Virus record (IMG/VR): IMGVR_UViG_3300031712_000052 | Span: 30,666-94,665 of that record | DNA: 64,000 bases | Strand: one strand, 5' to 3' | Source of the DNA: a virus | Taxonomy: Duplodnaviria > Heunggongvirae > Uroviricota > Caudoviricetes | Shown here: positions 1 to 64,000 of the stretch, one piece after another | Numbering within the stretch: position 1 is the stretch's first letter | How the letters are laid out: every line of letters starts with the position of its first letter | The notes under the pieces: model-generated | What the model was told of the DNA's origin: nothing | The model's database searches: none | Seen by the model: the letters and a program-made list of their open reading frames with translations, nothing else | Translations under genes and position numbers: made by a program

Positions 1-222
1 TTGGGAAGACATCGCAGTATCTGTCATCAACGTCGCTGCTGTTCGTAAGCTGGAGCTCTACTCCGCTGATGCAACGGTCAATAATGCTGACAGCTTGCTG
101 TCGAATCTGATCCCGAAAGCAGAAGAAGACCTGGGTGCTGAGAACAACAGGGTCGACGAGGGACTCGTGTTCCCACAGCTGGAGATCTTCTAACTCCTGC
201 GTAGGGCCTTCGTAGTTCGGTC

Positions 223-259
223 CAACGGGGGCTTGGCTTTCATGGGCCAGCCCCCGTTG
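223..259 (+). terminator. GC-rich hairpin (CAACGGGGGCTTGGC / GCCAGCCCCCGTTG) followed by a T-rich tract. It sits after the end of an upstream ORF that stops at about 192.
   Basis: Near-perfect 14-15 bp inverted repeat read directly, followed by TCTTATCT. Confidence 0.55.
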
Positions 260-284
260 TCTTATCTAACCTATTTAGATCAAT

Positions 285-317
285 TTGACACAACGCAATT
301 AGACGCAGTCTAATTGC
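285..317 (+). promoter_or_regulatory. Sigma70-like promoter TTGACA-N18-TCTAAT with an embedded perfect palindrome, GCAATTAGAC-GCA-GTCTAATTGC. This is a candidate operator site.
   Basis: The -35 box is at 285-290 and the -10 box at 309-314. The palindrome at 295-317 overlaps the spacer and -10 box. A GGAGAG RBS and the ATG at 348 follow. A near-identical copy lies at 33522-33554. Confidence 0.6.
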
Positions 318-347
318 ACCGCATCACAGATTTAGGAGAGAGATCAA

Positions 348-1082
348 ATGGCTGAAGAGAAGATGTTTACGATTCACAACATGTGCCGTGCCCAGAGCTC
401 CAGGGCTCAGAGGGCAGTGTCAGTTACTTCCCACAAGGCGTCACTGTGGGTAGATGGTAGAAAGGTTTTGCCGAAGAGACCTATCAAGATCTCTGTAGAG
501 ACTTTCAGTAAACTAGAGTCTGAGATCTTAAAGAAGCTGCGTGAAGGTCGCCTTGCCATCACTACGCCGGAACAGTACTACATAGACTCGAGACCGGATG
601 GTAGAATTTACGTAGTTCGTCCAGGCCATCAGATCGTAGAGGAGAAGGCAATAACCGAGGATTCTTTAAGGCTCCTGTTCGAGAAGCCTGCAGCTCCTGA
701 TTGGCATGACTTGCCTGTTCCCTTGAAGGATTGGGTAGGGCCTGGCCCAACTGATGATGCTCCTCTGGGAACTGATCAAGGTGCACCTCTGGGTGAGGCT
801 GCGGGTCCTGAAGGTCCAGTAGGCATGACTGGAACTGACTGTGGTGAGCAATCTCTAGGCCCACAAGGTCTTCCTGGTGTTGTTCCAATCGCAGATGAAG
901 TACCTCCTGTAGTTGATGGTGTGACGGTAGAGGTGAAGCCGGAAGAGTCGGCCCCAACTGCTGCCGCTTCTGAAGAAGTGACTGCAGAACTTCCAGACCC
1001 AAACACAGTACTGACTCTCGATACTCCTACCTCGACGCCGGTAGAAGAGCAATCAGTGAAGAGTAAGAAGCGGCGTCGTTAG
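348..1082 (+). CDS. Hypothetical protein. It has a low-complexity Pro/Gly/Glu-rich C-terminal half with short Gly-X-Y runs and a KKRRR tail.
   Basis: First ORF downstream of the promoter/operator. It starts with ATG. Antisense ORFs inside it are composition artefacts. Confidence 0.6.
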   Translation: MAEEKMFTIHNMCRAQSSRAQRAVSVTSHKASLWVDGRKVLPKRPIKISVETFSKLESEILKKLREGRLAITTPEQYYIDSRPDGRIYVVRPGHQIVEEKAITEDSLRLLFEKPAAPDWHDLPVPLKDWVGPGPTDDAPLGTDQGAPLGEAAGPEGPVGMTGTDCGEQSLGPQGLPGVVPIADEVPPVVDGVTVEVKPEESAPTAAASEEVTAELPDPNTVLTLDTPTSTPVEEQSVKSKKRRR

Positions 1083-1091
1083 GAGGATCTA

Positions 1092-1364
1092 GTGAAAGTC
1101 TTCAACAATACCGATAGAGCCCTTCCAGTAGACAGATGGACCATCTTCCCTAAGTCTACTAGGTGCGTGAATAATCAAGGTAAGGTCTTAGAGGAGCTTC
1201 CAGACGGTGTAGGGTATGGTTCAGTCATCAGGAGACTAGAAGCACAGGGAGTAGTTGTGCTTCCTAGCTTCGGCAAGGCGAAAAATGCTACACCTAGCAA
1301 GGAATCGGCAAGGGTTGCGCCATCAGCGTCTCCCACGTCTAGACGTGGGAAAGCCAAAAACTGA
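1092..1364 (+). CDS. Hypothetical small basic protein with a GTG start.
   Basis: An AGGAGGA RBS lies 6 nt upstream of GTG 1092. Confidence 0.4.
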   Translation: MKVFNNTDRALPVDRWTIFPKSTRCVNNQGKVLEELPDGVGYGSVIRRLEAQGVVVLPSFGKAKNATPSKESARVAPSASPTSRRGKAKN

Positions 1365-1409
1365 AGAGCCAAAGAAGACACCCAAGAAACGGAAGAAAGG
1401 TAAATCCTG

Positions 1410-1925
1410 ATGGCTCAGGAACTACAAGGTCTGGATGGAGTTGCCGGGGTAAGCCCCATCTTCAATGCCTTCATCCAGACTGTACGCTTCTTCATGAGGG
1501 ACCACCCTCAGTTGAATCGTTTGATCAAAGGTCAAGAGCACTCAGACCGTATGATTGCTTGGGCCATCATGGACTTCCTGTCTGACTTCGCTGGTACCCC
1601 GCCAGACCTGGGGTACCACTCTCTTGAAGAGCTATTCCGTATGCACTTTCAGTCCTTCGCTCTCCGTGGAACTGCTGTAGCACTCATGCAGTCTGTAGGT
1701 ATCCTACAGACCAGAAACTTCTTGCAGTTCTCTGATGGCGGAATAAGTGTGGCGGTAAGTGACAAAGCTCCAATGTGGATGCAATGGATCAGAGACTTCC
1801 AGACTAAGTACGAACAAGAGAAGATACAACGTAAAGTCGCCATGAACATCAAACAGGTCATGGGCGTCTTCTCTGGTGTCCATACCGAGTACTTCTTTGT
1901 GAACGGATGGTACGGGGTGTATTGA
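1410..1925 (+). CDS. Hypothetical protein.
   Basis: 171-aa ORF with protein-like composition. Confidence 0.5.
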   Translation: MAQELQGLDGVAGVSPIFNAFIQTVRFFMRDHPQLNRLIKGQEHSDRMIAWAIMDFLSDFAGTPPDLGYHSLEELFRMHFQSFALRGTAVALMQSVGILQTRNFLQFSDGGISVAVSDKAPMWMQWIRDFQTKYEQEKIQRKVAMNIKQVMGVFSGVHTEYFFVNGWYGVY

Positions 1926-1969
1926 CAGTGTATGGCGTACACCTGCTTTGAAATAGGAGACAGAACAAC

Positions 1970-2779
1970 ATGTACACTTACCACACATTCAGCAGCCCAG
2001 CTGAGTTGATCGATTTTTTGAATGGGGCTATTGTAGGACTCCCTCTTCCGTCGCTTGTATTTGGTCTACATGGCTTGACCCTTGTTGTGAATGATGGTTT
2101 GGCAGACAGGACAGTTACGTTCTCGGACCCCTCAGGTTTTGGTCTGTCTCCATTCGTTATATTGACTCAGGTTCAAGTAGTGCATGCCAACTTGGCCAAT
2201 GTGAAGTTGCGGAGTTATGGTCTATCTCCACAGAACTGGCAGCTAGTGTTAGATGCACAGGGGTATGCAGTCAAGGCCGGGACGGCAAATGTGGTTTTGG
2301 GATGGCCTGCTGGTGCTACTACGGTCAATCAGATCAGCAGTACTGACATCATACATGTAACTACATCTATAGCTAGCGGACCAAAGTACGCAGTCATAAT
2401 CAACTCAGATCAAGTGACGGCAGAAGAGATAGTAGCCGCATTCCCAGTAGGTTGGGATATGCATACTGCTGGCAGGACACCTTGGTACCGCGTAAGTCAC
2501 AAGAATATATCAATACAGATCAAATGGCCTGGCACTGGTAGTCCTTCTGGTGCTTTTGCTGTAGAAGTGACTGACAACCCCACAGATGTTACAGGCGATG
2601 CCATTCCGGGTGAGTACTTTGACGGAATAGATGATGCTCAACCTGCTGGCAGTGCAGGTGAGATCTTTGTGGATGATATAGAAACGGATGCTCTGTACAT
2701 CGCTGGTACATATACTCCAGCGCCGGGTGGTAGCGGAGTTGGGGCAGTTCCAACTATGTTATTTGTGTTCAAGGAGTAA
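1970..2779 (+). CDS. Hypothetical protein, possibly a virion component.
   Basis: 269-aa ORF with a GGAGA RBS upstream. It is beta-rich and Thr/Gly-rich. Confidence 0.5.
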   Translation: MYTYHTFSSPAELIDFLNGAIVGLPLPSLVFGLHGLTLVVNDGLADRTVTFSDPSGFGLSPFVILTQVQVVHANLANVKLRSYGLSPQNWQLVLDAQGYAVKAGTANVVLGWPAGATTVNQISSTDIIHVTTSIASGPKYAVIINSDQVTAEEIVAAFPVGWDMHTAGRTPWYRVSHKNISIQIKWPGTGSPSGAFAVEVTDNPTDVTGDAIPGEYFDGIDDAQPAGSAGEIFVDDIETDALYIAGTYTPAPGGSGVGAVPTMLFVFKE

Positions 2780-2783
2780 AGCT

Positions 2784-3383
2784 ATGGCCTATGTAACAGA
2801 GGGACATTCAGGATCAAGTGGACCCGCAGGACCATCAGGGCCATCTGGACCAGCAGGAGCACAAGGGCCATCAGGAGTACAGGGACCGTCAGGAGTGTCT
2901 GGACCTTCGGGACCGTCTGTATCAGGACCGTCAGGACCAGCAGGAGCACAAGGACCGTCAGGAGTGTCTGGACCTTCGGGACCGTCTGTATCAGGACCGT
3001 CAGGACCAGCAGGAGCACAAGGACCGTCAGGACCAGCAGGAGCATCCTCAACTGAGGCATTGGTACAGGGGCCCAATTTGGGGAATGCCGATGTAACATT
3101 TCATCCCGGTATAGACTGTGCCAGTCTATACGAGATACCTGCTGGCACTATGACGGGACCTCACAATTACAAAGCAGGTAATGATGGTACTATACCAAAC
3201 AACTTAGATGTATTTATCGTGTGTCGCGATCTGAGTACGAATGTCCCTACCATACTAAATGGTGGGGAAGGACTAGGGGTGTTATCAGCTTTTCCGGGCA
3301 CTAGACCAAGTCCTATGGGTATGTGGATACACTGGGATGGGACCAATTGGTACTGTGATAGTATTGTATGGATTAAGCCATGA
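2784..3383 (+). CDS. Collagen-like repeat protein. It has Gly-Pro-Ser/Gly-Pro-Ala triplets and a C-terminal globular domain, and is tail-fibre or decoration-like.
   Basis: AAGGAG RBS, then ATG 2784. About 30 uninterrupted G-X-Y triplets. Two tandem 69-bp DNA repeat units span 2886-3023, and partial upstream copies extend the motif toward about 2835. Confidence 0.7.
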   Translation: MAYVTEGHSGSSGPAGPSGPSGPAGAQGPSGVQGPSGVSGPSGPSVSGPSGPAGAQGPSGVSGPSGPSVSGPSGPAGAQGPSGPAGASSTEALVQGPNLGNADVTFHPGIDCASLYEIPAGTMTGPHNYKAGNDGTIPNNLDVFIVCRDLSTNVPTILNGGEGLGVLSAFPGTRPSPMGMWIHWDGTNWYCDSIVWIKP

Positions 3384-4141
3384 TGCCCTTTCCAGGAGGC
3401 AAGCGGTTCACTACAATACCTGGACTAGTCTTGGACATCAATGCCGATGTCGGCGTGAGCCAGTCGGGAGGCTTCATAACGGGGGTAGCAGACCAAAGCT
3501 CGATGGGAAACAACGTGGTGCCTTTTGTCAATGGGGGCCACCAGGCCCCAATCTTGACACCAAATGCACTGAACGGCAGGGATGCAATAGTCTTCTCGGG
3601 AGGTGCGAGCCTGGGAAACACAGGCTCAACTACTATCTCCTGCCTCGGCCCCCTGCACCTGTTTGCTGTGGTGAAGGCGATGGCAGCCTCAGGAGATATA
3701 TGGGCAAATGGAGGAGTACTATTCTTTGCTCCATACGCTACAGCGAGTGTCTACGGATTTGGGCTGCAGTGGGGGTACTCGGGAACCTACACAAACAACT
3801 ATGGATACAACCAACAATCCGGAGGCAACTCTGATTGGTTCCAGCATGACCAAACGTACACTCTTCCCCATGTGGTGGAAGTGCATATTCCGTATGGAGT
3901 AAACGAAAAGCCGCTTGTCAAGGTTGACGGCACACTTCAACCATTCACTGCTAACATAGCCAGCAATTCCTCTACCGGCAGCGGATTCACGATAGGTGGT
4001 TACGGACTGGGACTTTCTACTGGATGGGATTACACGGGGGCCCTGCGGAGATTTATGGCTTATAACAGGGAACTTTCCGACTACGAGGCAAGTGCTGTCA
4101 GACATATGCTAGGACTCCGGAATGGAATCTCAGTGGCATAG
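3380..4141 (+). CDS. Hypothetical Gly/Asn/Thr-rich protein, beta-structure-like and possibly a fibre or receptor-binding component.
   Basis: Its ATGA overlaps the upstream stop. It is 253 aa. Confidence 0.5.
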   Translation: MMPFPGGKRFTTIPGLVLDINADVGVSQSGGFITGVADQSSMGNNVVPFVNGGHQAPILTPNALNGRDAIVFSGGASLGNTGSTTISCLGPLHLFAVVKAMAASGDIWANGGVLFFAPYATASVYGFGLQWGYSGTYTNNYGYNQQSGGNSDWFQHDQTYTLPHVVEVHIPYGVNEKPLVKVDGTLQPFTANIASNSSTGSGFTIGGYGLGLSTGWDYTGALRRFMAYNRELSDYEASAVRHMLGLRNGISVA

Positions 4142-4211
4142 ATTGTAGGTGCACACGTGATGTATCCACGTACTGAACGTCCGTGTTAATATCTATTTCT
4201 AAGGAGCTCCA

Positions 4212-6110
4212 ATGAGCGAAGAAACTCTATACAACCTGTTGGCCCCATCCCAGAGCATCCCTTGGGATAAGGCTGCCGAGCACTTCATGATCATGAAGCT
4301 GGCTTCTGGTGGTCTACTGACCGAAGAGGTGGACTTGTTGAAGGTGGCTGCTGATATGTCTGTCAGCCAGGAAGACTTCGACAAGGCCATGCAGGCTGGA
4401 ACTCTTTCCGGCATTCGAAATACTGCTGCTCAAGATATTGCTCAGCATGCAAAGCAGAGGCGTTCACGTGGTGAACGGATCGGAAAGGGAGTAGGCACTG
4501 CTGCTGGTATCGGTGCTGGTCTTCTTGCTTCCCGTGGTGGGCACAGCATAGGTGAGAAGGCGTTCAGGACAGCTGTGGGTGCTGCTCTAGGGAATGTGGC
4601 GGGGAAGACAGTGGGTCAGGAGATTGATACACACAGGTCTGCCAAGCACGGAGAGATCGAAAAGGGTGGTTCAGTAAAAGAGGCTGCCAATGTGGCTGCT
4701 CTAGGCCAGAAGCTTATGGGTATCGGTTCACGTATCGGAACTGGCGCTATGGAACTGGCTGCTAAACATCCCAAGATGGTTGCACCAGCTATCGGTGCTG
4801 GTGTGGGTGCTCTCGCAGGAGGTGCTGGTGCTCAACCGGGAAATAGAATCGGTGGAGCCCTTACAGGAGCTGCAGTAGGTGGTGGGGCAATGGCAATTGG
4901 TCAGTCTCTACGTAACTCTGGCGCTCTCAAGGGTCTGATGACCCCCAAGGTAGCAGCAGCTGTAGCTAAGATCAAACTGGCGTGGAGCCTTCGTAACTTC
5001 TTCCGTGCTGCTCAGGGCGCGATGCCACCAGAAGACATTGGTGATGCAGCGGCATCAGGTGCTATGCAGGAAGGGCCCACTGGAGCACTCAATGAGGTCA
5101 TAGGTCAGGCTGGAGGTATGGCTGGACATGCACTAGGTGAACGCATCCATATGCCCGGTATAGGAGCTATGGTCGGTAACCTTGGTGCCAAAGCAGGTGC
5201 TGAACAGCTTACAGAGCCTAAGATTGCTGCAGCCAAAGATGTGATGAAGTCCGCTATCAAGCGCCTGCATGCTATGCACAAGAAGGCGGAGCAGGGTAGA
5301 GATGGTCTGTCTACTAACGATGATGATGTGGACGCCGGCCAAGGGGAAAGGTCTGCTAATCCATTCCCAGCAGAAGCTCGTGATGGGAATGATGCTGCTC
5401 CAGAAACCGACCCAGTAGTACAGGTGCCCCAAGACTTGAAGCCCAGCCCCATGGATGAGGTTATGGAATTGATCCAGAGAGGAAATGAGGCTGACTTCCA
5501 TCAGACTCGCGCTGATGAGGCTACTCGAGCCCTTGATGCTGCTGAAGAACGGGCTTCTATGCTTGAGGGTCAGCTACAACAGCTTATTCAAGAGCTGGAT
5601 GCCGCAAAGTCGGAAGGTATGGGGCAGGCTCAGATGTCTGGTGAACAAGCTGCCTCCTCAGCTCAAGAAGCTATGATGGCGAGAAATGAGTCACTTGCTG
5701 CTCAGCAACAAGCTCTTGCTCTTCGCCAGGCCATCACATCCTATCGACAAGGTTTGATGGATATGTTGGCCCAAGACCCTACGGCTGCTGTTGGACCACC
5801 TCCAGTTCCGGTGGCTCCTCTCCCTGGCCAAGACCCCAACGCGGGCGCAGCAGGCCCCCCAGGAGCAGCCCAACCAGGTGGGATGGCTCCTACTACAGAA
5901 GCACAGGCTGCACCACCTCCTGAAGCGGCTGGAAGCCCTTCAGGAGGCCCGTCAGCGGCTCCTGATGCAGGAGCCGGAGCCGGAGGACCACCAGCACCAG
6001 GGGGTGCTGCAGGTGGAGGCAGTGGGGGCCCTGTGAATATTCATATTCAGCAGCCCAAGGCATCAGCGCCAAAGGCAGCTAAGCCACCGTCTGCCGGTAG
6101 CAAGGAGTAG
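4212..6110 (+). CDS. Large Gly/Ala-rich protein with small-residue GxxxG-type repeats, a central coiled coil and a Pro/Ala/Gly-rich C-terminus. It may be an internal virion or ejection protein, or tape-measure-like.
   Basis: 632-aa ORF preceded by an AAGGAG RBS. Its composition was read from the translation. Confidence 0.55.
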   Translation: MSEETLYNLLAPSQSIPWDKAAEHFMIMKLASGGLLTEEVDLLKVAADMSVSQEDFDKAMQAGTLSGIRNTAAQDIAQHAKQRRSRGERIGKGVGTAAGIGAGLLASRGGHSIGEKAFRTAVGAALGNVAGKTVGQEIDTHRSAKHGEIEKGGSVKEAANVAALGQKLMGIGSRIGTGAMELAAKHPKMVAPAIGAGVGALAGGAGAQPGNRIGGALTGAAVGGGAMAIGQSLRNSGALKGLMTPKVAAAVAKIKLAWSLRNFFRAAQGAMPPEDIGDAAASGAMQEGPTGALNEVIGQAGGMAGHALGERIHMPGIGAMVGNLGAKAGAEQLTEPKIAAAKDVMKSAIKRLHAMHKKAEQGRDGLSTNDDDVDAGQGERSANPFPAEARDGNDAAPETDPVVQVPQDLKPSPMDEVMELIQRGNEADFHQTRADEATRALDAAEERASMLEGQLQQLIQELDAAKSEGMGQAQMSGEQAASSAQEAMMARNESLAAQQQALALRQAITSYRQGLMDMLAQDPTAAVGPPPVPVAPLPGQDPNAGAAGPPGAAQPGGMAPTTEAQAAPPPEAAGSPSGGPSAAPDAGAGAGGPPAPGGAAGGGSGGPVNIHIQQPKASAPKAAKPPSAGSKE

Positions 6111-6115
6111 ATTCC

Positions 6116-7360
6116 TTGACTGCCGGGCAGATCAAAGCCGCAGCATTCGTGGATGAGTTAAGCAAAGAGTCAGCCTCTTTGCTATCTCGCATTGGGCAAT
6201 GGACTGGCCGCAATCCTAAATCTACTGGCGCTGCTATTACAGGTGGTCTTGGCGCTTATGGCTTTGCTAAGCATGGCCCGTGGGGAGCAGGTGGAAGATC
6301 TAAAGGAGAGGCAAAGGCGTATCAGTCTGTTCAGAAGTTAGAGGACCAAGATCAACAGGACCCACAAGTTCAAGAAGAGTTGAGAAGGGCTTTAACTAAT
6401 CAGAGAAAAGCTGCTCGTGGAGCAGAAGGAGCTGGAGGTTGGTTAGGTGCAGCTGGTCTTGGAGGTGCTGCAATACATGCCAGTCGTAGGTTGTTTGATA
6501 GTCCTATGATCAAGGACGATATGGGTACAGTTACAACTTATGGGGATCTTAAAGCGCTGCACTCAGATCTAACGAACCAACTGGGTTATGATATACCCGT
6601 TTCTGCTTTGCCGGAAGGGCAGTTTGAGGATGCTCTGAGTATTCCGAAGGGCGGTTTCCTACCCAAGTTCCTGAGGAAGTGGGAAGCAGGAAAACACGTG
6701 CCTGCATTCGCTGCACGCAATATGAGTGATCTCAAATGGCACTTAGATCAGTTGAAAGTTGAAGACCCAGAGCTGTACGAAGAATTCATGCATAATAACC
6801 CCATCGATATCGGTGCGTCTAACTTGGCTGCGTCTAAGAAGGATGCTCTACAAGCTCTGGAAACTGGGCATGTTATGGCTCCCATGAAAGCTGGCCCGCA
6901 CTTTACTGCTCACGAGTTTGGTCATGCGATGTTTGGCAATTCCACTCTTGGTAAGCTGACCCATATGGCACGTACGCCAACCGCCTATGCGGGCGGCCTT
7001 GCTGCTTTGACTGCTGCTACTGCGACAGACCCCGATAGTACTGCCTCCAAGCTCTCTCCACTGATGGCTGCTGCTGGTGTAGCACCCATTTTGGGAGAAG
7101 AAGCTATGGCCTCGATCAACGCTATCAAAGCCATGAAACGTACTGGCTTTTCTCCTCAGCAGCTGAGTATGGGTAAAAAGCAATTGGGCAGAGCTTTTGG
7201 TACTTATGCTCTAGGACTGGGTTTGCCATCCATAGCTGCTCCGTACATCATTAGGAAGGTTAAGCAGTACAACCAAGGCCGACGGGAAAGACAGGGAATA
7301 GAAAGCCCCGGTCAGCTACAACAAAGAATCAACAGCCTACCACAAGCTACAGGAGATTGA
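6116..7360 (+). CDS. Hypothetical protein with a TTG start.
   Basis: An AAGGAG RBS lies 7 nt upstream of TTG 6116. It is 414 aa. Confidence 0.45.
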   Translation: MTAGQIKAAAFVDELSKESASLLSRIGQWTGRNPKSTGAAITGGLGAYGFAKHGPWGAGGRSKGEAKAYQSVQKLEDQDQQDPQVQEELRRALTNQRKAARGAEGAGGWLGAAGLGGAAIHASRRLFDSPMIKDDMGTVTTYGDLKALHSDLTNQLGYDIPVSALPEGQFEDALSIPKGGFLPKFLRKWEAGKHVPAFAARNMSDLKWHLDQLKVEDPELYEEFMHNNPIDIGASNLAASKKDALQALETGHVMAPMKAGPHFTAHEFGHAMFGNSTLGKLTHMARTPTAYAGGLAALTAATATDPDSTASKLSPLMAAAGVAPILGEEAMASINAIKAMKRTGFSPQQLSMGKKQLGRAFGTYALGLGLPSIAAPYIIRKVKQYNQGRRERQGIESPGQLQQRINSLPQATGD

Positions 7361-7364
7361 TCAA

Positions 7365-7937
7365 ATGGACTCATTCTTGAGTGACCTATACAGAGAGCGC
7401 ATGGAAAAGAGAGCCGGTGTGGAACTGATGGAGCTTTTTGACTCTATCCCCATAGAGCAGTTGGAACGGTTCCTCGGTCTTACCAAGGTGGCTGTGGAAG
7501 GGCCTACAACACCTGAGTTACCTGATGGCGGGCCGGTGAAGAAGTACTTGGATGTTGCGGAAAAAGCACCAGCCAAGAAGACTACACCTCCAGAACTTCC
7601 TACCGCAGCCTCACCTACAGCAAAGACTGCAGGAGTTGTCAAAGACTTGTTGTCTGCAGCGGCCAATAGGGTACAGAAGAGTGCTACTCCCGCTATTGAT
7701 AAGATGGTTGATCAACAGATAAACAGGAAGATCAAAGACCTCGGTCCCAAAGCCATGCTGGCTGGGGGTGGTCTGTTGGGTGGGGGCATAGCAACGGGTG
7801 GGGTGGGTGGCTATGTAGCAGGGAAGCACTCTGGGGAAAAGAGAGCAGAGCTTTTGATTACAGCTCTTAGAGCAGTCAAGGATGCTCCTGAGTATGTGAA
7901 GCATGCAGCGGCCAAGTATGTGGGGGAGAGACTCTAA
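7365..7937 (+). CDS. Hypothetical protein with a Gly-rich C-terminal segment.
   Basis: 190-aa ORF. Confidence 0.45.
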   Translation: MDSFLSDLYRERMEKRAGVELMELFDSIPIEQLERFLGLTKVAVEGPTTPELPDGGPVKKYLDVAEKAPAKKTTPPELPTAASPTAKTAGVVKDLLSAAANRVQKSATPAIDKMVDQQINRKIKDLGPKAMLAGGGLLGGGIATGGVGGYVAGKHSGEKRAELLITALRAVKDAPEYVKHAAAKYVGERL

Positions 7938-8167
7938 TGATTTCCGTGCCTGCATTCTTCGATGAGCTTGAGAAGATTGCTATACAAGTAGGCACCATAG
8001 AGAAGGGACTAGATGCTACCTTGGGCCACATCAAGCAGCTTAGGGGGTCGCAGGAGGTCAGTGGTAAGCTTTTCGAAAGACGGGTGAGACAGAAGTACAA
8101 GCTTATGGATGCTCTCCATAGTAAGACGAATCCAGGGGCTGGCTTGCATGAGTCTTGGGCACAGTAG
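7937..8167 (+). CDS. Small hypothetical protein. Its N-terminus, MISVPAFFDELEKIA, resembles the N-terminus of the 9076 ORF.
   Basis: 76-aa ORF whose start overlaps the upstream stop. Confidence 0.4.
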   Translation: MISVPAFFDELEKIAIQVGTIEKGLDATLGHIKQLRGSQEVSGKLFERRVRQKYKLMDALHSKTNPGAGLHESWAQ

Positions 8168-9079
8168 ATGGCACAGAACCTCACATTCATGAACACCAAA
8201 GTCCGGAGCTTCTCTTTGGACTTTTTGGAAGTCCTTTGGGAGATCAAGGAGACCGAACTTGATCCTATGGACTTCTTGTTCTATGTCCTTCGCTCTGAAT
8301 CTCCTATGGGCCCGTTCGATGTTATCGCTGGCCCGTTCGATGATCATTATCGATTTGTAGACAACAAGGTCAACCTGCTGCACCGTTGGAGGCAGATATA
8401 CTACAAGATCAGAAGCGTGCAGAAGGTAGATAGCTCCAATGTGGCGGAGTCCGAAGCTTTTACCTTCGCAAATGATCCCGACCTCATCGCTGAAGAGATT
8501 CAAAGACTAGAGCGACTGCTGTGGAATGAATTGGCTGGCACTAAGTGTTACGTCTTCCCTGTGCGTACCTTTGGTAAGAGATGCCAGAATTGCTACGACG
8601 GCCCGGAGAAGGGTAAGGGCTTTACAGGTCAAAGGAGAAGGTCCCACTGCGTGACTTGCTACGATACTAGCTTCGTGCGTGGCTATTACTCACCTATCGA
8701 AATCTATATCCAGATTGATCCATCTGCTGTTTCTGTGCAGAACTTGCCCGTCACAGAACGCGGTCAGAAGGATACCACCGCTAGGATGCCCAACTTCCCC
8801 ATCATGAAGCCCAGGGACATCATAGTGGAGATGACTAACAAACGGTGGAGGGTAGTGAAGGTAACACCGACAGAAAGATTGAGGTCAATCGTACACCAGG
8901 AGTTAGTTCTGCACGAGATTATCAGAGGCGATGTGGAGTACGAGCTTCCCATCAGGATAGATAACCTGAGAGACTTTGAGCCTAGCCCTATTCGAAATTT
9001 CCTGAATCCGCAGGACCTACAGGCATTTGAGACTCAGGCCATCCATGACATCTTTGCTGTCTACGGACCATTCCCATGA
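8168..9079 (+). CDS. Hypothetical protein with a C4 zinc-binding motif, CQNCYDG...CVTCYD.
   Basis: 303-aa ORF. Confidence 0.5.
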   Translation: MAQNLTFMNTKVRSFSLDFLEVLWEIKETELDPMDFLFYVLRSESPMGPFDVIAGPFDDHYRFVDNKVNLLHRWRQIYYKIRSVQKVDSSNVAESEAFTFANDPDLIAEEIQRLERLLWNELAGTKCYVFPVRTFGKRCQNCYDGPEKGKGFTGQRRRSHCVTCYDTSFVRGYYSPIEIYIQIDPSAVSVQNLPVTERGQKDTTARMPNFPIMKPRDIIVEMTNKRWRVVKVTPTERLRSIVHQELVLHEIIRGDVEYELPIRIDNLRDFEPSPIRNFLNPQDLQAFETQAIHDIFAVYGPFP

Positions 9080-9414
9080 TCTATAGCTCATTCTTTGACG
9101 AACTAGCTAAAATTGGAGAAGCCTCAGCCAATCAGGCTCCTAGTGAGGTTCCTGGGGAGGGTCCAGGTGGTCCATTTGTAACTAAGGACAGACTGAAGAG
9201 GTTGGCATATGCCGCTCTAGTGGGAGCTGCTGGTGCTGGTATAGGTACGGCAGCAGGCTATGCAACCAGGGATTACCTGCACAAGCATCACCCAGGTGCT
9301 GTAGCCAAGTATGCTCCAATGGCTCTGCCTTTGTTGGGTGGGGCAGTTGGCATACTTCAAGGTATGCATCGGCCACACGTTGATAAGTACATTCGGTACG
9401 GTAAAGATGAGTAA
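9076..9414 (+). CDS. Small hypothetical protein with an N-terminal MIYSSFFDELAKIG and a Gly/Ala-rich C-terminus.
   Basis: Its ATGA overlaps the upstream gene. Confidence 0.4.
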   Translation: MIYSSFFDELAKIGEASANQAPSEVPGEGPGGPFVTKDRLKRLAYAALVGAAGAGIGTAAGYATRDYLHKHHPGAVAKYAPMALPLLGGAVGILQGMHRPHVDKYIRYGKDE

Positions 9415-10210
9415 CGCTCAAGATCCTAGTAGCCGTGTCTTTGCCGCCTCGGAGCTTACGTCTTCGTGGGGGAATGACCCATTAAACTACCTGGTCAGGG
9501 TGTTCGTGGCCTTCCTGCAAACCATCTGGGAGACAGCCCCAAAAGGAAGCTTCCATTGGACCCCCCTTTCGGAGGAAACTGAACTAGTCATAACCGAAGA
9601 GAATCCTGTGCACGTGGAAACGATGGAAAAACGCCCAGCCATAGCAGTTACCCTTGGACCTACACGGTTCAATGGTAGCTCGTTGGACGATCTTGTAATG
9701 CGAGATGCCAGGAATGCTGCGGAGAAGCATACAGACCTGCTGCCTACCAACGTCACCATCAACTGCTTGTCTAGGGTACCATCTGAAGCTCGATTTCTGG
9801 CTTGGCAGAACGCTCGTATGATCTGGAGTCTTCGTAAGTTATTCATCGCAGAAAAGGGTATCCAGGAGTGCGGTCGTAAAAATGAGGTAGGATCAGTCAC
9901 CCCAGCTGGAGCTCTAGTGCTAGGAGATACAGAGGCGGAGTGGACAGTGTGTCCAGTAACCGTGCCTGTGTACTTGCAATACACAGATTTAGTCACACCA
10001 TTGAAGAGCGAATTCAATGGGCATCCAATTCACACTCTCGAGCACATCACAACCAGTTTTCGTACAAGAACGAGTGCGATTAGATCTAGCATGAATCTAC
10101 CAGAAGCATACAACCGAGTACCTGTGATGGTAGACCGTGGACTAGATACAATGAGAGGTGGACCACGACCACCTCTTAGAGGACAAATAATTCAGGAACG
10201 TAAGATCTAA
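9407..10210 (+). CDS. Hypothetical protein.
   Basis: ATG 9407 (MSNAQDPSS) overlaps the upstream stop by 8 nt. The longer ORF from 9311 is probably an artefact. Confidence 0.5.
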   Translation: MSNAQDPSSRVFAASELTSSWGNDPLNYLVRVFVAFLQTIWETAPKGSFHWTPLSEETELVITEENPVHVETMEKRPAIAVTLGPTRFNGSSLDDLVMRDARNAAEKHTDLLPTNVTINCLSRVPSEARFLAWQNARMIWSLRKLFIAEKGIQECGRKNEVGSVTPAGALVLGDTEAEWTVCPVTVPVYLQYTDLVTPLKSEFNGHPIHTLEHITTSFRTRTSAIRSSMNLPEAYNRVPVMVDRGLDTMRGGPRPPLRGQIIQERKI

Positions 10211-10226
10211 GCCCAAGGAGATCATT

Positions 10227-13200
10227 ATGGCTAGTGAACAGCTGCTTCAACCTGGCGTTACCGTCATTCAAGAGTTTCGTACTGTCAGCCCAACCATAGT
10301 GACCCCTACACTGGTTCCGTGTGCCATCGCCCCCGGATTCCAGGTAGTGCCAGCCATGGTTCTCAATGCTGCTGGCAATGATGTATTGAACTCACAAGCT
10401 GTTGTCTCTGTACCTGCAATCTTGGTAGCCGCTCTTCCGGCACCGTACACGGGTATGGACAATCTAGAGCTGAATGTGAGCATCAACAACGGACCAACTC
10501 AATCGTTCACATTCACTGCTCCTGCAGGTGCAAACCTGGACGCGGGGCAGGTGGCAGATCAAATTGAGTCCCAGTCTCCACAAGGCTTTGGCGCTTACGT
10601 GGTGGACGTCAATGGTACGTACTTCTTGCAGCTGCGTACCACCGCTACTGGTGGTGGCCAGAGCCTAAAGGTGTTGAGTGGCTCTGCAAATGCCGCTCTT
10701 GGCTTTGCGAATGACTACCAGGCATCCGGGGTCACCAACTACGACCAGACTAAGCTGCGCCTGGAGCAGCTGAACTTCCCTGATCCTCGTGGCATTATCG
10801 ACGAACTGGTTGTGGATGATGCTTCTATCAGAGCTTTCGTGAACACCGGTAAGACCTTGCTGGAGTTCCTCCGTACTCAGAGCTTCCTGCGAAACAAGAG
10901 GGACACCGTTTACACCTCTTTGGCAGATGTCTCTTCAATCCCAGTCACTGTATCGGGTCTTCAGTTTTCCTTCCAGCAAGGACAACAGGGCTCTGTGGAG
11001 CTGTACACATTCACTACTAACCCAACTACGGTGTCTGCCGTAGCTGCAGCTATGCAGGCCCTGCTGCCTGTAGGTTCTCAAGCACACATCACTGCGGTAG
11101 GAAACAAAGTTCAGATCGAAAGCGGTGCTGGTTACATCAAGATCGTAGCAGTTCCAACATCTGCAAACAGCGCTCACACCTTCTTGCACTTCGAAGATGG
11201 TGACGAAGCTTGGACACTCACAGTTGCAGATGATGGTGATGGAGATGCGACCAGTCCTCTTATAGTGGTTGGACAGGAAGTCTTTTCAGCACCTGCCGGC
11301 CATGCCGGTATTACTGGCTCTGTAGACATCAATACAGAGCTGGCCATCCACAACAAGAGCTTCCAGGTAGGGCTTGACGGTGGGCCGGAGCAGACTCTGG
11401 CCTTTGATGCTGGTCCTATCGTAGGGACGGTTGATCTAGCTATCACTGATCTGAATGGTCTTTCCATTCACTTCACCGTGAATGGATCTAACAAGACAGC
11501 CACACTTACTACACCGGCCAATATCGGTGATGTGGTATCCCAGATCAACGTACAGGCTGGGGCTGTAGTTTGCTACAAGTCTCTAAGTGATGGTGTTCCA
11601 AGTGATACGGGTACTAGACTTGCATTCCAGGTGGGTGGTGGGGTTGTAGCACCTGGTGGTGTAATCTCACTGACCTATGCTGGAGCAAGTGATGACGTAC
11701 TTTTCGATGGTTTGGGCTTTGCTTCCTATGTCACCACACCCAATGCCTCGGTGGTTTACCAGACCATCAGTCTTGCTGAGATCGTAGCACTGCTCAATGC
11801 AACTATGGGTGCTGGCTTTGCTGCCTTCAACCTATCGAATGATTTGGTGCTGTCATCCTCAATCTATGGGACAGAGTCCGAGGTACGCATTGGTCGTGGT
11901 TCTGCAAACACAGATTTAGGCTTCACGAATGACTTTGTGGCGAATGGTAACCCATTCCCACCAAAGGCCGGAGATCAAGTCTACGCCGATGGTGTGTTCA
12001 TTGGTAATGTCTCCTCTGTGGCACCAAGTGGTTACTCGACACGACTCAAGCTGGACAGAGAACTCTCATTGGGGTTCACTGCCCAGGCCATGTACATCGA
12101 GGCTATGAATATCCCAGCAACCTTGCCGGCCGATAGACCAACACCAGACTTGGTCATCGATCCCTCAGGTGCTGTTCTTATCAAGATGGAGGTCTTGCGG
12201 GATACTGAAGGATTCCCACTTACCAACGCAAGTGGAGCCTTGGTGGTCGCCTACAACGCTCTTCGTTTGGACGTTACACCACAAGCAAAGAGACCATCTC
12301 TGCTTACCTTCAGTGATATTTCTGTGCTGGAAGATGCACTGGACCCACTGACCCTGGATAACCCACTTGGCCTCATGTTCTACTTCATGATGACCAATGC
12401 TCCTGGTATCTCGGTTACTGGTATCGGTGTCAGTGCTGTAGGTGCCAATGATCCTGATGGTACCCCAGAAGCCTACACAGAAGCATTCAGCTTCTTGGAG
12501 GCCCAAGAGGTCTATGCTCTAGCTCCTGCTTCTCAGAATCCACTGGTGCACCAGTCTGGTATGGCTCACGTGCTTGCTATGTCAGAGCCTGATGCTGGCG
12601 GGGAAAGAGTGCTTCTGATTAACCCCAAGATGCCAAGTGAAGACTTGCCTGCCTTGGTGACAAGTGGTGAAGGAGATACCCTGGCAACAGCTCCTTCCGG
12701 GCACTGGTTCGATACCAAGATAGCAGCCTTGAATGCGGATGTTCTGGCACAACAGATCAACCCAACTGGTACCATTCCAGCAAGTGTGGGTCTGTACCTG
12801 CAACTAGCAACTAGTGCTCAGCACTACAACATTGCTCAGATCTCAGGAACCCGTGTGTTGATCAGGGATGCCTTTGCTCCTGGGGAAAATGATGATGGGT
12901 TCTACTCACAGAACTCTCCCCCATTTTCGGAGGAGTTGATTGGAGTCGGATTCACCGTCTATGTTCGTGGAACACCACTGCTGACCACAACTGGGCTGCC
13001 GGACTTCGATAGGATTGCAGCCGCTTACCAGAAGCTGGGTCAGACCTACGGCAATCGTCGTGTGGTTATGACGGCCCCTGAGAAGACTGCATCCATCTTG
13101 GATGGCGTGGAGATAGAGATTCCTGGTTACTACATCAATGCGGCAATCGCCGGAATGGTGGGACAGTTGCCTCCGCAACAGGGCTTCACCAACTACCCAA

Positions 13201-13643
13201 TCGCGGGATTCACAAGAGTCCTGGGTTCGAATGATGTCTTCAGCCGCTCTCAGATGAACGTAGGCGCGGCTGGAGGTACCTACTGGGTGGTACAAGAAAC
13301 AGCAGGTGCTCCACTCACAACCAGAATGCAGGTCACAACCGACCTGACAAGCATCGAGACTCGTGAGTTCTCTATCACAAGAATCGTGGACTTCGTAGCA
13401 AAGTTCATGCGGGTTGGACTTAGGAACTTCATTGGTCGCTTCAACATCACTCAGCCATTCCTGGATACCCTCTCCACCGTGGTCCAAGGACAACTTGGAT
13501 TCCTACGTGAGGCAGGTATCTTGGTGGGCGGAGATTTGAACAACGTGGTGCAGGACTCAAGTGCTCCTGATAGCGTGTTGATCGATGTCACTCTGGATGT
13601 TCCGTATCCCTGCAACTACATCCGACTGACGCTTGTGATTTAG
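10227..13643 (+). CDS. Very large 1138-aa putative virion structural protein.
   Basis: AAGGAG RBS. Composition is Thr/Ser/Gly/Ala-rich and beta-like with no repeats. No recognisable enzymatic motif. Confidence 0.6.
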   Translation: MASEQLLQPGVTVIQEFRTVSPTIVTPTLVPCAIAPGFQVVPAMVLNAAGNDVLNSQAVVSVPAILVAALPAPYTGMDNLELNVSINNGPTQSFTFTAPAGANLDAGQVADQIESQSPQGFGAYVVDVNGTYFLQLRTTATGGGQSLKVLSGSANAALGFANDYQASGVTNYDQTKLRLEQLNFPDPRGIIDELVVDDASIRAFVNTGKTLLEFLRTQSFLRNKRDTVYTSLADVSSIPVTVSGLQFSFQQGQQGSVELYTFTTNPTTVSAVAAAMQALLPVGSQAHITAVGNKVQIESGAGYIKIVAVPTSANSAHTFLHFEDGDEAWTLTVADDGDGDATSPLIVVGQEVFSAPAGHAGITGSVDINTELAIHNKSFQVGLDGGPEQTLAFDAGPIVGTVDLAITDLNGLSIHFTVNGSNKTATLTTPANIGDVVSQINVQAGAVVCYKSLSDGVPSDTGTRLAFQVGGGVVAPGGVISLTYAGASDDVLFDGLGFASYVTTPNASVVYQTISLAEIVALLNATMGAGFAAFNLSNDLVLSSSIYGTESEVRIGRGSANTDLGFTNDFVANGNPFPPKAGDQVYADGVFIGNVSSVAPSGYSTRLKLDRELSLGFTAQAMYIEAMNIPATLPADRPTPDLVIDPSGAVLIKMEVLRDTEGFPLTNASGALVVAYNALRLDVTPQAKRPSLLTFSDISVLEDALDPLTLDNPLGLMFYFMMTNAPGISVTGIGVSAVGANDPDGTPEAYTEAFSFLEAQEVYALAPASQNPLVHQSGMAHVLAMSEPDAGGERVLLINPKMPSEDLPALVTSGEGDTLATAPSGHWFDTKIAALNADVLAQQINPTGTIPASVGLYLQLATSAQHYNIAQISGTRVLIRDAFAPGENDDGFYSQNSPPFSEELIGVGFTVYVRGTPLLTTTGLPDFDRIAAAYQKLGQTYGNRRVVMTAPEKTASILDGVEIEIPGYYINAAIAGMVGQLPPQQGFTNYPIAGFTRVLGSNDVFSRSQMNVGAAGGTYWVVQETAGAPLTTRMQVTTDLTSIETREFSITRIVDFVAKFMRVGLRNFIGRFNITQPFLDTLSTVVQGQLGFLREAGILVGGDLNNVVQDSSAPDSVLIDVTLDVPYPCNYIRLTLVI

Positions 13644-13703
13644 TTAGTGTGAACTGATCCTTTCACATCACAAAACAGTATCAACTACTAACAGGAGTCA
13701 ATT

Positions 13704-14447
13704 ATGAGCTCTTCATTCTCCGACTGGTCGCCTTACGAGAAGTTCGTCCAAGATGGCATGGTGGACGGGAAGTTCCTGAATGCAGGATTCACCCTTCTTT
13801 GTGCCGGCCCACCTAGATTGGCAGCTTTGGGTGGTGGTAGCACCGCTACTGGTACAGCTGCGCTAGGTACAGCACTAACTACTGGTAGTGGGGCTGCCGC
13901 AGATCAATTGGTCTACCCAATTGGTGTCATCCAGAACGTCAACCTGTCTCATAACCGACAGTTCAACCGGGTGTTCGAAGTGGGTTCCGAGAGATCTTAC
14001 TTCATCTCCGGTCGTACTATCGGTCAGCTTGCTATCAGCCGCATCCTGTACCATGGGCCTAGCTTGCTGCGCGTACTGATGGCCTACTACTCGGATAAGA
14101 TTGGATCAACCACTCTTCCAGCCTTGTTCCCTAATGCAGGTGTAGAGGCCCTGGCAAACCCACACGATGTCATCATACCACCTGGGTATGACTACCTGTT
14201 CTTGAACCTGGCTTCGGACTTGTTCAACCAGCCTATGGGTCTGCTCATGTACGTACGTGACTCTGATCAAAAGACCTACGGTGCGGTATATCTGGAGGGT
14301 TGCTACATCCCGAACCACACATGGGCTACTGATGCTCAAGGTGTTTTGATACAGGAGTCTGCAGCTATTCAGTTTGAGCGTGCAGTACCTGTGTCAGTCA
14401 CCAACCTGACCATCCTCGGAGGAGTTGGCGGAGTACTTGGTTCATAG
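13704..14447 (+). CDS. Hypothetical protein, possibly structural.
   Basis: An AGGAG RBS lies 6 nt upstream. Confidence 0.5.
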   Translation: MSSSFSDWSPYEKFVQDGMVDGKFLNAGFTLLCAGPPRLAALGGGSTATGTAALGTALTTGSGAAADQLVYPIGVIQNVNLSHNRQFNRVFEVGSERSYFISGRTIGQLAISRILYHGPSLLRVLMAYYSDKIGSTTLPALFPNAGVEALANPHDVIIPPGYDYLFLNLASDLFNQPMGLLMYVRDSDQKTYGAVYLEGCYIPNHTWATDAQGVLIQESAAIQFERAVPVSVTNLTILGGVGGVLGS

Positions 14448-14459
14448 TAGTGTGTAGGT

Positions 14460-15968
14460 ATGCGTCTTCTTCAGCCGGCCGAAGTGCTTGAGAAGAAAGC
14501 AGCCCTACAGGCTGCTGACAAATCAGGCAGGATTCTAGCCCACAAATTCAGCAAGGTCTCTGCGGACAACTCTGGTGAGGAGCCTGCACGCAGAGACCTT
14601 GCTGGTATCATGGCGCACAAGTGGCAAGAGCACATACCTGGTGGGTTAGCGGCGGGGAAGAAGCCCTCAGATTTTCCAATTGAGGATTTGATCAAGGGCA
14701 TCACAGTAGAGATGGAACACACCAATGACCCAGCGGTGGCTTGTGAAATTGCCATGGACCACTTGGTGGAAAAAACTGATTACTACGATAAAGGTGACAT
14801 GGCTAAAGAAGTAGCAGAAAGCCTTGGCAAGGTGGAGGATGGAGCCATCACCTTGGCTAAGAAAGCAGGAGCCTTGGTCGCCCAGATGTACAAGGAGGCC
14901 GGAAACCCACTAGCCGCCATAAAGGGAGCGACAATGCCCCTACTTGGTAGGTTGGCTAAACCAATCGAGGGAGCAGCTGTAAAGGGGGTAGTTGGTGGTG
15001 CAGAGCACACTATGGGTAAGGTATTGCCCATGCGCGGTTCTGTCTCTACGCTAGAAAGCGCCAGGACTATGGCGAGTCCAGGAACCCTACGTCAGGGGCA
15101 GATACCTTCTGCGCACACCGTTGCAGACCCACAAAGGGGAGCACCTGTGCATCAACTGCTGCAAGGTGGCCAGGCTGCTCCTCAAGTGGCTGCAAGACAG
15201 GCTACAAAAGGTTTCGATCAACACCCGCTGGTTGGAAGAGTAGAACAGGCCACAAGGCCGCCGGGGAACCCTACGAGGCCACTTAACATTCCAGAGGGTA
15301 GATACGATCCAGAGACAAGACGAATTGGGGCGGATGAGTGGTTGGCTGCTAATCCTGAGAAGGCATCAGCCAATCTACGCTTGGCTAAGCAAAGAGACGC
15401 ACTGGCGGCTAAAGCAAAATCTCCAGCCACTACAGAACCATCAAAGACTTCTCCAGGAACTCTAGGACCAGCTCCTGCAGCCTCACCAGTCTACGATGCT
15501 CGAGCCCAACACCTCCTAGAGACCGGGGAGGCAATGCCAGCCGGTGCGGTGGCTCCCAATGCTCCTGGTTGGTCGGCAAGAGCACATCAGGACATTTCAC
15601 TAGCAAAGCATGTGACTCCACCTATACCCACATCCCCACATACTGGGGCTAGCATGGGTGGCAACGTAGGCTTCCGTGGAGGTTCTCCTGGAGCTGTAAC
15701 CCCTCCTGCAGGCACTCCGCCATCAGTAGGGTCTGTAGGCTCTCCAGGACCCTCTGTAAAGCGTTTTAGCATGGGTAAGGCTCTTGGGGTTGGAGCTCTT
15801 GGGGCAGGGATTTACGGGGCTACCAAGGCCATCCCATGGGCAGCAAATCAAGTAGCTGACACCAGTAGCATGCCACTGGCTTATGGTGGTGGCTGGTCAG
15901 CAACACCTTACGGTTATGGGAGCACACCATATGGGTCTGGCGTACAAACCATGGGCCCAGGTGCCTAA
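14460..15968 (+). CDS. Hypothetical protein with a Pro/Gly/Ala-rich C-terminal half ending in GY/GS repeats.
   Basis: 502-aa ORF. Confidence 0.5.
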   Translation: MRLLQPAEVLEKKAALQAADKSGRILAHKFSKVSADNSGEEPARRDLAGIMAHKWQEHIPGGLAAGKKPSDFPIEDLIKGITVEMEHTNDPAVACEIAMDHLVEKTDYYDKGDMAKEVAESLGKVEDGAITLAKKAGALVAQMYKEAGNPLAAIKGATMPLLGRLAKPIEGAAVKGVVGGAEHTMGKVLPMRGSVSTLESARTMASPGTLRQGQIPSAHTVADPQRGAPVHQLLQGGQAAPQVAARQATKGFDQHPLVGRVEQATRPPGNPTRPLNIPEGRYDPETRRIGADEWLAANPEKASANLRLAKQRDALAAKAKSPATTEPSKTSPGTLGPAPAASPVYDARAQHLLETGEAMPAGAVAPNAPGWSARAHQDISLAKHVTPPIPTSPHTGASMGGNVGFRGGSPGAVTPPAGTPPSVGSVGSPGPSVKRFSMGKALGVGALGAGIYGATKAIPWAANQVADTSSMPLAYGGGWSATPYGYGSTPYGSGVQTMGPGA

Positions 15969-16048
15969 CGATTCCTTCTTGGGCAGCCTCCACGTACTCA
16001 GCCACGTGAAGAATCTCTCCCTTCACAGGAAGAACTCAAGAGGGCCAT

Positions 16049-16092
16049 CCTCAACATCGGGATTCGGCCCCTGATGTTGAGGGTTTCTTTTG
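16049..16092 (+). terminator. Hairpin CCTCAACATC...GATGTTGAGG followed by GTTTCTTTTG.
   Basis: 10-bp perfect stem read directly, followed by a T-rich tract. Confidence 0.5.
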
Positions 16093-16416
16093 ATCAGGTG
16101 CTTCATGATGTTCTTATGGCTCTTCTGTTCCGTGTTCCTGTTTGGAACGGGGGAGTACATGTCGAAGCGTTGGTCTTTGACTCCCAGCTACTCGTTAGGT
16201 GCACTGACTTTGATCCCGTATTTAGTCAGCTCTCTCGTATGGCTACTGGCTCTTCGTGAGGGTAAAAGTCTTGTGATCGTAGGAATGTTGTGGTCTCTAT
16301 TAGCATCCCTAGCAACGGCTGTATTAGGATTGATCGTATTCCATGAACAGCTGACCAGCTACAACTACTATGGCCTTATCCTGGCCATGTTAGCTTTGAT
16401 CTTGCTAGTACGCTAA
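16090..16416 (+). CDS. Small 4-TM membrane protein, SMR/DMT-like or holin-like.
   Basis: 108 aa with four hydrophobic segments. It is the last gene of the plus block. Confidence 0.45.
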   Translation: MIRCFMMFLWLFCSVFLFGTGEYMSKRWSLTPSYSLGALTLIPYLVSSLVWLLALREGKSLVIVGMLWSLLASLATAVLGLIVFHEQLTSYNYYGLILAMLALILLVR

Positions 16417-16679
16417 AGAGAAACTGAGCACTATTGCTCAATCCCTCTGAGCTCCTACCCTCTTTATCCACATCTTGCTCACCAGGCAGCGTGGGTAAAA
16501 GCTCTATTCCTCCGTTTGACCGTACACCTCTTGAGCCATCGGAACAGCTGGTATCTTTTGTGTCCGAGTCAACTCTGGGTCTAGTTTCCTTCGCCTATCG
16601 CTCTCCTCCATCTGAGCGAGTCTGGGGTTAGAGAAGTCCTTATGCTGGACTAGTCGGCCTTGAGTTTCCTGTACTGGCT

Positions 16680-17015
16680 TCATGTCTTCACCGCAACATG
16701 CTCTTGCGAGCATTTTATGTTGGGGCAGCCGCCATTCATATCTAGCGATTGTCCACACCCTGGGCACTTTTCTAGTGGTGGTGGTATAGGCCCGGCAAAG
16801 GCTACCAGGCATTCATCGGTGATGGACACATTTTCACCATCCCAGAACACCACATTTGGATTAGGGTGTTCTGGCTGATTGGTACAGCCGATTTCTCCAC
16901 AGTAGTATGCATGTACTACTGTCATATGCATGTTCCGTTTTCCAAGACCCATACTGGTGTCGAACTTCATGAAATAGAACCCAGGCTCTCTGGGTCGATC
17001 TGTAGTAAATCTCAT
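16680..17015 (-). CDS. Cys-rich putative zinc-binding protein.
   Basis: AAGGAG RBS. It has CPGCGQ...CPNIKC motifs. Confidence 0.5.
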   Translation of the reverse strand: MRFTTDRPREPGFYFMKFDTSMGLGKRNMHMTVVHAYYCGEIGCTNQPEHPNPNVVFWDGENVSITDECLVAFAGPIPPPLEKCPGCGQSLDMNGGCPNIKCSQEHVAVKT

Positions 17016-17104
17016 CAGGTATTCTCCTTGTAGGGGTTAGATCTGGGGTTAGATTTCCCTGATCTAATATCCTTATACCCGTTTGGAGTGCTTGATTTTC
17101 GGAC

Positions 17105-17135
17105 AAAAAAAGAGAGGGGCCATCGGCCCCTCTCT
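17105..17135 (-). terminator. Rho-independent terminator, AGAGAGGGGCC-ATC-GGCCCCTCTCT, with a downstream T7 run on the minus strand.
   Basis: Perfect 11-bp stem. The plus-strand A7 tract at 17104-17110 becomes a U-run for minus-strand transcripts leaving gene 17174-17932. Confidence 0.7.
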
Positions 17136-17173
17136 AGTGTGCTTTGTGCTGGTTACCTAACTAAAGCGTATGG

Positions 17174-17932
17174 CTACCCCGTAACGAGGAACCACCCTTC
17201 TGTACAGAACAAAGTCAGCCCAAAGATCCCTTGGGAAGCTTTCCAGGCTTGGCAGTCCGCAAATGTCACGAACGCTGCTTGGTACCCGGTCATACCTCCG
17301 ACCAAAGCGGCATAGAACAGTTTGTTGATGTCCCAAGTCGGCGAGCAGTACTGCGCGCCCATGTAGCACACAGCGGGCCGCAAAAGCGGTGAACTTCCAG
17401 TAGCGGACCACTGCCCCGCGTACCCGTAGTTGTACTGGTTGTTGGGAAGCACAGTAACTGCCTGGGCAGCCGCAGCCTGCGAGAGTGCAACTCCTCGAAC
17501 CACCATCGGCGAGACGGACTGATCAATGATGAGGCCAGGCAAGGTCGGCACGGGAACTTGCATGTGGTTGGCGTTGTTTATCACAAAGACCATCCCGGAA
17601 GAACTAGCCTTCAGCGGAACAGGCTTAATAAGGGCTTTGGCTTCATCGTAGGCTGGGCACTTGGTCTTGCCGGCGGATGCAGCAGTGAAGCATTGCAGAA
17701 TGTCTTTGGGCCACTGGGTACCTGCAATAGCCTCTACGCATGGGAGGATCGTAGCTGCGCTAGAGATACCTGAGCAATCCAATATGATCTTAATGAGAGC
17801 TGGTGCGTCCGCTACTACACCTATCGCCGTGCAATCTATGGCTGGCTCATGCTTTTGCCACCAAGAACAGTTTAGTGATGGCAACAGGAATGCCATCACA
17901 ATGAGAATGCGACTCAGAAGTTTTCTCGTCAT
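17174..17932 (-). CDS. Secreted or lipoprotein-like protein with an N-terminal signal peptide. Function unknown.
   Basis: N-terminal MTRKLLSRILIVMAFLLPSLNC, with Cys-rich Gln/Ala-rich mature sequence. Confidence 0.5.
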   Translation of the reverse strand: MTRKLLSRILIVMAFLLPSLNCSWWQKHEPAIDCTAIGVVADAPALIKIILDCSGISSAATILPCVEAIAGTQWPKDILQCFTAASAGKTKCPAYDEAKALIKPVPLKASSSGMVFVINNANHMQVPVPTLPGLIIDQSVSPMVVRGVALSQAAAAQAVTVLPNNQYNYGYAGQWSATGSSPLLRPAVCYMGAQYCSPTWDINKLFYAALVGGMTGYQAAFVTFADCQAWKASQGIFGLTLFCTEGWFLVTG

Positions 17933-18048
17933 ATTGATCTTCTCCTAGGTTGAAACACACAGAGTGTGCGACTGACTCTGCAGCAGGTGCCTTAGGATAC
18001 CATGGCGGTTGGCCGTACAGAAGTAGTTTGGACCTGTAGTGTCAAGAC

Positions 18049-18543
18049 CTACTTGTTAACAGAGCTGTAGAAGTCCTCAGCGTCGGTATTCTCAAGTGTC
18101 CGTTTTTCTTCAGGATACAGACCTGATTCCATCTCTTCCTGGGTTCTGACGAAGGATGGTCTCATATCCCTTTGTACAGCTTTTTGCGACCTGGTTTTTG
18201 CCGTACCGCCAGAGACCAGGTGATGTGTCATCTGCTCGAGTAGCAGCTTGTCATCTCTGTCTAGCTTGCTGAGGGTCTTGGTTCCGATCAAAAGTTCGGT
18301 AGCTAAAATTCGTTCATCAGGTGTGATCCCCTCATCTTCCATCAGTTCCCCTAGCGCATTCTCATCATGACCATATAGGTCTTCGAAGAGTGTGCGGGAA
18401 ATGGGGTCTGACTTTTCCTTCACCAGCTCCTCCGGGGATTGAGGAGCTGGTGCCATAGCTGCTAGGTACTCACTGGTGGTGCCAAAGAGTGGGCACTTTT
18501 GCCAGGAGTGACCTAGGTTGGAGCAGAGCAAGCATTTAGTCAT
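18049..18543 (-). CDS. Hypothetical protein.
   Basis: 164-aa ORF. Confidence 0.45.
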   Translation of the reverse strand: MTKCLLCSNLGHSWQKCPLFGTTSEYLAAMAPAPQSPEELVKEKSDPISRTLFEDLYGHDENALGELMEDEGITPDERILATELLIGTKTLSKLDRDDKLLLEQMTHHLVSGGTAKTRSQKAVQRDMRPSFVRTQEEMESGLYPEEKRTLENTDAEDFYSSVNK

Positions 18544-18778
18544 CGGGGTTCACAGGTAATCCTATCATATGCTTATCGTAGTAGGATGCCACCAAAGCAC
18601 GAATTATGTCTTGGACTCTGACTCTCCTGGCACCTACTTTGATCTGGCGTCTCTTGTCTGTCAAACGTAGGGCCTCCATGTCCAGGAAGTGTCGCATCTG
18701 AGGAGGCAGGAACACCCTGAGGCCCTTGCTTATGCTTTCTATCCGTTCTTCTTCAGACCTATGTGTTCGTCGGGGCAT
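18536..18778 (-). CDS. Hypothetical small basic protein.
   Basis: 80-aa ORF overlapping its neighbours by a few nt. Confidence 0.35.
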   Translation of the reverse strand: MPRRTHRSEEERIESISKGLRVFLPPQMRHFLDMEALRLTDKRRQIKVGARRVRVQDIIRALVASYYDKHMIGLPVNPDD

Positions 18779-19361
18779 TGGAAGAATACCCTAGAATGGT
18801 ATTTGAGATTGCACCTATTTTGACACCGTCTTCATACAAGATCAGACAGTTTCGTTCTCCATCAGTAGTGTAGATCTTAAACGATATGCTACCATTACAA
18901 GCTTCAGTAAGTATCTGCCAGTACGCTACGCGATAGGCAAAACGAACACCATCCGCCTTGAAGATCATACAAGGACTGGGGTGTTTCTTGTCCTCGAACA
19001 TCATATCACGCTCTTCGTCTGTAGGGTCTACCTCATCGGCTTCCAGATACCTGGTTTTGTCTGGTGCTATGATCTTTGACCATGCCTCATCTACAAGTTT
19101 TTGTATGGTCTCAGACTTTTCCATCCTGCTTCGGTCTAGTATTCTCTTGACCTCTGTGCTGTCTAGATCAACCAACTCTAGCGGCCACGCAACTATGAAG
19201 TGTCTGTTGAGCATAACCAGTTGTGTATCCTTCTTTATGGCGAAAGGTATTTTAACTGTCGCACACTGCTCACACAGCCGTTCTATTCGTCTGGCTTGTC
19301 CCTCATCGAGCTTACGCATTTTCCTCCATGCTGTGGGGTTATGTAATCTGTTGGCGAACAT
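18759..19361 (-). CDS. Hypothetical protein.
   Basis: 200-aa ORF. Confidence 0.45.
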   Translation of the reverse strand: MFANRLHNPTAWRKMRKLDEGQARRIERLCEQCATVKIPFAIKKDTQLVMLNRHFIVAWPLELVDLDSTEVKRILDRSRMEKSETIQKLVDEAWSKIIAPDKTRYLEADEVDPTDEERDMMFEDKKHPSPCMIFKADGVRFAYRVAYWQILTEACNGSISFKIYTTDGERNCLILYEDGVKIGAISNTILGYSSNAPTNT

Positions 19362-19449
19362 ACTCCTTATGCCGTGTTTTCAGGCTTTTTTGTACAGGCA
19401 AAAGAAAGGGCCTGACGATAGTCGTCAGGCCCTTCTTATCAAACGACGG

Positions 19450-19728
19450 CTATAGGATTCTTCCTGCTTGACGCTGTCGTTTGGCAGCTCGGCACTTGGC
19501 ACAGCGCCTTGGGAGCTTGTAGTCTGCTCCTATCTTCTCTTTGAAGAACTCATGATCTACTGATGTGAAGTCGAACTCATTCCCGCAGTCCACGCACAAG
19601 ATCTTCAGGTCCTTGAAGTCGGAAACTGCTACTGGAGTTACTTCTGGAGGAAACTTGGGGTCTGGATACCTCTCGGCGTCCCAAGTCTCATCAAACTCTT
19701 CTGGTTTTCTTCGCTCACGTTCGGACAT
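19450..19728 (-). CDS. Small zinc-ribbon protein.
   Basis: Motifs CVDCGNEF...CAKC. Confidence 0.45.
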   Translation of the reverse strand: MSERERRKPEEFDETWDAERYPDPKFPPEVTPVAVSDFKDLKILCVDCGNEFDFTSVDHEFFKEKIGADYKLPRRCAKCRAAKRQRQAGRIL

Positions 19729-19803
19729 TGATACCTCGATGTATGTTGAAAGACCTGAATGTGTGTTGGAGGATGACCAGATGTAGGTCTTCCAGAAATC
19801 TGG

Positions 19804-21207
19804 TCATCCTCGTATTGGTGGTAATGTTAGCAGAGATGTGGCCACCTTGTCATATGCTGCTGGACCGAAAGATTTGATCCAAACTTTCTGGCCGTCAGAG
19901 AAGCGCTCGATAGTCTGCGCCACATTCTCTGGCGTGGCATGGCCTAGGTCTGTATAGTGTGGACTGTAGCCGTTGAGTACTCTTGTTCTGCTGTACATAT
20001 CTTCGTTCATGAGTGTACGTGCTACCACATCTGCATGCTTGGAATAGCCAGCATCCAAGTACTCGTCTGAGTAGGTCCACACACTCCCCCTATCTACTTG
20101 ATCTAAGTGCGTGATGGCCAGGCCATCTATGGGTAGGTCTTCGTAGCACCTATCTAGTGCATACTTGTGTAGGCTCATGTCAAAGAATCCAGTACGTAGA
20201 GCACCCTGCCATCTATTTTCCGGGTTATGCTTATCTGCAAATCTGTTTGTCTGGACACTGCTGAATGTGGGAAAGGGGCCAGGTCCGTGTCTTGTGGGGT
20301 AGGCTCGTACTACCCCTATCATGTGTAGCTTGAGCTTCATGAACGGGGCTACATTCATGATGTTCGTACCGGTGGTCTTGCTCCACGTGTTGTACGGAGC
20401 AAAGCCCCAGTCCTCATCTATCAGCACACCTTGAGCTCCTTCAAAGATGACAGCATCTGTTTCGTTGATCAATGGATCAATCATGCTCGTAGACCAGATG
20501 TTGTTGGGATTGATGGCGGAGCTCATCAGGTCAGCTATCACATCTACATTCTTGTCCATGGCCAGTACTGTGAGCCACTTGTTGTGGGTTATACGATCTT
20601 CAAAAGGCATGGGCTCAAGGATAGGTATTCTAGAGACCTCGATTCTTATCACATCCCGCAGAATTTGTAGCTTCATCCTCAGAAGGGGCGAAGATCCCAT
20701 GTGCCCCAGCAGATCTTTGGCCCGTATAGTCGTCATCTCAGAAACAACATCTCCACCCCATTCAGCCTGGGAAAGTCGTATGGTCTCTCCAAAACCTACT
20801 CCGCAGCTTCCATTTCTACTACTTCCCCTAGATAGCTCACGGATGCAATTCAAAGCTTGGTGATATGGAGTAGTGACCAAGCAGTTCTCATGTATGATCA
20901 GATTCTCCATTGGGTTTTCTACACCCAAGCTTTCCAGGTGCTTTGCTTCCGCCTGAAGGGCTATTGGGTGTATGGCTACATCCTGAGACAGGACTGTTTT
21001 AACTCCCGGCACAAGAGAGCCGCTACCGAACTGAGAGAATGTGTGGTGTCTACCATCAGGGGTCACCACATTGTGACCAGCTTGAGCTCCGCCATTGAAG
21101 CGGACCACAAGTTTGGCACCAGTATGTCGGGTAAGGAAATCAACGATGGTACCCTTACCAGAGTCGCCGAATCCTAGATCTACTACGCCGTATGCAATAC
21201 GACTCAT
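19804..21207 (-). CDS. purA-like: Adenylosuccinate synthetase family protein. This is a PurA homologue and a candidate PurZ-type enzyme.
   Basis: GFGDSGKGTIVD matches the PurA P-loop GDEGKGK, and FNGGAQAGHNVV matches GGxNAGHT. ATG 21207 overlaps the upstream stop as ATGA. Confidence 0.75.
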   Translation of the reverse strand: MSRIAYGVVDLGFGDSGKGTIVDFLTRHTGAKLVVRFNGGAQAGHNVVTPDGRHHTFSQFGSGSLVPGVKTVLSQDVAIHPIALQAEAKHLESLGVENPMENLIIHENCLVTTPYHQALNCIRELSRGSSRNGSCGVGFGETIRLSQAEWGGDVVSEMTTIRAKDLLGHMGSSPLLRMKLQILRDVIRIEVSRIPILEPMPFEDRITHNKWLTVLAMDKNVDVIADLMSSAINPNNIWSTSMIDPLINETDAVIFEGAQGVLIDEDWGFAPYNTWSKTTGTNIMNVAPFMKLKLHMIGVVRAYPTRHGPGPFPTFSSVQTNRFADKHNPENRWQGALRTGFFDMSLHKYALDRCYEDLPIDGLAITHLDQVDRGSVWTYSDEYLDAGYSKHADVVARTLMNEDMYSRTRVLNGYSPHYTDLGHATPENVAQTIERFSDGQKVWIKSFGPAAYDKVATSLLTLPPIRG

Positions 21208-21731
21208 TGATCTTTCCTTCCTGTCATAGCAAATCCCCATTTCTTCCGTTCTGCTTGTGTTTGTTGCGGGTAGAAGGAGAAGCAGTCTCTGAATGCTTCC
21301 TTCATTGCTTTCGCAGCTCTGTTATCTGGGCAATACGAGCAGATTGCAAATAGTGGTTCAGTGCAGTTGACTCCGTAGTTCAAACCCATCAGATACGCAG
21401 ATGATTTTATCAATAACTCATGGTGAATAGAGTTGGGGGTTTGGAATCGATCTTCCTTTGGTGTTGGGTCAATACCTACATAGAACCTGTGGTTTCGGAA
21501 GTAGTAGGCTTGAAACGCATAAGCGCACCCAATGTCTACTATGACCCTGTTGCGCGGAATGATGTTGGATAGGTGTCTGTAGATATCTATGAAACCTACA
21601 AAGGTGGGGTCTATGTCTCCATGATCTTCGATTTGGGCCCACACCCTTTTGAACTCCTTCGGGTATGCTTTGCATATCTTCTTCAGAAGAGTAGCAGTCA
21701 TTACATCGTGTCTGTGTTGCTTTTTTGACAT
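21204..21731 (-). CDS. Hypothetical protein with a possible Rossmann-like VIVDIGCAYA motif.
   Basis: 175-aa ORF. The motif match is weak. Confidence 0.4.
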   Translation of the reverse strand: MSKKQHRHDVMTATLLKKICKAYPKEFKRVWAQIEDHGDIDPTFVGFIDIYRHLSNIIPRNRVIVDIGCAYAFQAYYFRNHRFYVGIDPTPKEDRFQTPNSIHHELLIKSSAYLMGLNYGVNCTEPLFAICSYCPDNRAAKAMKEAFRDCFSFYPQQTQAERKKWGFAMTGRKDQ

Positions 21732-21844
21732 AGGTATTCTTTCTGAATTGAAAATGCCGGCCTAGACAATCAGCCGGCATGGTGGGACAGGTCTTTAACC
21801 CACTTTGGAGATTTTAGTCTCCCTGTTCAGGTGTAGCCGAGTCT

Positions 21845-22825
21845 TTACAGACGCTCAGCCTTACCAGCTTTGCCGGAGACTACCGGAAGCCTACCTGTTA
21901 CAGTACCTGCCTTTGTGATTCCTGCGTTGGCGGAAGAGAGGGTCACTAGGCTCTTCTCGATTGTGTTGAAGGACCCAGGGGCCATTCCAGCTGCCTTGAG
22001 GCCAGCCCGGATGCCTGCGCTGTCTACACCTTCCATGGCTGCAATTTGAGAAGCCATGAGCTCACACACCAGTTCTGGATCTGGCAACCAAAGTGCGTTC
22101 TGACCCATCAGTGCCTTCCATCGGTCATGGTTGCCGTCGGGGTATGAGCCGCTGCGAACGCAGATACGGAATACCTCGAAGCTCTCCTTGGCCATTTCAA
22201 TGACCTCCTCAATAGTGAGGTCACATTGGAGCTTGTCTCCTATGATCTCCTTGACCTGGTCTGCCTCCAGTTTGGGGTAGTATGCTTCATCACCAATGCT
22301 GAAGAGGTACCCTTTCTTTCCTCGCTTGCTCAGGCAATCCAGCTTCGTGTGCCTGGCTGCCCAGTACATACCAAGTTCGTAGGATTCGTGGTTGCCACCT
22401 CCACCACCACCCTCCAGGTACATCTTTGTCAGCCAGTCATCCATCTCCAGCCCTGACTCGAACTGCCCGACTTGAAGAGGTGTACTGTCAGAGTAGGCAT
22501 CCCCGATAGCACTGAACAATACCTGCGGATGGGGGATGGTGTTCTGAGAGAGCAGCATCTTCATGAAGCTTGGGAACTTCTTCTGTGCAAACAACACGGG
22601 AATGCTCCCCATGCTGCCGGTGACATCGAACTGCACCACGATTGCATTGCTCTCGGGGTGTGCATCACTGTCGCATGACTCACGGAATTTCACTCCTTTT
22701 GGATCAAGGAGCGGGTCCAATCCATGTGATGTGAAGACCTTTGCATGAACCTCATTCGAAGGCATTGCAGACCTGGTGGCTGCAATCCTATCTGCTGTGT
22801 CATGGCTCCAACTTGAACCACCCAT
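21845..22825 (-). CDS. vWA-like domain protein with a MIDAS-like FDVTGSMGS motif.
   Basis: 326 aa. Has the DxTGS motif, a GGGGGG loop and an AGIRAGLKAAG segment. Confidence 0.45.
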   Translation of the reverse strand: MGGSSWSHDTADRIAATRSAMPSNEVHAKVFTSHGLDPLLDPKGVKFRESCDSDAHPESNAIVVQFDVTGSMGSIPVLFAQKKFPSFMKMLLSQNTIPHPQVLFSAIGDAYSDSTPLQVGQFESGLEMDDWLTKMYLEGGGGGGNHESYELGMYWAARHTKLDCLSKRGKKGYLFSIGDEAYYPKLEADQVKEIIGDKLQCDLTIEEVIEMAKESFEVFRICVRSGSYPDGNHDRWKALMGQNALWLPDPELVCELMASQIAAMEGVDSAGIRAGLKAAGMAPGSFNTIEKSLVTLSSANAGITKAGTVTGRLPVVSGKAGKAERL

Positions 22826-22836
22826 CGTTAGCCTTC

Positions 22837-23010
22837 TTTCTTTTCCGTGTTGACTGGCTCTGCTGGTGTGTCTGCCACCAGTACTACGTCGGTATGCGGG
22901 TCGATCTTTGGTGCTGCTGCTGCAACCTTGACAGGGTTGGCTGCATCGATTGCTGCGTTGGCCTTTTCAATTGCCTCGAGTGTAACTACGTCTGCTGGTT
23001 GTCCCATGAT
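22837..23010 (-). CDS. Small Ala/Pro-rich protein.
   Basis: A GGAGAAAAAATC sequence sits upstream of the ATG. It is 57 aa and not in the ORF track. Confidence 0.3.
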
Positions 23011-23019
23011 TTTTTCTCC

Positions 23020-24105
23020 TTACGCTGGTAGTTCGAATGGAATGAATTTCGGTGGACCGTACATCTTCTCTACGTTCTTTCTCAGTTGATCATACACCTC
23101 CTGCGCCAAGTGATAGCGCATGTTTGGATTTGGGATTAGGCATGCTGCTACCATGCCTGTGAAGTAGCTTGGAGCTTTGGGGGTCCACCCTACTTTCTTG
23201 GCCCCTTCTACACCTTCGATCATGTTTCTCACACACTTTGCAATCATGAAGAGATCGAATCCCCCACGTGCAATTTTCTTTAGTCTGGCTTCTGGAGGAA
23301 AGAACTCCTCGTACTCTGGCACTATTGCTTTTGCATTGCTTGCCAAGGGAACCGAATAGCACCAATCGAGCAGCTTGATGCCATGGTTGGCAGGCAAGAT
23401 CAATATGTTGCTGGGGATGATGGCTGCGTGAATGTGTCCGTTTAGATGTGCCCAGATGGAGACCTCAAGTAGTCGTCTCCATATCCAAGCTATGTGCTTC
23501 CCCTCCATCCCATCTGGGAATAGGGACAACACCTTTGACAATGTGTGTGAGCCTTCCACGAATTCAAAGATGTTGGCTTGCTTGCCGTCAAGCTTGATCG
23601 AATCAATGAGTTTGGGAAGGTATTTCATGAAGTGGTCTGCATCAGGTGCTTCAGCTAGCTTCCCGAGCACAGTGGCCTCGTTCTTGATGAGGTCGGAGTC
23701 TCTTGCATCGCTCGCTATCTTGAGCACCACCTTCTTGCCGTCAAGTCGGCCGGTGTACAAGTCGGCAATGTCACCCTTTGCCAGAGGCTCAAGTTCTTCA
23801 ATGGTCTTACTTGTCTTGCGGTCCTTGAATGTGATGGTTGCCAAGTTCTTGCCGAATGTACCATCAGCTATTTTTCTTACCGCTTCTTCATGAAGTATGT
23901 TGAGGGCGGCCAATACAAGATTGGCTTCTTCTACTCCTGGATTAAGATCTGGGTGGACCATCTTGGCCATACCCTGGTACCTCTTCTTCAGCATCCTCTC
24001 TTGCGTGGCTCGAGTTGTGCCTATGCTGATGAAGAAGTCTTCGGCTCTCTTGGCTTCTTTGATCTTGTCAACGAACGGTTGTTTTGCTTTGGTCCATTTT
24101 GTCAT
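23020..24105 (-). CDS. J-domain (HPD) fused to a protein-kinase-like domain. The kinase catalytic loop is atypical.
   Basis: KRYQGMAKMVHPDLNPG is a J-domain HPD motif. VVLKI, the glutamate in IKNEATVL and the DFG-like LLDWC are present. The catalytic loop reads HAAIIPSNIL instead of HRDLKPxN. The start is uncertain at 24183, 24105 or 23997. Confidence 0.55.
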   Translation of the reverse strand: MTKWTKAKQPFVDKIKEAKRAEDFFISIGTTRATQERMLKKRYQGMAKMVHPDLNPGVEEANLVLAALNILHEEAVRKIADGTFGKNLATITFKDRKTSKTIEELEPLAKGDIADLYTGRLDGKKVVLKIASDARDSDLIKNEATVLGKLAEAPDADHFMKYLPKLIDSIKLDGKQANIFEFVEGSHTLSKVLSLFPDGMEGKHIAWIWRRLLEVSIWAHLNGHIHAAIIPSNILILPANHGIKLLDWCYSVPLASNAKAIVPEYEEFFPPEARLKKIARGGFDLFMIAKCVRNMIEGVEGAKKVGWTPKAPSYFTGMVAACLIPNPNMRYHLAQEVYDQLRKNVEKMYGPPKFIPFELPA

Positions 24106-24439
24106 GTTTACCTTGTTTCTTGGTTTCTTTCCATACTCGAGGGAAGGCAAACCATTTGTGGAACTGTCGGGCAGTGAAGTCAATCCTCCACTCTCCTGCA
24201 GCTACTGCCCAATGACCTGTCTTATCGCAGCAGTACCTCTTGTAGCACTGTGTATCTCCTACACCAACTACCTTCAGTTCCGCTTGGCCTTGGCCTTGGG
24301 CGTACAATACGAACTTGGTGGAAGCATCCCAACATTCATCTTTGGCGTAGTATGGTTCTTCGAACCTGCTATGCATTTTGGCGAATTGTTGGATGCATTG
24401 AAGAAGCTCAGGAGGAGGAAGCTCTGGGCATATCCTCAT
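24068..24439 (-). CDS. Hypothetical protein.
   Basis: 123-aa ORF. Confidence 0.4.
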   Translation of the reverse strand: MRICPELPPPELLQCIQQFAKMHSRFEEPYYAKDECWDASTKFVLYAQGQGQAELKVVGVGDTQCYKRYCCDKTGHWAVAAGEWRIDFTARQFHKWFAFPRVWKETKKQGKHDKMDQSKTTVR

Positions 24440-24441
24440 GA

Positions 24442-24690
24442 TTAGTCCTCCTCCACCTCACGTTCTTTCTGTTTGGCAATCCACTTGGTCACTATCATGG
24501 TGCCCTGATCTCCTATAGGACTCTCATCCCAAATTTCACTATCTTCATGAATTTGACTGTGTGGCCACCATTCCTCCGTACCATCCTCTTCCCTCACCAG
24601 AATGGCCTTACCTCCCTTTGCAATGACTTTCACAAAGCCCAGTTCGTGACCAGGCTTTTCGGGTATTGGGCTCATAAATTGTGCCTCCAC
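24442..24690 (-). CDS. Hypothetical small acidic protein.
   Basis: 82 aa. Confidence 0.4.
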   Translation of the reverse strand: MEAQFMSPIPEKPGHELGFVKVIAKGGKAILVREEDGTEEWWPHSQIHEDSEIWDESPIGDQGTMIVTKWIAKQKEREVEED

Positions 24691-25321
24691 ACTGATGTAC
24701 GGTCAGTAAAATCAGCAGCCTTCTTGCCGGAGAAATACCTGGACTCAACAAATTCGCCACAATCCAGGCAGTACATCTTCTCTGTAGTACCTGATGCATC
24801 ATCTACGTACGTTCTGTTCACTCTTCTGTGTTGACAGGACTTGTTGAGGTTATGATCTAATGATGGTACATGCTGATGGGTGAGACTCATCGCCAAGTAC
24901 CAGTCTTCTTCAGTTTTGCATTCAAGGATTTGATCATTGCAGGTATTAGTATGCCCATATCGGTGTTGTCCAATGTTGAGTGTATTTGAAGATAGCTACG
25001 CATAGCCGTCTTCAACTGCATGGTGTAGAATTTCTTCAAAACTGCTTTCAACCTGGTTTCATAGGACTTCTTAGTTTTCATTGTGGTTGTCTTTGTTTGG
25101 TTCTGAGGGTGGAATTAGCAGCTCGTACGGGCTACCATCAAACATCATTGCTAGTGGCACAACCTCCATTTTGTCATCCGGTCCTACGCCACTGATTGCC
25201 GCTAGTACGTATGCAGGTTTGCCTGTATCCTTATTCGTGCATTCGACCAAGGCTAGGTCTTCGTTTCTAGCTGCTCTAAGTATGGTTTCGAAGTTAGCTT
25301 TATAACCTTCTGGGATAGCCA

Positions 25322-25933
25322 TTAAGGCACTATCAGTGAATTGCCGACTGTGTTCATACGCATGAACATTTGTCCTTGAGCAACGGCATCATCGACTGCT
25401 CTGTGTTTGTGTTTGTTGGTTACCAACCACTCTTTGGGGTATGCACTTTGCCGGCTGTTCTTCACAAACGGGCTACCCAACATGGACCAAGCTAATGTTT
25501 GTAGGTCAATAGCCCGGTGAGTGAGGAACACTTTACCCAAGAATCGTTGAGAGTAGTAGCTGATGAATGGAAGGTCATAGCCGGAAGGGTAGTACACAGG
25601 TACCACATTAGGTCCCAGAGATTCGATCCAGAGCCTGAAGCTGTTCATGACTGCTTCAATCTCTTCCGGGTCTTTCCTTGCCTCGCCCCACGCTTCCATG
25701 TGATTGGCCCACCAATCCATGGTTTCATCATCTCTATGGCTGCCATCATCTGCTTCCGGCAATTCCATTAGATTCGCACTGAAGGTAGATAATGGGTATT
25801 GACCACTCTCTTTAGTGAAGTGGGCTGCACCAAGGGAGATCATAGAGTAGAGCCCAGGCACAGGTCCTGTAGTCTCAATGTCTATGCTCACAAAGATCTC
25901 AGGGTAGATAGATACATCTTCTGGTTTTGGCAT
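25322..25933 (-). CDS. DEDDh-type 3'-5' exonuclease, DnaQ or RNase T-like.
   Basis: Exo I motif VSIDIETTG and Exo III motif HKHRAVDDAVA. Confidence 0.7.
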   Translation of the reverse strand: MPKPEDVSIYPEIFVSIDIETTGPVPGLYSMISLGAAHFTKESGQYPLSTFSANLMELPEADDGSHRDDETMDWWANHMEAWGEARKDPEEIEAVMNSFRLWIESLGPNVVPVYYPSGYDLPFISYYSQRFLGKVFLTHRAIDLQTLAWSMLGSPFVKNSRQSAYPKEWLVTNKHKHRAVDDAVAQGQMFMRMNTVGNSLIVP

Positions 25934-26456
25934 TGATCAGCAATCTTTCTCTTTTGGAAAATCTAGAAGCACTTGTAGCACCACGTCTTTTGCTTCATCA
26001 GTCAACTTCTCGTGGTTGGCCCTACGTACTAGTGTCACTGCGGCGGCAGAACTGTTGATACAGTCTTCCACTGTGCAGCTCCTACTGTTCTTCAACATGT
26101 GGGCTAGGTGTGCTGCAAAGATCATCTTTTCCCCGTCACTCATCTTCATTGGTTGGACTCCTTCCGGTCCCTGAGAACTTCTCGAGTTGGTACATGAACC
26201 CGCGTAGTAGGGTCCTAGCTGGAAACTCCAGCTTCATTAAGGGCATGAGTGTCTTGATCCCACCGAGCGCCCATGCAAAGACTTGCTTCCTACCATCTAC
26301 GATGCCCTCCGCTACTCCCCGCTGGTACGCCTGGTGAACTTGGAGGGAACCTATATTACCATTTGCGTTAGTACAGATTTCACACAAAGCTATCCCCTTT
26401 CTCTTGGTACCCGCAATTCGTTCGCTAAGGCCCCTAGGAGCCCCTGAGCAGTGCGT

Positions 26457-27302
26457 TTAGGTATCTGCCGTCCCGCCGGCCCATTGTGGTAGCTCTTTCT
26501 CGTTGAGGCGAGTCTCTACGCCTCTGATGTACCCAGCCATGTAGGTCTTGGCCAACGCTTTGCGTGGTCCGTCTGGATATCTTCCTGCCAGACCCCTCAT
26601 GAAGCCCGTGGCATATGGAAGCACATCTCCGGGTACATCTTTATACACAAGGTGTCCATCCTCTAGCACAGTGCCTGAGAATCCTCCACAGAGTGCTACC
26701 AACTCTTTGTTGCCCAGTTTCATCTGAAGCTGTACTGAGTGGCCGCCAGGTTGGCCCTTAGCTCGATCTATTTCTTCCTGTTTGACCCCATACATCTTTG
26801 CGAAGATACCTGCTACCATCTCACCCTTACTCAAGCCTCTTGCTACTGCGGTAAAGGTATCGCCCTGCATGTACTCAAGTCTTGTATTGCCCAAGCCATT
26901 GCACGTACCCATCATGAGCTCCTGATGCTCGATGGGATCATCTAGCCTTATGCTTTCCTTGGCACACAGCCTGTAGGCGTCTCTTTTCACGTTGGTGGAA
27001 ACGGAGAAGAGAGGAGCTTTGATTCCATATTGCTGGCACACATCAGCCAAATCCTCGGAGCGGGTCTGCACATCCTGAGGCCAATCACATGACTTCAAGG
27101 CTTCTTTTTTTCGCTTCTCTGTGATGAGGTCCAGGTCTACCTCACCCAGTTCACCCACATACCTTGGGTGTCCTTCGTTGTCTTTCCCACAAGCCTTAAC
27201 CATATCTATGACCTGGATGAAGTGGAATCGATCTACACCTTTTTCTGGTTGTCTCATGTACAGCTGATCTTCGTCCTCATACAGAAGCTTGAACCTCTTC
27301 AT
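26457..27302 (-). CDS. Hypothetical protein.
   Basis: 281 aa. Confidence 0.45.
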   Translation of the reverse strand: MKRFKLLYEDEDQLYMRQPEKGVDRFHFIQVIDMVKACGKDNEGHPRYVGELGEVDLDLITEKRKKEALKSCDWPQDVQTRSEDLADVCQQYGIKAPLFSVSTNVKRDAYRLCAKESIRLDDPIEHQELMMGTCNGLGNTRLEYMQGDTFTAVARGLSKGEMVAGIFAKMYGVKQEEIDRAKGQPGGHSVQLQMKLGNKELVALCGGFSGTVLEDGHLVYKDVPGDVLPYATGFMRGLAGRYPDGPRKALAKTYMAGYIRGVETRLNEKELPQWAGGTADT

Positions 27303-27318
27303 CTTGTTGTCCTTTGAT

Positions 27319-27774
27319 CTATTTGAAGTTGTTCTTCAGCTTGTCCAATTCCTCTTTCCATTTCCTGGTCTTCTCATCATCACACAACGGGCAACCATCA
27401 CTAGTTGCTCCATCGCAAGCGCAACACCCACAATGGCCAAAACTTGTCAACAGAAGATGGTACTCTTCTTGGGTCATCAATACTTGGTGGTAGACAACGC
27501 TGTGTTTTCCGTTGTCGGTGATGATCAAGGACCTTACCTTCCAATCAAAATGATCCATGTGCCCAGGAATACGAAGTAGGTCACTGAGGTCACGGTATCT
27601 ATGTGGGATATTATGCTCATGCTTTTTTGGTACGCATAAGAAAACTCCTGGACTTAGGTGCTCGCCTAGGCGGAATAGACTACTTAGTACGTTGTGATCA
27701 TCTATCTCTGTTTCTAGCTTGCCATCTGCTGTGATTTCTATAGTTACCTTAGCCATTCGAGTTACTCCGTACAT
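27319..27774 (-). CDS. Hypothetical Cys-rich protein with a CGCCACDG...CPLCDD motif.
   Basis: 151 aa. Confidence 0.4.
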   Translation of the reverse strand: MYGVTRMAKVTIEITADGKLETEIDDHNVLSSLFRLGEHLSPGVFLCVPKKHEHNIPHRYRDLSDLLRIPGHMDHFDWKVRSLIITDNGKHSVVYHQVLMTQEEYHLLLTSFGHCGCCACDGATSDGCPLCDDEKTRKWKEELDKLKNNFK

Positions 27775-28327
27775 GCACAGTACCTTCAGCCGTTGTTACT
27801 CTCACTAGATCTCCTGCAATGAGTACCTGTGTCTTACCGGCTAAGATACTCACCACACATCCTTTCTCAGGATTCAGCTTGTACTCTTTCTCTGCTGTGT
27901 GGAGAAGTACGGGCTCCATCCAATCGATGGTTGGATAGACCACCTTAGATCTAACGCCATCAAACACGTACCTCCATAAGCACATGTCCTCACCCTCAAA
28001 CTCCAAGTAGCTTCCAGCATCTACATATGGTGCTAGAGCTATGAGTGTGTTCTCGAGAGCATCTGACATATGCTCACCATTGTATTGCATGCCCACAATG
28101 TCCCCAGCACCACGAGTCTTCTTGTACTTGCCCTTCTTGCACTTCTTCTGCAGTATCACGTCTGGTGACCAACCTAGCTCCTCCAGTGCATCCACAAGTG
28201 TTGTAGTTTCTTTAGCCACTGAAATATATGATGGCGATTTGGAATGCTTCAAAGCATGTAATGCATCTGACTTTCTGTTTGCCGGGATTCGAAATTGCTG
28301 TGCCTTGGAATAGATGTTGTAGCTCAT
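27749..28327 (-). CDS. Hypothetical protein.
   Basis: 192 aa. Confidence 0.45.
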   Translation of the reverse strand: MSYNIYSKAQQFRIPANRKSDALHALKHSKSPSYISVAKETTTLVDALEELGWSPDVILQKKCKKGKYKKTRGAGDIVGMQYNGEHMSDALENTLIALAPYVDAGSYLEFEGEDMCLWRYVFDGVRSKVVYPTIDWMEPVLLHTAEKEYKLNPEKGCVVSILAGKTQVLIAGDLVRVTTAEGTVHVRSNSNG

Positions 28328-28339
28328 ATGACAGCTTTC

Positions 28340-28642
28340 CTATGCAGTTGTTCGTAATCTCTCATCCCAACAACAGGGCCCTACCCATTTGCCTTGGTGG
28401 AGATGCGCATCATTGGTGGACACTTGATTGTGGCAGAACACGCAGGTAACTCGTGCCAGCTTTCCAGACTGATATTGTTGTGCGTGATTTAAGATCTGAA
28501 GAAGTGCAGCCATCCTTCGGCCATGCATTTGCATGCATGGTACACATCCGTGGCTAGCACAAGGCATATCTCTCTTGCTGCCCTTCTCCCACAAGGCATC
28601 TAGCTCTTCAGCTGTTGGTTGGTACAGATTCGGATTGTCCAT
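28340..28642 (-). CDS. Hypothetical Cys/His-rich protein.
   Basis: 100 aa. Confidence 0.35.
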   Translation of the reverse strand: MDNPNLYQPTAEELDALWEKGSKRDMPCASHGCVPCMQMHGRRMAALLQILNHAQQYQSGKLARVTCVFCHNQVSTNDAHLHQGKWVGPCCWDERLRTTA

Positions 28643-29042
28643 CTTTTATCTCTCCCCGTGGCAAACCAATTTTGTCCCATGTTTCATCAACTATGAATGC
28701 AACTCTCATTCGTAACGTGGCTTCTAGTAATTGCTTGTTCTTTCCCAATACCCGTTTAACCATGTCTTCTTTAACCACACACCAACCACCAGACCGATAT
28801 GGATTCTGGTGGTCTGTGCTTTTTGAATCATCAACGGAGATAAGGATGATACCCTTTGCCATAAAGCCTTTGCACTTGTCACATGGGCGCGTATCCCATA
28901 CTGCATTTCTGGGAGCCTCCATGTCGTTCTTCATTTTGCCGGCAAGAATGATTTCGTTCTTTGGTTTCGTGCAGAAGAAGCAGAGTGGGATGACTGGATT
29001 CACTCCATGCTTCTCGGACAATACGATGCTACCACTCATCAT
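28608..29042 (-). CDS. Hypothetical protein.
   Basis: 144 aa. Confidence 0.4.
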   Translation of the reverse strand: MMSGSIVLSEKHGVNPVIPLCFFCTKPKNEIILAGKMKNDMEAPRNAVWDTRPCDKCKGFMAKGIILISVDDSKSTDHQNPYRSGGWCVVKEDMVKRVLGKNKQLLEATLRMRVAFIVDETWDKIGLPRGEIKDGQSESVPTNS

Positions 29043-29399
29043 AACTCCTTTGTGACGACTTCTACTTCTATAGGGGCAACCATGGTTGTAGTGCCTGTTA
29101 GGTCAAAGCGTACTATTGGGCAAAGGTCAGGCGACATATAGGTGCGTATGATCGTGCCCAGGTCTCCTACCTGGGCATGAACATGTCTCTTCTGTTGACA
29201 TATATCAAAATCCGCTATCTCAGTTTTGGCCTTTATACGATCTCCTACCTTCATATTTGATCCTTTGTGTTAAAGCAAGATCAGTGGTGGTATATTACTT
29301 ATCACATACATGTTCGAACTATTGCAGCCCATTATATGGCTAAAGAAAGGGGGACCATCCCCCTCCCCCGACCTTACCCGCGTTCTAAGAAGGTTCGGT

Positions 29400-30881
29400 C
29401 TATGACTTCTCTGCGTGCTCTGAAGAGTTCAGTACGCTGAACAGTGGGCCATGGAAGATTGGGATACCTACAGGAGCCTCAAATGGGCCCAGCTCACGAT
29501 CTCCCTCCGTTTCTGGTATCTTCGCCAACCACACATCAGATGGCATACCCCTACGCTCCCATGAGATCATAACGTAGTTCTCTTCATGATGACCTGTCAT
29601 CAATTCTGAGATCACAATTAGCTCATTGGCCTTTGTCCGATTGGCTACTAGGTGGCCTACATGAGCAAACATGCTCTCGCTGTCATCGGACTGGGTACTT
29701 TGGGAACTGAGTACTATGATCTCATTTGGCTCTGGAGCACTTCCATCCTCCATCACTGTGGGCACTATGATTATTTTCGTGGGCACATGCCCAGTCTCAC
29801 TGAAGCAGTTAGTGGTGCCCATGAACACGTAGTCCCTGACAGTATACCCACTCTTTAGCCTCTCCACATTGTGCTCCATACTCAGCATCCCTCCCACTGT
29901 TGCTCCCGCTGCCTCTGCTATAGCAATTAGCCGTGGAGGAGTGATTTCCGCTTTCAGTAGTGCCTTGTTGATGGCGTGCTTGAGGTATTCTATGTCTGAC
30001 TTATCAAATAGATCCTCCCTCTCCTCATCAGTTGTGGAGTCTGAATTCCACAGTCTAATGGCCTCACCCCACACACTAGCTGCTGTGGCTGGCTCCACAG
30101 TATCCCTGCACACACCTATTGGCAGGTTTCTGTCTTTTGTGTGAAGTAGAATGCCTACCCCCCGCCCATTCTGGTCTACCACTGTGGCCATGTCTGGTTT
30201 GTCGAATCCCAGTACCAAGAGATACGATCTTGCTGCTAGAACCGCCTTGGCCCACTTTGGCAAATCAGACAGCCTCTTTATGTTGCTGCTCCCATCACTA
30301 GACTCACTTGGAATGGGTATTATTTGTACGTTTCCAATACCCTTTGTGATTCTGGCCAATTCTTCGTGCACATGAGTACCTACAGCCATTGGTGCCTTCA
30401 GTGCCCCACTCTCACTCTCTAGCTTGTCAAAGGCTTCTCTGAGTGCAGCAGGCATGCTCATGAGCTCTTCCGACGTGGGATGACGTATCTTGCCCTCCTG
30501 AAGGGCCTTTACTGTGGCTGGTGGAATGAAACCATTACTGTATAAGCAGGATATTAGTGATAGTGTGTCTAGGCTGGTAATAGAGGAGCGGTTCACTAGG
30601 TACTCCTTCTCCTCATCAGACAGGTCAGCCAGGACCTTGCCTAGGTTTGTTAGTGCTGGCAAGATCAGATGCATGTCCTCTGGATCACTCAGTTCGATAA
30701 TGGGAATGTCGATGGTTTTTCCATCATGTTCGAGTGTTATGCCGAATCTACCCTCGTCCAGTAGTAGCTTTGTTTCTTTGGTCTCGAACCCCATACTATG
30801 CAATTCCTCCCGAACGACTATTGCATCTATTATGTGAACTGGAATTTGATCTAGAACCTCTTTGAAGGCATCTCTAATCAT
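29400..30881 (-). CDS. Large hypothetical protein of about 493 aa.
   Basis: A GGAGG RBS lies 6 nt upstream of ATG 30881 (MIRDAF). The longer ORF-track start is unlikely. Confidence 0.5.
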   Translation of the reverse strand: MIRDAFKEVLDQIPVHIIDAIVVREELHSMGFETKETKLLLDEGRFGITLEHDGKTIDIPIIELSDPEDMHLILPALTNLGKVLADLSDEEKEYLVNRSSITSLDTLSLISCLYSNGFIPPATVKALQEGKIRHPTSEELMSMPAALREAFDKLESESGALKAPMAVGTHVHEELARITKGIGNVQIIPIPSESSDGSSNIKRLSDLPKWAKAVLAARSYLLVLGFDKPDMATVVDQNGRGVGILLHTKDRNLPIGVCRDTVEPATAASVWGEAIRLWNSDSTTDEEREDLFDKSDIEYLKHAINKALLKAEITPPRLIAIAEAAGATVGGMLSMEHNVERLKSGYTVRDYVFMGTTNCFSETGHVPTKIIIVPTVMEDGSAPEPNEIIVLSSQSTQSDDSESMFAHVGHLVANRTKANELIVISELMTGHHEENYVMISWERRGMPSDVWLAKIPETEGDRELGPFEAPVGIPIFHGPLFSVLNSSEHAEKS

Positions 30882-31155
30882 TGTCATCCTCCACAGATTC
30901 ATTCTTTTCTTCCTCTTGAGGGAAGTAGGTATCGAGATCATCTTGAGTTGGTGCTATCCAACCCTTAATCTTGCCAGTAGCTAGCTCCACACTGAAACGT
31001 ACATAGTCTCCACTTCCCTCGGAAATGAAGGTAGGAGGATAGCCCATGTACTCTGGGCCTATTTGATGCCCGTCCTTTGTGTAGAGCTTTGCACGGAACA
31101 GGTCTGAACACTTCGCACTGATTCGAAGAGTATCCGCTTGTTGTTTGTTGGCCAT
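30874..31155 (-). CDS. Hypothetical acidic protein.
   Basis: 93 aa. Confidence 0.4.
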   Translation of the reverse strand: MANKQQADTLRISAKCSDLFRAKLYTKDGHQIGPEYMGYPPTFISEGSGDYVRFSVELATGKIKGWIAPTQDDLDTYFPQEEEKNESVEDDND

Positions 31156-31301
31156 TTGACATTTCTCCGTTGTGGGGGTTGTAGTAATACTCTCTACTAC
31201 TTACTTATCCCACATACTGGGCATATATTTGTAGGCATAGAGGTGGGAAAGCTGAGATAGCCCCCGATATAACACGGGGGCTATTCTCTACAAACACGGT
31301 T

Positions 31302-32576
31302 CTACTTCTTGGCTACTATGGCTGTTGTTGCAAGCCCAACCTGCTTCATCGCGGAAAGAGTCATCAACTGAATCATGTCATTCATGGCTGTAGCCCCATT
31401 TGGAACAGACCCACCTCCCATGACAACCTCAGGAACTAGCCTTTGCTTCCCCAGCTCAGCAAATCCTGCTGTAGCAATCCTCACTGCAGCTGCCAGCCTT
31501 TCTTCCAAGGCCCCATTGGCCAGCATGGCTGCTTTCTTCCTAGCTCCCTCGCCCTCACCCAGAAGCGTTTGTTCTTGCTTGGTGAACTCAGCTGTCTCCT
31601 TGGCTAGACGTGCTACTTCCTTCTTCTGCTCTGCTTCAGTAACTGCTTGAGCTTTGATGGTCTCTTGCTTCCACTTAGCTGTAGCTGCAGCAGCCTCTCC
31701 ATCCTTAGCTGCTGTGAGTGCATTCTGTTCAGCTTGACGGGCCCTAGCAGCTGAAGTTTGTACTGCTGCGAAAGCTGCTTGTTGGTCTGTGATCTGCTTG
31801 TTCACTGCATCGTCGTATTTCAATTCGTTGATGGATAGGTTGGATAACACGATGCCGTATGTCTCAATAGGGGATTGGTCTTCTACACGTAGCAGCTTAC
31901 CTGTCTTGGGGTCTTTATCAATCTGAGTGACACACACGGTTCTCTTGCCTTTGGTAACTGGGTCATCCTCTTGTGAGCAGTGAGAGGATGACTTGTACAC
32001 ACCGTGAGCTGCTTGGTCTTCTATGAAAAACAACAGGTCATTTCGTCTGACAGAGTACGATTCAGTAGATGTCATTTGCTGACCCGACAAATAGACAGCC
32101 TTCTGAATGATGGTTTCTATAAGAGAGTGCTCAAGTCCCTCTTGACCTCCGAATGTCGTATGGATCTTAGTAAGGTGCTCCACATCCATTGGAAGTGTGT
32201 ACCTCACTGAACCACTCAGCTTTGCATGGCCACCATCATTGAAACGTATCTGAATAGACCTGTCTTCTGTGGACCCTTGATCAGGTTTGTTGCTGAACCA
32301 GAAAGGTGATGACTTCTTGTAGTGAGTAGCCTTGCCCCACCACAATGATTTGATACCTGCATCTGTCCAAAATGTCAGCGCTCCTGTGATCCAAGCCTGC
32401 TTGGCTACAATTTCGTCTGAGTTGACCTTCTCGTAGGTGCCGCTGACTGTGGTGAAGAAGATGATCAGCCCCAGTATCAGCACCGCGAATACTCCAATCA
32501 GTTTGAGCGGTGTTGAACCAGATGATCTCTTGCCACCACCTCGAGGTCCGTAGTCTGTGTCTCCTGCGTAGCTCAT
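31302..32576 (-). CDS. SPFH/band-7 protein, flotillin or YqiK-like, with an N-terminal TM helix.
   Basis: An N-terminal TM segment is followed by a band-7-like core. The C-terminal half is a long Ala/Glu/Lys-rich coiled coil. This assignment is by pattern only. Confidence 0.6.
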   Translation of the reverse strand: MSYAGDTDYGPRGGGKRSSGSTPLKLIGVFAVLILGLIIFFTTVSGTYEKVNSDEIVAKQAWITGALTFWTDAGIKSLWWGKATHYKKSSPFWFSNKPDQGSTEDRSIQIRFNDGGHAKLSGSVRYTLPMDVEHLTKIHTTFGGQEGLEHSLIETIIQKAVYLSGQQMTSTESYSVRRNDLLFFIEDQAAHGVYKSSSHCSQEDDPVTKGKRTVCVTQIDKDPKTGKLLRVEDQSPIETYGIVLSNLSINELKYDDAVNKQITDQQAAFAAVQTSAARARQAEQNALTAAKDGEAAAATAKWKQETIKAQAVTEAEQKKEVARLAKETAEFTKQEQTLLGEGEGARKKAAMLANGALEERLAAAVRIATAGFAELGKQRLVPEVVMGGGSVPNGATAMNDMIQLMTLSAMKQVGLATTAIVAKK

Positions 32577-32884
32577 GGTATTTCTCCTCTGATGTCGTTT
32601 GTTTTCTCTTCCAATTCCGCTGCTACCTTCTCTGTCTTTGCTGCTTTCAAATCTCTCTCCGCTGCTTGTAGTCGAACCTGTGCCTCCTTCTCTCGTCTAG
32701 CTGCTGATGACAACATGCTCTCTGTTGGTGTCCGGCTGAGTAGTGGGGCCAATGTCTTCCTCAGTACCCACCTGGACATCGGGAACATTGGCTTGCTTCT
32801 GGCTAGTGGTATCCCCAGCTCTAGGATCGCCCACAGTGGTATCAGTAACTCTGCTTCAAGCAATACTTTGATCAGCCACATCAC
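32573..32884 (-). CDS. Small membrane protein, a possible NfeD-like partner of the SPFH protein.
   Basis: Hydrophobic N-terminus. Its ATGA overlaps the SPFH gene start. Confidence 0.35.
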   Translation of the reverse strand: MMWLIKVLLEAELLIPLWAILELGIPLARSKPMFPMSRWVLRKTLAPLLSRTPTESMLSSAARREKEAQVRLQAAERDLKAAKTEKVAAELEEKTNDIRGEIP

Positions 32885-33126
32885 TTGTGCCCTACTGGAT
32901 TGAATAGGGAGAAGCCGAAGAAGTAGACAGGTGCTGCTATTGTCCCTATTAGCGCGATACCCCAAATGATGTTCCCCAAAGAAGGCTCATACCTGATGTT
33001 GGGGTCTTTGACATTGTCCGCATTGAGCAGACCATAGGTCTCATACTGCTTGCCATTGATCACCTTTGGGGAACCACAGCCGGCCACTAGCATTGCTACC
33101 AAAACAAGAGCACATACGTATTTCAT
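32881..33126 (-). CDS. Small lipoprotein with signal peptide and a LVAGC lipobox.
   Basis: N-terminal MKYVCALVLVAMLVAGCGS, plus a C-terminal TM segment. Confidence 0.55.
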   Translation of the reverse strand: MKYVCALVLVAMLVAGCGSPKVINGKQYETYGLLNADNVKDPNIRYEPSLGNIIWGIALIGTIAAPVYFFGFSLFNPVGHK

Positions 33127-33137
33127 TTGATCCCTCT

Positions 33138-33506
33138 CTACATCGAATAGATCTTTCCGTCATCGCCCACATAAAACCATACTTCACCCATGGCTTCTGC
33201 AGACCGGGTGAGGAGTAGTTCATTATCTTCAGTAGTGAATTTCTGGCACCTATCCCAGAAGCCACAGCCGTGCCCGCACCTGGTCAAGAACAAATCGTGC
33301 CCAGCTTGTGCGTCTGGATAGCCTTTTAGTTCTTCCGCATTTTCTTCTCTGAACTTCTTGCAGTCTTCAGTAGCCTGCAGTACTGCCTCTGGTGCTATGT
33401 CTTTGATGCTGTGTAACTTCTCTAGGGGTTCACCCTCATGCTCCTCTCTTTCGTCAATGCTGGCCCACAAGGCACACGTCAGGTATGCCTGCAAGAATTC
33501 GTGCAT
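33138..33506 (-). CDS. Hypothetical protein.
   Basis: A GGAGGA RBS lies upstream of ATG 33506. Confidence 0.5.
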   Translation of the reverse strand: MHEFLQAYLTCALWASIDEREEHEGEPLEKLHSIKDIAPEAVLQATEDCKKFREENAEELKGYPDAQAGHDLFLTRCGHGCGFWDRCQKFTTEDNELLLTRSAEAMGEVWFYVGDDGKIYSM

Positions 33507-33521
33507 TCGATCTGTCCTCCA

Positions 33522-33554
33522 TTGACACAGTGCAATTAGACTGCGTCTAATTGC
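33522..33554 (+). promoter_or_regulatory. Second copy of the TTGACA-N18-TCTAAT promoter with the GCAATTAGAC-TGC-GTCTAATTGC palindrome. It is plus-oriented inside the minus-strand gene block.
   Basis: About 40/45 nt identical to 282-325. It would fire antisense into 33565-33885. Confidence 0.5.
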
Positions 33555-33564
33555 ACTGCATCAT

Positions 33565-33885
33565 CTAACCAATACGTTGGGTCACATACTGGTACACGTT
33601 GATCAGTTTCTTGGCACGCTCGGCGGCACAAGCTAATGCCCACATCTCATCATCGTAGCAAGCCGCCATACGGCAGACCTTCATGAGCTTGTGTGCTGCT
33701 TCGATCTTCTCTTTCTCTGTTACTGCTTCAAGTGACCCAGATCTTTCGATAGCTGGTCGTAATGCAGTGAGCTTGTGTTCCAAGCCCATAACTATTACCA
33801 ACCTCTTGAACTCTTGTGCAGCTTTTTCGAACTCCAGATCAAAGATGAACTGGTCAATTTCATTTTCCTGATCATCCCTGAACAC
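33565..33885 (-). CDS. Hypothetical protein.
   Basis: 106 aa. Confidence 0.45.
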   Translation of the reverse strand: MFRDDQENEIDQFIFDLEFEKAAQEFKRLVIVMGLEHKLTALRPAIERSGSLEAVTEKEKIEAAHKLMKVCRMAACYDDEMWALACAAERAKKLINVYQYVTQRIG

Positions 33886-33917
33886 TCTTACGGTGGTGCT
33901 ACCGTCTGGGTTTCTTC

Positions 33918-34274
33918 TTAGAACTTCGAATATTGGCCCTCATTTCCGCTATTGGAGTTTCTTTCCAGCTCTTCGTCCCACTTTCGTATTTTTCTTGCCC
34001 ATGATATCTCCTGGTCTTCGTCTGGGTGACAATCCTCACAATGTGGTGGTGAGTCGGAAGGCAATAGCAGACCACTACACACTACACAGCTCTGCAGGTC
34101 TACGATATGCTGATCTAACTCTTCCACCCGTTCCTGCAGTAGTTTGTACGCATGGTAGATTATTGCTGCAGCATCTATACCTGCCTGTGTAATACGTTCA
34201 CCTTCACGCATACAGGCCACATTACGAAGTGTCTCCAATGCCTTAGGCATATCCATATATGTATGCGTGCCCAT
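33918..34274 (-). CDS. Hypothetical Cys-rich protein.
   Basis: 118 aa. Confidence 0.45.
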   Translation of the reverse strand: MGTHTYMDMPKALETLRNVACMREGERITQAGIDAAAIIYHAYKLLQERVEELDQHIVDLQSCVVCSGLLLPSDSPPHCEDCHPDEDQEISWARKIRKWDEELERNSNSGNEGQYSKF

Positions 34275-34276
34275 TA

Positions 34277-34933
34277 CTACTCCTTTTGTGTGGTGGCTGC
34301 TTTCAACTCGCCTGCTTGGTGAGCGATGATGCGGCTGATTATTGTATGCTTGGCCCTATACTCTGCATCTTCCCTATTCGGAGCAACACCATCTGGAGTG
34401 TCTGTGGGTATCTTGAGACAGCGCATTAGCTTCTCCAGCTGATCAGGGTTACAACTCCACAAATAGGGCTCAGTGTGATGAAGCTTGAGCACTGCCAGGG
34501 ATTCTTGATCTGTCCTGTCACTCTCCAGTATCTGCAGCATCTTATTCCAGCAATACACGTCATCTTCTTGCCACAGATTGACAACCTTCCCTTGTGCGCC
34601 AGTTAGGTACCCATTAAGAGCCAATCTACCATCCAACTTGAGTACTTCTAAGTGCAGCCTGCGAAACTGTACCAAAGCCTCTCCAACTTCATGCCAAGCG
34701 ACCGACATTGTTCTGGCTACCTTAACGGCGTACTGGGCCGAGTCTAGGGTCATCGCCACAGTTCGAGCTGCGCTGCCTAGGTCATAAAAGGTGTATTGAA
34801 TTTCATGAAAGCTGGCCAGAAGCTCCTCCAGTTGGTGGAAGTTCTGTACAGCCTTGAACAGTGCCTCTATGAGCACACGCATAAGCTTCTCACGCCAGAC
34901 ATCTCCTACTCTCTTTTCCACTTTACTGGGCAT
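34277..34933 (-). CDS. Hypothetical protein.
   Basis: 218 aa. Confidence 0.5.
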   Translation of the reverse strand: MPSKVEKRVGDVWREKLMRVLIEALFKAVQNFHQLEELLASFHEIQYTFYDLGSAARTVAMTLDSAQYAVKVARTMSVAWHEVGEALVQFRRLHLEVLKLDGRLALNGYLTGAQGKVVNLWQEDDVYCWNKMLQILESDRTDQESLAVLKLHHTEPYLWSCNPDQLEKLMRCLKIPTDTPDGVAPNREDAEYRAKHTIISRIIAHQAGELKAATTQKE

Positions 34934-34936
34934 GTG

Positions 34937-35431
34937 TTATTTCCTTTTGTTTTTCTTTGTTCCTGGCATCTTGAGTTGTTGTGATGTTACGAGATTCGAC
35001 AAGGCTTGGAAGCACAGGCGGTCTGACTCTAGCCTGGTACTGGTGTAGTGATCGTATGCGCACCAAGATACATCAGTAGTGTTGGATGATCTAAATTCTG
35101 ACGGCCATACGCATAGTTGTTCGCAGTCGGTGCGAACATGGATTCCCAATGCGGGTTTTGATCCCTCACCCAATGCGATAATGTTCCCAAAGATTAGGTA
35201 AGTGCACTCCCTTTTGATCGCTTCTAGCTGTTTCTCATTGATGCCGTAGAATTGGATACTAGACCAAAAGCACAGCTTCAGAAGACTCTTATCTGTGCTT
35301 TTGATCTTACAGGCTGCAGTAACACGTTTGCCTATCAGAGCCAGTGCTTCCTTACCTATGTGAACGACTACGAAGTTGCACTCGTCGTAGTGCTCATCGC
35401 TACTTGTGATCGGCAGCAATAATGTGGTCAT
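34937..35431 (-). CDS. Hypothetical protein.
   Basis: 164 aa. Confidence 0.45.
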   Translation of the reverse strand: MTTLLLPITSSDEHYDECNFVVVHIGKEALALIGKRVTAACKIKSTDKSLLKLCFWSSIQFYGINEKQLEAIKRECTYLIFGNIIALGEGSKPALGIHVRTDCEQLCVWPSEFRSSNTTDVSWCAYDHYTSTRLESDRLCFQALSNLVTSQQLKMPGTKKNKRK

Positions 35432-35624
35432 TGACAGTCTTCTCCGAGTTCGCGAGTCTGCTCTGTTCTTTGTTCCAAGATGTCACTGCATCCTCCAAGC
35501 TATACTCCACAACACTGTTAGCCTTGGTGCAGCTACTGCACACTACGATGACAGCATTCTTGTTTCCGTATGGTTCTGCTTTAGCACTTTTGCCACAGTA
35601 GAAGCAAGATACAGCATTATCCAT
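35400..35624 (-). CDS. Small zinc-ribbon protein.
   Basis: Motifs CFYCGK...CSSC. Confidence 0.4.
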   Translation of the reverse strand: MDNAVSCFYCGKSAKAEPYGNKNAVIVVCSSCTKANSVVEYSLEDAVTSWNKEQSRLANSEKTVNDHIIAADHK

Positions 35625-35841
35625 ATTTGATGCTCGGTTGTGTAGTACGCCCGAACAAGCCTACTGAATGTAGGGCACATTCGGCGGAAGCGATACCAGC
35701 CCTGCACCTATTCAGTTCTTCTAGCCAATTGGCCAGCTTGATTCTTGATTCCACATCATCCAACAAAATGGATTCACTACCATGCCTCAGTTCTTTTGCT
35801 ACTTCGAGTGGTGTGTAAACCTGACAATGAAGATTTATCAT

Positions 35842-36174
35842 CTAGCCTCCGTCTCTTTTGATCTCAATTGGGCCTCTACCACAGCTGGCACATTGAGAGA
35901 CCACAATGCTTGGGCCGGGGTCGTTACATATGCGCCTATAGAGACTTTTGGCCAAATCATTCATGGATAGCACTAGCTGCTTGATCATGGCCTCTGCAAA
36001 CTCTCTGTCTCCGATCTTATTCGCTTGTGCCCACCTAACCACACTAAGGGCGGTGAAGAGGCCATTCTTGCATACTGGTCGCTCTTTTCGGTCTTCCTCT
36101 AGTAACCACCTGAATATAGTCTCTACTAGTGGTAGCTTCGCACTCGTAGCACTGTTCTCGCAATAGACCCGGCA
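35842..36174 (-). CDS. Hypothetical protein.
   Basis: Start set at the internal Met to avoid an 82-nt overlap. Confidence 0.4.
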   Translation of the reverse strand, partial: CRVYCENSATSAKLPLVETIFRWLLEEDRKERPVCKNGLFTALSVVRWAQANKIGDREFAEAMIKQLVLSMNDLAKSLYRRICNDPGPSIVVSQCASCGRGPIEIKRDGG

Positions 36175-36179
36175 CATCT

Positions 36180-36842
36180 TTAGCAACCTCCCATCAAGAG
36201 GCCACGGGGAAGAACAGGATTCCACATAGGTAGTTCTCCTACTCCCTCGCACTTGGTGCACGTATAGCAGTCAATGTACTTGCCCTTCACCAACATGAGC
36301 CCATGGCATGTCTGGCATCTATTCGTCCAGCTCCTTTCCACATGCCAGCCTGTACCCTTGCATGGGTAGCACACTCCGATCTTTTTGCCATTCTTCGAGA
36401 ACTCCCCAGTACCTCCACATTTGCGGCACTTGTACTCGTACCTACCACCTATGCGGGCGTGGTGGAAGAGAACAGAAGACCCAAAGTTAGTTCGGCAATC
36501 GGGACAAGGTTTATACAGCTGGTGGACAGTTCTGTACCCTACTCCATGGCATTCACCGCAAGCAATGCCGTTGGTTGTAGGCCCTAGACCTTTGCCTAGC
36601 TTTGCTAGCTCATCGCCCTCTTCGGTGTGGGTGACTGTTGCTATCTCTTGCTCAACTATGGTGGTGTCGTCCTTGAGCAAGGTATAGGCTTCATTCACCC
36701 TAGCAAAGCGTTCTTTGGCTTGTGGGTGTTTGCTTATGTCTGGGTGTTCAAGCTTAGAGAAACGGCGGTAGGCAGTCTTTAGAGCATTAGCTGTTGTGGG
36801 TGTTGTCAGTTGCAGTAACTTCAGTGCTTCTACTACGTTCAT
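36180..36842 (-). CDS. dnaJ-like: DnaJ-like co-chaperone. It has a J-domain HPD motif and CxxCxGxG zinc-finger repeats.
   Basis: J-domain KLEHPDISKHPQAKERF. Zinc-finger repeats CGECHGVGY, CPDC, CRKCGGTGE, CYPCKGTGW, CQTCHG and CTKCEGVGE. Confidence 0.7.
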   Translation of the reverse strand: MNVVEALKLLQLTTPTTANALKTAYRRFSKLEHPDISKHPQAKERFARVNEAYTLLKDDTTIVEQEIATVTHTEEGDELAKLGKGLGPTTNGIACGECHGVGYRTVHQLYKPCPDCRTNFGSSVLFHHARIGGRYEYKCRKCGGTGEFSKNGKKIGVCYPCKGTGWHVERSWTNRCQTCHGLMLVKGKYIDCYTCTKCEGVGELPMWNPVLPRGLLMGGC

Positions 36843-37056
36843 GTTTCTCCTTATGTGCTTCTATGATTGTGGGAAGAATGGAGGGGTCTTGTACCCACTT
36901 GCCATACTCTTCCCACGTCATACCTAGGTAGTCATGCAGTGCCAGTGGAATGGCGACCTCCTCAGTGTTGTGCCACCTTTCAACATCAGCACTGATGTCT
37001 TCTGGCTTGGCCTTGCCCTCTATGCACAGCTGGATGAAGCTTTTGAACTCAGCCAT
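36787..37056 (-). CDS. Hypothetical protein.
   Basis: 89 aa. Confidence 0.4.
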   Translation of the reverse strand: MAEFKSFIQLCIEGKAKPEDISADVERWHNTEEVAIPLALHDYLGMTWEEYGKWVQDPSILPTIIEAHKEKHERSRSTEVTATDNTHNS

Positions 37057-37336
37057 TTATGTCCTCCGGCCTGGGCCCTGTTGGGCCTACAGGTTCATCA
37101 CTTACAACGGCGGCAGCAATGAAGTCGTATGCCAACCTTGTCAGTTTGTTGGTTAGGCTCATAGCCTCTAAACGAGGGCTTGCACTAGACTTCAGTGGTT
37201 TGGTGATGCCTAGTTCTGCCGAAACATTGTTGTGATACGCCGATATCTTACCTAGCATCGTACCATCCGTCATGATGGTGATATCGACAGTGGCTGAGTA
37301 CTTTAGGTCCTTTTCATGAGTGAAAGTCTTGATCAT
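37049..37336 (-). CDS. Hypothetical protein.
   Basis: 95 aa. Confidence 0.4.
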   Translation of the reverse strand: MIKTFTHEKDLKYSATVDITIMTDGTMLGKISAYHNNVSAELGITKPLKSSASPRLEAMSLTNKLTRLAYDFIAAAVVSDEPVGPTGPRPEDING

Positions 37337-37345
37337 GGTGTGCTC

Positions 37346-37777
37346 CTACTTGCAGTGGCAAACTGTTGGAGACTGTGGCTTGATCTTCTGACACTGCTTG
37401 CAGTGTTGATCAGCCTTTTTCTTTTCCAGCCGTTTGGCTTTCTCTTGATCTCGAAGAGCATGGTACTTGTTTGCCAATTCGGCTACTCTGGAGCCCAAAC
37501 TATACACATCCTTGTATAGTTTCGATTCCGCAGAATCAAGTATATTGTAATCCTTGTAGATTTCGGTTTTAGCTTCCTGCTGTTCCTTCTCTAGTGCTCT
37601 CCAACGTCGATCAAATACGTTGTCTGCAATCCTTTCAACCTTGTTAGCCCGCTTGCACTCTGCCCTGCACTTTACACGCAACTCCTTGAGTCCAATCTTC
37701 ATATTCTTGAGGTCTATCTTAGCCGCAGCTAGCTTGTCACGTATCGTCTGAATCTGAGCAGCAATCTTGGTGTTCAT
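37346..37777 (-). CDS. Coiled-coil protein with a C-terminal Cys cluster.
   Basis: 143 aa, Lys/Glu/Ala-rich. Confidence 0.45.
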   Translation of the reverse strand: MNTKIAAQIQTIRDKLAAAKIDLKNMKIGLKELRVKCRAECKRANKVERIADNVFDRRWRALEKEQQEAKTEIYKDYNILDSAESKLYKDVYSLGSRVAELANKYHALRDQEKAKRLEKKKADQHCKQCQKIKPQSPTVCHCK

Positions 37778-37908
37778 TGAATACTCCTTGGTTGGCGGAG
37801 AAATAGGGGATTGGTACCTACTCTAATCCTTATGCCATTAACTGGCTTCGTATTGCAAGGCTAGAGAAGAACATGGTTGGTGTTCTTCTTTAGCGATTGA
37901 TCTCTCAG

Positions 37909-38910
37909 CTGTACCTACTTCTTTGTGTCTTTAGCTATTGTTACACAGTGAATCTAGATATAACCCGAGAGCGTTTTTCACTGTACCTACTTCTTTGCTT
38001 CTCTACTCATTGTTACGTATCTTGAACCCCAGCGTGGACACTCGGCCTGAAACTGTACCTACTTCTTTGTTTCTCTACTCATTGTTGATTCTTGCGGTGG
38101 CTTGCTGTACCTACTTCTTTGCTTACGTGTACGCGAACCCAGTTAGCTATCTGTACCTACTTCTTTGCTTCTTCTAACCCGTCGATTTTGCTGTACCTAC
38201 TTCTTTGTTTCTACATTAGTTGTTACGGCGTCGTGTCCAACCCGAAAGGTGACTGTACCTACTTCTTTGCTTCTCTACGCATTGTTACTCGGGCACCGAA
38301 CTCTTCTCATCCTGTACCTACTTCTTTGCTTCTATACCCATTGTTACGACCCATGCAGCTTTCTTCGGGGTGAACCCGTGGACTGTACCTACTTCCTTGT
38401 TTCTCTACTCATTGTTACAGGGTGACCAACCTGTGTTTCCTTTGCCGCCGTCTTCTGTACCTACTTCTTTGTTTCTTGGTTATCCCGTTTGTGGCACTTG
38501 TATGTCTTCTGCCTGTACCTACTTTTTTGCTTCTTTAGCCATTGTTACTTGTCCGACGGTCACACGGCAGAAAGCAGGAAATCATCTGTACCTACTTCTT
38601 TGTTTCTCGACTCATTGTTACATCCCCAAAGGCCGTTCCCAAGCGCACCAACACTCTGTACCTACTTCCTTGTTTCTCGACTCATTGTTACGTGGCCGTA
38701 ACAATGACAGCGGCACCGAGCCGGGCTGCTGTACCTACTTCTTTGTTTCTCTACTCATTGTTACCTGGGCGTGCCGCTGGTGGCCCTGTTCAGAAAGCCA
38801 CCTGTACCTACTTCTTTGTTTCTCTACTCATTGTTACCTAGTTGCCTTTGATTCTTTGGGTAGACTGCAGTCGACTGTACCTACTTCTTTGTTTCTCTAC
38901 TCATTGTTAC
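37909..38910 (-). CRISPR. CRISPR array. It has a 36-nt repeat, 13 full copies, 3 truncated copies and 15 unique spacers of roughly 16-37 nt.
   Basis: Repeats start at 37909 (degenerate), 37981, 38053, 38105 (20-nt fragment), 38151 (20-nt fragment), 38191, 38253, 38312, 38383, 38455 (22-nt fragment), 38513, 38586, 38656, 38729, 38802 and 38875. The three copies at the high-coordinate end are identical. The strand is inferred from the polymorphism gradient and the cas operon direction. Confidence 0.9.
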
Positions 38911-38959
38911 AGCAGCGTCTAAAAGGTAAGCACTTTCGGTAAGTTAATAGGGCAATTAC

Positions 38960-39011
38960 GAGCACCTCAGATTTGCTGGTAATGAAGCCAGTTATCAAAT
39001 CTGAGGTGCTC
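38960..39011. terminator. Long perfect hairpin, GAGCACCTCAGATTTG...CAAATCTGAGGTGCTC, between the 194-aa gene stop and the array.
   Basis: 16-bp inverted repeat with a 20-nt loop. It could be a terminator or a processing element. Confidence 0.45.
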
Positions 39012-39017
39012 GCTATG

Positions 39018-39602
39018 TTACTGCTTGCTCAACTTCTCTTTGAACTTCTCCACCTTCTCCTCGGCCACCTCGGCTCTCTTCTCTGCCGCGAGCCTCTTTC
39101 TCTTCTCTTCCTTGAGCTGTTTCTCAAGGTCCTTGATGATTTCGTGTAGCCTCGCGGTCTCTGACTGCTTCCCACCCACTCCAACCTTAGGAGCCACTAC
39201 CTTTGACACCATCCTGGTGACTGCCTCTGTGGATGGTTTCCTACCCCTTTCCTCATACCACTGCTCAAGCTGGGTCATCATGTCCTTCTCTACACGCGAG
39301 TCGGGCGGTAGACGAATACATGTGATAGCCGACTCCACCCCATACTTCAGCACCCACTCTCTCCCAAAGCGTTCGAGGGCTGTGCCTAGCCGCTTGAACT
39401 TTGCTGGGGACCAAGAGAACTCAGTCTCCAAGCAGTCTCCAAAGGTGCCGTACTTGACTTTCCAGAGCTCATTGTCCCTGAGATTCTCACAGACGTAGTC
39501 GTAGAACTTCAGGATGAACTCATCTGGCTTGAGGAGGAAAGACCTTGCAGTGGTGATGACTGCTATGAACTTCTCTACCAATCTGTCTCCTACATTACTC
39601 AT
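39018..39602 (-). CDS. Unknown 194-aa protein, translationally coupled to the Cas12-like gene. It has a C-terminal Lys/Glu coiled-coil tail.
   Basis: Its ATG overlaps the stop of the upstream gene by 4 nt. It lies between the effector gene and the array. Confidence 0.55.
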   Translation of the reverse strand: MSNVGDRLVEKFIAVITTARSFLLKPDEFILKFYDYVCENLRDNELWKVKYGTFGDCLETEFSWSPAKFKRLGTALERFGREWVLKYGVESAITCIRLPPDSRVEKDMMTQLEQWYEERGRKPSTEAVTRMVSKVVAPKVGVGGKQSETARLHEIIKDLEKQLKEEKRKRLAAEKRAEVAEEKVEKFKEKLSKQ

Positions 39603-41275
39603 CGTGTGTCCCTTTCAGCTTTAGTCTTTGGGGGTTTCTTCCCTTTCATCTTTCCTTTGGATGCCTCGTTCAATGTCTGTTGCAACTCTTCACGTACCAG
39701 CCAATACCTGCTGTTCTGGGGCAGGTCTACCTTTTTGGCCAGGCTCAAGTCTATGATCGCATTTTCAATTGCGATGCGATCTATGTGGCCACTGTAGGTG
39801 CACTTGACACAGTTGAAGCGCCAATTCTTGAAGTCCAAGGCAGCCTCATTGAGGCTGCCACAGCTAGGGCATCGGCGGGTGTGGTAGAAGGTCTTGAACT
39901 TCTCAACCTCCACACCATGTTTGGCTGCGTCCTGGGTGACGTAGTCAACAATCTTGAACCAAGGTGCTTGGTGCACCGCCACCTTGATCCACGGGTCAAG
40001 GTCTGACTCCTCAGCTCTCTTTCGGATGTTCCTGAGCTCAGGAAGCCAGATCTTACTGCGTGTGTTTATCGCCTTGCCCACAATGCGAGCCGCTACCTTC
40101 CTGCAGAAACTGTCCACCACCTCGGCCTCATCATTGTCTAGCTTGAACCTGTTGACTTGATACATGTGCCCTTTACCAGGCACTCGAAGCTGGCTGCATC
40201 TCTGAATCTCTTTCCGTCTGGCACGAATACGCCCTCTCCTCGCAGCGAAACCATCACCAAACACCCAGAACCCCTGGCTCCTATTGAGAGCCTCCTCCAC
40301 TGTGAGAGCCACTGTGAATACCTTCAACCCACAGTGAACTATGATGTTGTTCTTCACTGCTAGCACTGGTGGCTTGGGTCGGCGGTACTGAAGGAGGACA
40401 AACCACTTATTGTCCTCACGATACAGACCCATAGTGCCTGGAGCCCAGACATCCTGAGTGGGTACAGCAGTGGCTAGGTCTTTCCTGAGGTATTCTCCCG
40501 CTGCAACTCTACTCAGAACTCCACGCACGTAGTTGTCTTGCTTGGCTTTCCTCAACCTCAAGGCCAAGTTCCACCATGTCCCATCCAAGTTCACCGATAT
40601 GTTCATGCCATCTCTGCGTGAGAACCTCCAGCCGGTAGGACGAAGCCACACAGGCCAGCTGTCCTTGATGTTCATTACCGACTCTTCACCTATGGCGACT
40701 TTCTTGAGACTCTTGGTGAATGCCTCCGCAAGTCGGCGTGACATTGCACCAGTGACGGAGGAGCTGACTTGTGGCACACGTTCCTCATCCATCCCTCCCA
40801 CCAGTTCTCTGCCCACGACCCTATAGGCGAGTGTGCCCAGCACCTCTCGCTCATCCGCTCTTGGCTCCAGCCTCACTCTCTTCTTCTTTTCAGGGTCTTG
40901 CTGGGTTGTGTCCAGGGCTGGAAGCGGCTTGTCCAGGTTGAGCCACATGCTTCGTATGGCGGCATTGCCAGCTATCCTCACCCTCTTCTGGATGAGGGTA
41001 AGTACACGAAAAAACGCTCTAGCGATTGTCCTTGGTTCTTCGAGAACCGGGGGTGCGTTTTCGATCTTCTTGCCGTTCTTGTCTTTGGGTGATACCCAAA
41101 CCTTGGGTAGCCAGGCATGCTTGCCACCTGCTACCGGAATAAAGTGTTCTCTCTTTTCCGGTACGTCACTGAGGAAAGAGATGGGATCTTTGCACCTGTC
41201 CAATGCTGTAGCTACCTCGAGTTTGAGGATGCCCAGCATCTCATGCTTTCTCTTCTCACGAGTTGCTTTGTTCAT
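39599..41275 (-). CDS. cas12-like: Compact 558-aa type V Cas12/TnpB-like RuvC nuclease with a zinc ribbon.
   Basis: RuvC-II IWLPELRNI. Zinc ribbon CPSCG...CVKC. RuvC-III GHIDRIAIENAI matches the TnpB/Cas12 HADxNAAxNI motif. The candidate RuvC-I is ISVNLDGTWWNLAL. AAGGAA RBS. Confidence 0.75.
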   Translation of the reverse strand: MNKATREKRKHEMLGILKLEVATALDRCKDPISFLSDVPEKREHFIPVAGGKHAWLPKVWVSPKDKNGKKIENAPPVLEEPRTIARAFFRVLTLIQKRVRIAGNAAIRSMWLNLDKPLPALDTTQQDPEKKKRVRLEPRADEREVLGTLAYRVVGRELVGGMDEERVPQVSSSVTGAMSRRLAEAFTKSLKKVAIGEESVMNIKDSWPVWLRPTGWRFSRRDGMNISVNLDGTWWNLALRLRKAKQDNYVRGVLSRVAAGEYLRKDLATAVPTQDVWAPGTMGLYREDNKWFVLLQYRRPKPPVLAVKNNIIVHCGLKVFTVALTVEEALNRSQGFWVFGDGFAARRGRIRARRKEIQRCSQLRVPGKGHMYQVNRFKLDNDEAEVVDSFCRKVAARIVGKAINTRSKIWLPELRNIRKRAEESDLDPWIKVAVHQAPWFKIVDYVTQDAAKHGVEVEKFKTFYHTRRCPSCGSLNEAALDFKNWRFNCVKCTYSGHIDRIAIENAIIDLSLAKKVDLPQNSRYWLVREELQQTLNEASKGKMKGKKPPKTKAERDTR

Positions 41276-41298
41276 GGCAGTTCCTTCGGTTAGTAGTT

Positions 41299-41560
41299 TG
41301 TTGATCTAAATGAATGGCTGCATGTAAGATGAGGTTACCAAAGAAGTAGGTAGTCCCTGAACTAGTCAGGAACGCATGGTAGCTAGCTTGCGCTAGTACC
41401 TCAGCAGAGCGGCTCGCGGGAGTGAAATCCGGCGACTTCTCCGCTATTGGGCCGTGCCATCGACCCCTCACGCTTTAGATCATAGCTGAACTAGTCAACC
41501 AGACCCTAGGCATGGGTGGTGCCTCACCCCTCACATGCAGCCATTCATTCAGATCAACAG
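41299..41560 (-). ncRNA. Candidate structured ncRNA, tracrRNA-like, or a MITE-like element. It is bounded by about 38-bp imperfect inverted repeats and contains a 14-nt anti-repeat at 41339-41352.
   Basis: The segment at 41299-41336 is the inverse complement of 41522-41560. CAAAGAAGTAGGTA at 41339-41352 is the inverse complement of repeat nucleotides 4-17. Internal direct repeats are CTGAACTAGTCA x2 and CCCCTCAC x2. Confidence 0.35.
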
Positions 41561-41620
41561 ATAGGGAAAAGTAATCTTCTCTATCTATATTCCTTATACC
41601 GCTAGCACAACACAATTTGC

Positions 41621-41648
41621 GGGCAAAAGAAAGGCCAATGCCTTTCTC
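41621..41648 (-). terminator. Minus-strand rho-independent terminator, AGAAAGGC-ATTG-GCCTTTCT followed by TTTT.
   Basis: 8-bp stem followed by a T-run on the minus strand. It is flanked by a second hairpin at 41651-41681. Confidence 0.5.
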
Positions 41649-41705
41649 CTGAATCACTGGCTTCGCGACTGTCAGTGATTCAGCCTAGCCACATTATGCA
41701 TGTTT

Positions 41706-42179
41706 CTACAACTGTACCTTTCTACTCTTACGTGGCCGGGGAGAGTAAGAGGTATGCGATGCTCTCCTACTGATGTCCATGAGCTGTCTGAGCCTTTCAG
41801 GTGTGATGTCCCTATCATTGATCAGGCCAGCTCTCCTCAAGCCTTTAGCTACCTTGGCCACAGCATTGACCTCGAGTTGTCTAACACGTTCGCGGGTGAC
41901 ACCAAGAGTGATACCTACTTCATTCAAGGTATGGTCTCTGGTGGTCAGCTTCAGTACGCATGGCTGCCCCCGCTGCTTGGTTAGGGCTGTATCCCTGGCA
42001 TCATGTGCTATGTGATACCTGCAATACTTGAGTGGGCAGATACCACTCTTGCTGAGACATTGACCATCGGTGACTTCGAAGATGTTCTCAGGGTCTATGT
42101 GGTCTGGTACTGAGTCCAGGCGTTCATTCTCTTCCACTCTATTGGCTGCAGCCAATAGACCTACTTCATCATCAATCAT
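41706..42179 (-). CDS. Sigma-70 region-4-like HTH protein, a small sigma factor or transcription regulator.
   Basis: TLNEVGITLGVTRERVRQLEVNAVAKV matches the sigma r4.2 consensus TLEEVG..GVTRERIRQIE.KAL.KL. Confidence 0.6.
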   Translation of the reverse strand: MIDDEVGLLAAANRVEENERLDSVPDHIDPENIFEVTDGQCLSKSGICPLKYCRYHIAHDARDTALTKQRGQPCVLKLTTRDHTLNEVGITLGVTRERVRQLEVNAVAKVAKGLRRAGLINDRDITPERLRQLMDISRRASHTSYSPRPRKSRKVQL

Positions 42180-42430
42180 GGTTTACCTTTCTTCCGGCGG
42201 TCTTTGCAGATTAAACCTGCCTTCTCCAAGCCGTATTGAACTGTTATATATGCAGAGTCCACCACATCTGCTTCCGTGCTCACCTTTGTTTGCATTTCAG
42301 TCCAGAGTTGAAAACAAGAGTCACAGGATGCCCCAGTCTCTTTTTCACAGCTGTAACCGCCTTGTACAGTAGCCCACAAATCATTTGCTGATGCTGCGGC
42401 AAAATACCAATCCTTTGAGTGCCGTTTCAT
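42176..42430 (-). CDS. Hypothetical small protein.
   Basis: Its ATGA overlaps the downstream gene. Confidence 0.4.
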   Translation of the reverse strand: MKRHSKDWYFAAASANDLWATVQGGYSCEKETGASCDSCFQLWTEMQTKVSTEADVVDSAYITVQYGLEKAGLICKDRRKKGKP

Positions 42431-42440
42431 GTGAGCCCTC

Positions 42441-42677
42441 CTACTGTTGTGTATTCGCGGAAGAGGGCAGAGATTGATCTTTACCGTTCCACACCTCCTC
42501 CAGTACTGGTTTCAATCCATGCTTCTCTACGTGTATAGTCGCCTTTACCATGACGTAGATGAGGCTTGCCCCACCGATGAACACGCACAGGAAGATAAAG
42601 GCAACTAGTAATTTGATTGCCTTGAATCGTACTTCGAACTTGGCATGTTCCCCATCCGTATCGAACATCTTATTCAT
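42441..42677 (-). CDS. Small membrane protein with one TM helix.
   Basis: AGGAG RBS, then ATG 42677. Confidence 0.4.
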   Translation of the reverse strand: MNKMFDTDGEHAKFEVRFKAIKLLVAFIFLCVFIGGASLIYVMVKATIHVEKHGLKPVLEEVWNGKDQSLPSSANTQQ

Positions 42678-43015
42678 TTTGAATCTCCTGACCATCTTAT
42701 GCCTGCCCTGTGCAAGGTCTGGCAAGTAAGCAACACATCATTGTCGGTGTCTTTGATGTGCCACCCCTCTTCCTTCAGTGCATCTAGTGTAGCTGAGGTA
42801 AGCCCTTTCTTTAGCATGATGTTGATATGCGGGATTAGCTCTGAACCCAACAATATCCATATGCTCACAGCCCCTGTGCTGCCTTCGATGCGACCAGCAT
42901 TCATACCCATCCATGCCAATGCGATTGTTGTGTCTGGCTGAGGAATGGTGTGGATTGTGTCTAGCGCCTTGACTAATTTGATCTGCAGGTCTGAAAGGAT
43001 GAGTATGGCTTTCAT
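42674..43015 (-). CDS. Hypothetical protein.
   Basis: 113 aa. Confidence 0.4.
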   Translation of the reverse strand: MKAILILSDLQIKLVKALDTIHTIPQPDTTIALAWMGMNAGRIEGSTGAVSIWILLGSELIPHINIMLKKGLTSATLDALKEEGWHIKDTDNDVLLTCQTLHRAGIRWSGDSK

Positions 43016-43028
43016 AGCTCACCTGCGA

Positions 43029-43235
43029 TCATGGCTTGTTTCTCCATGGGAGTAAACCGAGACTCTTGAATACCCACACTAGGAGAAATACTTCCCATAT
43101 GGGTGCAAGAAAGAATACCAACGCTCCCCTCCTACGCTCTATAGGCTTGATGGCCTCCTCCCAAGCAGTTAAACCAATTAGCAAAAACACCAGTGTCAAG
43201 AACAGATGTACTACTATGAGAACTGTCTTAGTCAT
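43029..43235 (-). CDS. Small membrane protein.
   Basis: Two hydrophobic segments. Start set at the internal Met. Confidence 0.35.
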   Translation of the reverse strand: MTKTVLIVVHLFLTLVFLLIGLTAWEEAIKPIERRRGALVFFLAPIWEVFLLVWVFKSLGLLPWRNKP

Positions 43236-43249
43236 TACTGAACCTGCTT

Positions 43250-43570
43250 TCAAGGTTGTGTGTTGTCTGTCTTTGTCCCAGTACTGACCACGGGAGTACG
43301 ATGGCACCTGCATATGCATATACTACTGGAACATCCAGGGTCTCCAGTCGTAGCCACATCAATGTGTTGCCCTGGGTAAGGACATATGTGGTCGAAGCCA
43401 CAGCTTATGATCTTGTCTGTGCATCCGTTTTCTGTTGCTTGTAGGTTTTCTAGCTGTGCTTGAGCCGCTGCTTGTTCGTGTTTCCGTACGCACTCTTGGT
43501 CTGTGCAGGTCACGGTAAGGGCTGTGATCAAGCCTATCAATAGCCAGGCTGCTATCATTCTTGTGCTCAT
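43250..43570 (-). CDS. Secreted Cys-rich small protein.
   Basis: Signal-peptide-like N-terminus. Confidence 0.4.
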   Translation of the reverse strand: MSTRMIAAWLLIGLITALTVTCTDQECVRKHEQAAAQAQLENLQATENGCTDKIISCGFDHICPYPGQHIDVATTGDPGCSSSICICRCHRTPVVSTGTKTDNTQP

Positions 43571-44157
43571 GCTTGCTCCTCGTTGTATTTCAGAAACTCA
43601 GTTTGCCAATCACCCATCCAGCCTTTGGGTGATAGCATTGGTTGGTAGTGTTCATACAGCCTCTCTATAGCTTCATGGTTGCCCTTACTTACGTTTGGCC
43701 ATATGTCCATATAGATCGTATTGAACTTGGGGTCGAGCCTTCTACTCTTCCACGTGAATACGTCAGCGTCTATGACTGACAAGCGTGGGTCCTTTGGTAA
43801 GTGCCGGCAGACTAACTCCATTACGTCTGGGTTGTACTCAAGAACAGTCAAACTGTGTATCTTTGGCCTTTTGGCCAATAGAGCAAACGCAACCATACCC
43901 AACCCTAGCCCACCAACCAATACGTGCCCTCTAGCCTGCTCGATCAGTTCGAGATTCGTCGCTCTCTCCATATCAGTGTCGGTCATCATTATCCCACCAT
44001 GAATGCGCAGTCTTGCGTACTTGCCAGGACTGACACACTCACTAGCGCGGCGATTGATGAAAGCTCGGACCTTACAGAGTGTAGATTGCTCTTCTGTGAT
44101 GGTGAAGTGCTCTATATGTGCAGAGCCACAATGGCTTTCTGGTATCTTCTCAATCAT
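43567..44157 (-). CDS. Class I SAM-dependent methyltransferase-fold protein, spermidine-synthase-like.
   Basis: Motifs VLVGGLGLG, LEYNPDV and VIDADVF. The start is uncertain. Confidence 0.4.
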   Translation of the reverse strand: MIEKIPESHCGSAHIEHFTITEEQSTLCKVRAFINRRASECVSPGKYARLRIHGGIMMTDTDMERATNLELIEQARGHVLVGGLGLGMVAFALLAKRPKIHSLTVLEYNPDVMELVCRHLPKDPRLSVIDADVFTWKSRRLDPKFNTIYMDIWPNVSKGNHEAIERLYEHYQPMLSPKGWMGDWQTEFLKYNEEQA

Positions 44158-44656
44158 TCTCGGAAAGATGCTTGGGTTGTACATGCTCACGTTTGTATGC
44201 TCTAACAGTGAAGGGTCCGATTGTGTCAATGGGATACGACTCAGTTTCGTAGCTGCACCTTGCGCACCTTTTCTTTCGGAAGACTGGGTCGTGTCCCTCA
44301 TCTACCTGGTACAGCTTGTGCCCAATGCACACACAGACCAAAAACCACAGTATCTGCATTGCTTCTCTCCTAGTTCTCTTGGAATAGTCCACGGGCAACC
44401 CACTCATCGTGCTCAGGGCTGCTTCTGATCTTGAGTGAGGTGGACTCCCCAAAGCACCTCACACCAGCTCCAGGCCCTTCCCCACCAAAGATTCTGATGA
44501 GCCCAGCTGATGTGATGTTCCCGAAGTTCTTGAATTGTGCGTGCGACATAGTGGGTGGGAAGATGATCATGTCGTTGTCATCAATGACAACGTACTTCCA
44601 GTAGTCTGGCATTTCGTATCTCCTTATGATTGGTTCGCGGAAGAAAGCCAGTTAGA

Positions 44657-45229
44657 TCATATCTTGGCTTCACACAGCGTAACTAGCTTCTTCAGGTGTG
44701 CCACTTGCTTTTTTGGTTTACCCGCGTTGCAGAGGCACAAGATGGAGAAGGCTACGTTAGTATCGGTGAATGCATTCCTATTGCGCAATAGGAGTGCTAC
44801 CTCTGACCTGTAGCTACTAGCCTCAAGTTCTAGCGGCCTCCTGTACAAATCAAATTTGATCTTAGCTGTATCGCCCTCTCCGGTCTTGAGAAACTGAACT
44901 ACCGACTTTGGTATATCCTTCCAGTGCTTCTTTGTTTCACGCAATAGCTCTTTGATGACGAGGTTCTCAATGACCTTAGCTTTCAAGCCAAAAGCATAGA
45001 GAAGGCACCAGATTCTGTCATCTATGCTTATGCGCCTGCTCATGCAGTATGAGCAGGCGCATCCCAGGCCACTTGGTGTCAGCCTTATCTCACTGCCAAT
45101 ACTGAGGTCTCCTACCATCTTGGTAGTGAGTGACCTTACTCCTAGTTGGTGGAAGAGTGATCGAATCTGATTGCGGCTGTAGCATGGACCTGCCTTCAAG
45201 ATGCTTTTAATTGTGGCTTTGTATCTCAT
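44657..45229 (-). CDS. Member 1 of a tandem paralog pair, with a conserved CxCxxC motif. Function unknown.
   Basis: KATIKSILKAGPCYSRNQIRSLF and GCACSYCMSRRISIDDRIWCLLYAFGLKA are shared with 45271-45852. Confidence 0.5.
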   Translation of the reverse strand: MRYKATIKSILKAGPCYSRNQIRSLFHQLGVRSLTTKMVGDLSIGSEIRLTPSGLGCACSYCMSRRISIDDRIWCLLYAFGLKAKVIENLVIKELLRETKKHWKDIPKSVVQFLKTGEGDTAKIKFDLYRRPLELEASSYRSEVALLLRNRNAFTDTNVAFSILCLCNAGKPKKQVAHLKKLVTLCEAKI

Positions 45230-45270
45230 TACTGTTCCTCTTGTTTAATGTGTTCGCGGAGGTTATGAGA

Positions 45271-45852
45271 CTACTTTTGGGATTCGCATACCTCAGCCAG
45301 CTTCTTCACATACCATGCTACCGAGTGTATCCTGTAGTCAGCGCACATCTTCAAGATGACATAGGCTGAGTGGTGTACATCCTCGGCATTACCCGTGATG
45401 AGTCTGTGAACTAGCCCAGACAGGAATCTCTGATCTGAAGTCAAAGTTGTTACGTCTGCAATCGCAATGAGCTCATCACCTGCCTGCACCACTTTCCCTC
45501 TCCCTGTCTTGAGATATTGAATGACCAAGTCTGGGGCATCAGGCCAGAACTTCTTCAACAGCTGCAGTATCGCCGGGAACATGAAGCGTCTGATGGATTG
45601 AGCTTTCAGCCCGAAGCAATTGAGAAGGCCCCACAGTCTATCATCTGTCCTGATGCAGGCTTTCATACAGTAAGAGCAGCCACACTGGCCGACAGCTCTG
45701 TCCATTTTTACCCTGTTGCCGAGATTCAAGTTGGCAACCATCTTAGGAGTGATGACTTTGACTTTGAGTTTGCGGAAGAGTGATTTGATCTGAGTGCTAG
45801 AGTAGCAAGGGCGTGCCTTCATGATGCTTCGAACTGTGGCTTTGCATTTCAT
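45271..45852 (-). CDS. Member 2 of the tandem paralog pair, with a conserved CxCxxC motif.
   Basis: An AAAGGAAAA RBS lies upstream of ATG 45852. The protein begins MKCKATVRSIMKARPCY and contains CGCSYCMKACIRTDDRLWGLLNCFGLKA. Confidence 0.5.
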   Translation of the reverse strand: MKCKATVRSIMKARPCYSSTQIKSLFRKLKVKVITPKMVANLNLGNRVKMDRAVGQCGCSYCMKACIRTDDRLWGLLNCFGLKAQSIRRFMFPAILQLLKKFWPDAPDLVIQYLKTGRGKVVQAGDELIAIADVTTLTSDQRFLSGLVHRLITGNAEDVHHSAYVILKMCADYRIHSVAWYVKKLAEVCESQK

Positions 45853-46130
45853 CGTTGTTTTCCTTTGATCTTGTTGATCTGAGTTATCGTAGCGAAACCA
45901 GCACCCTTCTGACGTACGAATACACCCAAACAGTCGATGCATAGGGACATGGACCCCCTCTTGCCATCCTTGCCAGGACGGTTCTCCTTGGCCACTACAT
46001 TGGGCTTGTTCGTGCAACGCTCTAGCCCTGGACGTCCTCCTAGTGTCATGAAGGTGTTGCCGTTGGGCTTCATTACCTGACACCTCTTCAAGTCTGCGGG
46101 AATCAACTTGGGCATGATAGCCTCTCCCAT
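45849..46130 (-). CDS. Small Cys-containing protein.
   Basis: 93 aa. Confidence 0.4.
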   Translation of the reverse strand: MGEAIMPKLIPADLKRCQVMKPNGNTFMTLGGRPGLERCTNKPNVVAKENRPGKDGKRGSMSLCIDCLGVFVRQKGAGFATITQINKIKGKQR

Positions 46131-46202
46131 CCATGAGCAAGAAGTTGAGCTTCTTGATTCTCAACGGCTAGGCTGAAAAACACAGCATTCTCTACGTTAC
46201 CG

Positions 46203-46547
46203 TTAGGTATGTAGACTGTCATGTATGCCAACATCAGCTACCTCCACAACAGTTCCAACGTCCTTTACAAGGAAAACCAGTGTGAGGCCATGTTCTCTCA
46301 AGATCAAAATCTCATTTACAGCCATGGTGCGGGACATGTTTAAGATCTTACGATACCATTGCTCGCCATGCCTCATACCTAACTCGATTGCATGTTGAAT
46401 CGTCTTCGTGGGCATTGTGTGCTCCTTGTAGCAAAAGATTGATCTGAATAAACTAGAAGAAGTGGTGTTGTACATTGGGTGCGAGTCACCAAAGGATTGA
46501 TCATTACAACACCACTTCTTCATAGTTCTTATACCTGCACTACCCAT
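46203..46547 (-). CDS. Hypothetical protein.
   Basis: 114 aa. Confidence 0.4.
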   Translation of the reverse strand: MGSAGIRTMKKWCCNDQSFGDSHPMYNTTSSSLFRSIFCYKEHTMPTKTIQHAIELGMRHGEQWYRKILNMSRTMAVNEILILREHGLTLVFLVKDVGTVVEVADVGIHDSLHT

Positions 46548-46553
46548 TCTTTG

Positions 46554-46883
46554 TCACTTGATTTGCGCAAGGCCGGGAGGGCTGAAGATGTGATCTGTTT
46601 TCTCTGCAATCCAACCATACTTGAGCATCATGTCTGCCTCTCCTTCATCTTCATAGAAGATGCCCATTAGAACGGTCAGGAATGGAACCATCTGACCGCC
46701 CGGCAGTAGATGCCAGTCTACAGTGTGTACTTTGCCCTCCCAGTCAATATCCCCACCTACACCTTTGAGCTCCATCCCACGTATGAAGAAATCATCACCT
46801 TCTCGCGGGAGGAACTTCAGATCAATAGCTTTGGTGAATCGTTTGTCGGTGTTTTGGTACTCGGTTCTTATGATGGCATTCAT
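46554..46883 (-). CDS. Hypothetical protein.
   Basis: 109 aa. Confidence 0.45.
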   Translation of the reverse strand: MNAIIRTEYQNTDKRFTKAIDLKFLPREGDDFFIRGMELKGVGGDIDWEGKVHTVDWHLLPGGQMVPFLTVLMGIFYEDEGEADMMLKYGWIAEKTDHIFSPPGLAQIK

Positions 46884-46909
46884 CTAGCTCTTCCTCTCAT
46901 GTTGCTTTG

Positions 46910-47230
46910 TCAGTTGGTAGCGGCCGGGAAGGGATTGATCAACTGTGTGCTTTCTACATCATCAGTTGATGCCACCATGGTTGCTCCTGTTCCCTGAAGG
47001 ATGAATAGCCAGCTTCGCTCTGTCACCTCTGCCTTGTGCCCCTTCAGCTTGCAGCATATCTCTGTGACCTGCGGAAGCCAGGAGCATAGCTGTGGGGCCC
47101 ACTTGCCCTCATAGGTGCCCTCATCAATCATGTGGGCCAGGAGAGCACTGAACTGCTGTAGGAAGGTCTCAACATCCTTGCAGTCTGTGCCTATGCCCAT
47201 ACTGTCTCCACTCTTGTAGAGCCTTACCAT
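46910..47230 (-). CDS. Hypothetical protein.
   Basis: 106 aa. Confidence 0.45.
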   Translation of the reverse strand: MVRLYKSGDSMGIGTDCKDVETFLQQFSALLAHMIDEGTYEGKWAPQLCSWLPQVTEICCKLKGHKAEVTERSWLFILQGTGATMVASTDDVESTQLINPFPAATN

Positions 47231-47247
47231 GTGCCTTGTCCTCTCTT

Positions 47248-47532
47248 CTATGGCATAGGTGCCATGTACGTCGGGACTACTGATACCTCTTGAGTGACAT
47301 TACCCTCCATGATGCTCAGTATGGCCTCTTCCCACTTCTCCAGTGGCGGGACGTTTAGCCATAGAACTAGTGCCTCTCTTATCCCTTTCCATGCCGGTGT
47401 GTAGTACTCCGGCGGAAGATAAGTTGCATCACGCCGTACCATCAAGAGCTTCTCTCGTAATGCCCACATCCCTTCGGGTACGTACTTGAGTATTTGATCA
47501 ATTACATTGGCTGGCTTTCTAGTGCTTTGCAT
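47248..47532 (-). CDS. Hypothetical protein, paralogous to 47581-47865.
   Basis: Shared AYLPPEY..PAW..L core. Confidence 0.45.
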   Translation of the reverse strand: MQSTRKPANVIDQILKYVPEGMWALREKLLMVRRDATYLPPEYYTPAWKGIREALVLWLNVPPLEKWEEAILSIMEGNVTQEVSVVPTYMAPMP

Positions 47533-47580
47533 CTAGTGCTTGTCCTTTCTTCAAACAGTGTGGCCGGTAAAGAGATCAAG

Positions 47581-47865
47581 TCACGTATAGTGTGACCATG
47601 AGTACCGTATCACCATGCTTATGGCCTTCTCCCAGTCATGAACCGGCGGGATGTGAAGAGACTTCTCTAGTGCCCTGGTCAGGTTAAACCATGCTGGATG
47701 CTTGTACTCCGGCGGAAGATAGGCTGAGTCGTCTCGTATGGTCTCTAGCTCCTTACGTAGAGCCGCCAACGGTTGAAAGTGAATATTCCCCTCCTCTGCG
47801 GGTATGTGTATAAGAATGTCATTGATCACATCGAATGGGTCTCTAGACATAGATTTGTCCTCCAC
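47581..47865 (-). CDS. Hypothetical protein, paralogous to 47248-47532. It is the first gene of the minus block.
   Basis: 94 aa. Confidence 0.45.
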   Translation of the reverse strand: MEDKSMSRDPFDVINDILIHIPAEEGNIHFQPLAALRKELETIRDDSAYLPPEYKHPAWFNLTRALEKSLHIPPVHDWEKAISMVIRYSWSHYT

Positions 47866-48223
47866 CCTACTTATACCTGCTCTACCCCACTCTCTTGCCC
47901 TTCCTTACCTTTCCTCAAACAAAACGACCGGCGGAAGAAGAGTCACTCTATCCCTCACTTTCAGTAACCCCCTCACCTACTACCCTGGCTACTACAGATG
48001 TGAGACTGATTGCATAGAGGCACTGATTGCATGGGTATGTGTACTCTCTAGCGTTACATTGTAAGTGGCTTATGATCTGTTTTTAATAGATCGAGCTAAT
48101 TCCTTAATGATGTCGTGTAGTTACGTGACTAGGTCGTATTGATAGACCCCTATGTCGTGTAAGTGCGTAAAAGTACTTGCAATATGGGTGTTCTTGGTCA
48201 ATTATTAGATCTTATGAGCACCC

Positions 48224-48300
48224 ATCCTCAGTAGCCTGAGACCTTCTCACTAGCCTCTCCTCAGTAGCCTCTCCTCAGTAGCCTCTCCTCAGTAGCCTGG
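48224..48300. repeat. Tandem 14-bp repeat TAGCCTCTCCTCAG, three full copies plus partial copies, in the strand-switch intergenic region.
   Basis: Full copies at 48251-48292. Partial copies at 48226-48250 and 48293-48300. Confidence 0.7.
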
Positions 48301-48326
48301 GTAGCGCATATGCAAGGAGCCTGAAA

Positions 48327-48557
48327 ATGTACGAAGAGTCGACACAACGCATGGTGAAGTCTAGAGCTGAAGGATGTCCTAGGTGTGATGGTGAGCTAGC
48401 CACAGTTCTTCCCGGCTCTGTTGATATAGAGCGGGTATGCATCTGCAGGTCTTGTGCAGCTGTGGTGACCTACAGTGATGTAGACGTAAACGGGATGGCG
48501 GAGGCACAGGCTCTATCTTCAGCACCTCTATCCCATAGGCGTACAGCTTCAGCCTAA
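48327..48557 (+). CDS. Small zinc-ribbon protein, the first gene of the second plus block.
   Basis: GGAG RBS. Motifs CPRCDG...CICRSC. Confidence 0.45.
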   Translation: MYEESTQRMVKSRAEGCPRCDGELATVLPGSVDIERVCICRSCAAVVTYSDVDVNGMAEAQALSSAPLSHRRTASA

Positions 48558-48947
48558 GACCCGCCAGGCTCATTCTAGTGGCCGGCAAGGGTGTTGTAGA
48601 GCAGTGCTTGCTCACTCAGTTAGCTATGTCTTTATGAATTGCTAGCCCCCTAGTGCCCCTGGGTCACGCATATGGTAGGGGTAGGGGTACCCATCCAAAC
48701 AGATCAAGGTACCCTGGTTCACGCATATGGCATAGTGAGTAGGGTCTGATCAATTTGGTCCTGGTACTCTGTGTTGTGTGTATGGTGGGGGGTACACTGG
48801 GGACTTTGATCTAATTGGCTCTAGAACCATAGGGAATGCCTATGGGGTGGGGTAGGGGTATGGGGCAAGGGCTAGGTAATTTGCGGGTATAAGTATAGTG
48901 AGGCTGATATCACGTTTTTAGATCAACAACTTACCAAGAGAGGCACC

Positions 48948-49181
48948 ATGAAGACCACGACGGGAATCATTGCTAAGGGAGACTTAGATCTAGGGCATCG
49001 AGAAGAACATCACCAAGTAGAAAGGATGGAAAGACCCAACATAGTTGAAGACAGGACTAACCTGAGGGGAGCGATAGCTCTTGATGAGGAGCTTCTACAG
49101 CAAGAAGCGGAGGAAAGGGAGGCATCCCTAATGGACGACGAGAAGGCAAAGCCACCCTACAGGAGGGAGCACCATGATTAG
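48948..49181 (+). CDS. Small hypothetical protein.
   Basis: 77 aa. Confidence 0.4.
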   Translation: MKTTTGIIAKGDLDLGHREEHHQVERMERPNIVEDRTNLRGAIALDEELLQQEAEEREASLMDDEKAKPPYRREHHD

Positions 49182-50301
49182 GGAACTCACTGAAGAGGAG
49201 AAGCCTATAGTTGAGCGAATGTTGAGGAAGGCACCAGATGGAGAAAAGAGGGACAAGGCGAGGGCTGCGATCTCAGGTCTGCTGGGAATAGGGTACACCT
49301 GGATTGAGTTAGATAGGTCGAACATAGTAGAGATGGTATTCGTACAAGATTTTCTTTCCAGCAAGCAACACTACCTAGGGAATCCAGAAGCGGTTCGGCG
49401 TATATGGGAGGTACTGCGGTTGCAATTCGGCATGAGTGATAAGCAGGTGATGCAAAGGCTCGATGATGTATCTACAGAGAAGCTAGATGGGAACGAAGAT
49501 TTAGTTATGGCATTTCATCGGGCACTGGTTGGTATACGGTGGATGGATTGTGGATTCCCGGCCATTAAGATCAGTCCAAAGTGGGCAGCAGCAGCACTAT
49601 GTACGAGGGTCACCAAAGACGTACTAGAAGGAATCAAACCACCGTGGGAGTCCTTTAAGATCTTAATGCCGAAAGATCCTATAGTGTACTGGAAGCACCC
49701 CAGTCTGGAACACCCTGAAACAAAGCCAAATGCATTGAGTGAGATATGTGTCAAGTACAACCCAGACTCTGGCATTTGGGTCTTACTATTTCATAGTGCT
49801 CCTGGCAATCAAGCTGCCATGCTGACTGTGTCTAAGACTACCAGTCTACTGAATGACATCGATGTTTGGGATCTCGATGGGGGAAATGTTTGGGAAAACA
49901 ACGTGGCCAAGTTGTCCTGTAGATTGGTTGTCTCTATACTCTGTACCTTCTCTGGGAACCATCTCACTCAGATCAATAGGGAGGTCCATGAGCAGTACGA
50001 GCGTGTGGGCAAAAAACGAGCATGTACACACCCAGTAGTTCGTGAGTTCCAACTGACCGAACCTGTGACGGTAGACCTGACAGAACATGTGCAAAGCTTC
50101 CAGCTAGGAGACCACCACAAGGGTAAGAAACTCGAGGTCCAGTTCATGGTCGCTGGACATAGGAAACGCCAACCCTATGGCCCTGGCCTCTCCCTACGTA
50201 AGCAGATATGGGTCCAGCCCTATTGGCGTGGCCCAGAAGATGCCCCTATTGCATTACGACCACATGTGATCAAAGGCCCTGCACCAGTTCCAGCTGCTTG
50301 A
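49174..50301 (+). CDS. Hypothetical 375-aa protein.
   Basis: Overlaps the upstream gene by 8 nt. Confidence 0.5.
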   Translation: MIRELTEEEKPIVERMLRKAPDGEKRDKARAAISGLLGIGYTWIELDRSNIVEMVFVQDFLSSKQHYLGNPEAVRRIWEVLRLQFGMSDKQVMQRLDDVSTEKLDGNEDLVMAFHRALVGIRWMDCGFPAIKISPKWAAAALCTRVTKDVLEGIKPPWESFKILMPKDPIVYWKHPSLEHPETKPNALSEICVKYNPDSGIWVLLFHSAPGNQAAMLTVSKTTSLLNDIDVWDLDGGNVWENNVAKLSCRLVVSILCTFSGNHLTQINREVHEQYERVGKKRACTHPVVREFQLTEPVTVDLTEHVQSFQLGDHHKGKKLEVQFMVAGHRKRQPYGPGLSLRKQIWVQPYWRGPEDAPIALRPHVIKGPAPVPAA

Positions 50302-50507
50302 TCGAAGTCAGTGTGATTGAGCCATTGGGCTCTTTCACTTTAGCCGTGGAACCTACTAGACCTGAGTACCTACTGGTCTATTGAGCTACTGCGTCACGTA
50401 CACTTATGTTTTAGTGCGCGCTATTTGATCTAAGCACTCTGTCATTGCAGAAGTAGGAGAAAAGGCGGTATAAGGACCCTGACCCCTACTAATGCTATGA
50501 AGGAGGC

Positions 50508-50756
50508 ATGATGAACACGAAACCGCTAGAACGATTACAGAAGCAAAAAATCCAGGTACTACTGAGTCTGAACTACTTAGATCTAATAGAGAAGGTGCTG
50601 GGAGAAGCTGATGGCGCTGGGTGGGCCGCTGGCCGTACAGGTTCTGTGAGACATGACTTGGAAAGCTTGCTGAGTAGAGTAGAGGTGGCTCGACTAGCAG
50701 AAGCCAAACGTGTAGTGCATGTTTCCCTTAAGCGGGCAAATAAAAGGATCAAGTGA
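50508..50756 (+). CDS. Hypothetical protein.
   Basis: 82 aa. Confidence 0.4.
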   Translation: MMNTKPLERLQKQKIQVLLSLNYLDLIEKVLGEADGAGWAAGRTGSVRHDLESLLSRVEVARLAEAKRVVHVSLKRANKRIK

Positions 50757-50992
50757 ACCTTCTCCGCCGGCTGTTTCGAAAGAAGGCCAAATGCTACACG
50801 TATACTATAGCTAGGGATGAAGAGGAGGCAGTGCACGACACCGAGCGTGTTGGTGGCACACTAGATTTGAGCGAGGCTCTACTGGAGCTGATGCATTTAA
50901 GGGAGGACAGGGAGGTCCAGGGACCTTGGAAGCTCTACCATATCGAAGTCTCAGTACACCACGAAGTTCAAGTAGACATCCTGGAGGACTAG
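50753..50992 (+). CDS. Hypothetical protein.
   Basis: ATGA overlap. Confidence 0.4.
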   Translation: MNLLRRLFRKKAKCYTYTIARDEEEAVHDTERVGGTLDLSEALLELMHLREDREVQGPWKLYHIEVSVHHEVQVDILED

Positions 50993-51634
50993 ATGGAATT
51001 GATCAAGAAAGTACGTCGATGGCTTGAGAGCTGGCACAAGTGGCCTTTCCGCCACATCAGTAAGGCACTGTACTGGCTCCGGACCCACACCTACAACCGG
51101 TACCATATGTTAGACATGCGTAGTCCAGTTAACGGATACTCGTGGGGATACAGTGACAAGAGCTATTTGATCTTATTTGCCAACATGGCTCTTCTCCGTG
51201 ACTTCATCGAGAAGGAGAAGGGATTCGAGTGCCATGTAGACTGGAGGTCAGCTGCAGAGGTAGCAGAGGCAAGAAAAGATGCTTGGAAACTGGAGGGGAA
51301 AGCTTCGGACTATGAGGAGGAGGATGATTGGGCTGCTGCCAACAGGGATGCACATGCGGTAGCCAGACTCGAGATGCTGACCATCTACGATTGGTGGACC
51401 AGGGGCAGGGCAGCAGAGCACAAGAAGGAGGACGAGCTTCTGGAGGCTGCCTATCCTAATCCTTTTGAGTTCGAGCCAATTCCAGGTTCCAACATGCTTC
51501 GATTGAAGAGTGATGAGACACCAGAGCTCAGGAAGTTACGGGACCAATGTCATGACATGGAGACGCTACTGGAGGAGAAGGACGAGGAGATGCTGATTCG
51601 TCTGATCAAAGTAAGTGGGTACATGTGGACCTAG
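50993..51634 (+). CDS. Hypothetical protein.
   Basis: 213 aa. Confidence 0.5.
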   Translation: MELIKKVRRWLESWHKWPFRHISKALYWLRTHTYNRYHMLDMRSPVNGYSWGYSDKSYLILFANMALLRDFIEKEKGFECHVDWRSAAEVAEARKDAWKLEGKASDYEEEDDWAAANRDAHAVARLEMLTIYDWWTRGRAAEHKKEDELLEAAYPNPFEFEPIPGSNMLRLKSDETPELRKLRDQCHDMETLLEEKDEEMLIRLIKVSGYMWT

Positions 51635-51813
51635 GGGCTTTTGATGTTTAACCTACTGCATCGTTGTGAATCAGTGATTCTGTGGGTCAGTGTTGGTCTA
51701 ATAGTCTTACTCACATGTGGTTGGTTCCTACTCATGGTGGTAGGAACCATTCACGATTATCGAGTACACAAGCGAATTGTACGAAGGATTAACCACATAA
51801 CTAGAGGGTCTAA

Positions 51814-52023
51814 ATGAGCATCACCAAGCTAGCCGACTGTTTGAATGGGCACGAGCCAATGCTCGATAGAAAGAGGGACGTCAAGACAGGGCGTATCGTT
51901 TATCAAGAGCACTGCACCTGTACAGGTGGGCCGAACAAGTACTCGATACCAGAAGCAGAGAGTGGATGGAACGCATTCATCAGGAAGCTAGTTGAGAGGG
52001 CAATACCAAGGGAGGCAAGGTAG
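51814..52023 (+). CDS. Hypothetical small protein.
   Basis: 69 aa. Confidence 0.35.
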   Translation: MSITKLADCLNGHEPMLDRKRDVKTGRIVYQEHCTCTGGPNKYSIPEAESGWNAFIRKLVERAIPREAR

Positions 52024-52025
52024 CC

Positions 52026-52268
52026 ATGGACATGTCGCAATTGCAGGGATTGAATCTACAGGAGACGAAGGAGGCTATTCTCATGTTGGCGCATTTGGCT
52101 GACGTGAAGATGGTACGTTACAGTGAACCAAGGAACTATCATGAGAAGGGTTTGTGGATACACTGGAAGGGTCTCAGAGATGGTTTATTTGAATTGGTGA
52201 CCCGTCAAGTGGGGGTACTAGAGGCAACCGAGATGCAGTATCACTGCGAGATGGGAAAGGACAAGTAA
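52026..52268 (+). CDS. Hypothetical small protein.
   Basis: 80 aa. Confidence 0.4.
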   Translation: MDMSQLQGLNLQETKEAILMLAHLADVKMVRYSEPRNYHEKGLWIHWKGLRDGLFELVTRQVGVLEATEMQYHCEMGKDK

Positions 52269-52432
52269 TTGGATCAGCCAAAGATAGAAGAGAAGTGCAT
52301 TCGTCTAGACAATCTACAATACATCATGCCTGGCTGGGGTTGTTGTCAGTGCCGAGTGTACAATGACTACAGCCGTCCAGTCTGTAAGAACTGTGGTCAC
52401 ACGCCTTGTTACCCACTACCGGAGGGAACCAC

Positions 52433-52600
52433 ATGACTATGTACCAGTGGTTGATGAAGGCATACAACGAGCATGCTGGCATTTCATTAACCCCAATCGA
52501 GACCAAGGAGCTAGCGCACGTGATGAGGAAGCTAGTCCAGTACAAGCGCACCCACAATGCACACGTAACATTCAGCAAGAAGCGCAAAAGGATCAAGTGA
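52433..52600 (+). CDS. Small basic protein.
   Basis: A GGAGGG RBS lies upstream of ATG 52433. Its stop overlaps the next gene's start as ATGA. Confidence 0.4.
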   Translation: MTMYQWLMKAYNEHAGISLTPIETKELAHVMRKLVQYKRTHNAHVTFSKKRKRIK

Positions 52601-53136
52601 TGGGTATAGACCATAAGTACAATGACAGGGACGCTCCCATTCTAGGGTTCAGAGGTCCTACCAAGTGGCTTTCCAACTTCTGGCCAGCTGACATCAAATT
52701 TGAGGGTCTCATATACCCTGCCAATGAGAACGCATTCCAGGCAGCCAAATTCCCGCAGGAGGAAAGGCTCAAGTTCACTGTATGCAATCCCAGGGAAGCC
52801 AAGGAGATGGGCAAGACTACGCCAATGAGCGAGCTTCGACTGAAGGAGTGGATGGGTGGTCTTCGGGACATGGTTATGCTCCAGGTTAACATGGAGAAGT
52901 ACCGAGCTCATGAGATACTGAGAAACACACTCATTGCTACTGGGAATGCCTATCTAGAAGAGACCAACAACTGGGGGGACAGGTACTGGGGAGTATGCGG
53001 TGGCGAGGGAGAGAACATGTTGGGTAGAATCCTCATGGAGCTCAGAACGCACCTGAAGCTAGACTGGAAAACGCACTTGTATGCATACGATGAGCGTATG
53101 ATGGACAACATTAAACAATGCAGGAGGGTTGCCTAA
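52600..53136 (+). CDS. NADAR domain protein of the YbiA/DUF1768 family.
   Basis: Motifs GFRGPTKWLSNFWPA, YPANENAFQAAKF, WGDRYWGVCGG and GENMLGRILMELR. The start is set at ATG 52600, not at the longer track ORF. Confidence 0.65.
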   Translation: MGIDHKYNDRDAPILGFRGPTKWLSNFWPADIKFEGLIYPANENAFQAAKFPQEERLKFTVCNPREAKEMGKTTPMSELRLKEWMGGLRDMVMLQVNMEKYRAHEILRNTLIATGNAYLEETNNWGDRYWGVCGGEGENMLGRILMELRTHLKLDWKTHLYAYDERMMDNIKQCRRVA

Positions 53137-53340
53137 TGACGGTACGACGACTGAAAAAAATGCTGGCCTTGTCCAAATTGTCAGATGATTCTGAGGTTGC
53201 AGTTCACACAGACTCAAACTTTAGAGACCATACAGTGAGTGGCTGTCGCTGTGAACCCCTCCGGTCACGCTACTTTGCTGGTCATGAACCTAAGTCCAAA
53301 GAAACAGACTGCCTGATTTTGGATGTTGACTGAGTAGCCA

Positions 53341-53622
53341 ATGCCTAAATGCACTCACAGATGGCAGCGAGTACCCCATCTAGGTAGATTCAAGTTCAAG
53401 TGTGATTGGTGTGAGTTGTTTGGTTTTTGTACTGAGTGGGGTAAGAACGGGAAGATACTTCCGCACTCCCAGGAAGTATCAAATGATTTGAGAGAGCAGT
53501 ACATTCAGTTGACTCTACGGAGGAACGGTAAGGTACCTCCTTCCAAGAGCAGCATATATGCTCCACCTCTTCCTTGCATATTACCTAGAGTTAGAAGTCA
53601 TGAAGAGCACCGCGAGGATTAA
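53341..53622 (+). CDS. Zn-ribbon module protein of the CxHxW...CxxC...GF type.
   Basis: CTHRWQRVPHLGRFKFKCDWCELFGF. Confidence 0.45.
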   Translation: MPKCTHRWQRVPHLGRFKFKCDWCELFGFCTEWGKNGKILPHSQEVSNDLREQYIQLTLRRNGKVPPSKSSIYAPPLPCILPRVRSHEEHRED

Positions 53623-54328
53623 GATACCTACATTCTGTCTACACCATTGGAAGCCTATTCCTGCAATAGGTGTACGCAAGTACATGTGCACCGAATGTTT
53701 GATGTTTGGGTTCAGGTTGAAGTGCGATCTTGTGTCCAGAACACACGAGCACTCAGTTGAAGTGTCTAATGACCTGTTAGACCAGTACTTGGCCCTAGTA
53801 CCCGTAGCTACGTATAAGGAGCCGGAGAAGAGGTCTGGACCTAGACCTGGTCCATTCAGAATGCTCGAGTACGATGGCTGTGAGCATAAGTGGGTTCCAG
53901 CTCCAGAGTATAGTGACTGCCGTCACTCACGGTTGCAATGTACCAAGTGTAAAAGGTTGGGGAGAAAGCTGGCAACTGGTGAGATAACTCCCTTTGTCAA
54001 AGAGTACGACGATAGCTTGCGGAGAAGTCATAAGGTCCAGCAGCGCCTTAATCAGGAGCCAGCATGTGCCCATGAGTGGAAGCCAGTACCACAACTAGAT
54101 ACTAAGTGCGTGAAGCGCTACGAGTGTAGTAAGTGTAGATGGTTGGGGTATAGAGTGGGTGTAAGGGTTCCGATCAAAACACACACTGTATATTCTACTG
54201 ACAGAATAAGATCTGAATATGAGCTGAACAGAAAGGACTCCAATGGTAAAGAAGAACAAAAAGACGGCGTCTTGCCCGAAGAACCCAAAGTGGCGCTCAA
54301 TATTCAAGAGTGCGGTGGGGAATCATAA
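53603..54328 (+). CDS. Protein carrying three copies of the same Zn-ribbon module.
   Basis: Copies are CLHHWKPIP...MCTECLMFGF, CEHKWVPAP...CTKCKRLG and CAHEWKPVP...CSKCRWLGY. Confidence 0.5.
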   Translation, partial: KSTARIKIPTFCLHHWKPIPAIGVRKYMCTECLMFGFRLKCDLVSRTHEHSVEVSNDLLDQYLALVPVATYKEPEKRSGPRPGPFRMLEYDGCEHKWVPAPEYSDCRHSRLQCTKCKRLGRKLATGEITPFVKEYDDSLRRSHKVQQRLNQEPACAHEWKPVPQLDTKCVKRYECSKCRWLGYRVGVRVPIKTHTVYSTDRIRSEYELNRKDSNGKEEQKDGVLPEEPKVALNIQECGGES

Positions 54329-54797
54329 GGGTAAAAGGAACTGTGTGTCCCCTCCACAAAAGACAATACCACCATATGAGATACATACAGACGGGAGAAC
54401 AGTGTGGGTGAATAACCCTACATGCGTAGCTAGGTTCTGCAGACTTTCATATGAGTTTGTGAATTTCGATAAGCTAGAATGCGTAGGCTTCGTTGCCAAA
54501 GGGTCCACAATCGAGGACTGGAGGACTTTTGTACTTGCTGTCTTCACAAGATTTGGAATCGCCATTCCAGATAAGTTCATGCCTAGCTACGTAGGAAAGC
54601 CCAGCCTGACCAAGGCGGAGTGGGCACTGCTGGAGGCGACAGATGGTATGTCACGTGGATCAGACCTGCGAGACTCAACAGGAATGTCAGACACTGAGGG
54701 TAATGCCATCATAACTTATGTCAAGAGGTTACGGTTGGAGCATGATGATGAATGGCGGAAGACAACGTGGGTAGAAATCATGTCTAAGGCGGATTAG
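54243..54797 (+). CDS. Hypothetical protein.
   Basis: The start is uncertain. It overlaps the upstream gene, and the GTG at 54312 is an alternative start. Confidence 0.4.
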   Translation: MVKKNKKTASCPKNPKWRSIFKSAVGNHKGKRNCVSPPQKTIPPYEIHTDGRTVWVNNPTCVARFCRLSYEFVNFDKLECVGFVAKGSTIEDWRTFVLAVFTRFGIAIPDKFMPSYVGKPSLTKAEWALLEATDGMSRGSDLRDSTGMSDTEGNAIITYVKRLRLEHDDEWRKTTWVEIMSKAD

Positions 54798-55059
54798 ATC
54801 AATGGGCAAGAGACGTACTTACAGATTGATAGCTGAAGACCAATGGCTACCCAGTGGCTTCGTGACTAGAGACATGAATCGGTATAACAGAGCCTGGACA
54901 AAGCTAGGTCGTACTTTGTCCAGCTTCTTTGATAAGAGATGCTTCGGTTGTAACCCAGGGTTCGTATTCGAGGGCCCAAGGGAACCCACTAGACTGGCAT
55001 CAGAGGATGCGATCAAAATCTGGGAACTCATCAACAAGAGGAAGTGGAAGGACTAGCGC

Positions 55060-55473
55060 ATGATCAGACCCAGTAATGGTGCGGCCCCATTCGAACTACC
55101 AGATGCGCCTGTGGATGGCTACAAGGTCACCTGGTGGAGAGTTGAGGGTTTTGATGACAATGTCCACGTGATCGAATGCCATGCCACGTACTATGTACAC
55201 AAGAAGTGGAATGAGTACTGTCCAGATAGACCGGGTGGTGCAGACATCATAGATTCGTGGATGATACAGGACATAATGAGGTGTAGGGGTGCTGGTTGGT
55301 CTAGCGCCTGGGATCTTGATGACTGGAAGAGGGACAAGTATTTCAGCACCAAGAAAGAGGCACTAGAGGAGGTCATACGGCAGTTAAGAATGAGCAGAGA
55401 GGAGTTTGTCAGTCTGAGCATACGGTGTGCTGACAACATCCACAAGCTGTTAGCAGAGCTGGGAGGTTTGTAA
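55060..55473 (+). CDS. Hypothetical protein.
   Basis: 137 aa. Confidence 0.45.
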   Translation: MIRPSNGAAPFELPDAPVDGYKVTWWRVEGFDDNVHVIECHATYYVHKKWNEYCPDRPGGADIIDSWMIQDIMRCRGAGWSSAWDLDDWKRDKYFSTKKEALEEVIRQLRMSREEFVSLSIRCADNIHKLLAELGGL

Positions 55474-55879
55474 ATGTGGACTTCACTAGTGTGTTTGTTC
55501 TTGGGGGCACTTACCTCTAACCAAGTTAGAGGTTGTCGTACACGCACCTCGGGATACGGGGCACTTTGAGGCCAGTGGGCCGTGTGCTTCACAAATCATG
55601 TCCCAGGCACTTCGTGCTGCACAGGGATTCACTACAGTGTCTTTGCTGTGCCCTAGATGCAGTAAGATCAAAGTAATCGAACAATGAACTGCTTTGCATG
55701 CGGTGGCCCGTACCATCCAGCTACGGGCCACTTGTTCCGTGAGTATGAGGGCGTCGCTTATTGTGGGCCTTGTATCCGACACTTCATCAACGAGTTCGTT
55801 AAGAATATGATGCAAGGTAGGAGATGGGGAGGAGTGAACTTCTATGAAGAGGCCGCAAAGAAACAAACAGGAGAAACCA

Positions 55880-56281
55880 ATGACTCAAATCAAAAAGCCA
55901 TATGACAGCCTATTGAACTATCGAGATTTTGTCCTCGATCTACTTCCCTATATTCACTGCACCAGTCGTGGTTCTGGTATTGGTAATAGAGCAACATTTC
56001 GTGTTGAGCTCAAGACAACACTACCTCCGGAACTAGTACAAAGGGCTATCTCTTTCAGTATGGCCTGTGTGGCGTGTGGCAAGAACATCAACCCATTCCG
56101 GTCCAGGGGGGAGAACCTACGTGGGAGGGCTGTTGGTATCTACTACTCAGCCACCTGTCCTACTGTGGTGAATAATCGGTGCTGCAGGACCACGCTAGCT
56201 ACAGCAGAGTTTGAATTGGTTGCTCACGCAGTACTAAGGGTAAAAGGAACTGTGTGTCCCCTACTAACAGCACAGAGATAG
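55880..56281 (+). CDS. Hypothetical Cys-rich protein.
   Basis: A CAGGAG RBS lies upstream of ATG 55880. Confidence 0.4.
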   Translation: MTQIKKPYDSLLNYRDFVLDLLPYIHCTSRGSGIGNRATFRVELKTTLPPELVQRAISFSMACVACGKNINPFRSRGENLRGRAVGIYYSATCPTVVNNRCCRTTLATAEFELVAHAVLRVKGTVCPLLTAQR

Positions 56282-56283
56282 CC

Positions 56284-56679
56284 ATGAATACGCTCAATAA
56301 TGGGCCATGTATTGGCGGGCACGCTTGGAGAAATATACGTTGTTGGTTCAGAGTGGGCGAGTACTTGTGTGCCAAATGTGGTTTCTTTGGTTTCAAGCGT
56401 GACAATGCCATAGTGCAATCGAAAGCACACATCGAGTGTGCTTGGTTCGAGTCAAATGAGATAGTCTTTGATTTGGATATGCCAGATGTCCTAACAGTAT
56501 CGTTGGACGGTTTGAAGTACTACACGTCTATGGCGGAGCCAGAACTGGACTACAGGATTAGTCAGTTCGAGCGTGGCACACGTATGTATCGTTTTCATGA
56601 AAGGAACAAATGGCATACATCATTGGGTATCTTACCCCAGGACAGGAGCAGGAACTTGCGCGTAGAGGCTGGGAGCTAG
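56284..56679 (+). CDS. Zn-ribbon module protein with CIGGHAWRNIRC...LCAKCGFFGF.
   Basis: Same module family as 53341 and 53603. Confidence 0.45.
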   Translation: MNTLNNGPCIGGHAWRNIRCWFRVGEYLCAKCGFFGFKRDNAIVQSKAHIECAWFESNEIVFDLDMPDVLTVSLDGLKYYTSMAEPELDYRISQFERGTRMYRFHERNKWHTSLGILPQDRSRNLRVEAGS

Positions 56680-57831
56680 AGGATGCTCCTTTTCCATTGA
56701 TTCCTGTCAATTGCGCCAGAGATGCGCGTACACGGTACAAGATGGTATGGGTAGATAATGACATGCTCAGCATCATGTCAGGGCCGGACTGGGACAAGGG
56801 CCCACCCAAAGAGACTGAGAGGAGGATACGCCGTGGGACATAAACGAGATATTCTGTGCGGTGAATCAGGTTGCCTAATAAGTACAGCATTCTGGAGGCA
56901 GTGCCCTATGTCATTGTGTGCACTAGATATAGGGTTCTGCCCAGAGCATGGTGGCGAAAAGAGGGCCGAGACCGAGATGCGGAAGCATTTGGAGCACCAC
57001 CCAGCTCAGGATGCCAGATGAGTACGAAGGTAACGAAGAGAGCACTTTGTGGTCAATGTACTAGTGGTTGGGTACCTGAAACACCGAAGACCTTTGATCC
57101 AGGTTGCCGTGGGTGCAAGAAGAAGCTAGCCAGTGGTCTCAGGACTGGCAAAGAGCCCTTACCACCCAAACGCGGTGGATGGGCAGTAAAGAAGCCCCAC
57201 ATGTCACCGGAGCGTTTCAAAGCAGCTGTGACAGGGCTGAAGCAAGTACGGCTAGGAAAACTAGGACCAGTAAGGTAAAAGGAGAGTCATGCTCGAGAGC
57301 GTACCGCCGGATGTCCATGACATCTACAAGAGAGTTTTGATCATGTTAGCCGTAATAGTGGCACTGATTTCAGCTAGGAAACTGTTCCCAGAATTCTTCC
57401 AGTGCCAGAATCCCGAATGTCAACGAACACACGTGGGGGAACCATGAAAGAGTATCTACCACTTATGGGAGGCATAGCTCTGATCTTAATTGCACACAGT
57501 CTTCGCTCCATGGAGCGAAGGGTGGCAGAGCTAGAGACTTGGATCAAGAGGCACAAGGCAATATTCAAAGGTAAGGATGAAGCATGAAGATCAAGAAGGC
57601 GAAGCGACCACCGACTTCTAGGTGGTCGATGCGGGTGGAAGAGTCATACAAGGGTTGCCGGGAGAGTGATAGGTACGTTCAGATCTTATTTGATGGTAAG
57701 GTCGTAGTGTACATGAACTACGCTCTGGGCAAGTACAGGGACGCAGTTGCAAAGAGGTTGGTGAGTGCTCTCAAGAAGGCTGGTGTAGTTGTGAAGCTTC
57801 CAGAGTTCAATGATGGTACGGAGCCGACAAC

Positions 57832-58371
57832 ATGAGCCAGCTGGAGTTTCCAAAGGGGCATCCTATTCACGAAGTGCCCCTACACGGCAAAGATCAGTTT
57901 GGGCATTTGCCCAAGAAACGGAAGAAAGGAGCTGCCAGCGTGAATAAACCTTTCCTCGGAGAAGCTGACTACCAGGCAGATTTGAATAAGGCCAAGAAAG
58001 AGCGGAGCAAAGAAGAAACACCACTGTGTGCGGGTTCCAAGAAGAGCCCCTACTGCAACCATTCTAAGAAACTGCACAGCGGCAAGTGGGGAAGTTGTAC
58101 ATGGCAGCAAGGTAGTCAGTTTTGCTGGTGCAAGAAGTACATGCCCCCCAAGCATCGGGAGAAGAAGAAAAAGCCGGCTTGGGCGCTCAAGCATCGGAAG
58201 ACCAAGAAGATCAAGTACTGGTACATCGACTATCACGATGGAGTGGTGTTTGTGATCTTAGGAGCAACTCTGACACCGTGGATGGATATGTTCTGGAGGG
58301 CAGCAGTGTCTGCTCTGAATACCTGCAATGCTACTGCATCAGCAGATCTAAGTGTATATGGGATCAAATGA
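57832..58371 (+). CDS. Lys-rich basic Cys-containing protein, possibly nucleic-acid binding.
   Basis: 179 aa with KKRKKG and KKKKP tracts. Confidence 0.45.
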   Translation: MSQLEFPKGHPIHEVPLHGKDQFGHLPKKRKKGAASVNKPFLGEADYQADLNKAKKERSKEETPLCAGSKKSPYCNHSKKLHSGKWGSCTWQQGSQFCWCKKYMPPKHREKKKKPAWALKHRKTKKIKYWYIDYHDGVVFVILGATLTPWMDMFWRAAVSALNTCNATASADLSVYGIK

Positions 58372-58609
58372 AAAACAAGAAAAAGATCGAATATAAGATA
58401 TCACTATCCTACCCAGTAGAAGAGTACCCAACATTAGACAAATTCTATGAGGGGTTGGTGGGTCGGAAGCGTGGAAGTTCTGGTTTGGGTTTCGGAAGAA
58501 GGGACATAGAGTGGTACACCAAGTCCAAAGACATGCGTACCAGGATATTCAACAAGCTGAAGAAGAATCTACGTCCGGGTGTAGAAGTTGATGTTATGGA
58601 GGTAGGAGT

Positions 58610-58900
58610 ATGAGTGAGATCAATATACATCTATCGAAGGCTACGAAGAAGCTTACTGCTGGTCTTTCATCAGGTGTGATGGCAGAGTTGACGTCGGATG
58701 AAAGCACTGCTCTATTGAAGGCTATAGAGGCCAAGGAAGAGATGGCAGCTCCCAAGACTCCGGTAGTCTTGGGAGTGCCAGGAATTTTCGTATCAAAGGG
58801 TAGTGTGTCGGTATTCCTTTCCTATGATCGAGAGCATGGTTTCTCGATGATTGCAATTGCACATCAGGCAAAGAAGCTACTGATGGAAATACTAGAATGA
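58610..58900 (+). CDS. Hypothetical protein.
   Basis: 96 aa. Confidence 0.4.
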   Translation: MSEINIHLSKATKKLTAGLSSGVMAELTSDESTALLKAIEAKEEMAAPKTPVVLGVPGIFVSKGSVSVFLSYDREHGFSMIAIAHQAKKLLMEILE

Positions 58901-59154
58901 CACTCATAGAGATGTGCAAGAGGCACGATTTTCTGGTGGGTGAGATCAAAAAGCGTTCGACAGCGCAGGGCTGCCCACCAGATATGCTCGAGCTCTCTGA
59001 CGCACGTAGAGCGTTGGCTAAAGACATGACCGAACTTGTGAAGAAGTATCTGAGTGCAATAGCCGGTAGGTTTATTATCCCGGCTATGGAAGAGGGAGAA
59101 TTGCTCTACTTCAATACGTGGTATAACCTCCATAGATTCACGGAGGAAGCATGA
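58897..59154 (+). CDS. Hypothetical protein.
   Basis: ATGA overlap. Confidence 0.4.
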   Translation: MTLIEMCKRHDFLVGEIKKRSTAQGCPPDMLELSDARRALAKDMTELVKKYLSAIAGRFIIPAMEEGELLYFNTWYNLHRFTEEA

Positions 59155-59747
59155 GCAAAGAAGAACAAGAACTGGTAGCAGTAGTTGAAGAGATACTTCA
59201 GCATGACCCACTAGCTAACACTGGAGCATTCCCCTGTGGTCTGTGTGGCCGACGGCAGACCCAGGGGCACTACTCCACTTGTCCTTTCATCAAGGCACGA
59301 AAGGCACTGGAAGGCTGGATCAAATCACAACAGAATAAGGAGAGTGCAATGACAGAAGAGCAGGCTCGAGTAATCCAAGAAGTGGCCCAAGAGATGTACG
59401 CTATTTCAAAAGATCATGGATTCCATGATAACGAGGCCCCGATACGCCCAAATGTAGTAGAAGAGGCTATGGTAACTCATGTTACCCTAAAGCAGCACAT
59501 GGGGGAGTGGATTGCCAATCTGCATGGTGAAGTTTCAGAGCTTTGGGAAGCGTACAGGAATCGCAAGCTATTCGCGAAGACCGAGAAGGCAGTAGACATA
59601 TCGAATGCGGAAGAAGAGCTAGCTGACACTGCAATCAGGTGTATGGACACAGCTGTGTCGTTGGGGGTAGATCTAGGTAAGGCCATCAGACTGAAGTCTG
59701 GCTACAACCGGAACAGGCCACACAAACATGGCGGAAAGCTGGCTTAG
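59151..59747 (+). CDS. mazG-like: MazG-like nucleotide pyrophosphohydrolase with an N-terminal Cys cluster.
   Basis: GEVSELWEA and EEELADTAIRCMDTA match MazG EExxE / EELxD motifs. Confidence 0.6.
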   Translation: MSKEEQELVAVVEEILQHDPLANTGAFPCGLCGRRQTQGHYSTCPFIKARKALEGWIKSQQNKESAMTEEQARVIQEVAQEMYAISKDHGFHDNEAPIRPNVVEEAMVTHVTLKQHMGEWIANLHGEVSELWEAYRNRKLFAKTEKAVDISNAEEELADTAIRCMDTAVSLGVDLGKAIRLKSGYNRNRPHKHGGKLA

Positions 59748-60021
59748 GGTCATGATCAACTGTCCAAACCCAGATTGCATGGAGAGGCTAGATTCAGAGG
59801 ACCGCGATCTATTTGAGATTCACGGTCCTCTGGTGTGCCCGTCATGTGGAAAGAAAGGCTGTAGTCAGTGTATGCCCTCTGGCAGAGGCTGCTTATGCCT
59901 CGAGTGTGAGGAGGCACGTACCTCTTTGCAGAAAGTACAAGGATTAGTTGATGGCAGCACAGCCGGTAGTACGAACAGTAGTCGAATGCAAGTCCTGCGA
60001 GAGTGTAGGACCAGATCATAA
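59728..60021 (+). CDS. Zn-binding small protein.
   Basis: Motifs CPNPDC...CPSCGKKGCSQC...CLEC. Confidence 0.4.
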   Translation: MAESWLRVMINCPNPDCMERLDSEDRDLFEIHGPLVCPSCGKKGCSQCMPSGRGCLCLECEEARTSLQKVQGLVDGSTAGSTNSSRMQVLRECRTRS

Positions 60022-60256
60022 GAGCTTTTTCTCTCTACGATGGCTCATAGAACTGGTCCTTGACTGTGGTCACACTGCAAACTTGAGATTGCCGTCAGGT
60101 CTTCTTCCTGGTCTGGTACGTAGAGATCCTAGTAACCTCTCTCTGTGGAAGGGTGAGAAGGTGGCTTGTCACCTGTGCCATAAAGGAACGGGGTAGCCCT
60201 TGCCAATGGTAGTGCATGGTTGTATTGTCCAGACATAGGCCGAGGGCAATACAACC

Positions 60257-61234
60257 ATGCACCCAAGAACCGTCATATTTGGTGGTACGGGCTTCATAGG
60301 AAGTCATCTCGCGGAAGAGCTGATCAAGTACAAGTACCCAGTTACCATACTGGGTAGGGATAGTAGGCGTCTCAGTACCCTGCCCCCACTCGTACAGAGT
60401 GAGGCTAACTTCATTGCGGGTGATTACAGAGACTCGTGGACAGTCTCTGGAGCTCTAGATGGGTGTGACCTGGCTATTCACGCCATATCTAGTACAGACC
60501 CAGGGCTGGGAAATCTAAATCCAGCAATGGACGTAGAGAACAATCTTGTGCCTATGATCCGATTCCTGGAGCAGGTGAAGGCACACAGGGTTAAGCATGT
60601 GATGTTCCTCTCTTCTGGAGGTACTGTATATGGCCGCACGACATCTCAAGTTACAGAGGATGATCCCACCAATCCGATCTGTTCTTACGGTATAGTCAAG
60701 CTGGCCATGGAGAAGTATCTCCACATGTACAGCGAGACCTATGAGGTCAGAAGCACAATAGTACGTCTAGCTAACCCATATGGTGAACGGCAGAATCCAG
60801 AGCGGGGGCAGGGCATTATATCGGTGCTTTTAGATCGAGTGGGTAAAGGTCTTCCTGTTTACATATACGGTAAGGGCGAGATCAAAAGAGACTTCATCTA
60901 CATTACGGATGCAGTCAAAGCTATGCACGCCCTACTTGAGGATGCTTATGCCAGACCTGCTTGTTCCGTATTCAACGTAGGAACTGGTATGGGAACATCC
61001 ATAAGCAAGGTGTTGAGTCATGTAGAGGCAGTCACAGGTAAGATGGCAAACGTAGAGTACCGTGACGCCAGGTCTGTGGATGTGCCTGTGAATGTCTTGA
61101 GTGTCCTAAAACTGATCAAGACCACTGGATGGTGGCCGTACTATAGTCTGTTCGATGGTATCTGTAGAACGTGGAAAGCGATGCAAGATGGACAAAATAT
61201 TTGTTCTGGGACTGCCACACTCTCGCACGATTGA
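60257..61234 (+). CDS. NAD-dependent epimerase/dehydratase of the extended SDR family.
   Basis: GGTGFIGSHL Rossmann motif and the YxxxK catalytic motif SYGIVKLAMEKY. Confidence 0.8.
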   Translation: MHPRTVIFGGTGFIGSHLAEELIKYKYPVTILGRDSRRLSTLPPLVQSEANFIAGDYRDSWTVSGALDGCDLAIHAISSTDPGLGNLNPAMDVENNLVPMIRFLEQVKAHRVKHVMFLSSGGTVYGRTTSQVTEDDPTNPICSYGIVKLAMEKYLHMYSETYEVRSTIVRLANPYGERQNPERGQGIISVLLDRVGKGLPVYIYGKGEIKRDFIYITDAVKAMHALLEDAYARPACSVFNVGTGMGTSISKVLSHVEAVTGKMANVEYRDARSVDVPVNVLSVLKLIKTTGWWPYYSLFDGICRTWKAMQDGQNICSGTATLSHD

Positions 61235-62348
61235 TCCCAACAAGTACGCTGAATTCTCAACCTGTGCCTTCACTGCAGAGATATGGAACCTCTGCAGGAT
61301 GTTGAGTGCACAGGGGTACCATGTAGTTCATCTTGGTACTGAGGGCTCCAATCCAATTTGTGCTGAGCAGGTGGATGTAGCGAGCTACAAGGATTTGGGA
61401 GATCTGTATGGCAGCCGGAAGATGACAGAGGAGTATGAGGCGTTCAAAACCGATGAACGCCACCTGGCCCATAAGATCAAGTTCATGAGCAATTGCAAGG
61501 AGGCCATCAAGGCGCGATGTGGTGCGAACTACACCTCTGTCGTGTGCTGTCCACTAGGTCAGGTGCATAGCATGGCTATAGAGGGTGTGGAACAGCTCAT
61601 TGTGGAGAGCGGAATAGGGTACCAGCACCCCTTTGCCAAGTTCCGTGTTTACGAATCCTATGCTTGGTATCACTACACTATGGGTGTGGACAGGCAGATG
61701 GGCGATACCTGGTATCACACAGTAATACCTTGTGCATTTGATCCGGCAGCCTATGGACCAGTAGTTCCCACGGCAAAGAAACTGAACTACTTTGTGATGG
61801 CTTGCAGGCTACACGATGACAAGGGGGTCAACATTGGTGTCTCAATAGCGCGAGAGTTGGGGATACCCATTAAGATCATAGGCCAGGGTGATGCAGGCCC
61901 CTACCTAGGGCCTGGGGTTGAGTACCGTAAGCCTATGAGCGGGCCGGAGTTAAGAGAGCTGCTGAGGTATGCCAAAGGTCTTTTCCAGCCTACTAGGTAC
62001 GTCGAACCATTTGGGAAGGTGACGATAGATGCAGGGTTATCGGGGTGCCCTGTAATCACAACAGACTGGGGTGTATTCACAGAGACCATTCAGCACGGTA
62101 AGACTGGGTGGAGGTGCAGGACTTGGGAACAGTTCAAGTGGGCTGCTCAGCATGTAGGAGATATAGACCCCAACGTATGCCACGACTGGTGTGCAGAGAA
62201 CTACAGCTTAGATCGAGTGGGAAAGATGTACAAGGAGTACTTCGACTCACTCCTCGATCTCAACAAGAGTGATGGATGGCACACAGACCATCCAGAGCGT
62301 ACTCAACTAGACTGGTTGACATTAGATCACTCAATGCTTGGAGGATAG
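61188..62348 (+). CDS. GT-B glycosyltransferase, GT4-like.
   Basis: EPFGKVTIDAGLSGCPVITTDWGVFTETIQHGKTG matches the GT4 E-x7-E region. The N-terminus is MDKIFVLGL. Confidence 0.65.
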   Translation: MDKIFVLGLPHSRTIDPNKYAEFSTCAFTAEIWNLCRMLSAQGYHVVHLGTEGSNPICAEQVDVASYKDLGDLYGSRKMTEEYEAFKTDERHLAHKIKFMSNCKEAIKARCGANYTSVVCCPLGQVHSMAIEGVEQLIVESGIGYQHPFAKFRVYESYAWYHYTMGVDRQMGDTWYHTVIPCAFDPAAYGPVVPTAKKLNYFVMACRLHDDKGVNIGVSIARELGIPIKIIGQGDAGPYLGPGVEYRKPMSGPELRELLRYAKGLFQPTRYVEPFGKVTIDAGLSGCPVITTDWGVFTETIQHGKTGWRCRTWEQFKWAAQHVGDIDPNVCHDWCAENYSLDRVGKMYKEYFDSLLDLNKSDGWHTDHPERTQLDWLTLDHSMLGG

Positions 62349-62664
62349 AAATGAAGAGTATATTCGCGTACAGCGTTTGCATGGTACTGATACTGGCGAT
62401 GATTCCCGTAGACCTTGTACGGCTGGGGCTAGGGAAGCTGTTGTACGGTGGAGAGGTCAAATGAGGCTGTTCGGGTTATTCTATGATCCAGACAGGTTGA
62501 TTTTAGATACTGAAAGAGGTCCTAGGCGTACACACAAAATCGAGGTTCACTTCAAGTGGGTAGACATGTGGGTGGGTGCATTCTGGGATCGTGATTTGCG
62601 GACGTTGTGGGTGTGTCCTTTTCCCATGCTAGCAATTCGTATTCTGTTTGGGAGGGCCGAATGA
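62338..62664 (+). CDS. Hypothetical protein.
   Basis: 108 aa. Confidence 0.35.
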   Translation: MEDRNEEYIRVQRLHGTDTGDDSRRPCTAGAREAVVRWRGQMRLFGLFYDPDRLILDTERGPRRTHKIEVHFKWVDMWVGAFWDRDLRTLWVCPFPMLAIRILFGRAE

Positions 62665-62870
62665 TCAATTTTGTACTAGGTATGCTTACTGGAGCTACGG
62701 CTTTGTTTGTTGTCTCCTGTGTTATAAACCACCCGATGTATACCGCTGCCTGTAAGCACTTGGCTTTGTCCAAGAAAATGCTGGATGAGCAGCAGCGAAT
62801 TTTCCAAAGAGTGCAGCAGAAACTGGATACCGGCAGATGCTCATGTGGCCACTGTGACTGTGCTTCATGA
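62607..62870 (+). CDS. Small membrane protein with a C-terminal Cys cluster.
   Basis: 87 aa with one TM helix. Confidence 0.4.
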   Translation: MGVSFSHASNSYSVWEGRMINFVLGMLTGATALFVVSCVINHPMYTAACKHLALSKKMLDEQQRIFQRVQQKLDTGRCSCGHCDCAS

Positions 62871-63346
62871 GCATCGTCGCTACACACAAGTGTCCAGGAT
62901 GTGGGCTAGCTCAGGACTTCATAGTAGACAACGGGATGATCTTACGAATCCCCAGTCAAAAGGAAGAAGACGAGAGACGTAGAGCGGTTTTGTCCTGGAA
63001 ATCTGACATTGAAACACACAGAGAAAGAATGGCTAGGGTAAGCAAGGAAACGGAAGAGATACTGAAGGGATGGCCTTCAGAGCAGAAGTATCAGCTTATA
63101 GGTCTGCTCAGAGATTTGTGGGCATGGTTGACCGGGCATACGAATGTCACACCTGGAGGACCTACAGAACCTCCTACCGACCTTAGATCTGTGTGCCCCA
63201 GAACTGGTAAGGTACGAGATGGAGACCTGAAGTACGCAGGATCTTGTGGTGGGTGGCAGTGTACCCACCATACATGTACAGGGGCTTCCTGTAGTCATTG
63301 CGGTGGAACTGGTAGATGCCCTGAGAAGGTGGCGGAAAAGAAATAG
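62867..63346 (+). CDS. Cys-rich hypothetical protein.
   Basis: 159 aa. Confidence 0.45.
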   Translation: MSIVATHKCPGCGLAQDFIVDNGMILRIPSQKEEDERRRAVLSWKSDIETHRERMARVSKETEEILKGWPSEQKYQLIGLLRDLWAWLTGHTNVTPGGPTEPPTDLRSVCPRTGKVRDGDLKYAGSCGGWQCTHHTCTGASCSHCGGTGRCPEKVAEKK

Positions 63347-63560
63347 TTGACAGTTTCCAGATTCAGGTCCAACCTCAAGGTTGAACATGGTCACCTTACT
63401 GCATACGCCAGAACCCACAACCCGTTTGGGCTGGGCAATGGTGTATGCAATCGCCAATTCCCCATCATGCCCGAGCTTTCAAAAACACCTAAAGCTCGGG
63501 CAGAGAGATAGAGAAGGTGGCTCAAGATGATACGGTAAGTCAAGAAAGAATTCATCCTGA

Positions 63561-63591
63561 GCCACCACTTGAAAGAGTGGTGGCTTTTTTG
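63561..63591 (+). terminator. Rho-independent terminator, GCCACCAC...GTGGTGGC followed by TTTTTTG.
   Basis: 8-bp stem followed by T6. Confidence 0.7.
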
Positions 63592-63627
63592 TTATAAGGA
63601 GCTCACTATAGATCAATAGCCAATTTT

Positions 63628-63706
63628 GGGCAGGACGCGCTAAGGTAGCCATGGTGTCTGTAAAACACTTGCTTCGGCACAGTGGGTTCGATTCCCACCC
63701 GGCCCA
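63628..63706 (+). tRNA. tRNA-Tyr with anticodon GTA and a long variable arm. The D-arm and acceptor pairing are imperfect.
   Basis: Anticodon stem GGTGT/ACACT, loop CTGTAAA, T-arm GTGGG-TTCGATT-CCCAC. One A-G mismatch in the acceptor stem. Confidence 0.55.
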
Positions 63707-63717
63707 CATGATCGTAA

Positions 63718-63789
63718 GTCGCTCTAACTCAACGGCAGAGGGTCAGCCTTTTAAGCTGATGGTTGTGGGTTCAAATCCCACGGGCGACA
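63718..63789 (+). tRNA. tRNA-Lys with anticodon TTT.
   Basis: Acceptor GTCGCTC/GGGCGAC, anticodon stem TCAGC/GCTGA, loop CTTTTAA, T-loop TTCAAAT. Confidence 0.75.
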
Positions 63790-63805
63790 CGAAAACAGAA
63801 TATAT

Positions 63806-63878
63806 GCTGCTCTAACTCAATTGGAAGAGAGCCTGGCCCTTACCCAGGTGGTTGTGGGTTCGAGTCCCACGGGCAGCA
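63806..63878 (+). tRNA. tRNA with anticodon CTT, Lys-like and carrying C33.
   Basis: Acceptor GCTGCTC/GGGCAGC, anticodon stem CCTGG/CCAGG, loop CCCTTAC, T-loop TTCGAGT. Confidence 0.6.
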
Positions 63879-63936
63879 CGAATCTTTGACAATGTAATAG
63901 TTGATCATGCGGCGGAGGAAACCACCTCCGCATTAT

Positions 63937-64000
63937 GCCCCAGAAGCTTGTGTGGACTGAGCGCGGCCCTGAAGAGGCTGAGGACACGGTTCGACTCCGT
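63937..64000 (+). tRNA. tRNA-Phe with anticodon GAA. The 3' end is truncated by the window edge.
   Basis: Acceptor 5' GCCCCAG, D-arm GCTT/GAGC, anticodon stem CGGCC/GGCTG, loop CTGAAGA. The T-arm CACGG-TTCGACT-CCGT runs off the window. Confidence 0.6.

Follow-up and report, generated by a model that had tools for sequence, protein, structure and literature searches.

A repeated promoter-like cassette with an overlapping palindrome in the genome of a giant uncultivated peat-soil phage

What is the element that lies just upstream of the gene at 348–1082 in this 64,000-nucleotide stretch of phage DNA (the window), where a -35-like hexamer, a -10-like hexamer and an inverted repeat overlap one another? 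A preliminary description, made from the sequence alone, had read it as a repressor-controlled consensus promoter, one of a pair served by a dedicated dimeric regulator, which drives a plus-strand block starting at 348. The exact sequence given there, TTGACA-N18-TCTAAT around the perfect 10-3-10 palindrome GCAATTAGAC-N3-GTCTAATTGC, is borne out at window positions 285–326 (copy 1). The features of copy 1 and of its surroundings are as follows.

224–258, plus strand: terminator-like hairpin, G+C-rich, 3' of the major head protein gene and followed by TCTTATCT (RNA fold of 193–347)
276–283, plus strand: TAGATCAA motif, immediately 5' of the copy 1 -35
285–290, plus strand: -35-like hexamer TTGACA (6/6), read from the sequence
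291–308, plus strand: spacer, 18 nt
295–317, no strand: perfect 10-3-10 palindrome, putative operator (GCAATTAGAC 295–304, GCA 305–307, GTCTAATTGC 308–317)
309–314, plus strand: -10-like hexamer TCTAAT (5/6; position 2 is C, not A), within the right arm
321–326, plus strand: GCATCA, predicted start region, 7 nt past the -10
334–338, plus strand: Shine-Dalgarno sequence AGGAG, 3' of copy 1
348–1082, plus strand: first gene downstream of copy 1, 244 aa, without a family match

The putative operator extends from about -27 to about -5, counted from the predicted start, and the GCATCA at 321–326 is the quasi-symmetric partner of TGACAC at 286–291. The plus-strand block does not start at 348, as had been claimed: a plus-strand major head protein gene ends at 192, upstream of copy 1, and the terminator hairpin lies between the two. 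The head gene was identified through L006, which is 100% identical to window 1–2836 and in which the gene at L006:7243-8364 matches phrog_2522, major head protein (E=1.5e-7). Orthologues of the gene at 348–1082 in L001, L002 and L007 have the same element upstream. The TAGATCAA motif, which occurs 12 times in the window vs. 2.2 times expected, is kept in the gene-upstream copies of the cassette, i.e., window copy 1, L001, L004 and L008.

The second copy in the window, at 33522–33563, has the same TTGACA-N18-TCTAAT with GCAATTAGAC-N3-GTCTAATTGC, in a different setting.

33522–33527, plus strand: copy 2 -35-like hexamer TTGACA (6/6), on the strand opposite to the local genes
33528–33558, no strand: copy 2 perfect 14-3-14 palindrome CAGTGCAATTAGAC-TGC-GTCTAATTGCACTG, with the core 10-3-10 at 33532–33554
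33546–33551, plus strand: copy 2 -10-like TCTAAT
33558–33563, plus strand: copy 2 GCATCA, adjoining the stop codon (33565–33567, minus strand) of the gene at 33565–33885 (minus strand)

At its other end, the TTGACA of copy 2 abuts the Shine-Dalgarno sequence (33516–33520, minus strand) of the gene at 33138–33506 (minus strand), which matches phrog_1915, function unknown. A pattern scan of IMG/VR returned no relatives of the 33138–33506 protein, and its orthologues were reached through a protein database. The genes on either side of copy 2 are both called in independent assemblies too. Copy 2 is antisense to both of these minus-strand genes and is therefore not the head of a gene block, and its orientation is kept in the orthologous loci L034–L039. 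Because the site is palindromic, TCTAAT can also be read on the minus strand, at 33540–33535. That the two sites are copies of one element is well founded, in that the 10-3-10 pattern with up to three mismatches occurs exactly twice in the window vs. 0.01 times expected from shuffles, but their identity is 36/45 nt (36/42 from TTGACA to GCATCA), not about 40 of 45 as first described. A repeat finder reports them as a 42-nt direct repeat of 86% identity, within which the central triplet is reverse-complemented (GCA vs. TGC) while the flanks are direct.

The two copies are not a pair. The search for further palindromes that the preliminary description had proposed as a check found two more in the same phage and many in its relatives, so that one genome has the element at least four times. 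This genome is that of a giant uncultivated peat-soil phage, with contigs of up to 153 kb. The third copy (L127:9943-9975) lies 48 nt upstream of a ResIII helicase gene and heads a helicase/UDG/DnaB/primase/PolA operon, on a contig of 153,573 nt that also contains window 52867–64000 at 100% identity. The fourth copy is on L005, a 79-kb contig with an identical helicase locus; it follows a 975-aa gene and points into a terminator ~15 nt downstream, with no gene behind it. The helicase and 975-aa loci had been considered as a divergent phage ('G2'), having no proteins in common with the window, and this was rejected, as they are parts of the same genome. Across 117 kb of the genome, the pattern TTGAC[AT]-N16-18-T[AC]TAnT finds only the four copies (0.62 in shuffles). 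The metagenome scan was not exhaustive, as contig Ga0265323_10000207, which carries copy 2, escaped it.

Does the element qualify as a promoter? The term 'consensus promoter' suits the -35, with 6/6 matches in both window copies, but not the -10, which lacks the A at position 2, nor the 18-nt spacer. Against a sigma-70 pattern of A2, T6 and a spacer of 17±1, both TCTAAT and the TCTAGT of the type II relatives described below have C at position 2, next to a spacer of 18 nt. A consensus promoter scan lists neither copy 1 nor copy 2, because TCTAAT has C in place of the most conserved A of the -10. With this C and the 18-nt spacer, the unaided promoter may be weak or need another factor. In addition, the phage has a 2059-aa RNA polymerase of its own, a beta/beta' fusion, which makes it uncertain which enzyme reads these sites. 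A leader, a Shine-Dalgarno sequence and a gene follow copy 1, the helicase copy and L004 (Shine-Dalgarno 13–17 nt past the palindrome), but not copy 2 or the copy behind the 975-aa gene. Replication genes and structural genes alike are preceded by this promoter type, an unusual finding for a temporal class. The palindrome does not have the makings of an intrinsic terminator, with 40% G+C, no T-run on either strand and no entry in the terminator scan.

Further evidence comes from comparison with relatives. An identical palindrome is found in several related peat phages of 45–60% GC, and the 10-bp arms of this version (type I) are invariant in 17 distinct contexts, in loci of 45–60% GC, even where the flanking genes are only ~75% identical or unrelated. 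No degenerate or half-changed copies were found at up to five mismatches in 316 kb of related loci, and two relaxed scans of IMG/VR returned no variants of the palindrome, only chance matches inside coding sequence (L032, L033). Judged from these alignments, the identity of the arms across contexts and the absence of degenerate copies is the mark of purifying selection. One lineage carries a different version (type II), CTGTACTAGAC-N3-GTCTAGTACAG, in which four inner pairs and one extension pair are changed relative to type I, each of them on both sides, and TAGAC-N3-GTCTA is what the two types have in common. Among 19 sequences, there is not one unpaired cell in the inner 10 pairs. Type II occurs twice in one sample, at the locus orthologous to copy 2 and at the site upstream of the helicase gene; the assignment of these two loci to one genome is an assumption based on the shared sample and synteny. 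As far as such co-variation can tell, symmetry is the property under selection and the half-sites change together, while gene conversion could be another source of concerted change in short repeats.

Outside the arms, only four centre triplets occur, GCA, TGC, TCA and TGA, i.e., two reverse-complement pairs, and they are flipped between orthologous copies, as expected if a two-fold symmetric binder ignores their orientation. Such a recurrent inversion of the 3-nt centre would be a clean case of hairpin-mediated micro-inversion in a phage genome. GCATCA is kept in 13/19 instances, with the variants GCGTCA, GCGTTA and GCAGCA. The -35 of the relatives is TTGACA, ATGACA, TTGATG or TTGCTG, and TTGAC(A/T) is separated from the palindrome by a constant interval in every copy of types I and II and, at the helicase locus, also in types III and IV. 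The whole cassette, as found ahead of three unrelated genes, reads TAGATCAAyTTGACACA-[palindrome]-AnnGCATCAaaayTTAGGAGA-ATG.

At the position upstream of the helicase gene, a recognisable promoter is found in relatives (L047-49, L045 and L059). In L047-49 it is TTGACA-N16-TATAAT without a palindrome; in L045 and L059, it is TTGACT-N17-TACAAC and TTGACT-N18-TACGTA, respectively. L059/60 and L064/65 have TTGAC(A/T) followed by other 11-3-11 palindromes at the same distance, and in L043 the intergenic element is absent altogether. A scan with the type III palindrome finds one copy per contig, upstream of the helicase gene only. The occurrence of a canonical promoter or of other palindromes at one orthologous position supports a promoter with a lineage-specific operator. 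These comparisons support the view that the element is a selected cis-regulatory site with a promoter-like layout and an operator-like palindrome. Homologues of the helicase number more than 1000, on contigs of 100–190 kb; among GenBank phages, the helicase protein has no homologue, 12-kb and 7-kb pieces of the window gave no match by megablast, and neither did the element itself in distant mode.

Which protein might read the palindrome? By Pfam, the 106 ORFs of the window and 82 small ORFs from ~117 kb of the genome (E<=0.1) contain no HTH or RHH family except a sigma-70 region 4. Thus, the search for an HTH repressor gene, also proposed in the preliminary description, detected no HTH or RHH repressor in the window and ~53 kb more of the same genome. 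In the genes neighbouring the sites, NCBIfam and PHROGs revealed no regulator, and Pfam and PHROGs returned nothing useful for the genes flanking both copies. A regular-expression search for RHH-like N-termini, an unreliable method, found none. The sole recognisable sequence-specific DNA-binding domain is an RpoD region-4.2-like HTH at 41706–42179 (minus strand). This protein was considered as the reader of the palindrome and set aside as a poor candidate, since its HTH matches RpoD 4.2, the expected reader of TTGACA. It has no close relatives in IMG/VR and lies in an island, shared with a CRISPR-Cas12-like locus, that the type II relative lacks in its syntenic region. The earlier claim of a dedicated dimeric regulator hence stands in part: the symmetric double changes at two type II loci fit a dimer that co-evolves with its sites, but no regulator was found.

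With a confidence slightly above even, we read the element as a promoter of the sigma-70 type, overlapped by the operator of a symmetric regulator that the phage itself probably encodes. Sequence, copy number, conservation, symmetric co-variation and positional homology to canonical promoters are observations; promoter activity and protein binding, and likewise the sign of regulation and the polymerase that acts here, are what we infer. In the proposed mechanism, a cassette of ~45–75 bp would combine the promoter, with its -35 TTGACA, its 18-nt spacer, its weakened -10 TCTAAT and a start predicted near G321, with the 23-bp palindromic operator, which would fill the spacer and cover the -10. 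A symmetric dimeric or tetrameric protein, probably phage-encoded and from outside the window, would recognise the palindrome and perhaps, one turn of the helix further outward, the TGAYRC/GYRTCA half-sites that flank it. Its binding would decide whether RNA polymerase has access to the promoter, in the simplest case by occluding the -10 (repression). To call the layout repressor-controlled is nevertheless an overstatement, since repression over activation is only putative, although the promoter-like layout with an overlapping operator-like palindrome itself stands. Because the same operator is present at no fewer than four places in the genome, one factor would co-control several units. Copy 1 would restart transcription beyond the terminator of the major head gene and carry it into the structural genes that follow, and copy 2, which runs backwards in a minus-strand operon, may produce an RNA antisense to the upstream gene or, when bound, be a roadblock.

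An element of this kind would be in familiar company. Operators that overlap sigma-70 promoters include those of Arc and Mnt of phage P22, at Pant and Pmnt, and those of KorA and KorB at many IncP promoters. As in these systems, the palindrome lies between the -35 and the start, over the -10; one operator is reused at several promoters of a mobile genome, forming a small regulon; and the symmetry of the operator implies a dimeric or tetrameric binder. Unlike in these systems, the half-sites are long (10–11 bp, plus possible outer half-sites), the defective -10 lies within the palindrome itself, one copy runs antisense and another points into a terminator. The Arc operator consists of inverted TAGA boxes 5 bp apart. 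The core TAGAC-N3-GTCTA of our element resembles RHH operators (MetJ, Arc) in that it holds AGAC/GTCT and reads TAGA-N5-TCTA, a short-motif resemblance only; the met-box of MetJ is AGACGTCT (PMC3413123), and its halves, unlike those of the element, are contiguous and tandemly repeated. A further difference from RHH systems is the absence of any RHH match among 82 small ORFs from ~117 kb of the genome (E<=0.1). MerR-type promoters share the palindrome between a good -35 and the -10 and the over-long spacer, but the spacer here is 18 nt rather than 19–20, and the dyad centre is at about -15 (position 306, 16 nt past the -35), over the edge of the -10 and not mid-spacer; no MerR-family gene was found by Pfam among the 106 window ORFs and the 82 small ORFs from ~117 kb. 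The promoter-operator kind is thus already familiar, and the element, on the sequence-based reading that we favour, adds another case of a known kind.

Several other explanations have to be weighed. The element may be no promoter at all but a symmetric site for protein binding, i.e., a 41-bp quasi-palindrome TGAYRC-N3-GCAATTAGAC-N3-GTCTAATTGC-N3-GYRTCA bound by a phage protein, which would block or insulate transcription where operons meet, or would help to organise the genome, for instance as a centromere or as a landmark for packaging or replication, with TTGACA being a version of the outer half-site. We consider this unlikely. The outer motifs are indeed quasi-symmetric, and fully symmetric in L010/L022 (TGATGC..GCATCA) and in L019 (TGCTGC..GCAGCA, a symmetric double change), every copy is at a gene or module boundary, two of the four copies in this genome have no gene to drive, and the -10 is defective. 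However, at the helicase locus the TTGAC(A/T) of types III and IV has no symmetric partner, the TTGACA of L047-49 pairs with TATAAT in the absence of any palindrome and so behaves as a -35 there, three copies have a Shine-Dalgarno sequence and an ATG at a fixed distance downstream, and no ParB-like, terminase-associated or initiator gene is linked to the sites. It is highly improbable that the binder is a host transcription factor whose operator the phages exploit: while an identical site common to phages of different GC and the failure to find a phage regulator would fit, close relatives from similar peat samples carry another specificity type, and the exact 23-mer is absent from the genomes of 185,579 bacterial and archaeal species (one genome each) except for a phage-like contig binned into a MAG and one unrelated longer palindrome, which argues against a host-chromosome regulon. 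Other matches from the genome collection, L009/L025 (a Chlamydiae MAG) and L021, were rejected as unrelated longer palindromes.

That the functional form is a nucleic-acid hairpin, and not a site recognised as duplex, seems quite unlikely to us, whether it be an RNA stem-loop in read-through transcripts (for processing, stability or translational coupling, most plausibly at copy 2) or a template-strand DNA hairpin that would be the promoter for the phage's sigma-less beta/beta' polymerase, in the manner of the N4 virion polymerase. The strand opposite TTGACA pairs over 19 positions, with 94.2% standard pairs including G-U vs. 82.8% for the TTGACA strand; the RNA folds have -21.4 and -27.9 kcal/mol (z-scores -5.8 and -7.2), and the DNA folds -10.2 and -17.0 kcal/mol. 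At copy 2, the better-pairing strand has the sense of the mRNA and lies between the stop codon of one gene and the Shine-Dalgarno sequence of the next, an arrangement kept in L034-L039 together with compensatory type II changes, and the centre flips are a mutational signature of hairpin formation. Yet a hairpin would be expected to show compensatory drift, whereas the arms are identical in the 17 contexts and change only as a block, at two loci together. At three of the four copies, the strand that pairs better runs antisense to every local gene, the lack of a U-tract means that the hairpin is not an intrinsic terminator, and the G-U asymmetry amounts to three inherited transitions, two of which are exactly TTGATG to TTGACA. 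Rfam finds two tRNAs only in the window and no match to the element at gathering score. N4 early promoters are template-strand hairpins read by the virion RNA polymerase, with 5–7-bp stems and a purine at the loop centre. The element is like them in its 3-nt loop, its more stable template-strand hairpin, its low copy number and the phage's own polymerase, but its stems of 10–14 bp (10–19 bp in the wider count), its loop centre of G or C and its canonical -35 set it apart, and the polymerase is a beta/beta' fusion rather than a T7-like giant virion enzyme, no such gene (~3500 aa) having been seen. Only a small probability goes to the related view that the palindrome is a recognition element of the phage's own transcription machinery and not a repressor site, which could take the form of an extruded template-strand hairpin (19 pairs with G-T wobbles) read by the fused polymerase, or of an inverted -35-like TTGACA...CATCAA bridged by the free-standing sigma region-4.2 protein at 41706–42179. 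If true, this would make a new class of promoter, dependent on structure and read by a phage polymerase of the multisubunit type, and types I–IV would be lineage-specific promoter specificities. A similarly slim chance is given to a mobile or recombinogenic cassette comparable to the T4-type PeSL (promoter-early stem-loop), the spread and identity of which would stem from recombination among copies and co-infecting phages and not from a dedicated regulator. Such a cassette would account for identical elements at non-homologous intergenic sites of one genome and in phages of different GC, for the absence at the orthologous L043 site, for the replacement of the DNA just upstream of the element by unrelated sequence in L002/L007, and for the two copies in L011, each behind a C-terminal remnant of a ~1000-aa gene. 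Like PeSLs, which are short composites of terminator hairpin and promoter repeated in intergenic regions of large phages, copies 1 and 4 couple a promoter with a terminator hairpin, in the order terminator and promoter at copy 1 and promoter and terminator at L005 (PMC2839356, PMC4122927), and the element likewise lies where gene modules meet and at breakpoints where relatives differ by an indel or a replacement (L002/L007, L043, L011). PeSLs, however, have no palindromic operator inside the promoter (PMC4122927) and occur in many more copies, in hyperplastic regions, whereas the element has four or more copies, a strict palindrome and discrete specificity types. Moreover, recombination alone leaves unexplained both the retention of a perfect palindrome and the joint change of both half-sites in type II. 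The mobile cassette is compatible with the promoter-operator function, to which it is probably complementary.

Read as a promoter-operator, the element matters chiefly for its phage clade, which is large and wholly uncultivated and has almost no genes with family matches. A conserved multi-copy promoter-operator is a concrete handle on the transcription programme of this clade: it would mark the starts of transcription units, after the head gene and before the replication operon, and it predicts a trans-acting factor that may be retrieved with a 23-bp DNA bait. The operator types I–IV at one orthologous promoter are a natural experiment, through which the regulator could be sought by co-variation and the origin of specificity switches could be followed. 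Current concepts remain unchanged; the value of the finding is that of a useful annotation and an experimentally tractable lead.

Direct reading of the sequence finds the perfect 10-3-10 palindrome at both sites of the preliminary description, in elements that here span 285–326 (copy 1) and 33522–33563 (copy 2), with the following parts on the plus strand:

285–290, copy 1, TTGACA, followed by caac
295–304, copy 1, left arm GCAATTAGAC, followed by the centre GCA
308–317, copy 1, right arm GTCTAATTGC, followed by acc
309–314, copy 1, −10-like hexamer TCTAAT
321–326, copy 1, GCATCA
334–338, Shine–Dalgarno (SD) sequence AGGAG after copy 1
348, ATG of the 244-aa ORF downstream of copy 1
33522–33527, copy 2, TTGACA, followed by cagt, GCAATTAGAC, TGC, GTCTAATTGC and act
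33558–33563, copy 2, GCATCA

The symmetry of copy 2 reaches 14-3-14. The two copies form the sole long repeat of its kind in the window (D7, 42 nt, 86%). They agree at 36 of 45 positions rather than the roughly 40 first reported. A search of the 64 kb that tolerated up to three mismatches found the palindrome at these two places only, versus 0.01 occurrences expected. Their central triplets are reverse complements, and their flanks are direct. The promoter had also been called a consensus one, which holds for the TTGACA −35 but not for the rest: the spacer is 18 nt long, and the −10-like hexamer of both copies has C where the most conserved A belongs, which is why a consensus promoter scan called neither copy promoter-like.

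A comparison of the window with GenBank found no close relative; the DNA is that of a phage, whose genes are plus-strand up to ~16 kb, minus-strand between ~17 and 47.9 kb, and plus-strand once more past 48.3 kb. Window 1–2836 is matched at 100% identity by a viral contig, L006, which reaches 8.2 kb further upstream. The gene ending at 192 matches a major head protein (phrog_2522), and copy 1 lies directly 3′ of this gene and of a strong predicted hairpin at 224–258, with the next structural genes downstream. Since a 1138-aa ORF at 10227–13643 also has a tail-sheath-like end, copy 1 sits within the structural region. Collagen-like GPxG nonamer repeats at 2827–3060 (D4), inside an ORF of this region, gave spurious cross-matches to other loci. 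Copy 2 occupies a 58-nt gap between two minus-strand genes, its GCATCA abutting the stop codon of 33565–33885(−) and its TTGACA abutting the SD of 33138–33506(−), so that, read as a TTGACA-N18-TCTAAT promoter, it is antisense to its neighbours. Elsewhere in the window, exact repeats of 28 nt (TAAGGGTAAAAGGAACTGTGTGTCCCCT, 54326–54353 and 56235–56262, D13) and 20 nt (CCCAAGAAACGGAAGAAAGG, 1381–1400 and 57910–57929, D9) are present; a 14-nt unit, CTCCTCAGTAGCCT, is tandemly repeated at 48243–48298 (D5) within the 461-nt divergent intergenic region 47866–48326 at the minus/plus block border, and may represent iterons or regulatory repeats. Three consecutive tRNA genes (Tyr-GTA, Lys-TTT, Lys-CTT; 63628–63879) occupy the right end.

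What had been described as a pair is a family. Exact 23-mer scans recovered 8 viral, 21 metagenome and 2 genome-collection stretches, giving 17 distinct contexts of the window-type palindrome (type I) once three unrelated longer palindromes had been removed. The search for further genomic copies succeeded on a 153,573-nt contig that matches window 52867–64000 at 100% identity (L124), where a copy lies 48 nt upstream of a ResIII helicase heading an operon that also holds UDG, NUDIX, DnaB, primase and PolA (L127). A 79-kb contig (L005) has an identical helicase locus plus a further copy, which overlaps the stop codon of a 975-aa gene and is followed by a terminator. Counting those in the window, this large phage (contigs of 133–154 kb) has at least four copies in its genome, and 117 kb of its sequence contains no TTGAC[AT]-N16-18-T[AC]TAnT site besides them. 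Further phage contigs from peat and fen, at 45–60% GC, share the palindrome, and in some relatives the flanks are fully symmetric, TGATGC...GCATCA (L010/L022) or TGCTGC...GCAGCA (L019). A relative of 59% GC (L011 3755–3850 and 4320–4420, 4200–4225 and 5275–5300; L015) has two copies, each behind a C-terminal remnant of the ~1000-aa gene. Downstream of each is a conserved GAATAATYCGGCTGTTTTC motif and then a repeated, G+C-rich, structured-looking segment of ~100 nt, which may be a small RNA driven by the element. Contig L127 also bears TROVE/Ro-like, radical SAM, DnaB, primase and PolA genes.

The type I arms are invariant in all type I copies; copies with 1–5 mismatches are absent across 316 kb of related loci, and two relaxed patterns retrieved no palindrome variants from IMG/VR. 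In orthologues of copy 1 (L002/L007), other DNA has taken the place of the stretch immediately upstream, and the element is kept. Orthologues of copy 2, found via homologues of the 122-aa protein, retain its position and orientation, including those of L034/35, in which that protein has only 74% identity. The centre is limited to GCA, TGC, TCA and TGA, two reverse-complement pairs, and flips between orthologous copies, so its orientation is irrelevant to function; such flips are the hallmark of hairpin-mediated micro-inversion. A relative further removed (L036–39, 64% identity in the 122-aa protein) has as its copy 2 orthologue a type II variant, CTGTACTAGAC-TCA-GTCTAGTACAG, which retains the core TAGAC...GTCTA and differs at four inner positions and one extension position on both arms, thus preserving the symmetry. 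The identical variant stands at the helicase-upstream site of another contig from the same sample (L040/L066), the two contigs being assumed to be one genome. If a dimeric DNA-binding protein co-evolved with its operators, both arms would be expected to change symmetrically, as a block, and at two loci together, as seen here; concerted change could also have arisen by gene conversion between the copies.

Action through a nucleic-acid hairpin would be a weak general explanation for the element. The strand opposite TTGACA does pair better, with 19 positions pairable when G-U/G-T wobbles are counted and 94.2% paired cells (vs. 82.8% on the TTGACA strand), and it folds at −21.4 (copy 1) and −27.9 kcal/mol (copy 2) as RNA and at −10.2 and −17.0 kcal/mol as DNA. 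However, the arm sequence is frozen, showing no compensatory drift, in three of the four copies it is the antisense strand that pairs better, and a U-tract is absent; the pairing asymmetry itself amounts to three inherited transitions, two of which convert TTGATG to TTGACA. At copy 2, the better-pairing strand is the mRNA, and an additional RNA-level role is thus possible there.

The upstream regions of 80 fetched helicase orthologue loci bear on promoter function, as these lineages illustrate:

L047–49: TTGACA-N16-TATAAT, palindrome absent
L045: TTGACT-N17-TACAAC
L059/60: TTGACT, then CCAGTGCGTAC-agt-GTACGTACTGG
L064/65: TTGACA, then AAAAGGYGTAC-gtt-GTACGCCTTTT
L043: intergenic element absent

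The position thus has a sigma-70-type promoter in this clade. The −35 is constant, and lineages differ in the 3-nt-centred palindrome lying at the same distance from it; this positional homology is the best evidence that the element is a promoter. The cassette also continues into a leader and SD, GCATCAaaayTTAGGAGA-ATG, in three unrelated gene contexts. Against a simple promoter stand the defective −10 and 18-nt spacer, the two of four copies that have no downstream gene, the occurrence of the same element before both structural and replication genes, and the phage's own polymerase: a 2059-aa protein of the same genome, outside the window (L127 1–1751), combines beta (Rpb2_6) and beta′ (Rpb1_2, Rpb1_5) domains and is a fused multisubunit-type RNA polymerase. 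Two other motifs recur. TAGATCAA occurs 12 times vs. 2.2 expected (276, 27314, 41301, 48919, 54795, 63609 and others), often immediately ahead of a start codon (AGATCAA-ATG), of the element's −35 or of tRNA-Tyr. GTATGTG is ~6-fold enriched within 90 nt upstream of genes (29309(−), 31217(−), 48035(+), 3319(+), 33589(−)), two cases reading (C)CAGTATGTGgATAAGTAAGTA ~55 nt ahead of the start codon (repeat D10). With the GTATGTA of relatives' helicase-upstream regions, it may mark a second, phage-specific promoter class.

The HTH repressor gene that the preliminary description had suggested seeking was not found: Pfam gave no repressor-type domain in all 106 window ORFs and, at E ≤ 0.1, no HTH or RHH family in 82 small ORFs from ~117 kb of the genome, and family searches of genes neighbouring the other copies gave no DNA-binding candidate. 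The single Sigma70_r4 match is a 157-aa protein (41706–42179(−)), the HTH of its C-terminal half (VTRERVRQLE; TLNEVGITLGVTRERVRQLE) matching the −35-reading RpoD region 4.2, with no region 2 detected; it is a free-standing sigma domain 4 heading the Cas12-like gene block. It was rejected as the palindrome's reader, as such an HTH would bind TTGACA instead. Its gene lies in an island missing from the type II relative, beside a phage-borne CRISPR-Cas12-like locus formed by sixteen 36-nt repeats (CTGTACCTACTTCTTTGTTTCTCTACTCATTGTTAC; 37909–38911, spacers ~36 nt, the repeats decaying toward the 37.9-kb end) and an adjoining 558-aa gene (39599–41275(−)) whose product has a Cas12f1-like TNB domain. 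A 30-nt inverted repeat (I3; 93% complementary, 41299–41328/41530–41559, arms 201 nt apart) flanks the small ORF that directly precedes the Cas12-like gene. For the spacer at 38765–38801, matches were found in L012 (26/28) and L019 (20/20), related phage contigs with the type I palindrome, suggesting phage-versus-phage targeting. Across 185,579 bacterial and archaeal species, scanned at one genome per species, the 23-mer is absent apart from a phage-like contig, making a host regulon unlikely. The invariant core contains TAGA-N5-TCTA, the Arc-like spacing, and AGAC/GTCT, the halves of the MetJ met-box (PMC3413123). Both point to a small ribbon-helix-helix protein, as a lead rather than a result.

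When tested, the element did not qualify as a MerR-type promoter, an intrinsic terminator, an N4 hairpin promoter or a member of an Rfam family. Arc/Mnt of P22 and KorA/KorB of IncP plasmids are operator-in-promoter arrangements reused across a mobile genome, and the element's likeness to them is functional; in distribution it is similar to PeSL, the promoter/terminator cassettes of T4-type phages (PMC2839356, PMC4122927). The element is a genuine promoter–operator cassette, present in several copies and under strong selection in an uncultivated giant phage; its promoter activity, the sign of its regulation and its binding protein are inferred.

Follow-up and report, generated by a model that had tools for sequence, protein, structure and literature searches.

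A composite palindromic control element of uncultured peat phages with a conserved reversed copy inside a minus-strand operon

Background

In the genome of an uncultured myovirus-like phage, a 43-bp palindromic element lies reversed between two genes of a minus-strand operon and, judged from its conservation across lineages, this copy appears to be a selected and functional copy of a phage-specific control module and not a chance look-alike of a promoter. The element, here called W2, occupies positions 33522-33564 of the window, i.e. the whole 64-kb stretch of DNA that was analysed, and the other copy, W1, is located at 285-327. The reading that we tentatively prefer, with a confidence somewhat short of even, is that of a factor-bound operator/promoter module, of which the inverted copy would serve as an antisense or convergent control point inside the operon.

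The source phage has a tail sheath gene at 10227-13643 and a major head protein gene immediately upstream of the window start; its contigs reach 133-154 kb, and a comparison with sequenced phages by DNA similarity gave no match. Genes are encoded on the plus strand from 348 to 16416, on the minus strand from 16504 to 47865 and on the plus strand again from 48327 onwards, W2 being located about 14 kb into the minus-strand block.

Results

A composite palindrome fills the gap between two minus-strand genes

On the plus strand, W2 reads TTGACAC-agt-GCAATTAGAC-tgc-GTCTAATTGC-act-GCATCAT, its polarity being set by the TTGACAC arm. This asymmetric outer arm contains a -35-like TTGACA (33522-33527, plus), which is followed, after an 18-nt spacer, by a -10-like TCTAAT (33546-33551, plus) situated within the right arm of the core. 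The core palindrome GCAATTAGAC-TGC-GTCTAATTGC (33532-33554), with a 10-3-10 layout, is the presumed recognition site of a lineage-specific dimeric binder and belongs to a perfect inverted repeat, CAGTGCAATTAGAC / GTCTAATTGCACTG, that covers 33528-33558 around the 3-nt centre. The second outer arm (33558-33564), GCATCAT on the plus and ATGATGC on the minus strand, adjoins the stop codon of gene 33565-33885, and the TTGACA side adjoins the ribosome binding site of the next minus-strand gene, the Shine-Dalgarno (SD) sequence GGAGGA of which (33514-33519, minus) lies 2 nt from W2. In this way the element takes up the 58-nt gap from the ATG of 33138-33506 to the TAG stop of 33565-33885, with its TTGACA arm running along the plus strand, antisense to the surrounding minus-strand genes.

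These data agree with the original prediction of a second TTGACA-N18-TCTAAT copy with palindrome, like the first one, that points in the plus direction between genes 33138-33506 and 33565-33885 and is followed by no plus-strand RBS or ATG: neither an SD-preceded ATG nor an ORF was found 3' of W2 on the plus strand. The same stretch contains no conserved antisense RNA and no convincing terminator, and an Rfam search around W2 gave no match. A candidate terminator on the plus strand (33892-33916), at which an antisense RNA might end, was discarded as weak (6 pairs, of which 2 wobble), and the total number of terminator matches was not above that in shuffled sequences. W2 itself does not qualify as an intrinsic terminator, as its stem is AT-rich (the palindrome has a GC content of 40%) and no T-run follows the stem on either strand. 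Two short assembled contigs of the same phage (L061 and L063) terminate within the W2 element, a repeat at which assemblies break.

The gene downstream of W2 (33138-33506, minus) encodes a 122-aa protein of PHROG 1915, a family with no assigned function, whose distant homologues are found in plasmid/ICE regions beside ArdC-N and DUF932 genes. Peptide patterns retrieved no direct relatives of this gene from IMG/VR; those used below came from the protein database and contig look-ups. The upstream gene (33565-33885, minus; 106 aa), which lies in the path of any plus-strand transcript from W2, has few homologues and is a real protein gene, its relatives keeping the C-terminus ...YVxQRIG. For the SPFH gene, the relatives were too remote to be informative.

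W1 (TTGACAC-aac-GCAATTAGAC-gca-GTCTAATTGC-acc-GCATCAC, 285-327, plus) has a core identical to that of W2 and the same plus orientation at a distance of 33 kb, and it is co-directional with the gene that follows. It is preceded by a terminator-like hairpin after the major head protein gene (225-257, plus) and ends 21 nt before the ATG of gene 348-1082 (plus, 244 aa), the first gene of the plus-strand structural block. The 31-nt palindrome pattern occurs twice in the 64-kb window, as W1 and W2, and was not encountered in 100 shuffles. Position-weight and half-site scans, allowing up to 4 substitutions, revealed neither degenerate copies nor isolated half-sites in the window, and no further copies exist within 10 kb beyond either end, which brings the density to 2 copies per 84 kb.

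The element belongs to a family with common arms and variable cores

The core GCAATTAGAC-N3-GTCTAATTGC was recovered from 8 IMG/VR loci, from 21 metagenome loci (mostly peat or fen) and from one phage-like contig binned in a Myxococcales MAG. The complete family comprises 21 distinct instances in related uncultured peat phages; L023, L027 and L034 were removed from it as unrelated hairpins that share the core by chance. Alignment of the flanks delimits a 43-bp unit, (T)TGACAC-N3-core-N3-GCATCA, the right arm of which is the inverted repeat of TGATGC; this makes the unit a composite palindrome, one arm of which has been turned into TGACAC. The outer arms TTGACAC and GCATCA are common to the family and the cores vary. 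TTGACA is exact in 15 of the 21 instances, with ATGACA, TTGATG or TTGCTG in the others. Three lineage-specific core versions (GCAAT, TGTAC and GCCCTC) were distinguished, all of them perfect palindromes with an invariant AGAC/GTCT. The GCCCTC core is absent from IMG/VR, and a search of IMG/VR by the arms and AGAC/GTCT alone yielded no new core types, only the known sites and one chance match (L083).

With respect to the neighbouring genes, three classes of sites were discerned next to the W2 type. In class A (8 sites), the element has its TTGACAC arm on the upstream side, an SD follows 6-7 nt past GCATCA and a gene starts soon after (no clear SD at L025 and L028); the downstream genes are unrelated, comprising a structural gene (W1 type), a ResIII/DEAD helicase, a HAD-like gene and an ORFan. 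The 3 class C sites have arms TTGATGC (or TTGCTGC) and GCATCA, and are found 3' of a primase-helicase-like gene and some 125 nt upstream of co-directional small genes. Together, these make 11 distinct instances in which the TTGACAC/TTGATGC arm is upstream of, and co-directional with, the next gene, at a short distance from SD/ATG in 8 and at about 125 nt in the 3 of class C. In class B (6 instances), the element comes right after a gene of about 975 aa, of which the TGA stop sits within TTGACA, and it faces a bidirectional terminator or convergent genes.

The class B loci are L005 (4937-4979), L013 (4152-4194 and 5230-5272), L014, L017 and L018. L013 contains two remnants of the 3' end of the ~975-aa gene with one element each, 1.1 kb apart, and this duplication suggests recombination at the element. 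Other conserved palindromes (GGTACACACnGCGTGTGTACC; AATGTCACAATTTGTGACATT) are present near class B and C elements (L035 ~2985-3010, L021 ~7140-7160, L005 4878-4898) and may be further operator types in these phages.

An 8-mer, TAGATCAA, is overrepresented (12 observed versus 2.2 expected) and is found at 276, 41308 (minus), 48087, 48919 and 63609 and at class A loci, in intergenic positions ahead of genes and the tRNA cluster. It directly adjoins TTGACAC at most class A sites, and it is degenerate in L037, L057 and L073. When it was examined as an alternative promoter near the class A sites, no consistent partner hexamer emerged; it may be a phage-specific promoter or UP-like motif.

Reversed orientation is conserved and cores switch in concert

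At the position of W1, the element is present in close relatives; those at 68-71% protein identity have the same arms and spacing with another core (TGTACTAGAC-TCA-GTCCAGTACA), and more distant relatives possess only the terminator and the SD. The W2 position shows no variation within the source phage. Beyond it, the element is kept in this gap in the same reversed orientation in four lineages, which share 55-100% identity in the 122-aa protein. Homologues of this protein at 74%, 64% and 55% identity all have the element 5' of the gene, in a gap of 58-60 nt in the first two; the contig of the 55% homologue is too short to reach the upstream gene. GTGTCAA, the reverse complement of TTGACAC, always stands beside the SD at these W2-type sites and (A/T)TGATGC on the far side, beside the upstream stop codon where the sequence reaches that far. 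The cores differ: GCAAT in L066/L067, TGTACTAGAC-TCA-GTCTAGTACA in L068-70/L072, and GCCCTCAGACA-CCG-TGTCTGAGGGC (the GCCCTC version) in L082. Three further lineages keep a gap of 57-59 nt, a statement that concerns gap length only.

All 13 arm bases are identical in the four W2-type lineages, although identity in the upstream protein amounts to only 34-40% and, the SD excepted, the UTRs are different. Since arms and orientation are kept despite these diverged flanks, the arms are under purifying selection, and the reversed orientation is maintained by selection and is not an accident. The same observation bears on the view that W2 is a functionless relic, a promoter cassette that was copied backwards by recombination. 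Short repeats recombine readily in phages and several contigs break within the element, as such an origin would allow, but a relic is hard to reconcile with 13 of 13 conserved arm bases next to diverged neighbours or with a core that switched twice and was a perfect palindrome each time, and we regard it as extremely unlikely.

Metagenome 3300037551 has the TGTAC core at sites of the W1, W2 and helicase types, from which it follows that the core changes in concert across the sites of a lineage. On the evidence of the sequences compared, such concerted change implies a sequence-specific binder that acts in trans. The element has two of the traits expected of an operator, namely dyad symmetry and a core that is shared between sites and co-changes between lineages, and the operator that was originally proposed gains support from this switching of a palindromic core at several orthologous sites. 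Its antisense-oriented geometry, likewise part of the original prediction, recurs at the orthologous gap in the four lineages.

A conserved -35-type arm without a canonical -10

Exact TTGACA hexamers are present at 33522-33527 and 285-290, and at all 8 class A sites the -35-like hexamer is on the gene-distal side. Its first T is kept in 18 of the 21 instances versus 8 of 21 with a T at the mirror position of the opposite arm, an asymmetry that, at the level of sequence, is as expected for a -35. In the three regions scanned, sigma-70-like motif pairs are depleted (5 observed versus 16.1 expected, 9 versus 15.4 and 13 versus 23.6), as is TATAAT in the window (2 versus 16.5), so that a conserved perfect TTGACA stands out. 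The -10 does not follow the TAnnnT pattern at 16-18 nt downstream: TCTAAT matches TATAAT at 5 of 6 positions and has a C at position 2, the place of the essential -11 A, and a generic sigma-70 scan therefore omits W2. Depending on the core type the corresponding hexamer is TCTAAT, TCTAGT/TCCAGT or TCTGAG, the last with 1-2 extra spacer nucleotides, and no other conserved -10 was detected in either direction. As the -10 is non-canonical and variable, a conserved polar -35-type arm has been demonstrated and not a canonical sigma-70 promoter. Of the operator/promoter copy in the original prediction, the TTGACA arm thus stands as conserved; TCTAAT, which lacks the A at position 2 and changes with the core type, is not a canonical -10. 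A gene in the right direction is present at the 11 co-directional instances and absent after W2; class B elements are directed at a terminator or at convergent genes. For all promoter models, class B is the chief observation left to explain.

The module could also be read in the opposite direction, with (A/T)TGATG-N18-TCTAAT on the minus strand forming an internal promoter with a start some 8-10 nt ahead of the SD, by which the 122-aa gene would have its own regulated transcription. At class C sites the upstream arm before co-directional genes is TTGATGC, in L066/L067 TTGATGC also occupies the sense side at the W2 position, and the distance from hexamer to SD is workable. Plasmid/ICE regions with ArdC-N and DUF932 genes tend to carry early-expressed anti-restriction genes, and the occurrence of 122-aa homologues in such regions might mean that early, independent expression is needed. 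Nevertheless, the sense-side arm is ATGATGC, without TTG, in the window, L068 and L082, the -10 is as non-canonical and as poorly conserved as in the other direction, and a sense promoter offers no reason for the strict conservation of GTGTCAA at +1 to +8, which makes this reading rather unlikely.

Alternatively, the element may be an operator only, a roadblock or insulator at which the bound regulator stops the polymerase between the 106-aa and 122-aa genes, TTGACAC being part of the protein site and no transcription being initiated. The evidence for a trans-acting binder applies equally here, none of the core types has a canonical -10, and there are no genes in the TTGACA direction after W2 or the class B sites. 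A precedent exists in Cluster A mycobacteriophages, in which dispersed repressor sites stop elongation and their consensus tracks the repressor (PMC6550527). Left unexplained by a mere roadblock is the presence of TTGACAC on one arm, upstream of genes at 8 sites and never on the mirror arm; moreover, the orientation toward the oncoming polymerase at W2 is opposite to that at class B sites, where a roadblock just ahead of a terminator would be pointless. We consider this alternative unlikely, albeit one to be taken seriously.

Strand asymmetry and folding

Across the 21 instances, 99.5-100% of the cells in the core helix are paired, with changes on both sides in 6 of 10 pairs. When arms are included the strands differ: the strand TGATGC...GTGTCA has 91% of all cells and 88% of the outer-arm cells paired versus 80.5% and 70%, respectively, for the strand TTGACAC...GCATCA. 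This difference arises because the arms differ by transitions, which appear as G.U/G.T pairs in one strand and as C.A mismatches in the opposite strand. As DNA hairpins, W2 is predicted at -14.9 kcal/mol (plus) and -17.0 kcal/mol (minus), and W1 at -8.6 and -10.2 kcal/mol (plus and minus). In the sense operon RNA, W2 is predicted to form a stem of 19-20 bp that occupies the space from the stop codon to the SD; a second hairpin, within the 3' end of the coding sequence for the 106-aa protein (33568-33593, minus), lies in tandem with it.

These structures raise the question of an RNA element, the hairpin in the operon mRNA serving as an RNase III or other processing site or as a stability or translational-coupling element. 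In its favour, the minus-strand RNA of 111 nt folds at -44 kcal/mol (z = -5.5), the consensus fold of the four lineages retains both hairpins with 9 compensatory pairs, the better-pairing strand TGATGC...GTGTCA, with G.U instead of C.A, is the sense mRNA strand at W2, and the N3 positions are complementary at W2 and L066. On the other hand, at the other 17 instances the sense strand pairs worse or the element is upstream of the likely start, and structure alone requires neither identical cores across the sites of one lineage nor two exactly kept tandem G.U pairs. Taking into account also the AT-rich stem without a U-tract behind it and the lack of an Rfam match, an RNA function is decidedly unlikely.

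A further alternative is a hairpin or cruciform in single-stranded DNA, serving either a phage-encoded polymerase as an N4-like hairpin promoter or the shuffling of modules as a structure-prone hot spot of recombination. The 3-nt loop and the perfect stems of variable sequence would suit it, and for class A genes it is the template strand that forms the better hairpin; in N4, too, promoters take the shape of hairpins in the template strand, with a loop of 3 nt (PMC4496689). Close relatives differ at orthologous sites in the orientation of the central triplet (GCA/TGC, TCA/TGA), a pattern which, as far as the sequences go, resembles the hairpin-mediated loop inversion of a hairpin-prone sequence; in addition, relatives differ in gene content on both sides of W2, and the 3'-end remnants in L013 are duplicated along with the element. 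Against it, the stems far exceed those of N4 in length, the loop lacks conservation, the 84 kb examined yielded no phage RNA polymerase gene, 2 copies per 84 kb is unlike PeSL-type shuffling cassettes, and the arms are kept in sequence and not merely in pairing. A DNA hairpin as the main explanation is improbable.

Search for a regulator

Scanning 51 window proteins and 13 proteins from related loci against Pfam and PHROG produced a single clear HTH, a Sigma70_r4 match (33.8 bits) in the protein encoded at 41706-42179, for which no evidence was found that ties it to the core palindrome; the sequence searched amounts to about half of the phage genome. This 157-aa protein (minus strand), the gene of which is also present in a relative contig, combines a Cys-rich N-terminus with a stand-alone sigma-70 region-4 HTH (TLNEVGITLGVTRERVRQLE), which we take to be closely similar to the -35-reading helix of E. 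coli sigma-70. Its candidate roles are those of a sigma mimic and of a reader of the TTGACA arms.

One unconventional reading goes further: the element would be a structured, strand-specific cis-signal of a new kind in a giant-phage lineage, a perfect stem that evolves freely between invariant arms and that, extruded as a DNA hairpin or read with the sigma region-4 protein (reading TTGACA), loads polymerase without a -10, the inverted copy shutting off the early operon of the Cas12f-like CRISPR locus by head-on transcription. We hold this to be a long shot.

Other features of the window

A CRISPR-like array is located at 37909-38917 (minus), with 13 full and about 3 truncated copies of a 36-nt repeat, GTAACAATGAGTAGAGAAACAAAGAAGTAGGTACAG, and unique spacers of about 37 nt; it does not appear in the output of TRF. 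It lies directly downstream of genes 39018-39602 and 39599-41275, encoding proteins of 194 and 558 aa, the larger of which has a Cas12f1-like TNB domain (Pfam, 34.3 bits) and the PHROG annotation 'transposase'. Array and Cas12f-like gene probably constitute a compact phage-encoded type V CRISPR-Cas locus. Also on the minus strand, gene 19804-21240 encodes a protein of the adenylosuccinate-synthetase family (Pfam E = 3e-54), for which the PHROG name refers to PurZ-type enzymes; a PurZ-like rather than a PurA-like identity would imply a 2-aminoadenine genome. Two DnaJ-domain proteins are encoded at 36180-36842 and 23020-24183 (minus); a CXXCXGXG zinc-finger region is present in one, and the other is fused to a protein-kinase-like domain.

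Between the minus and plus blocks, the divergent control region contains short tandem repeats, CTCCTCAGTAGCCT, in 3-4 copies (48225-48300) and 2 copies of a direct repeat, ACTGATTGCAT (~48006-48035). At the right end of the window (63718-63878; L075 10852-20351) begins a cluster of about 18 tRNAs, within which genes for a TROVE/Ro60-like protein and a radical-SAM protein are found.

Discussion

A two-layer model

The operator/promoter module that we tentatively prefer would work in two layers. In the first, the symmetric 10-3-10 core would bind a phage-encoded, lineage-specific and probably dimeric regulator; we see the core as a regulator site because it changes in concert at several sites, next to its perfect dyad and the invariant AGAC/GTCT. 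The second layer would be formed by the outer arms, with the TTGACAC arm providing polarity, most likely as a -35-type contact for RNA polymerase. This polarity matches the downstream gene at most sites, so the module would behave like a regulated internal promoter.

Protein binding, promoter activity and an antisense or interference output of W2 are what we infer from these sequence patterns. W2 would then be a regulator-controlled antisense or convergent initiation site within the minus-strand operon. Under permissive conditions of the regulator, polymerase loaded at W2 would transcribe the plus strand into 33565-33885, and this transcription would either collide with the operon transcript or yield antisense RNA against it. 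With the regulator bound, the complex could hinder read-through into 33138-33506 and beyond.

Comparison with known systems

Overlaps of phage operators and promoters, as well as face-to-face or antisense promoters, are known from lambda (PR/PRM, paQ/oop), P22 (sar) and coliphage 186 (pR/pL). By analogy, such operator-controlled promoters and antisense or face-to-face promoter pairs would be the functionally closest known systems. As in these phages, a dyad site lies over the -35/-10 interval, several copies may answer to one regulator and one promoter would run against an operon. The present copies, in contrast, are separated by 33 kb of a genome of some 150 kb and not clustered in an immunity region, their -10 is non-canonical and inside the palindrome, invariant arms are combined with lineage-specific cores, and no regulator was identified among the scanned proteins.

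The stoperators of the L5 gp71 family in Cluster A mycobacteriophages are asymmetric 13-bp sites, about 30 per genome and nearly all in one orientation relative to transcription (PMC6550527, PMC9283540). They share with the present element a dispersed intergenic location in operons and a lineage-specific consensus, which in stoperators tracks the repressor, and they can stop elongation; they differ from it in that we found a symmetric 23-bp core in a 43-bp composite palindrome, 2 copies per 84 kb, and W2 opposite to the other sites. The PeSL (promoter-early stem-loop) cassettes of T4-like phages consist of a GC-rich terminator stem-loop beside a consensus early promoter, in many copies that lie in hyperplastic regions and are all co-directional with genes (PMC2839356, PMC4122927). 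A repeated sigma-70-like promoter with a stem-loop in intergenic spots of variable regions is common to both, and both may be substrates of modular shuffling, but the present palindrome is AT-rich, lies inside the spacer and the -10, and occurs in 2 copies per 84 kb of which one is inverted. In its symmetry, number of copies and layout, the element qualifies as neither a stoperator nor a PeSL.

N4 vRNAP promoters have a stem of 5-7 bp with a conserved purine-centred 3-nt loop at -11, and are served by a giant vRNAP gene (PMC4496689). The inverted repeat with 3-nt loop, the partly conserved and partly free stem bases and the better hairpin on the template strand of co-directional genes are similar here, unlike the stem of at least 10 bp, the variable and flipped loop and the lack of such a polymerase in the 84 kb.

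Site-specific recombination or telomere-resolvase sites, REP elements and IS200/IS605 ends were set aside as well, as their spacer length, copy number or end structure does not fit. Within the scope of the databases searched, the family appears to be undescribed, and its two-layer design, with invariant arms and a switchable core, is unusual.

Conclusions

Very little is known of how uncultured phages of about 150 kb regulate their genes, and the element provides a concrete and testable regulon marker, with few sites per genome, a specificity code of three core types and one site with a selected reversed polarity. If only a roadblock or an mRNA hairpin, it would be a well-defined but otherwise ordinary regulatory motif. 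Should the inverted copy prove to be an antisense or convergent promoter, it would constitute a conserved case of operon control by head-on transcription in a giant phage, and would also offer a route to the cognate regulator via the covariation of protein and core.

Follow-up and report, generated by a model that had tools for sequence, protein, structure and literature searches.

Compact type V effectors carried by phages include CasPhi (Cas12j), a tracrRNA-independent protein of 700-800 aa with an active D-E-D nuclease site. Cas12r of Thermus phages is likewise tracrRNA-independent with an active D-E-D site; it is 564 aa long, has D238 as a catalytic residue and is associated with 29-nt repeats (bioRxiv 10.64898/2026.04.20.719267). 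Other type V effectors, Cas12m and Cas12c, are natural DNA binders that do not cleave, are borne on mobile elements and are linked to conflict between such elements (PMC11013384, PMC12669027). Nuclease-dead Cas12f (dCas12f) is known from the dCas12f-sigmaE systems, whose bacteroidetal, chromosomal, sigmaE-linked genes encode C-terminally truncated effectors that lack an array and a tracrRNA and use a single omega-like guide; in addition, a "distinct cluster of putative dCas12f near CRISPR arrays" has been described, with guides said to target promoter regions (PMC13472631).

The locus studied here lies in a stretch of phage DNA of 64,000 nucleotides (the window), which has tail sheath and PurZ-like matches and in which most genes are small and unannotated. 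The original prediction placed here a miniature type V CRISPR locus that is carried by a phage and has no adaptation genes nearby, and our analysis supports this: the array, the 558-aa and 194-aa ORFs, their 4-nt overlap and the gene order were all found where they had been placed. The accompanying claim that cas1, cas2 and cas4 are absent from the window holds for the regions covered, since none was found among the genes called in the 10 kb or so flanking the system on each side or among ten further mid-size ORFs (Pfam). Directly upstream of the system is a gene for a 157-aa Sigma70_r4 protein (41706-42179), also present in the sister phage (L013). The features of the system are:

37864..37889, minus strand: hairpin AGAAGAACA...TGTTCTTCT past the last repeat unit, read from the sequence
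37909..38910, minus strand: CRISPR array with 16 copies of a 36-nt repeat
Repeat starts (plus-strand numbering): 37909, 37981, 38053, 38105, 38151, 38191, 38253, 38312, 38383, 38455, 38513, 38586, 38656, 38729, 38802, 38875
38765..38801, minus strand: spacer 2, GTGGCTTTCTGAACAGGGCCACCAGCGGCACGCCCAG, the sole spacer with an identified target
38911..39017, minus strand: putative leader from the partner gene to the first repeat, read from the sequence
39018..39602, minus strand (39602->39018): 194-aa accessory (partner) protein, overlapping the effector ORF by 4 nt and followed by the array
39599..41275, minus strand (41275->39599): 558-aa Cas12f-like effector ORF (Pfam, PADLOC, AF2, Foldseek)
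41276..41564, minus strand: conserved non-coding leader, candidate tracrRNA and 5' leader of the effector transcript
41334..41352, minus strand: anti-repeat TACCTACTTCTTTG (41352->41339) and conserved GGTAAC motif (41339->41334)
41381..41468, minus strand: structured RNA scaffold of 88 nt (RNAalifold, pair counts, covariance model)
41625..41683, minus strand: two hairpins closing the upstream gene (41683-41649; 41647-41625, then three T), read from the sequence

Four parts are conserved in this system: a tracrRNA-like RNA, an effector with a Cas12f fold, a helical partner of ~190 aa and an array on the same strand.

The AF2 model of the effector (pLDDT 91.7, pTM 0.85) has Cas12f ternary complexes as its best Foldseek matches (E 4e-20 to 1e-18), with AsCas12f on top (E 4e-20) together with SpCas12f1 and OsCas12f; dCas12f ranks 14th, Cas12m 27-30 and CasPhi 49th. 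Cas12f/Cas12u3 is also the best profile match, at about 1e-25 (PADLOC Cas12f profile, 1.7e-25), Pfam PF07282 matches at 2.8e-8, and identity to solved Cas12f is 14-18%. The model thus indicates that the effector is Cas12f-like rather than CasPhi-like, and the likeness to CasPhi that had been claimed is also at odds with a predicted tracrRNA whose anti-repeat covaries with the repeat (see below). The effector family is rare (12 clusters at E<1e-30 among 1.84 billion representatives). Compared with the sister phage, the effector has a dN/dS of 0.09 and the partner one of 0.14, a sign of functional constraint. The partner is kept in eight loci of the effector family and is all-helical, with a C-terminal helix of ~45 residues; no recognisable domain was found in it.

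Three effector motifs pointed out earlier, IWLPELRNI (E413), the zinc ribbon CPSCG...CVKC (C469/C472/C489/C492) and GHIDRIAIENAI (D499), are present and align, in this order, with the RuvC-II, zinc-finger and RuvC-III segments of solved Cas12f, and the ribbon is intact (CxxC...CxxC). The proposed RuvC-I residue D231, and with it the 182-residue spacing to RuvC-II, had to be abandoned, because the AF2 model places D231 in a beta hairpin of WED type (strands 225-229 and 234-240). The RuvC-I position is instead H314, at the end of strand 309-315 ("IIVHCGLK"): it is paired with the RuvC-I Asp in both phmmer alignments with solved Cas12f chains that span the position, and canonical members have Asp in this column of a 66-sequence family alignment. 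This position is His in 11/11 family members covering the site. Glu at the RuvC-II position is confined to the phage group of the window, and T, A, S or D is found in other members (T/A/S in six of 11 relatives; seven are non-Glu when the Asp of the fragment P0012 is counted). Position 499 is D or E in every member, and D425, N505 and D509 are invariant. In a broader related clade the RuvC-II Glu and RuvC-III Asp are retained and RuvC-I is H, N or R. The triad of the window's effector is H314/E413/D499, with the canonical residue at two positions out of three (E413 and D499). Judged from these alignments, the canonical RuvC D-E-D triad is absent from the effector, and the residues suggest that cleavage may have been lost. 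As RuvC-I is His throughout and RuvC-II is variable, PAM-dependent cleavage of dsDNA is not to be presumed.

Several observations predict that the system has a tracrRNA, overlooked until now, encoded upstream of the effector. The leader at 41276..41564 is ~96% identical to that of the sister phage, synonymous sites of the adjacent genes having a dS of 0.63-0.70, and neither a convincing ORF nor an Rfam family was found in it. Its 14-nt anti-repeat complements repeat positions 20-33. A same-strand anti-repeat of 12-16 nt is also located 5' of the effector in L004, L006, L008, L009 and L012, and across the six loci (these five, and the window together with L013) the anti-repeat covaries with its own repeat. 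The scaffold consists of a hairpin P1, a long-range stem P2 around AAGYC, a hairpin P3 and GAxxCG, followed by AAGG. RNAalifold detected compensatory changes in 13/17 pairs (10/13 in P1 and P2); P1 and P2 are 91-96% paired, values reached in none of 500 shuffles, and slid controls gave 32-53%. The covariance model of the scaffold has a single match per locus, each time on the effector strand. No self-folding was found when the repeat alone was analyzed, i.e. it is unstructured. We infer that the transcription unit of the system extends upstream no further than the hairpins at 41625..41683.

On the effector strand the repeat reads GTAACAATGAGTAGAGAAACAAAGAAGTAGGTACAG. Full-length copies make up 13 of the 16 repeats, and the other three (38105, 38151 and 38455) are shortened to the spacer-proximal 22 nt, so that the 3' 22 nt are kept in 16/16 copies. 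Consensus repeats are on the gene side of the array and degenerate ones at the opposite end. All spacers are unique, with lengths of 16-37 nt and a GC content of 54-57% versus 49.5% for the phage. Similar arrays are present downstream of the effector in L004, L006, L008, L009, L012 and L013, following the partner gene where this gene intervenes; in L010 and L011 no array was found within 6 kb. Deletions in several arrays left the 3' 14-22 nt of the repeat and at least the initial 16 nt of the spacers intact, which is consistent with a crRNA made up of a 5' handle and a short guide. In the sister phage, the effector is 90% identical and the repeat is identical, and all spacers are different; its array terminates in a hairpin identical to that at 37864..37889, which is possibly the end of the array transcript. 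From its position, the region 38911..39017, with a 15-bp-stem hairpin at 38961-39010, may be a leader, promoter or attenuator.

Spacer 2 matches positions 356-392 of metagenome contig Ga0182027_10021982 (L016) in 37/37 nucleotides. The contig has a GC content of 60%, and the protospacer is not flanked by repeats. It falls in a short ORF that has an XRE-type gene on one side and a HEPN gene on the other, 103 nt upstream of the latter (TPR + HEPN_LA2681, 6e-31), and a PD-T4-7-like gene (8e-23) is 5.6 kb away; no sigma-70-like promoter was detected at the protospacer. Going by these gene matches, the only target site found is in a putative defence locus of a genome of ~60% GC, next to a presumed bacterial anti-phage gene. 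The use against competing mobile elements that had been suggested is possible.

Our favoured explanation, to which we give about an even chance, is that the system, carried by a phage and dependent on a tracrRNA, uses a DNA-binding derivative of Cas12f to silence genes of the host or of rival elements. About 14 nt at the 3' end of each repeat in the array transcript would pair with the anti-repeat, and the resulting guides would have a repeat-derived 5' handle of ~20 nt and at least 16-20 nt of spacer. The effector, lacking the canonical D-E-D triad (RuvC-I His, RuvC-II variable, RuvC-III D/E), would in complex with these RNAs most likely bind matching DNA uncut and block its transcription, as a natural CRISPRi, and the partner protein may serve as a co-factor. 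In this way the phage could shut down genes belonging to its host or to rival elements that reside there, among them anti-phage defence genes. The system thus probably switches its targets off instead of cutting them. Weighing against this reading are the conserved RuvC-I His, the constantly acidic residue 499 and the invariant D425, which may point to a rearranged active site, as well as the retention of E413 and D499 in this phage, the position of the single protospacer in an ORF, the two loci in which no array was found nearby and the lack of a recognisable domain in the partner.

It is possible, and in our view rather unlikely, that nuclease activity persists in the effector through a non-canonical or rearranged RuvC site (e.g. 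His314 + Asp425 + Asp/Glu499) and that, with tracrRNA and crRNA, the phage uses it to cut DNA of rival mobile elements or the host. It would then carry out interference of the classical kind, like CasPhi, Cas12r and the phage system of ICP1. H314 is conserved and not random, residue 499 is always D or E, D425, N505 and D509 do not vary, and the wider clade, with its RuvC-II Glu, RuvC-III Asp and H/N/R at RuvC-I, suggests selection on the pocket; moreover, spacers that turn over and a 37-nt match without mismatches are what one typically sees in interference systems. However, the beta-1 Asp, which in RNase H-fold nucleases binds both metals, is missing from every family member, RuvC-II is T/A/S in 6/11 relatives without a demonstrated replacement, and the tolerated spacers of 16-18 nt suit binding better than the licensing of cleavage. 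PMC10691335 bears on both sides: it documents conserved catalytic-site rearrangements in TnpB/Cas12 with activity probably kept, a precedent for such a nuclease, but counts V-U24, whose RuvC-I is non-canonical, as one of the branches in which the catalytic site is altered.

RNA-guided activation or RNAP recruitment, with the sigma-region-4 protein or the partner brought in by the effector to turn on genes at sites set by the guide, appears improbable. The Sigma70_r4 gene is directly upstream in both phages, dCas12f-sigmaE systems exist (PMC13472631) as an analogy and dCas12f is among the fold matches. Nevertheless, a sigma-type Pfam match is absent beside the effector in eight more distant family loci, terminator-like hairpins separate the sigma-like gene from the system, the partner is dissimilar to the sigma-like protein (hhalign probability 0.1), and the zinc ribbon, C-terminus, array and predicted tracrRNA are unlike dCas12f-sigmaE. 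We also find it hard to credit that a dead effector and its tracrRNA act as a decoy or anti-CRISPR, sequestering host type V-F crRNAs or occupying targets to shield the phage: the effector is nuclease-degenerate with its own predicted tracrRNA, and a comparable idea was proposed for a phage Cas9 with inactivated RuvC and a phage tracrRNA (PMC11656645), but here the phage maintains a long array of its own with spacer turnover among close relatives, at least one spacer exactly matches a non-phage locus, and the anti-repeat fits the phage's own repeat. The scenario named in the original prediction as its refutation, an IS200/IS605-type TnpB with an omega-RNA and incidental repeats, is extremely improbable and was rejected. 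Weak matches of the C-terminal half to guided_TnpB (NCBIfam; 44.9 bits, cut-off 100) and to the phrog_506 "transposase" (6.6e-11) are outweighed by the lack of TnpA, the single-copy effector gene, the conserved RNA upstream and not at the gene's 3' end, arrays with unique spacers downstream in six independent family loci, and CRISPR-associated Cas12f as best profile and fold match.

With silencing without cleavage as the favoured explanation, the system can be set beside those described. Like CasPhi and Cas12r, it combines a compact phage type V effector with an array and without adaptation genes, and at 558 aa the effector is close to Cas12r in size; unlike them, it lacks D-E-D and has a predicted tracrRNA, the repeats are 36 nt versus 29 nt for Cas12r, and CasPhi is a poor structural match. 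The proposed crRNA-guided binding, blocking transcription of an uncut target, resembles that of Cas12m (V-M) and Cas12c (V-C), but these belong to different clades, and Cas12m (fold rank 27-30) is without tracrRNA, is plasmid-enriched and has another RuvC inactivation pattern. Nuclease-dead Cas12f (PMC13472631) is similar in being Cas12f-derived and RuvC-compromised, with predicted RNA-guided DNA binding that controls transcription. Unlike dCas12f-sigmaE, the window system is phage-borne, keeps its C-terminus and zinc ribbon, has an array and a predicted tracrRNA, and belongs to a family without a conserved sigma factor; the CRISPR-associated dCas12f cluster, as described, is comparable. The system may be the uncharacterised V-U24 group, which in the accessible part of PMC10691335 shares with it a non-canonical RuvC-I (here His) and a small helical partner that is conserved, although the partner in the window system is without a demonstrated HTH; for V-U24, that part of the text describes neither a tracrRNA nor a phage context, and neither a target nor a mechanism. 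The best structural and profile match is to Cas12f (V-F1; AsCas12f, SpCas12f1, Un1Cas12f1). The window family differs from it in its RuvC-I His, non-conserved RuvC-II, 14-18% identity, phage location, predicted tracrRNA in the effector's upstream leader and helical partner gene, and has in common with it a miniature effector whose zinc ribbon sits between RuvC-II and RuvC-III, a repeat-pairing tracrRNA (here predicted) and the frequent absence of adaptation genes.

The locus and the gene next to it lie on the minus strand, as follows.

41706-42179, minus strand: 157-aa protein with sigma-70 region 4 only (2.4e-8), directly upstream of the system
41275->39599, minus strand: effector ORF, 558 aa (ORF call)
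39602->39018, minus strand: partner ORF, 194 aa, overlapping the effector ORF by 4 nt
37909-38910: array with 16 copies of the repeat motif (repeat finder)

The array and both ORFs, with their coordinates, strand and 4-nt overlap, were as described in the original prediction, which had regarded the locus as a type V system with an effector of the Cas12j/Cas12f size class, smaller than CasPhi. The assignment to type V was borne out. The effector matched PF07282 at 2.8e-8 (34.3 bits, gathering cut-off 26.3), and its AF2 model, for which the alignment input was 66 sequences, has a RuvC topology with a pLDDT of 91.7 and a pTM of 0.85. Foldseek gave a probability of 1.0 to many Cas12/TnpB structures, so that the RuvC/TnpB fold on which the prediction depended stands. 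In the Foldseek comparison with the PDB the top 13 structures were all Cas12f, with AsCas12f, SpCas12f1, OsCas12f and CnCas12f1 leading (E 4e-20 to 2e-14), and dCas12f (14th), TnpB (21-23), Cas12m (27-30) and CasPhi-3 (49th) ranked below them. The PADLOC Cas12f/Cas12u3 profiles matched the effector at about 1e-25, and its 558 aa fall inside the Cas12f size range of 400-700 aa. The NCBIfam cut-offs were not reached for Cas12f2 (NF049972, 23.3 bits against 450), guided_TnpB (NF040570, 44.9 against 100) or NF038281 (17.5 against 425). Judged by its modelled structure, the effector is Cas12f-like. Word-indexed homology searches returned the effector itself only and were blind to its relatives, which made an exhaustive HMMER search necessary; among 1.84 billion representatives this gave just 12 clusters at E<1e-30, followed by a sharp fall to 1e-16. 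No effector relative was found in a search of IMG/VR.

Comparison by phmmer with PDB sequences (CnCas12f1, OsCas12f and AsCas12f) identified E413 as the RuvC-II residue and D499 as the RuvC-III residue, and aligned H314 with the RuvC-I Asp. In the AF2 model H314 ends the first RuvC strand (309-315), and D231, previously taken as the RuvC-I residue, is located in an upstream beta hairpin. That assignment has to be given up, and with it the D-E-D triad, as the window effector carries H314/E413/D499. All 11 family members that span RuvC-I have His there ('VVHCGLR'). At RuvC-II, Glu occurs in the window protein only and T, A, S or D in the other members, and at RuvC-III the family has D or E. The zinc ribbon, D425, N505 and D509 are invariant. 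More distant relatives mostly have HRG, NRG or RRG at RuvC-I, with the Glu of RuvC-II and the Asp of RuvC-III retained; a minority of them show the canonical D-E-D. These alignments indicate that the canonical catalytic RuvC triad is absent across the family.

Neither strand of the repeat folds by itself (MFE 0 kcal/mol). A complementarity scan revealed a perfect 14-nt anti-repeat, TACCTACTTCTTTG, at 41352->41339 on the effector strand, which pairs with repeat positions 20-33 and is situated in a 430-nt ORF-poor gap 5' of the effector. Five loci of relatives (L004, L006, L008, L009 and L012) have a 12-16-nt anti-repeat on the same strand upstream of the effector, usually followed by GGTAAC, and each of these fits its own, different repeat, which amounts to covariation over six loci. 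In addition, an 88-nt RNA module can be aligned upstream of all 11 effectors (alignment A7). Its predicted fold comprises a hairpin, P1, and a long-range stem, P2, around AAGYC, a hairpin and GAxxCG, with compensatory changes in 13 of the 17 predicted pairs. For P1 and P2, 91% and 96% of the cells are paired, and changes on both sides occur in 10 of 13 pairs; none of 500 shuffles reached the observed values, and with slid partners pairing was 32-53%. The G-U pairs of the module favour the effector strand, and the covariance model gave one match per locus, always on the effector strand (41468->41381 in the window), and none elsewhere in 166 kb. The non-coding region 41564->41276 is about 96% identical between the window and its sister phage (L013), although the adjoining genes have dS values of 0.63-0.70. 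An Rfam scan of the locus, leader included, detected no family. A possible second anti-repeat to the 5' half of the repeat was rejected, as it gave matches of 5-8 nt only at inconsistent positions. The covarying anti-repeat and the structured, conserved RNA upstream of the effector lead us to predict a tracrRNA, at odds with the earlier comparison with CasPhi, which lacks one.

The module precedes the anti-repeat in the window, L013 and L004-L008, and follows it in L009, L012 and probably L010 and L011. In L009 (1003-1174) and L012 (5700-5868) the anti-repeat and GGTAAC are found about 100 nt upstream of the module, not downstream, an apparent permutation of the two putative tracrRNA halves. 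For two effectors the annotated start looks wrong: P0008 is extended at its N-terminus, and the ORF of P0007 runs upstream of its called ATG. In L019, a distant 'HRG' relative (P0014, 514 aa) is encoded next to a 1176-aa phage-integrase-domain gene. The tracrRNA covariance model has a weak match (14 bits) right at the P0014 gene start, and two 18-nt direct repeats, AAKCGAGCATGAAGCGGA, lie 34 nt apart at 6647-6698, about 100 nt downstream of the gene; these are possibly a mini guide array.

Thirteen of the 16 repeats in the window are full 36-mers, and the other three (38105, 38151 and 38455) retain the first 22 nt only (plus strand); the spacers are all unique and measure 16-37 nt. Three other assemblies carry this array unchanged. 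The sister phage, whose effector is 90% identical, has the same repeat with 13 spacers, none of them in common with the window, which indicates that spacers turn over. Arrays of the same style are located 3' of the effector on the same strand in the window, L004, L006, L008, L009, L012 and L013. The effectors of L010 (6001-7779) and L011 (6001-7842), which reside on contigs of 83-100 kb, have no repeat array in the 6 kb to either side, despite an RNA module upstream and a partner gene; these loci may have their array elsewhere on the contig or use another guide source. Within arrays, family-wide, there is almost no variation in the last 14-22 nt of the repeat; its 5' part decays, and several units lack this part along with the final stretch of the spacer before it. 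Such a pattern would be expected if function depends on no more than the handle and the first 16-20 nt of the spacer. The claim that the window holds no cas1, cas2 or cas4 was upheld for about 10 kb on either side and for ten other mid-size ORFs, where Cas1-, Cas2- and Cas4-type Pfam families gave no match.

Homologues of the 194-aa partner are encoded between the effector and the array position in the window, L004, L009, L010 and L011, and directly after the array in L006, L008 and L012. The dN/dS values, 0.14 for the partner and 0.09 for the effector, indicate that purifying selection acts on the partner. A relationship of the partner to the neighbouring sigma-region-4 protein was rejected, since the two show no similarity.

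The tail-sheath-like 1138-aa protein, the PurZ-like enzyme and three tRNAs identify the window as phage DNA. The effector protein is also present on contigs of up to 133.5 kb, and the contigs of relatives (83-129 kb) carry DNA polymerase A, SNF2 helicase and similar genes. Taken together, the gene content and RNA elements point to a type V system that derives from Cas12f, putatively depends on a tracrRNA and resides in large phages or phage-like elements. Three genes of these phages may bear on nucleases and defence.

19804-21240, minus strand: 478-aa PurZ-like protein (phrog_1211 '2-aminooxy adenylosuccinate synthetase', E 1.9e-67)
52363-53136, plus strand: NADAR-domain protein (Pfam 6e-20)
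7280-7753 of the sister-phage locus L013: Macro-domain protein

The phage may replace adenine by 2-aminoadenine (the Z-DNA base) which, if present, would itself protect the DNA from many nucleases. The NADAR and Macro proteins are candidate ADP-ribosylation-reversal (anti-DarT-type) counter-defence genes, and the phage group thereby seems rich in anti-defence functions. Elsewhere in the window, the intergenic region at about 48600-48900 (also positions 1-300 of the variant contig L001) coincides with a switch of gene orientation and GC skew and contains three direct repeats of roughly 75 nt (…ACCAGGGTA..TTGATC..GGTACCCCTACCCCTACCAT…); a 14-nt tandem repeat (3.8 copies) is present at 48246-48298. 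The region may be an origin or a regulatory region. Collagen-like 9-nt (GGACCN) tandem repeats at 2819-3046 (plus strand), within ORF 2688-3383, probably encode a Gly-X-Y fibre or tail-fibre segment.

The database search proposed for the spacers yielded one exact match. When metagenomes were scanned with the first 22 nt of spacer 2, a single contig was hit, L016 (8.5 kb, 60% GC), where the match extends to 37/37 and is not flanked by repeats. On one side of the target (356-392) is an XRE-type HTH ORF and on the other a 573-aa TPR + HEPN_LA2681 gene, with the target 103 nt upstream of the ATG of the latter, and a PD-T4-7-like defence gene is located 5.6 kb away. The guide is complementary to the coding strand, and the 5' flank on the non-target strand, the sole natural one known, is GCTTGGTCC. 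Region 83-469 of L016 contains the XRE-type HTH ORF and then a 46-aa ORF that repeats the HTH end and has an AT-hook-like tail (RPGPGRPKKR); the target falls inside this 46-aa ORF, and spacer 2 also has a partial match (19/21) at 192-212 in the first HTH gene. Mean spacer GC content is 54-57% in the two sister phages; that of the phage is 49.5%. All family-array spacers, compared with the window, other parts of these phages and the family loci, gave no match beyond chance, the best being 12-15 nt, the chance level for 80 queries. Likewise, twelve concatenated spacers had no match in 50,697 phage records, nor did 22-24-mers of spacers 1-5 in IMG/VR. The 14-nt seed match of spacer 12 at L001 225-238, imperfect in the window itself, is probably due to chance. 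Partial matches of spacer 3 (22-23 nt) to an Acidobacteriota MAG and a Myxococcota MAG were not used as evidence, because a 22-mer of 77% GC may match by chance in 596 Gb.

The family-wide loss of the canonical triad argues, by analogy with Cas12m, Cas12c and dCas12f (PMC12669027, PMC13472631), for an effector that binds but does not cleave, and a role in counter-defence through silencing is suggested by the exact spacer match next to a HEPN defence gene. We give this combination roughly even credence. The effector-guide complex would bind a target matching the spacer and shut it off without cutting, a natural CRISPRi. The main rival is that the effector is still an active nuclease with a rearranged catalytic pocket: the His at RuvC-I is a conserved residue, position 499 always carries an acidic one, D425 is invariant, and such catalytic rearrangements are documented (PMC10691335). 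We consider an active pocket of this kind unlikely.

The position of the sigma-region-4 gene directly upstream of the system would fit a sigma-linked activation model. This gene is kept in the sister phage (L013, L015) and is not found next to distant family members, with no sigma-type Pfam match near the effector in eight other family loci, and two terminator-like hairpins (41683-41625) part it from the tracrRNA region. Both its limitation to the phage group and its separation by the hairpins weaken the activation model, which we regard as highly improbable. 

Returning to silencing by binding, a wider form of it is put forward tentatively: large phages would carry a programmable anti-defence silencer, in which a nuclease-dead Cas12f derivative, guided by a tracrRNA, works with a helical co-factor of its own. 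Its spacers would be taken up against defence islands of the host or mobile elements that carry defence genes, and it would shut these off by binding, not cutting, as a natural CRISPRi of the phage against bacterial immunity. If the silencing reading holds, this would be, to our knowledge, the first case of a phage type V system that acts on a host defence locus through RNA-guided binding instead of cleavage. Phages would thereby have a counter-defence that is both programmable and heritable, and there would be a further independent case of a Cas12 turned into a transcription regulator. With its defined predicted tracrRNA scaffold and apparently short guides (16-20 nt), a putative DNA binder of 558 aa is a candidate for a compact CRISPRi or base-editor chassis. 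The conserved partner and the RuvC-I His offer handles for biochemistry. The case also illustrates how a tracrRNA and a dead active site can escape notice when a phage mini-Cas12 gene is taken to be 'CasPhi-like' by default.

With respect to known systems, the closest solved relatives are Cas12f proteins, which the effector resembles in its best fold and profile matches, its size, and a predicted tracrRNA whose anti-repeat pairs with the repeat; it differs from them in not reaching the curated NCBIfam cut-offs and in lacking the D-E-D triad. The analogy with CasPhi does not hold. CasPhi/Cas12j proteins are 700-800 aa long, have no tracrRNA and process a hairpin repeat themselves, whereas the window effector has 558 aa, its repeat is unstructured, a tracrRNA is predicted and CasPhi-3 ranks low in the fold comparison. 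An IS200/IS605 TnpB with an omega-RNA (OMEGA), the other alternative raised originally, was rejected: no TnpA was found by Pfam within about 10 kb on either side of the effector, the conserved RNA is upstream and not 3', and arrays are downstream. Cas12r of Thermus phages differs in having an active D238, 29-nt repeats and no tracrRNA. A literature search found no paper on a tracrRNA, phage context, partner or target for this effector family. According to PMC10691335, the provisional V-U24 has a non-canonical RuvC-I and is associated with an HTH protein. The first of these traits is seen in the window effector's family, in which every covering member has His for Asp at RuvC-I, and V-U24 may be the same family. 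By analogy, the closest functional counterparts would be dCas12f and Cas12m. The dCas12f-sigmaE systems have an operonic ECF sigma factor with a C-terminal extension, a C-terminus cut so that zinc finger and RuvC-III are missing, and a single omega-like guide with neither array nor tracrRNA; the window system, in contrast, has a region-4 protein only, and this in its own phage group, and combines a zinc ribbon and D499 with a 16-repeat array and a predicted tracrRNA.
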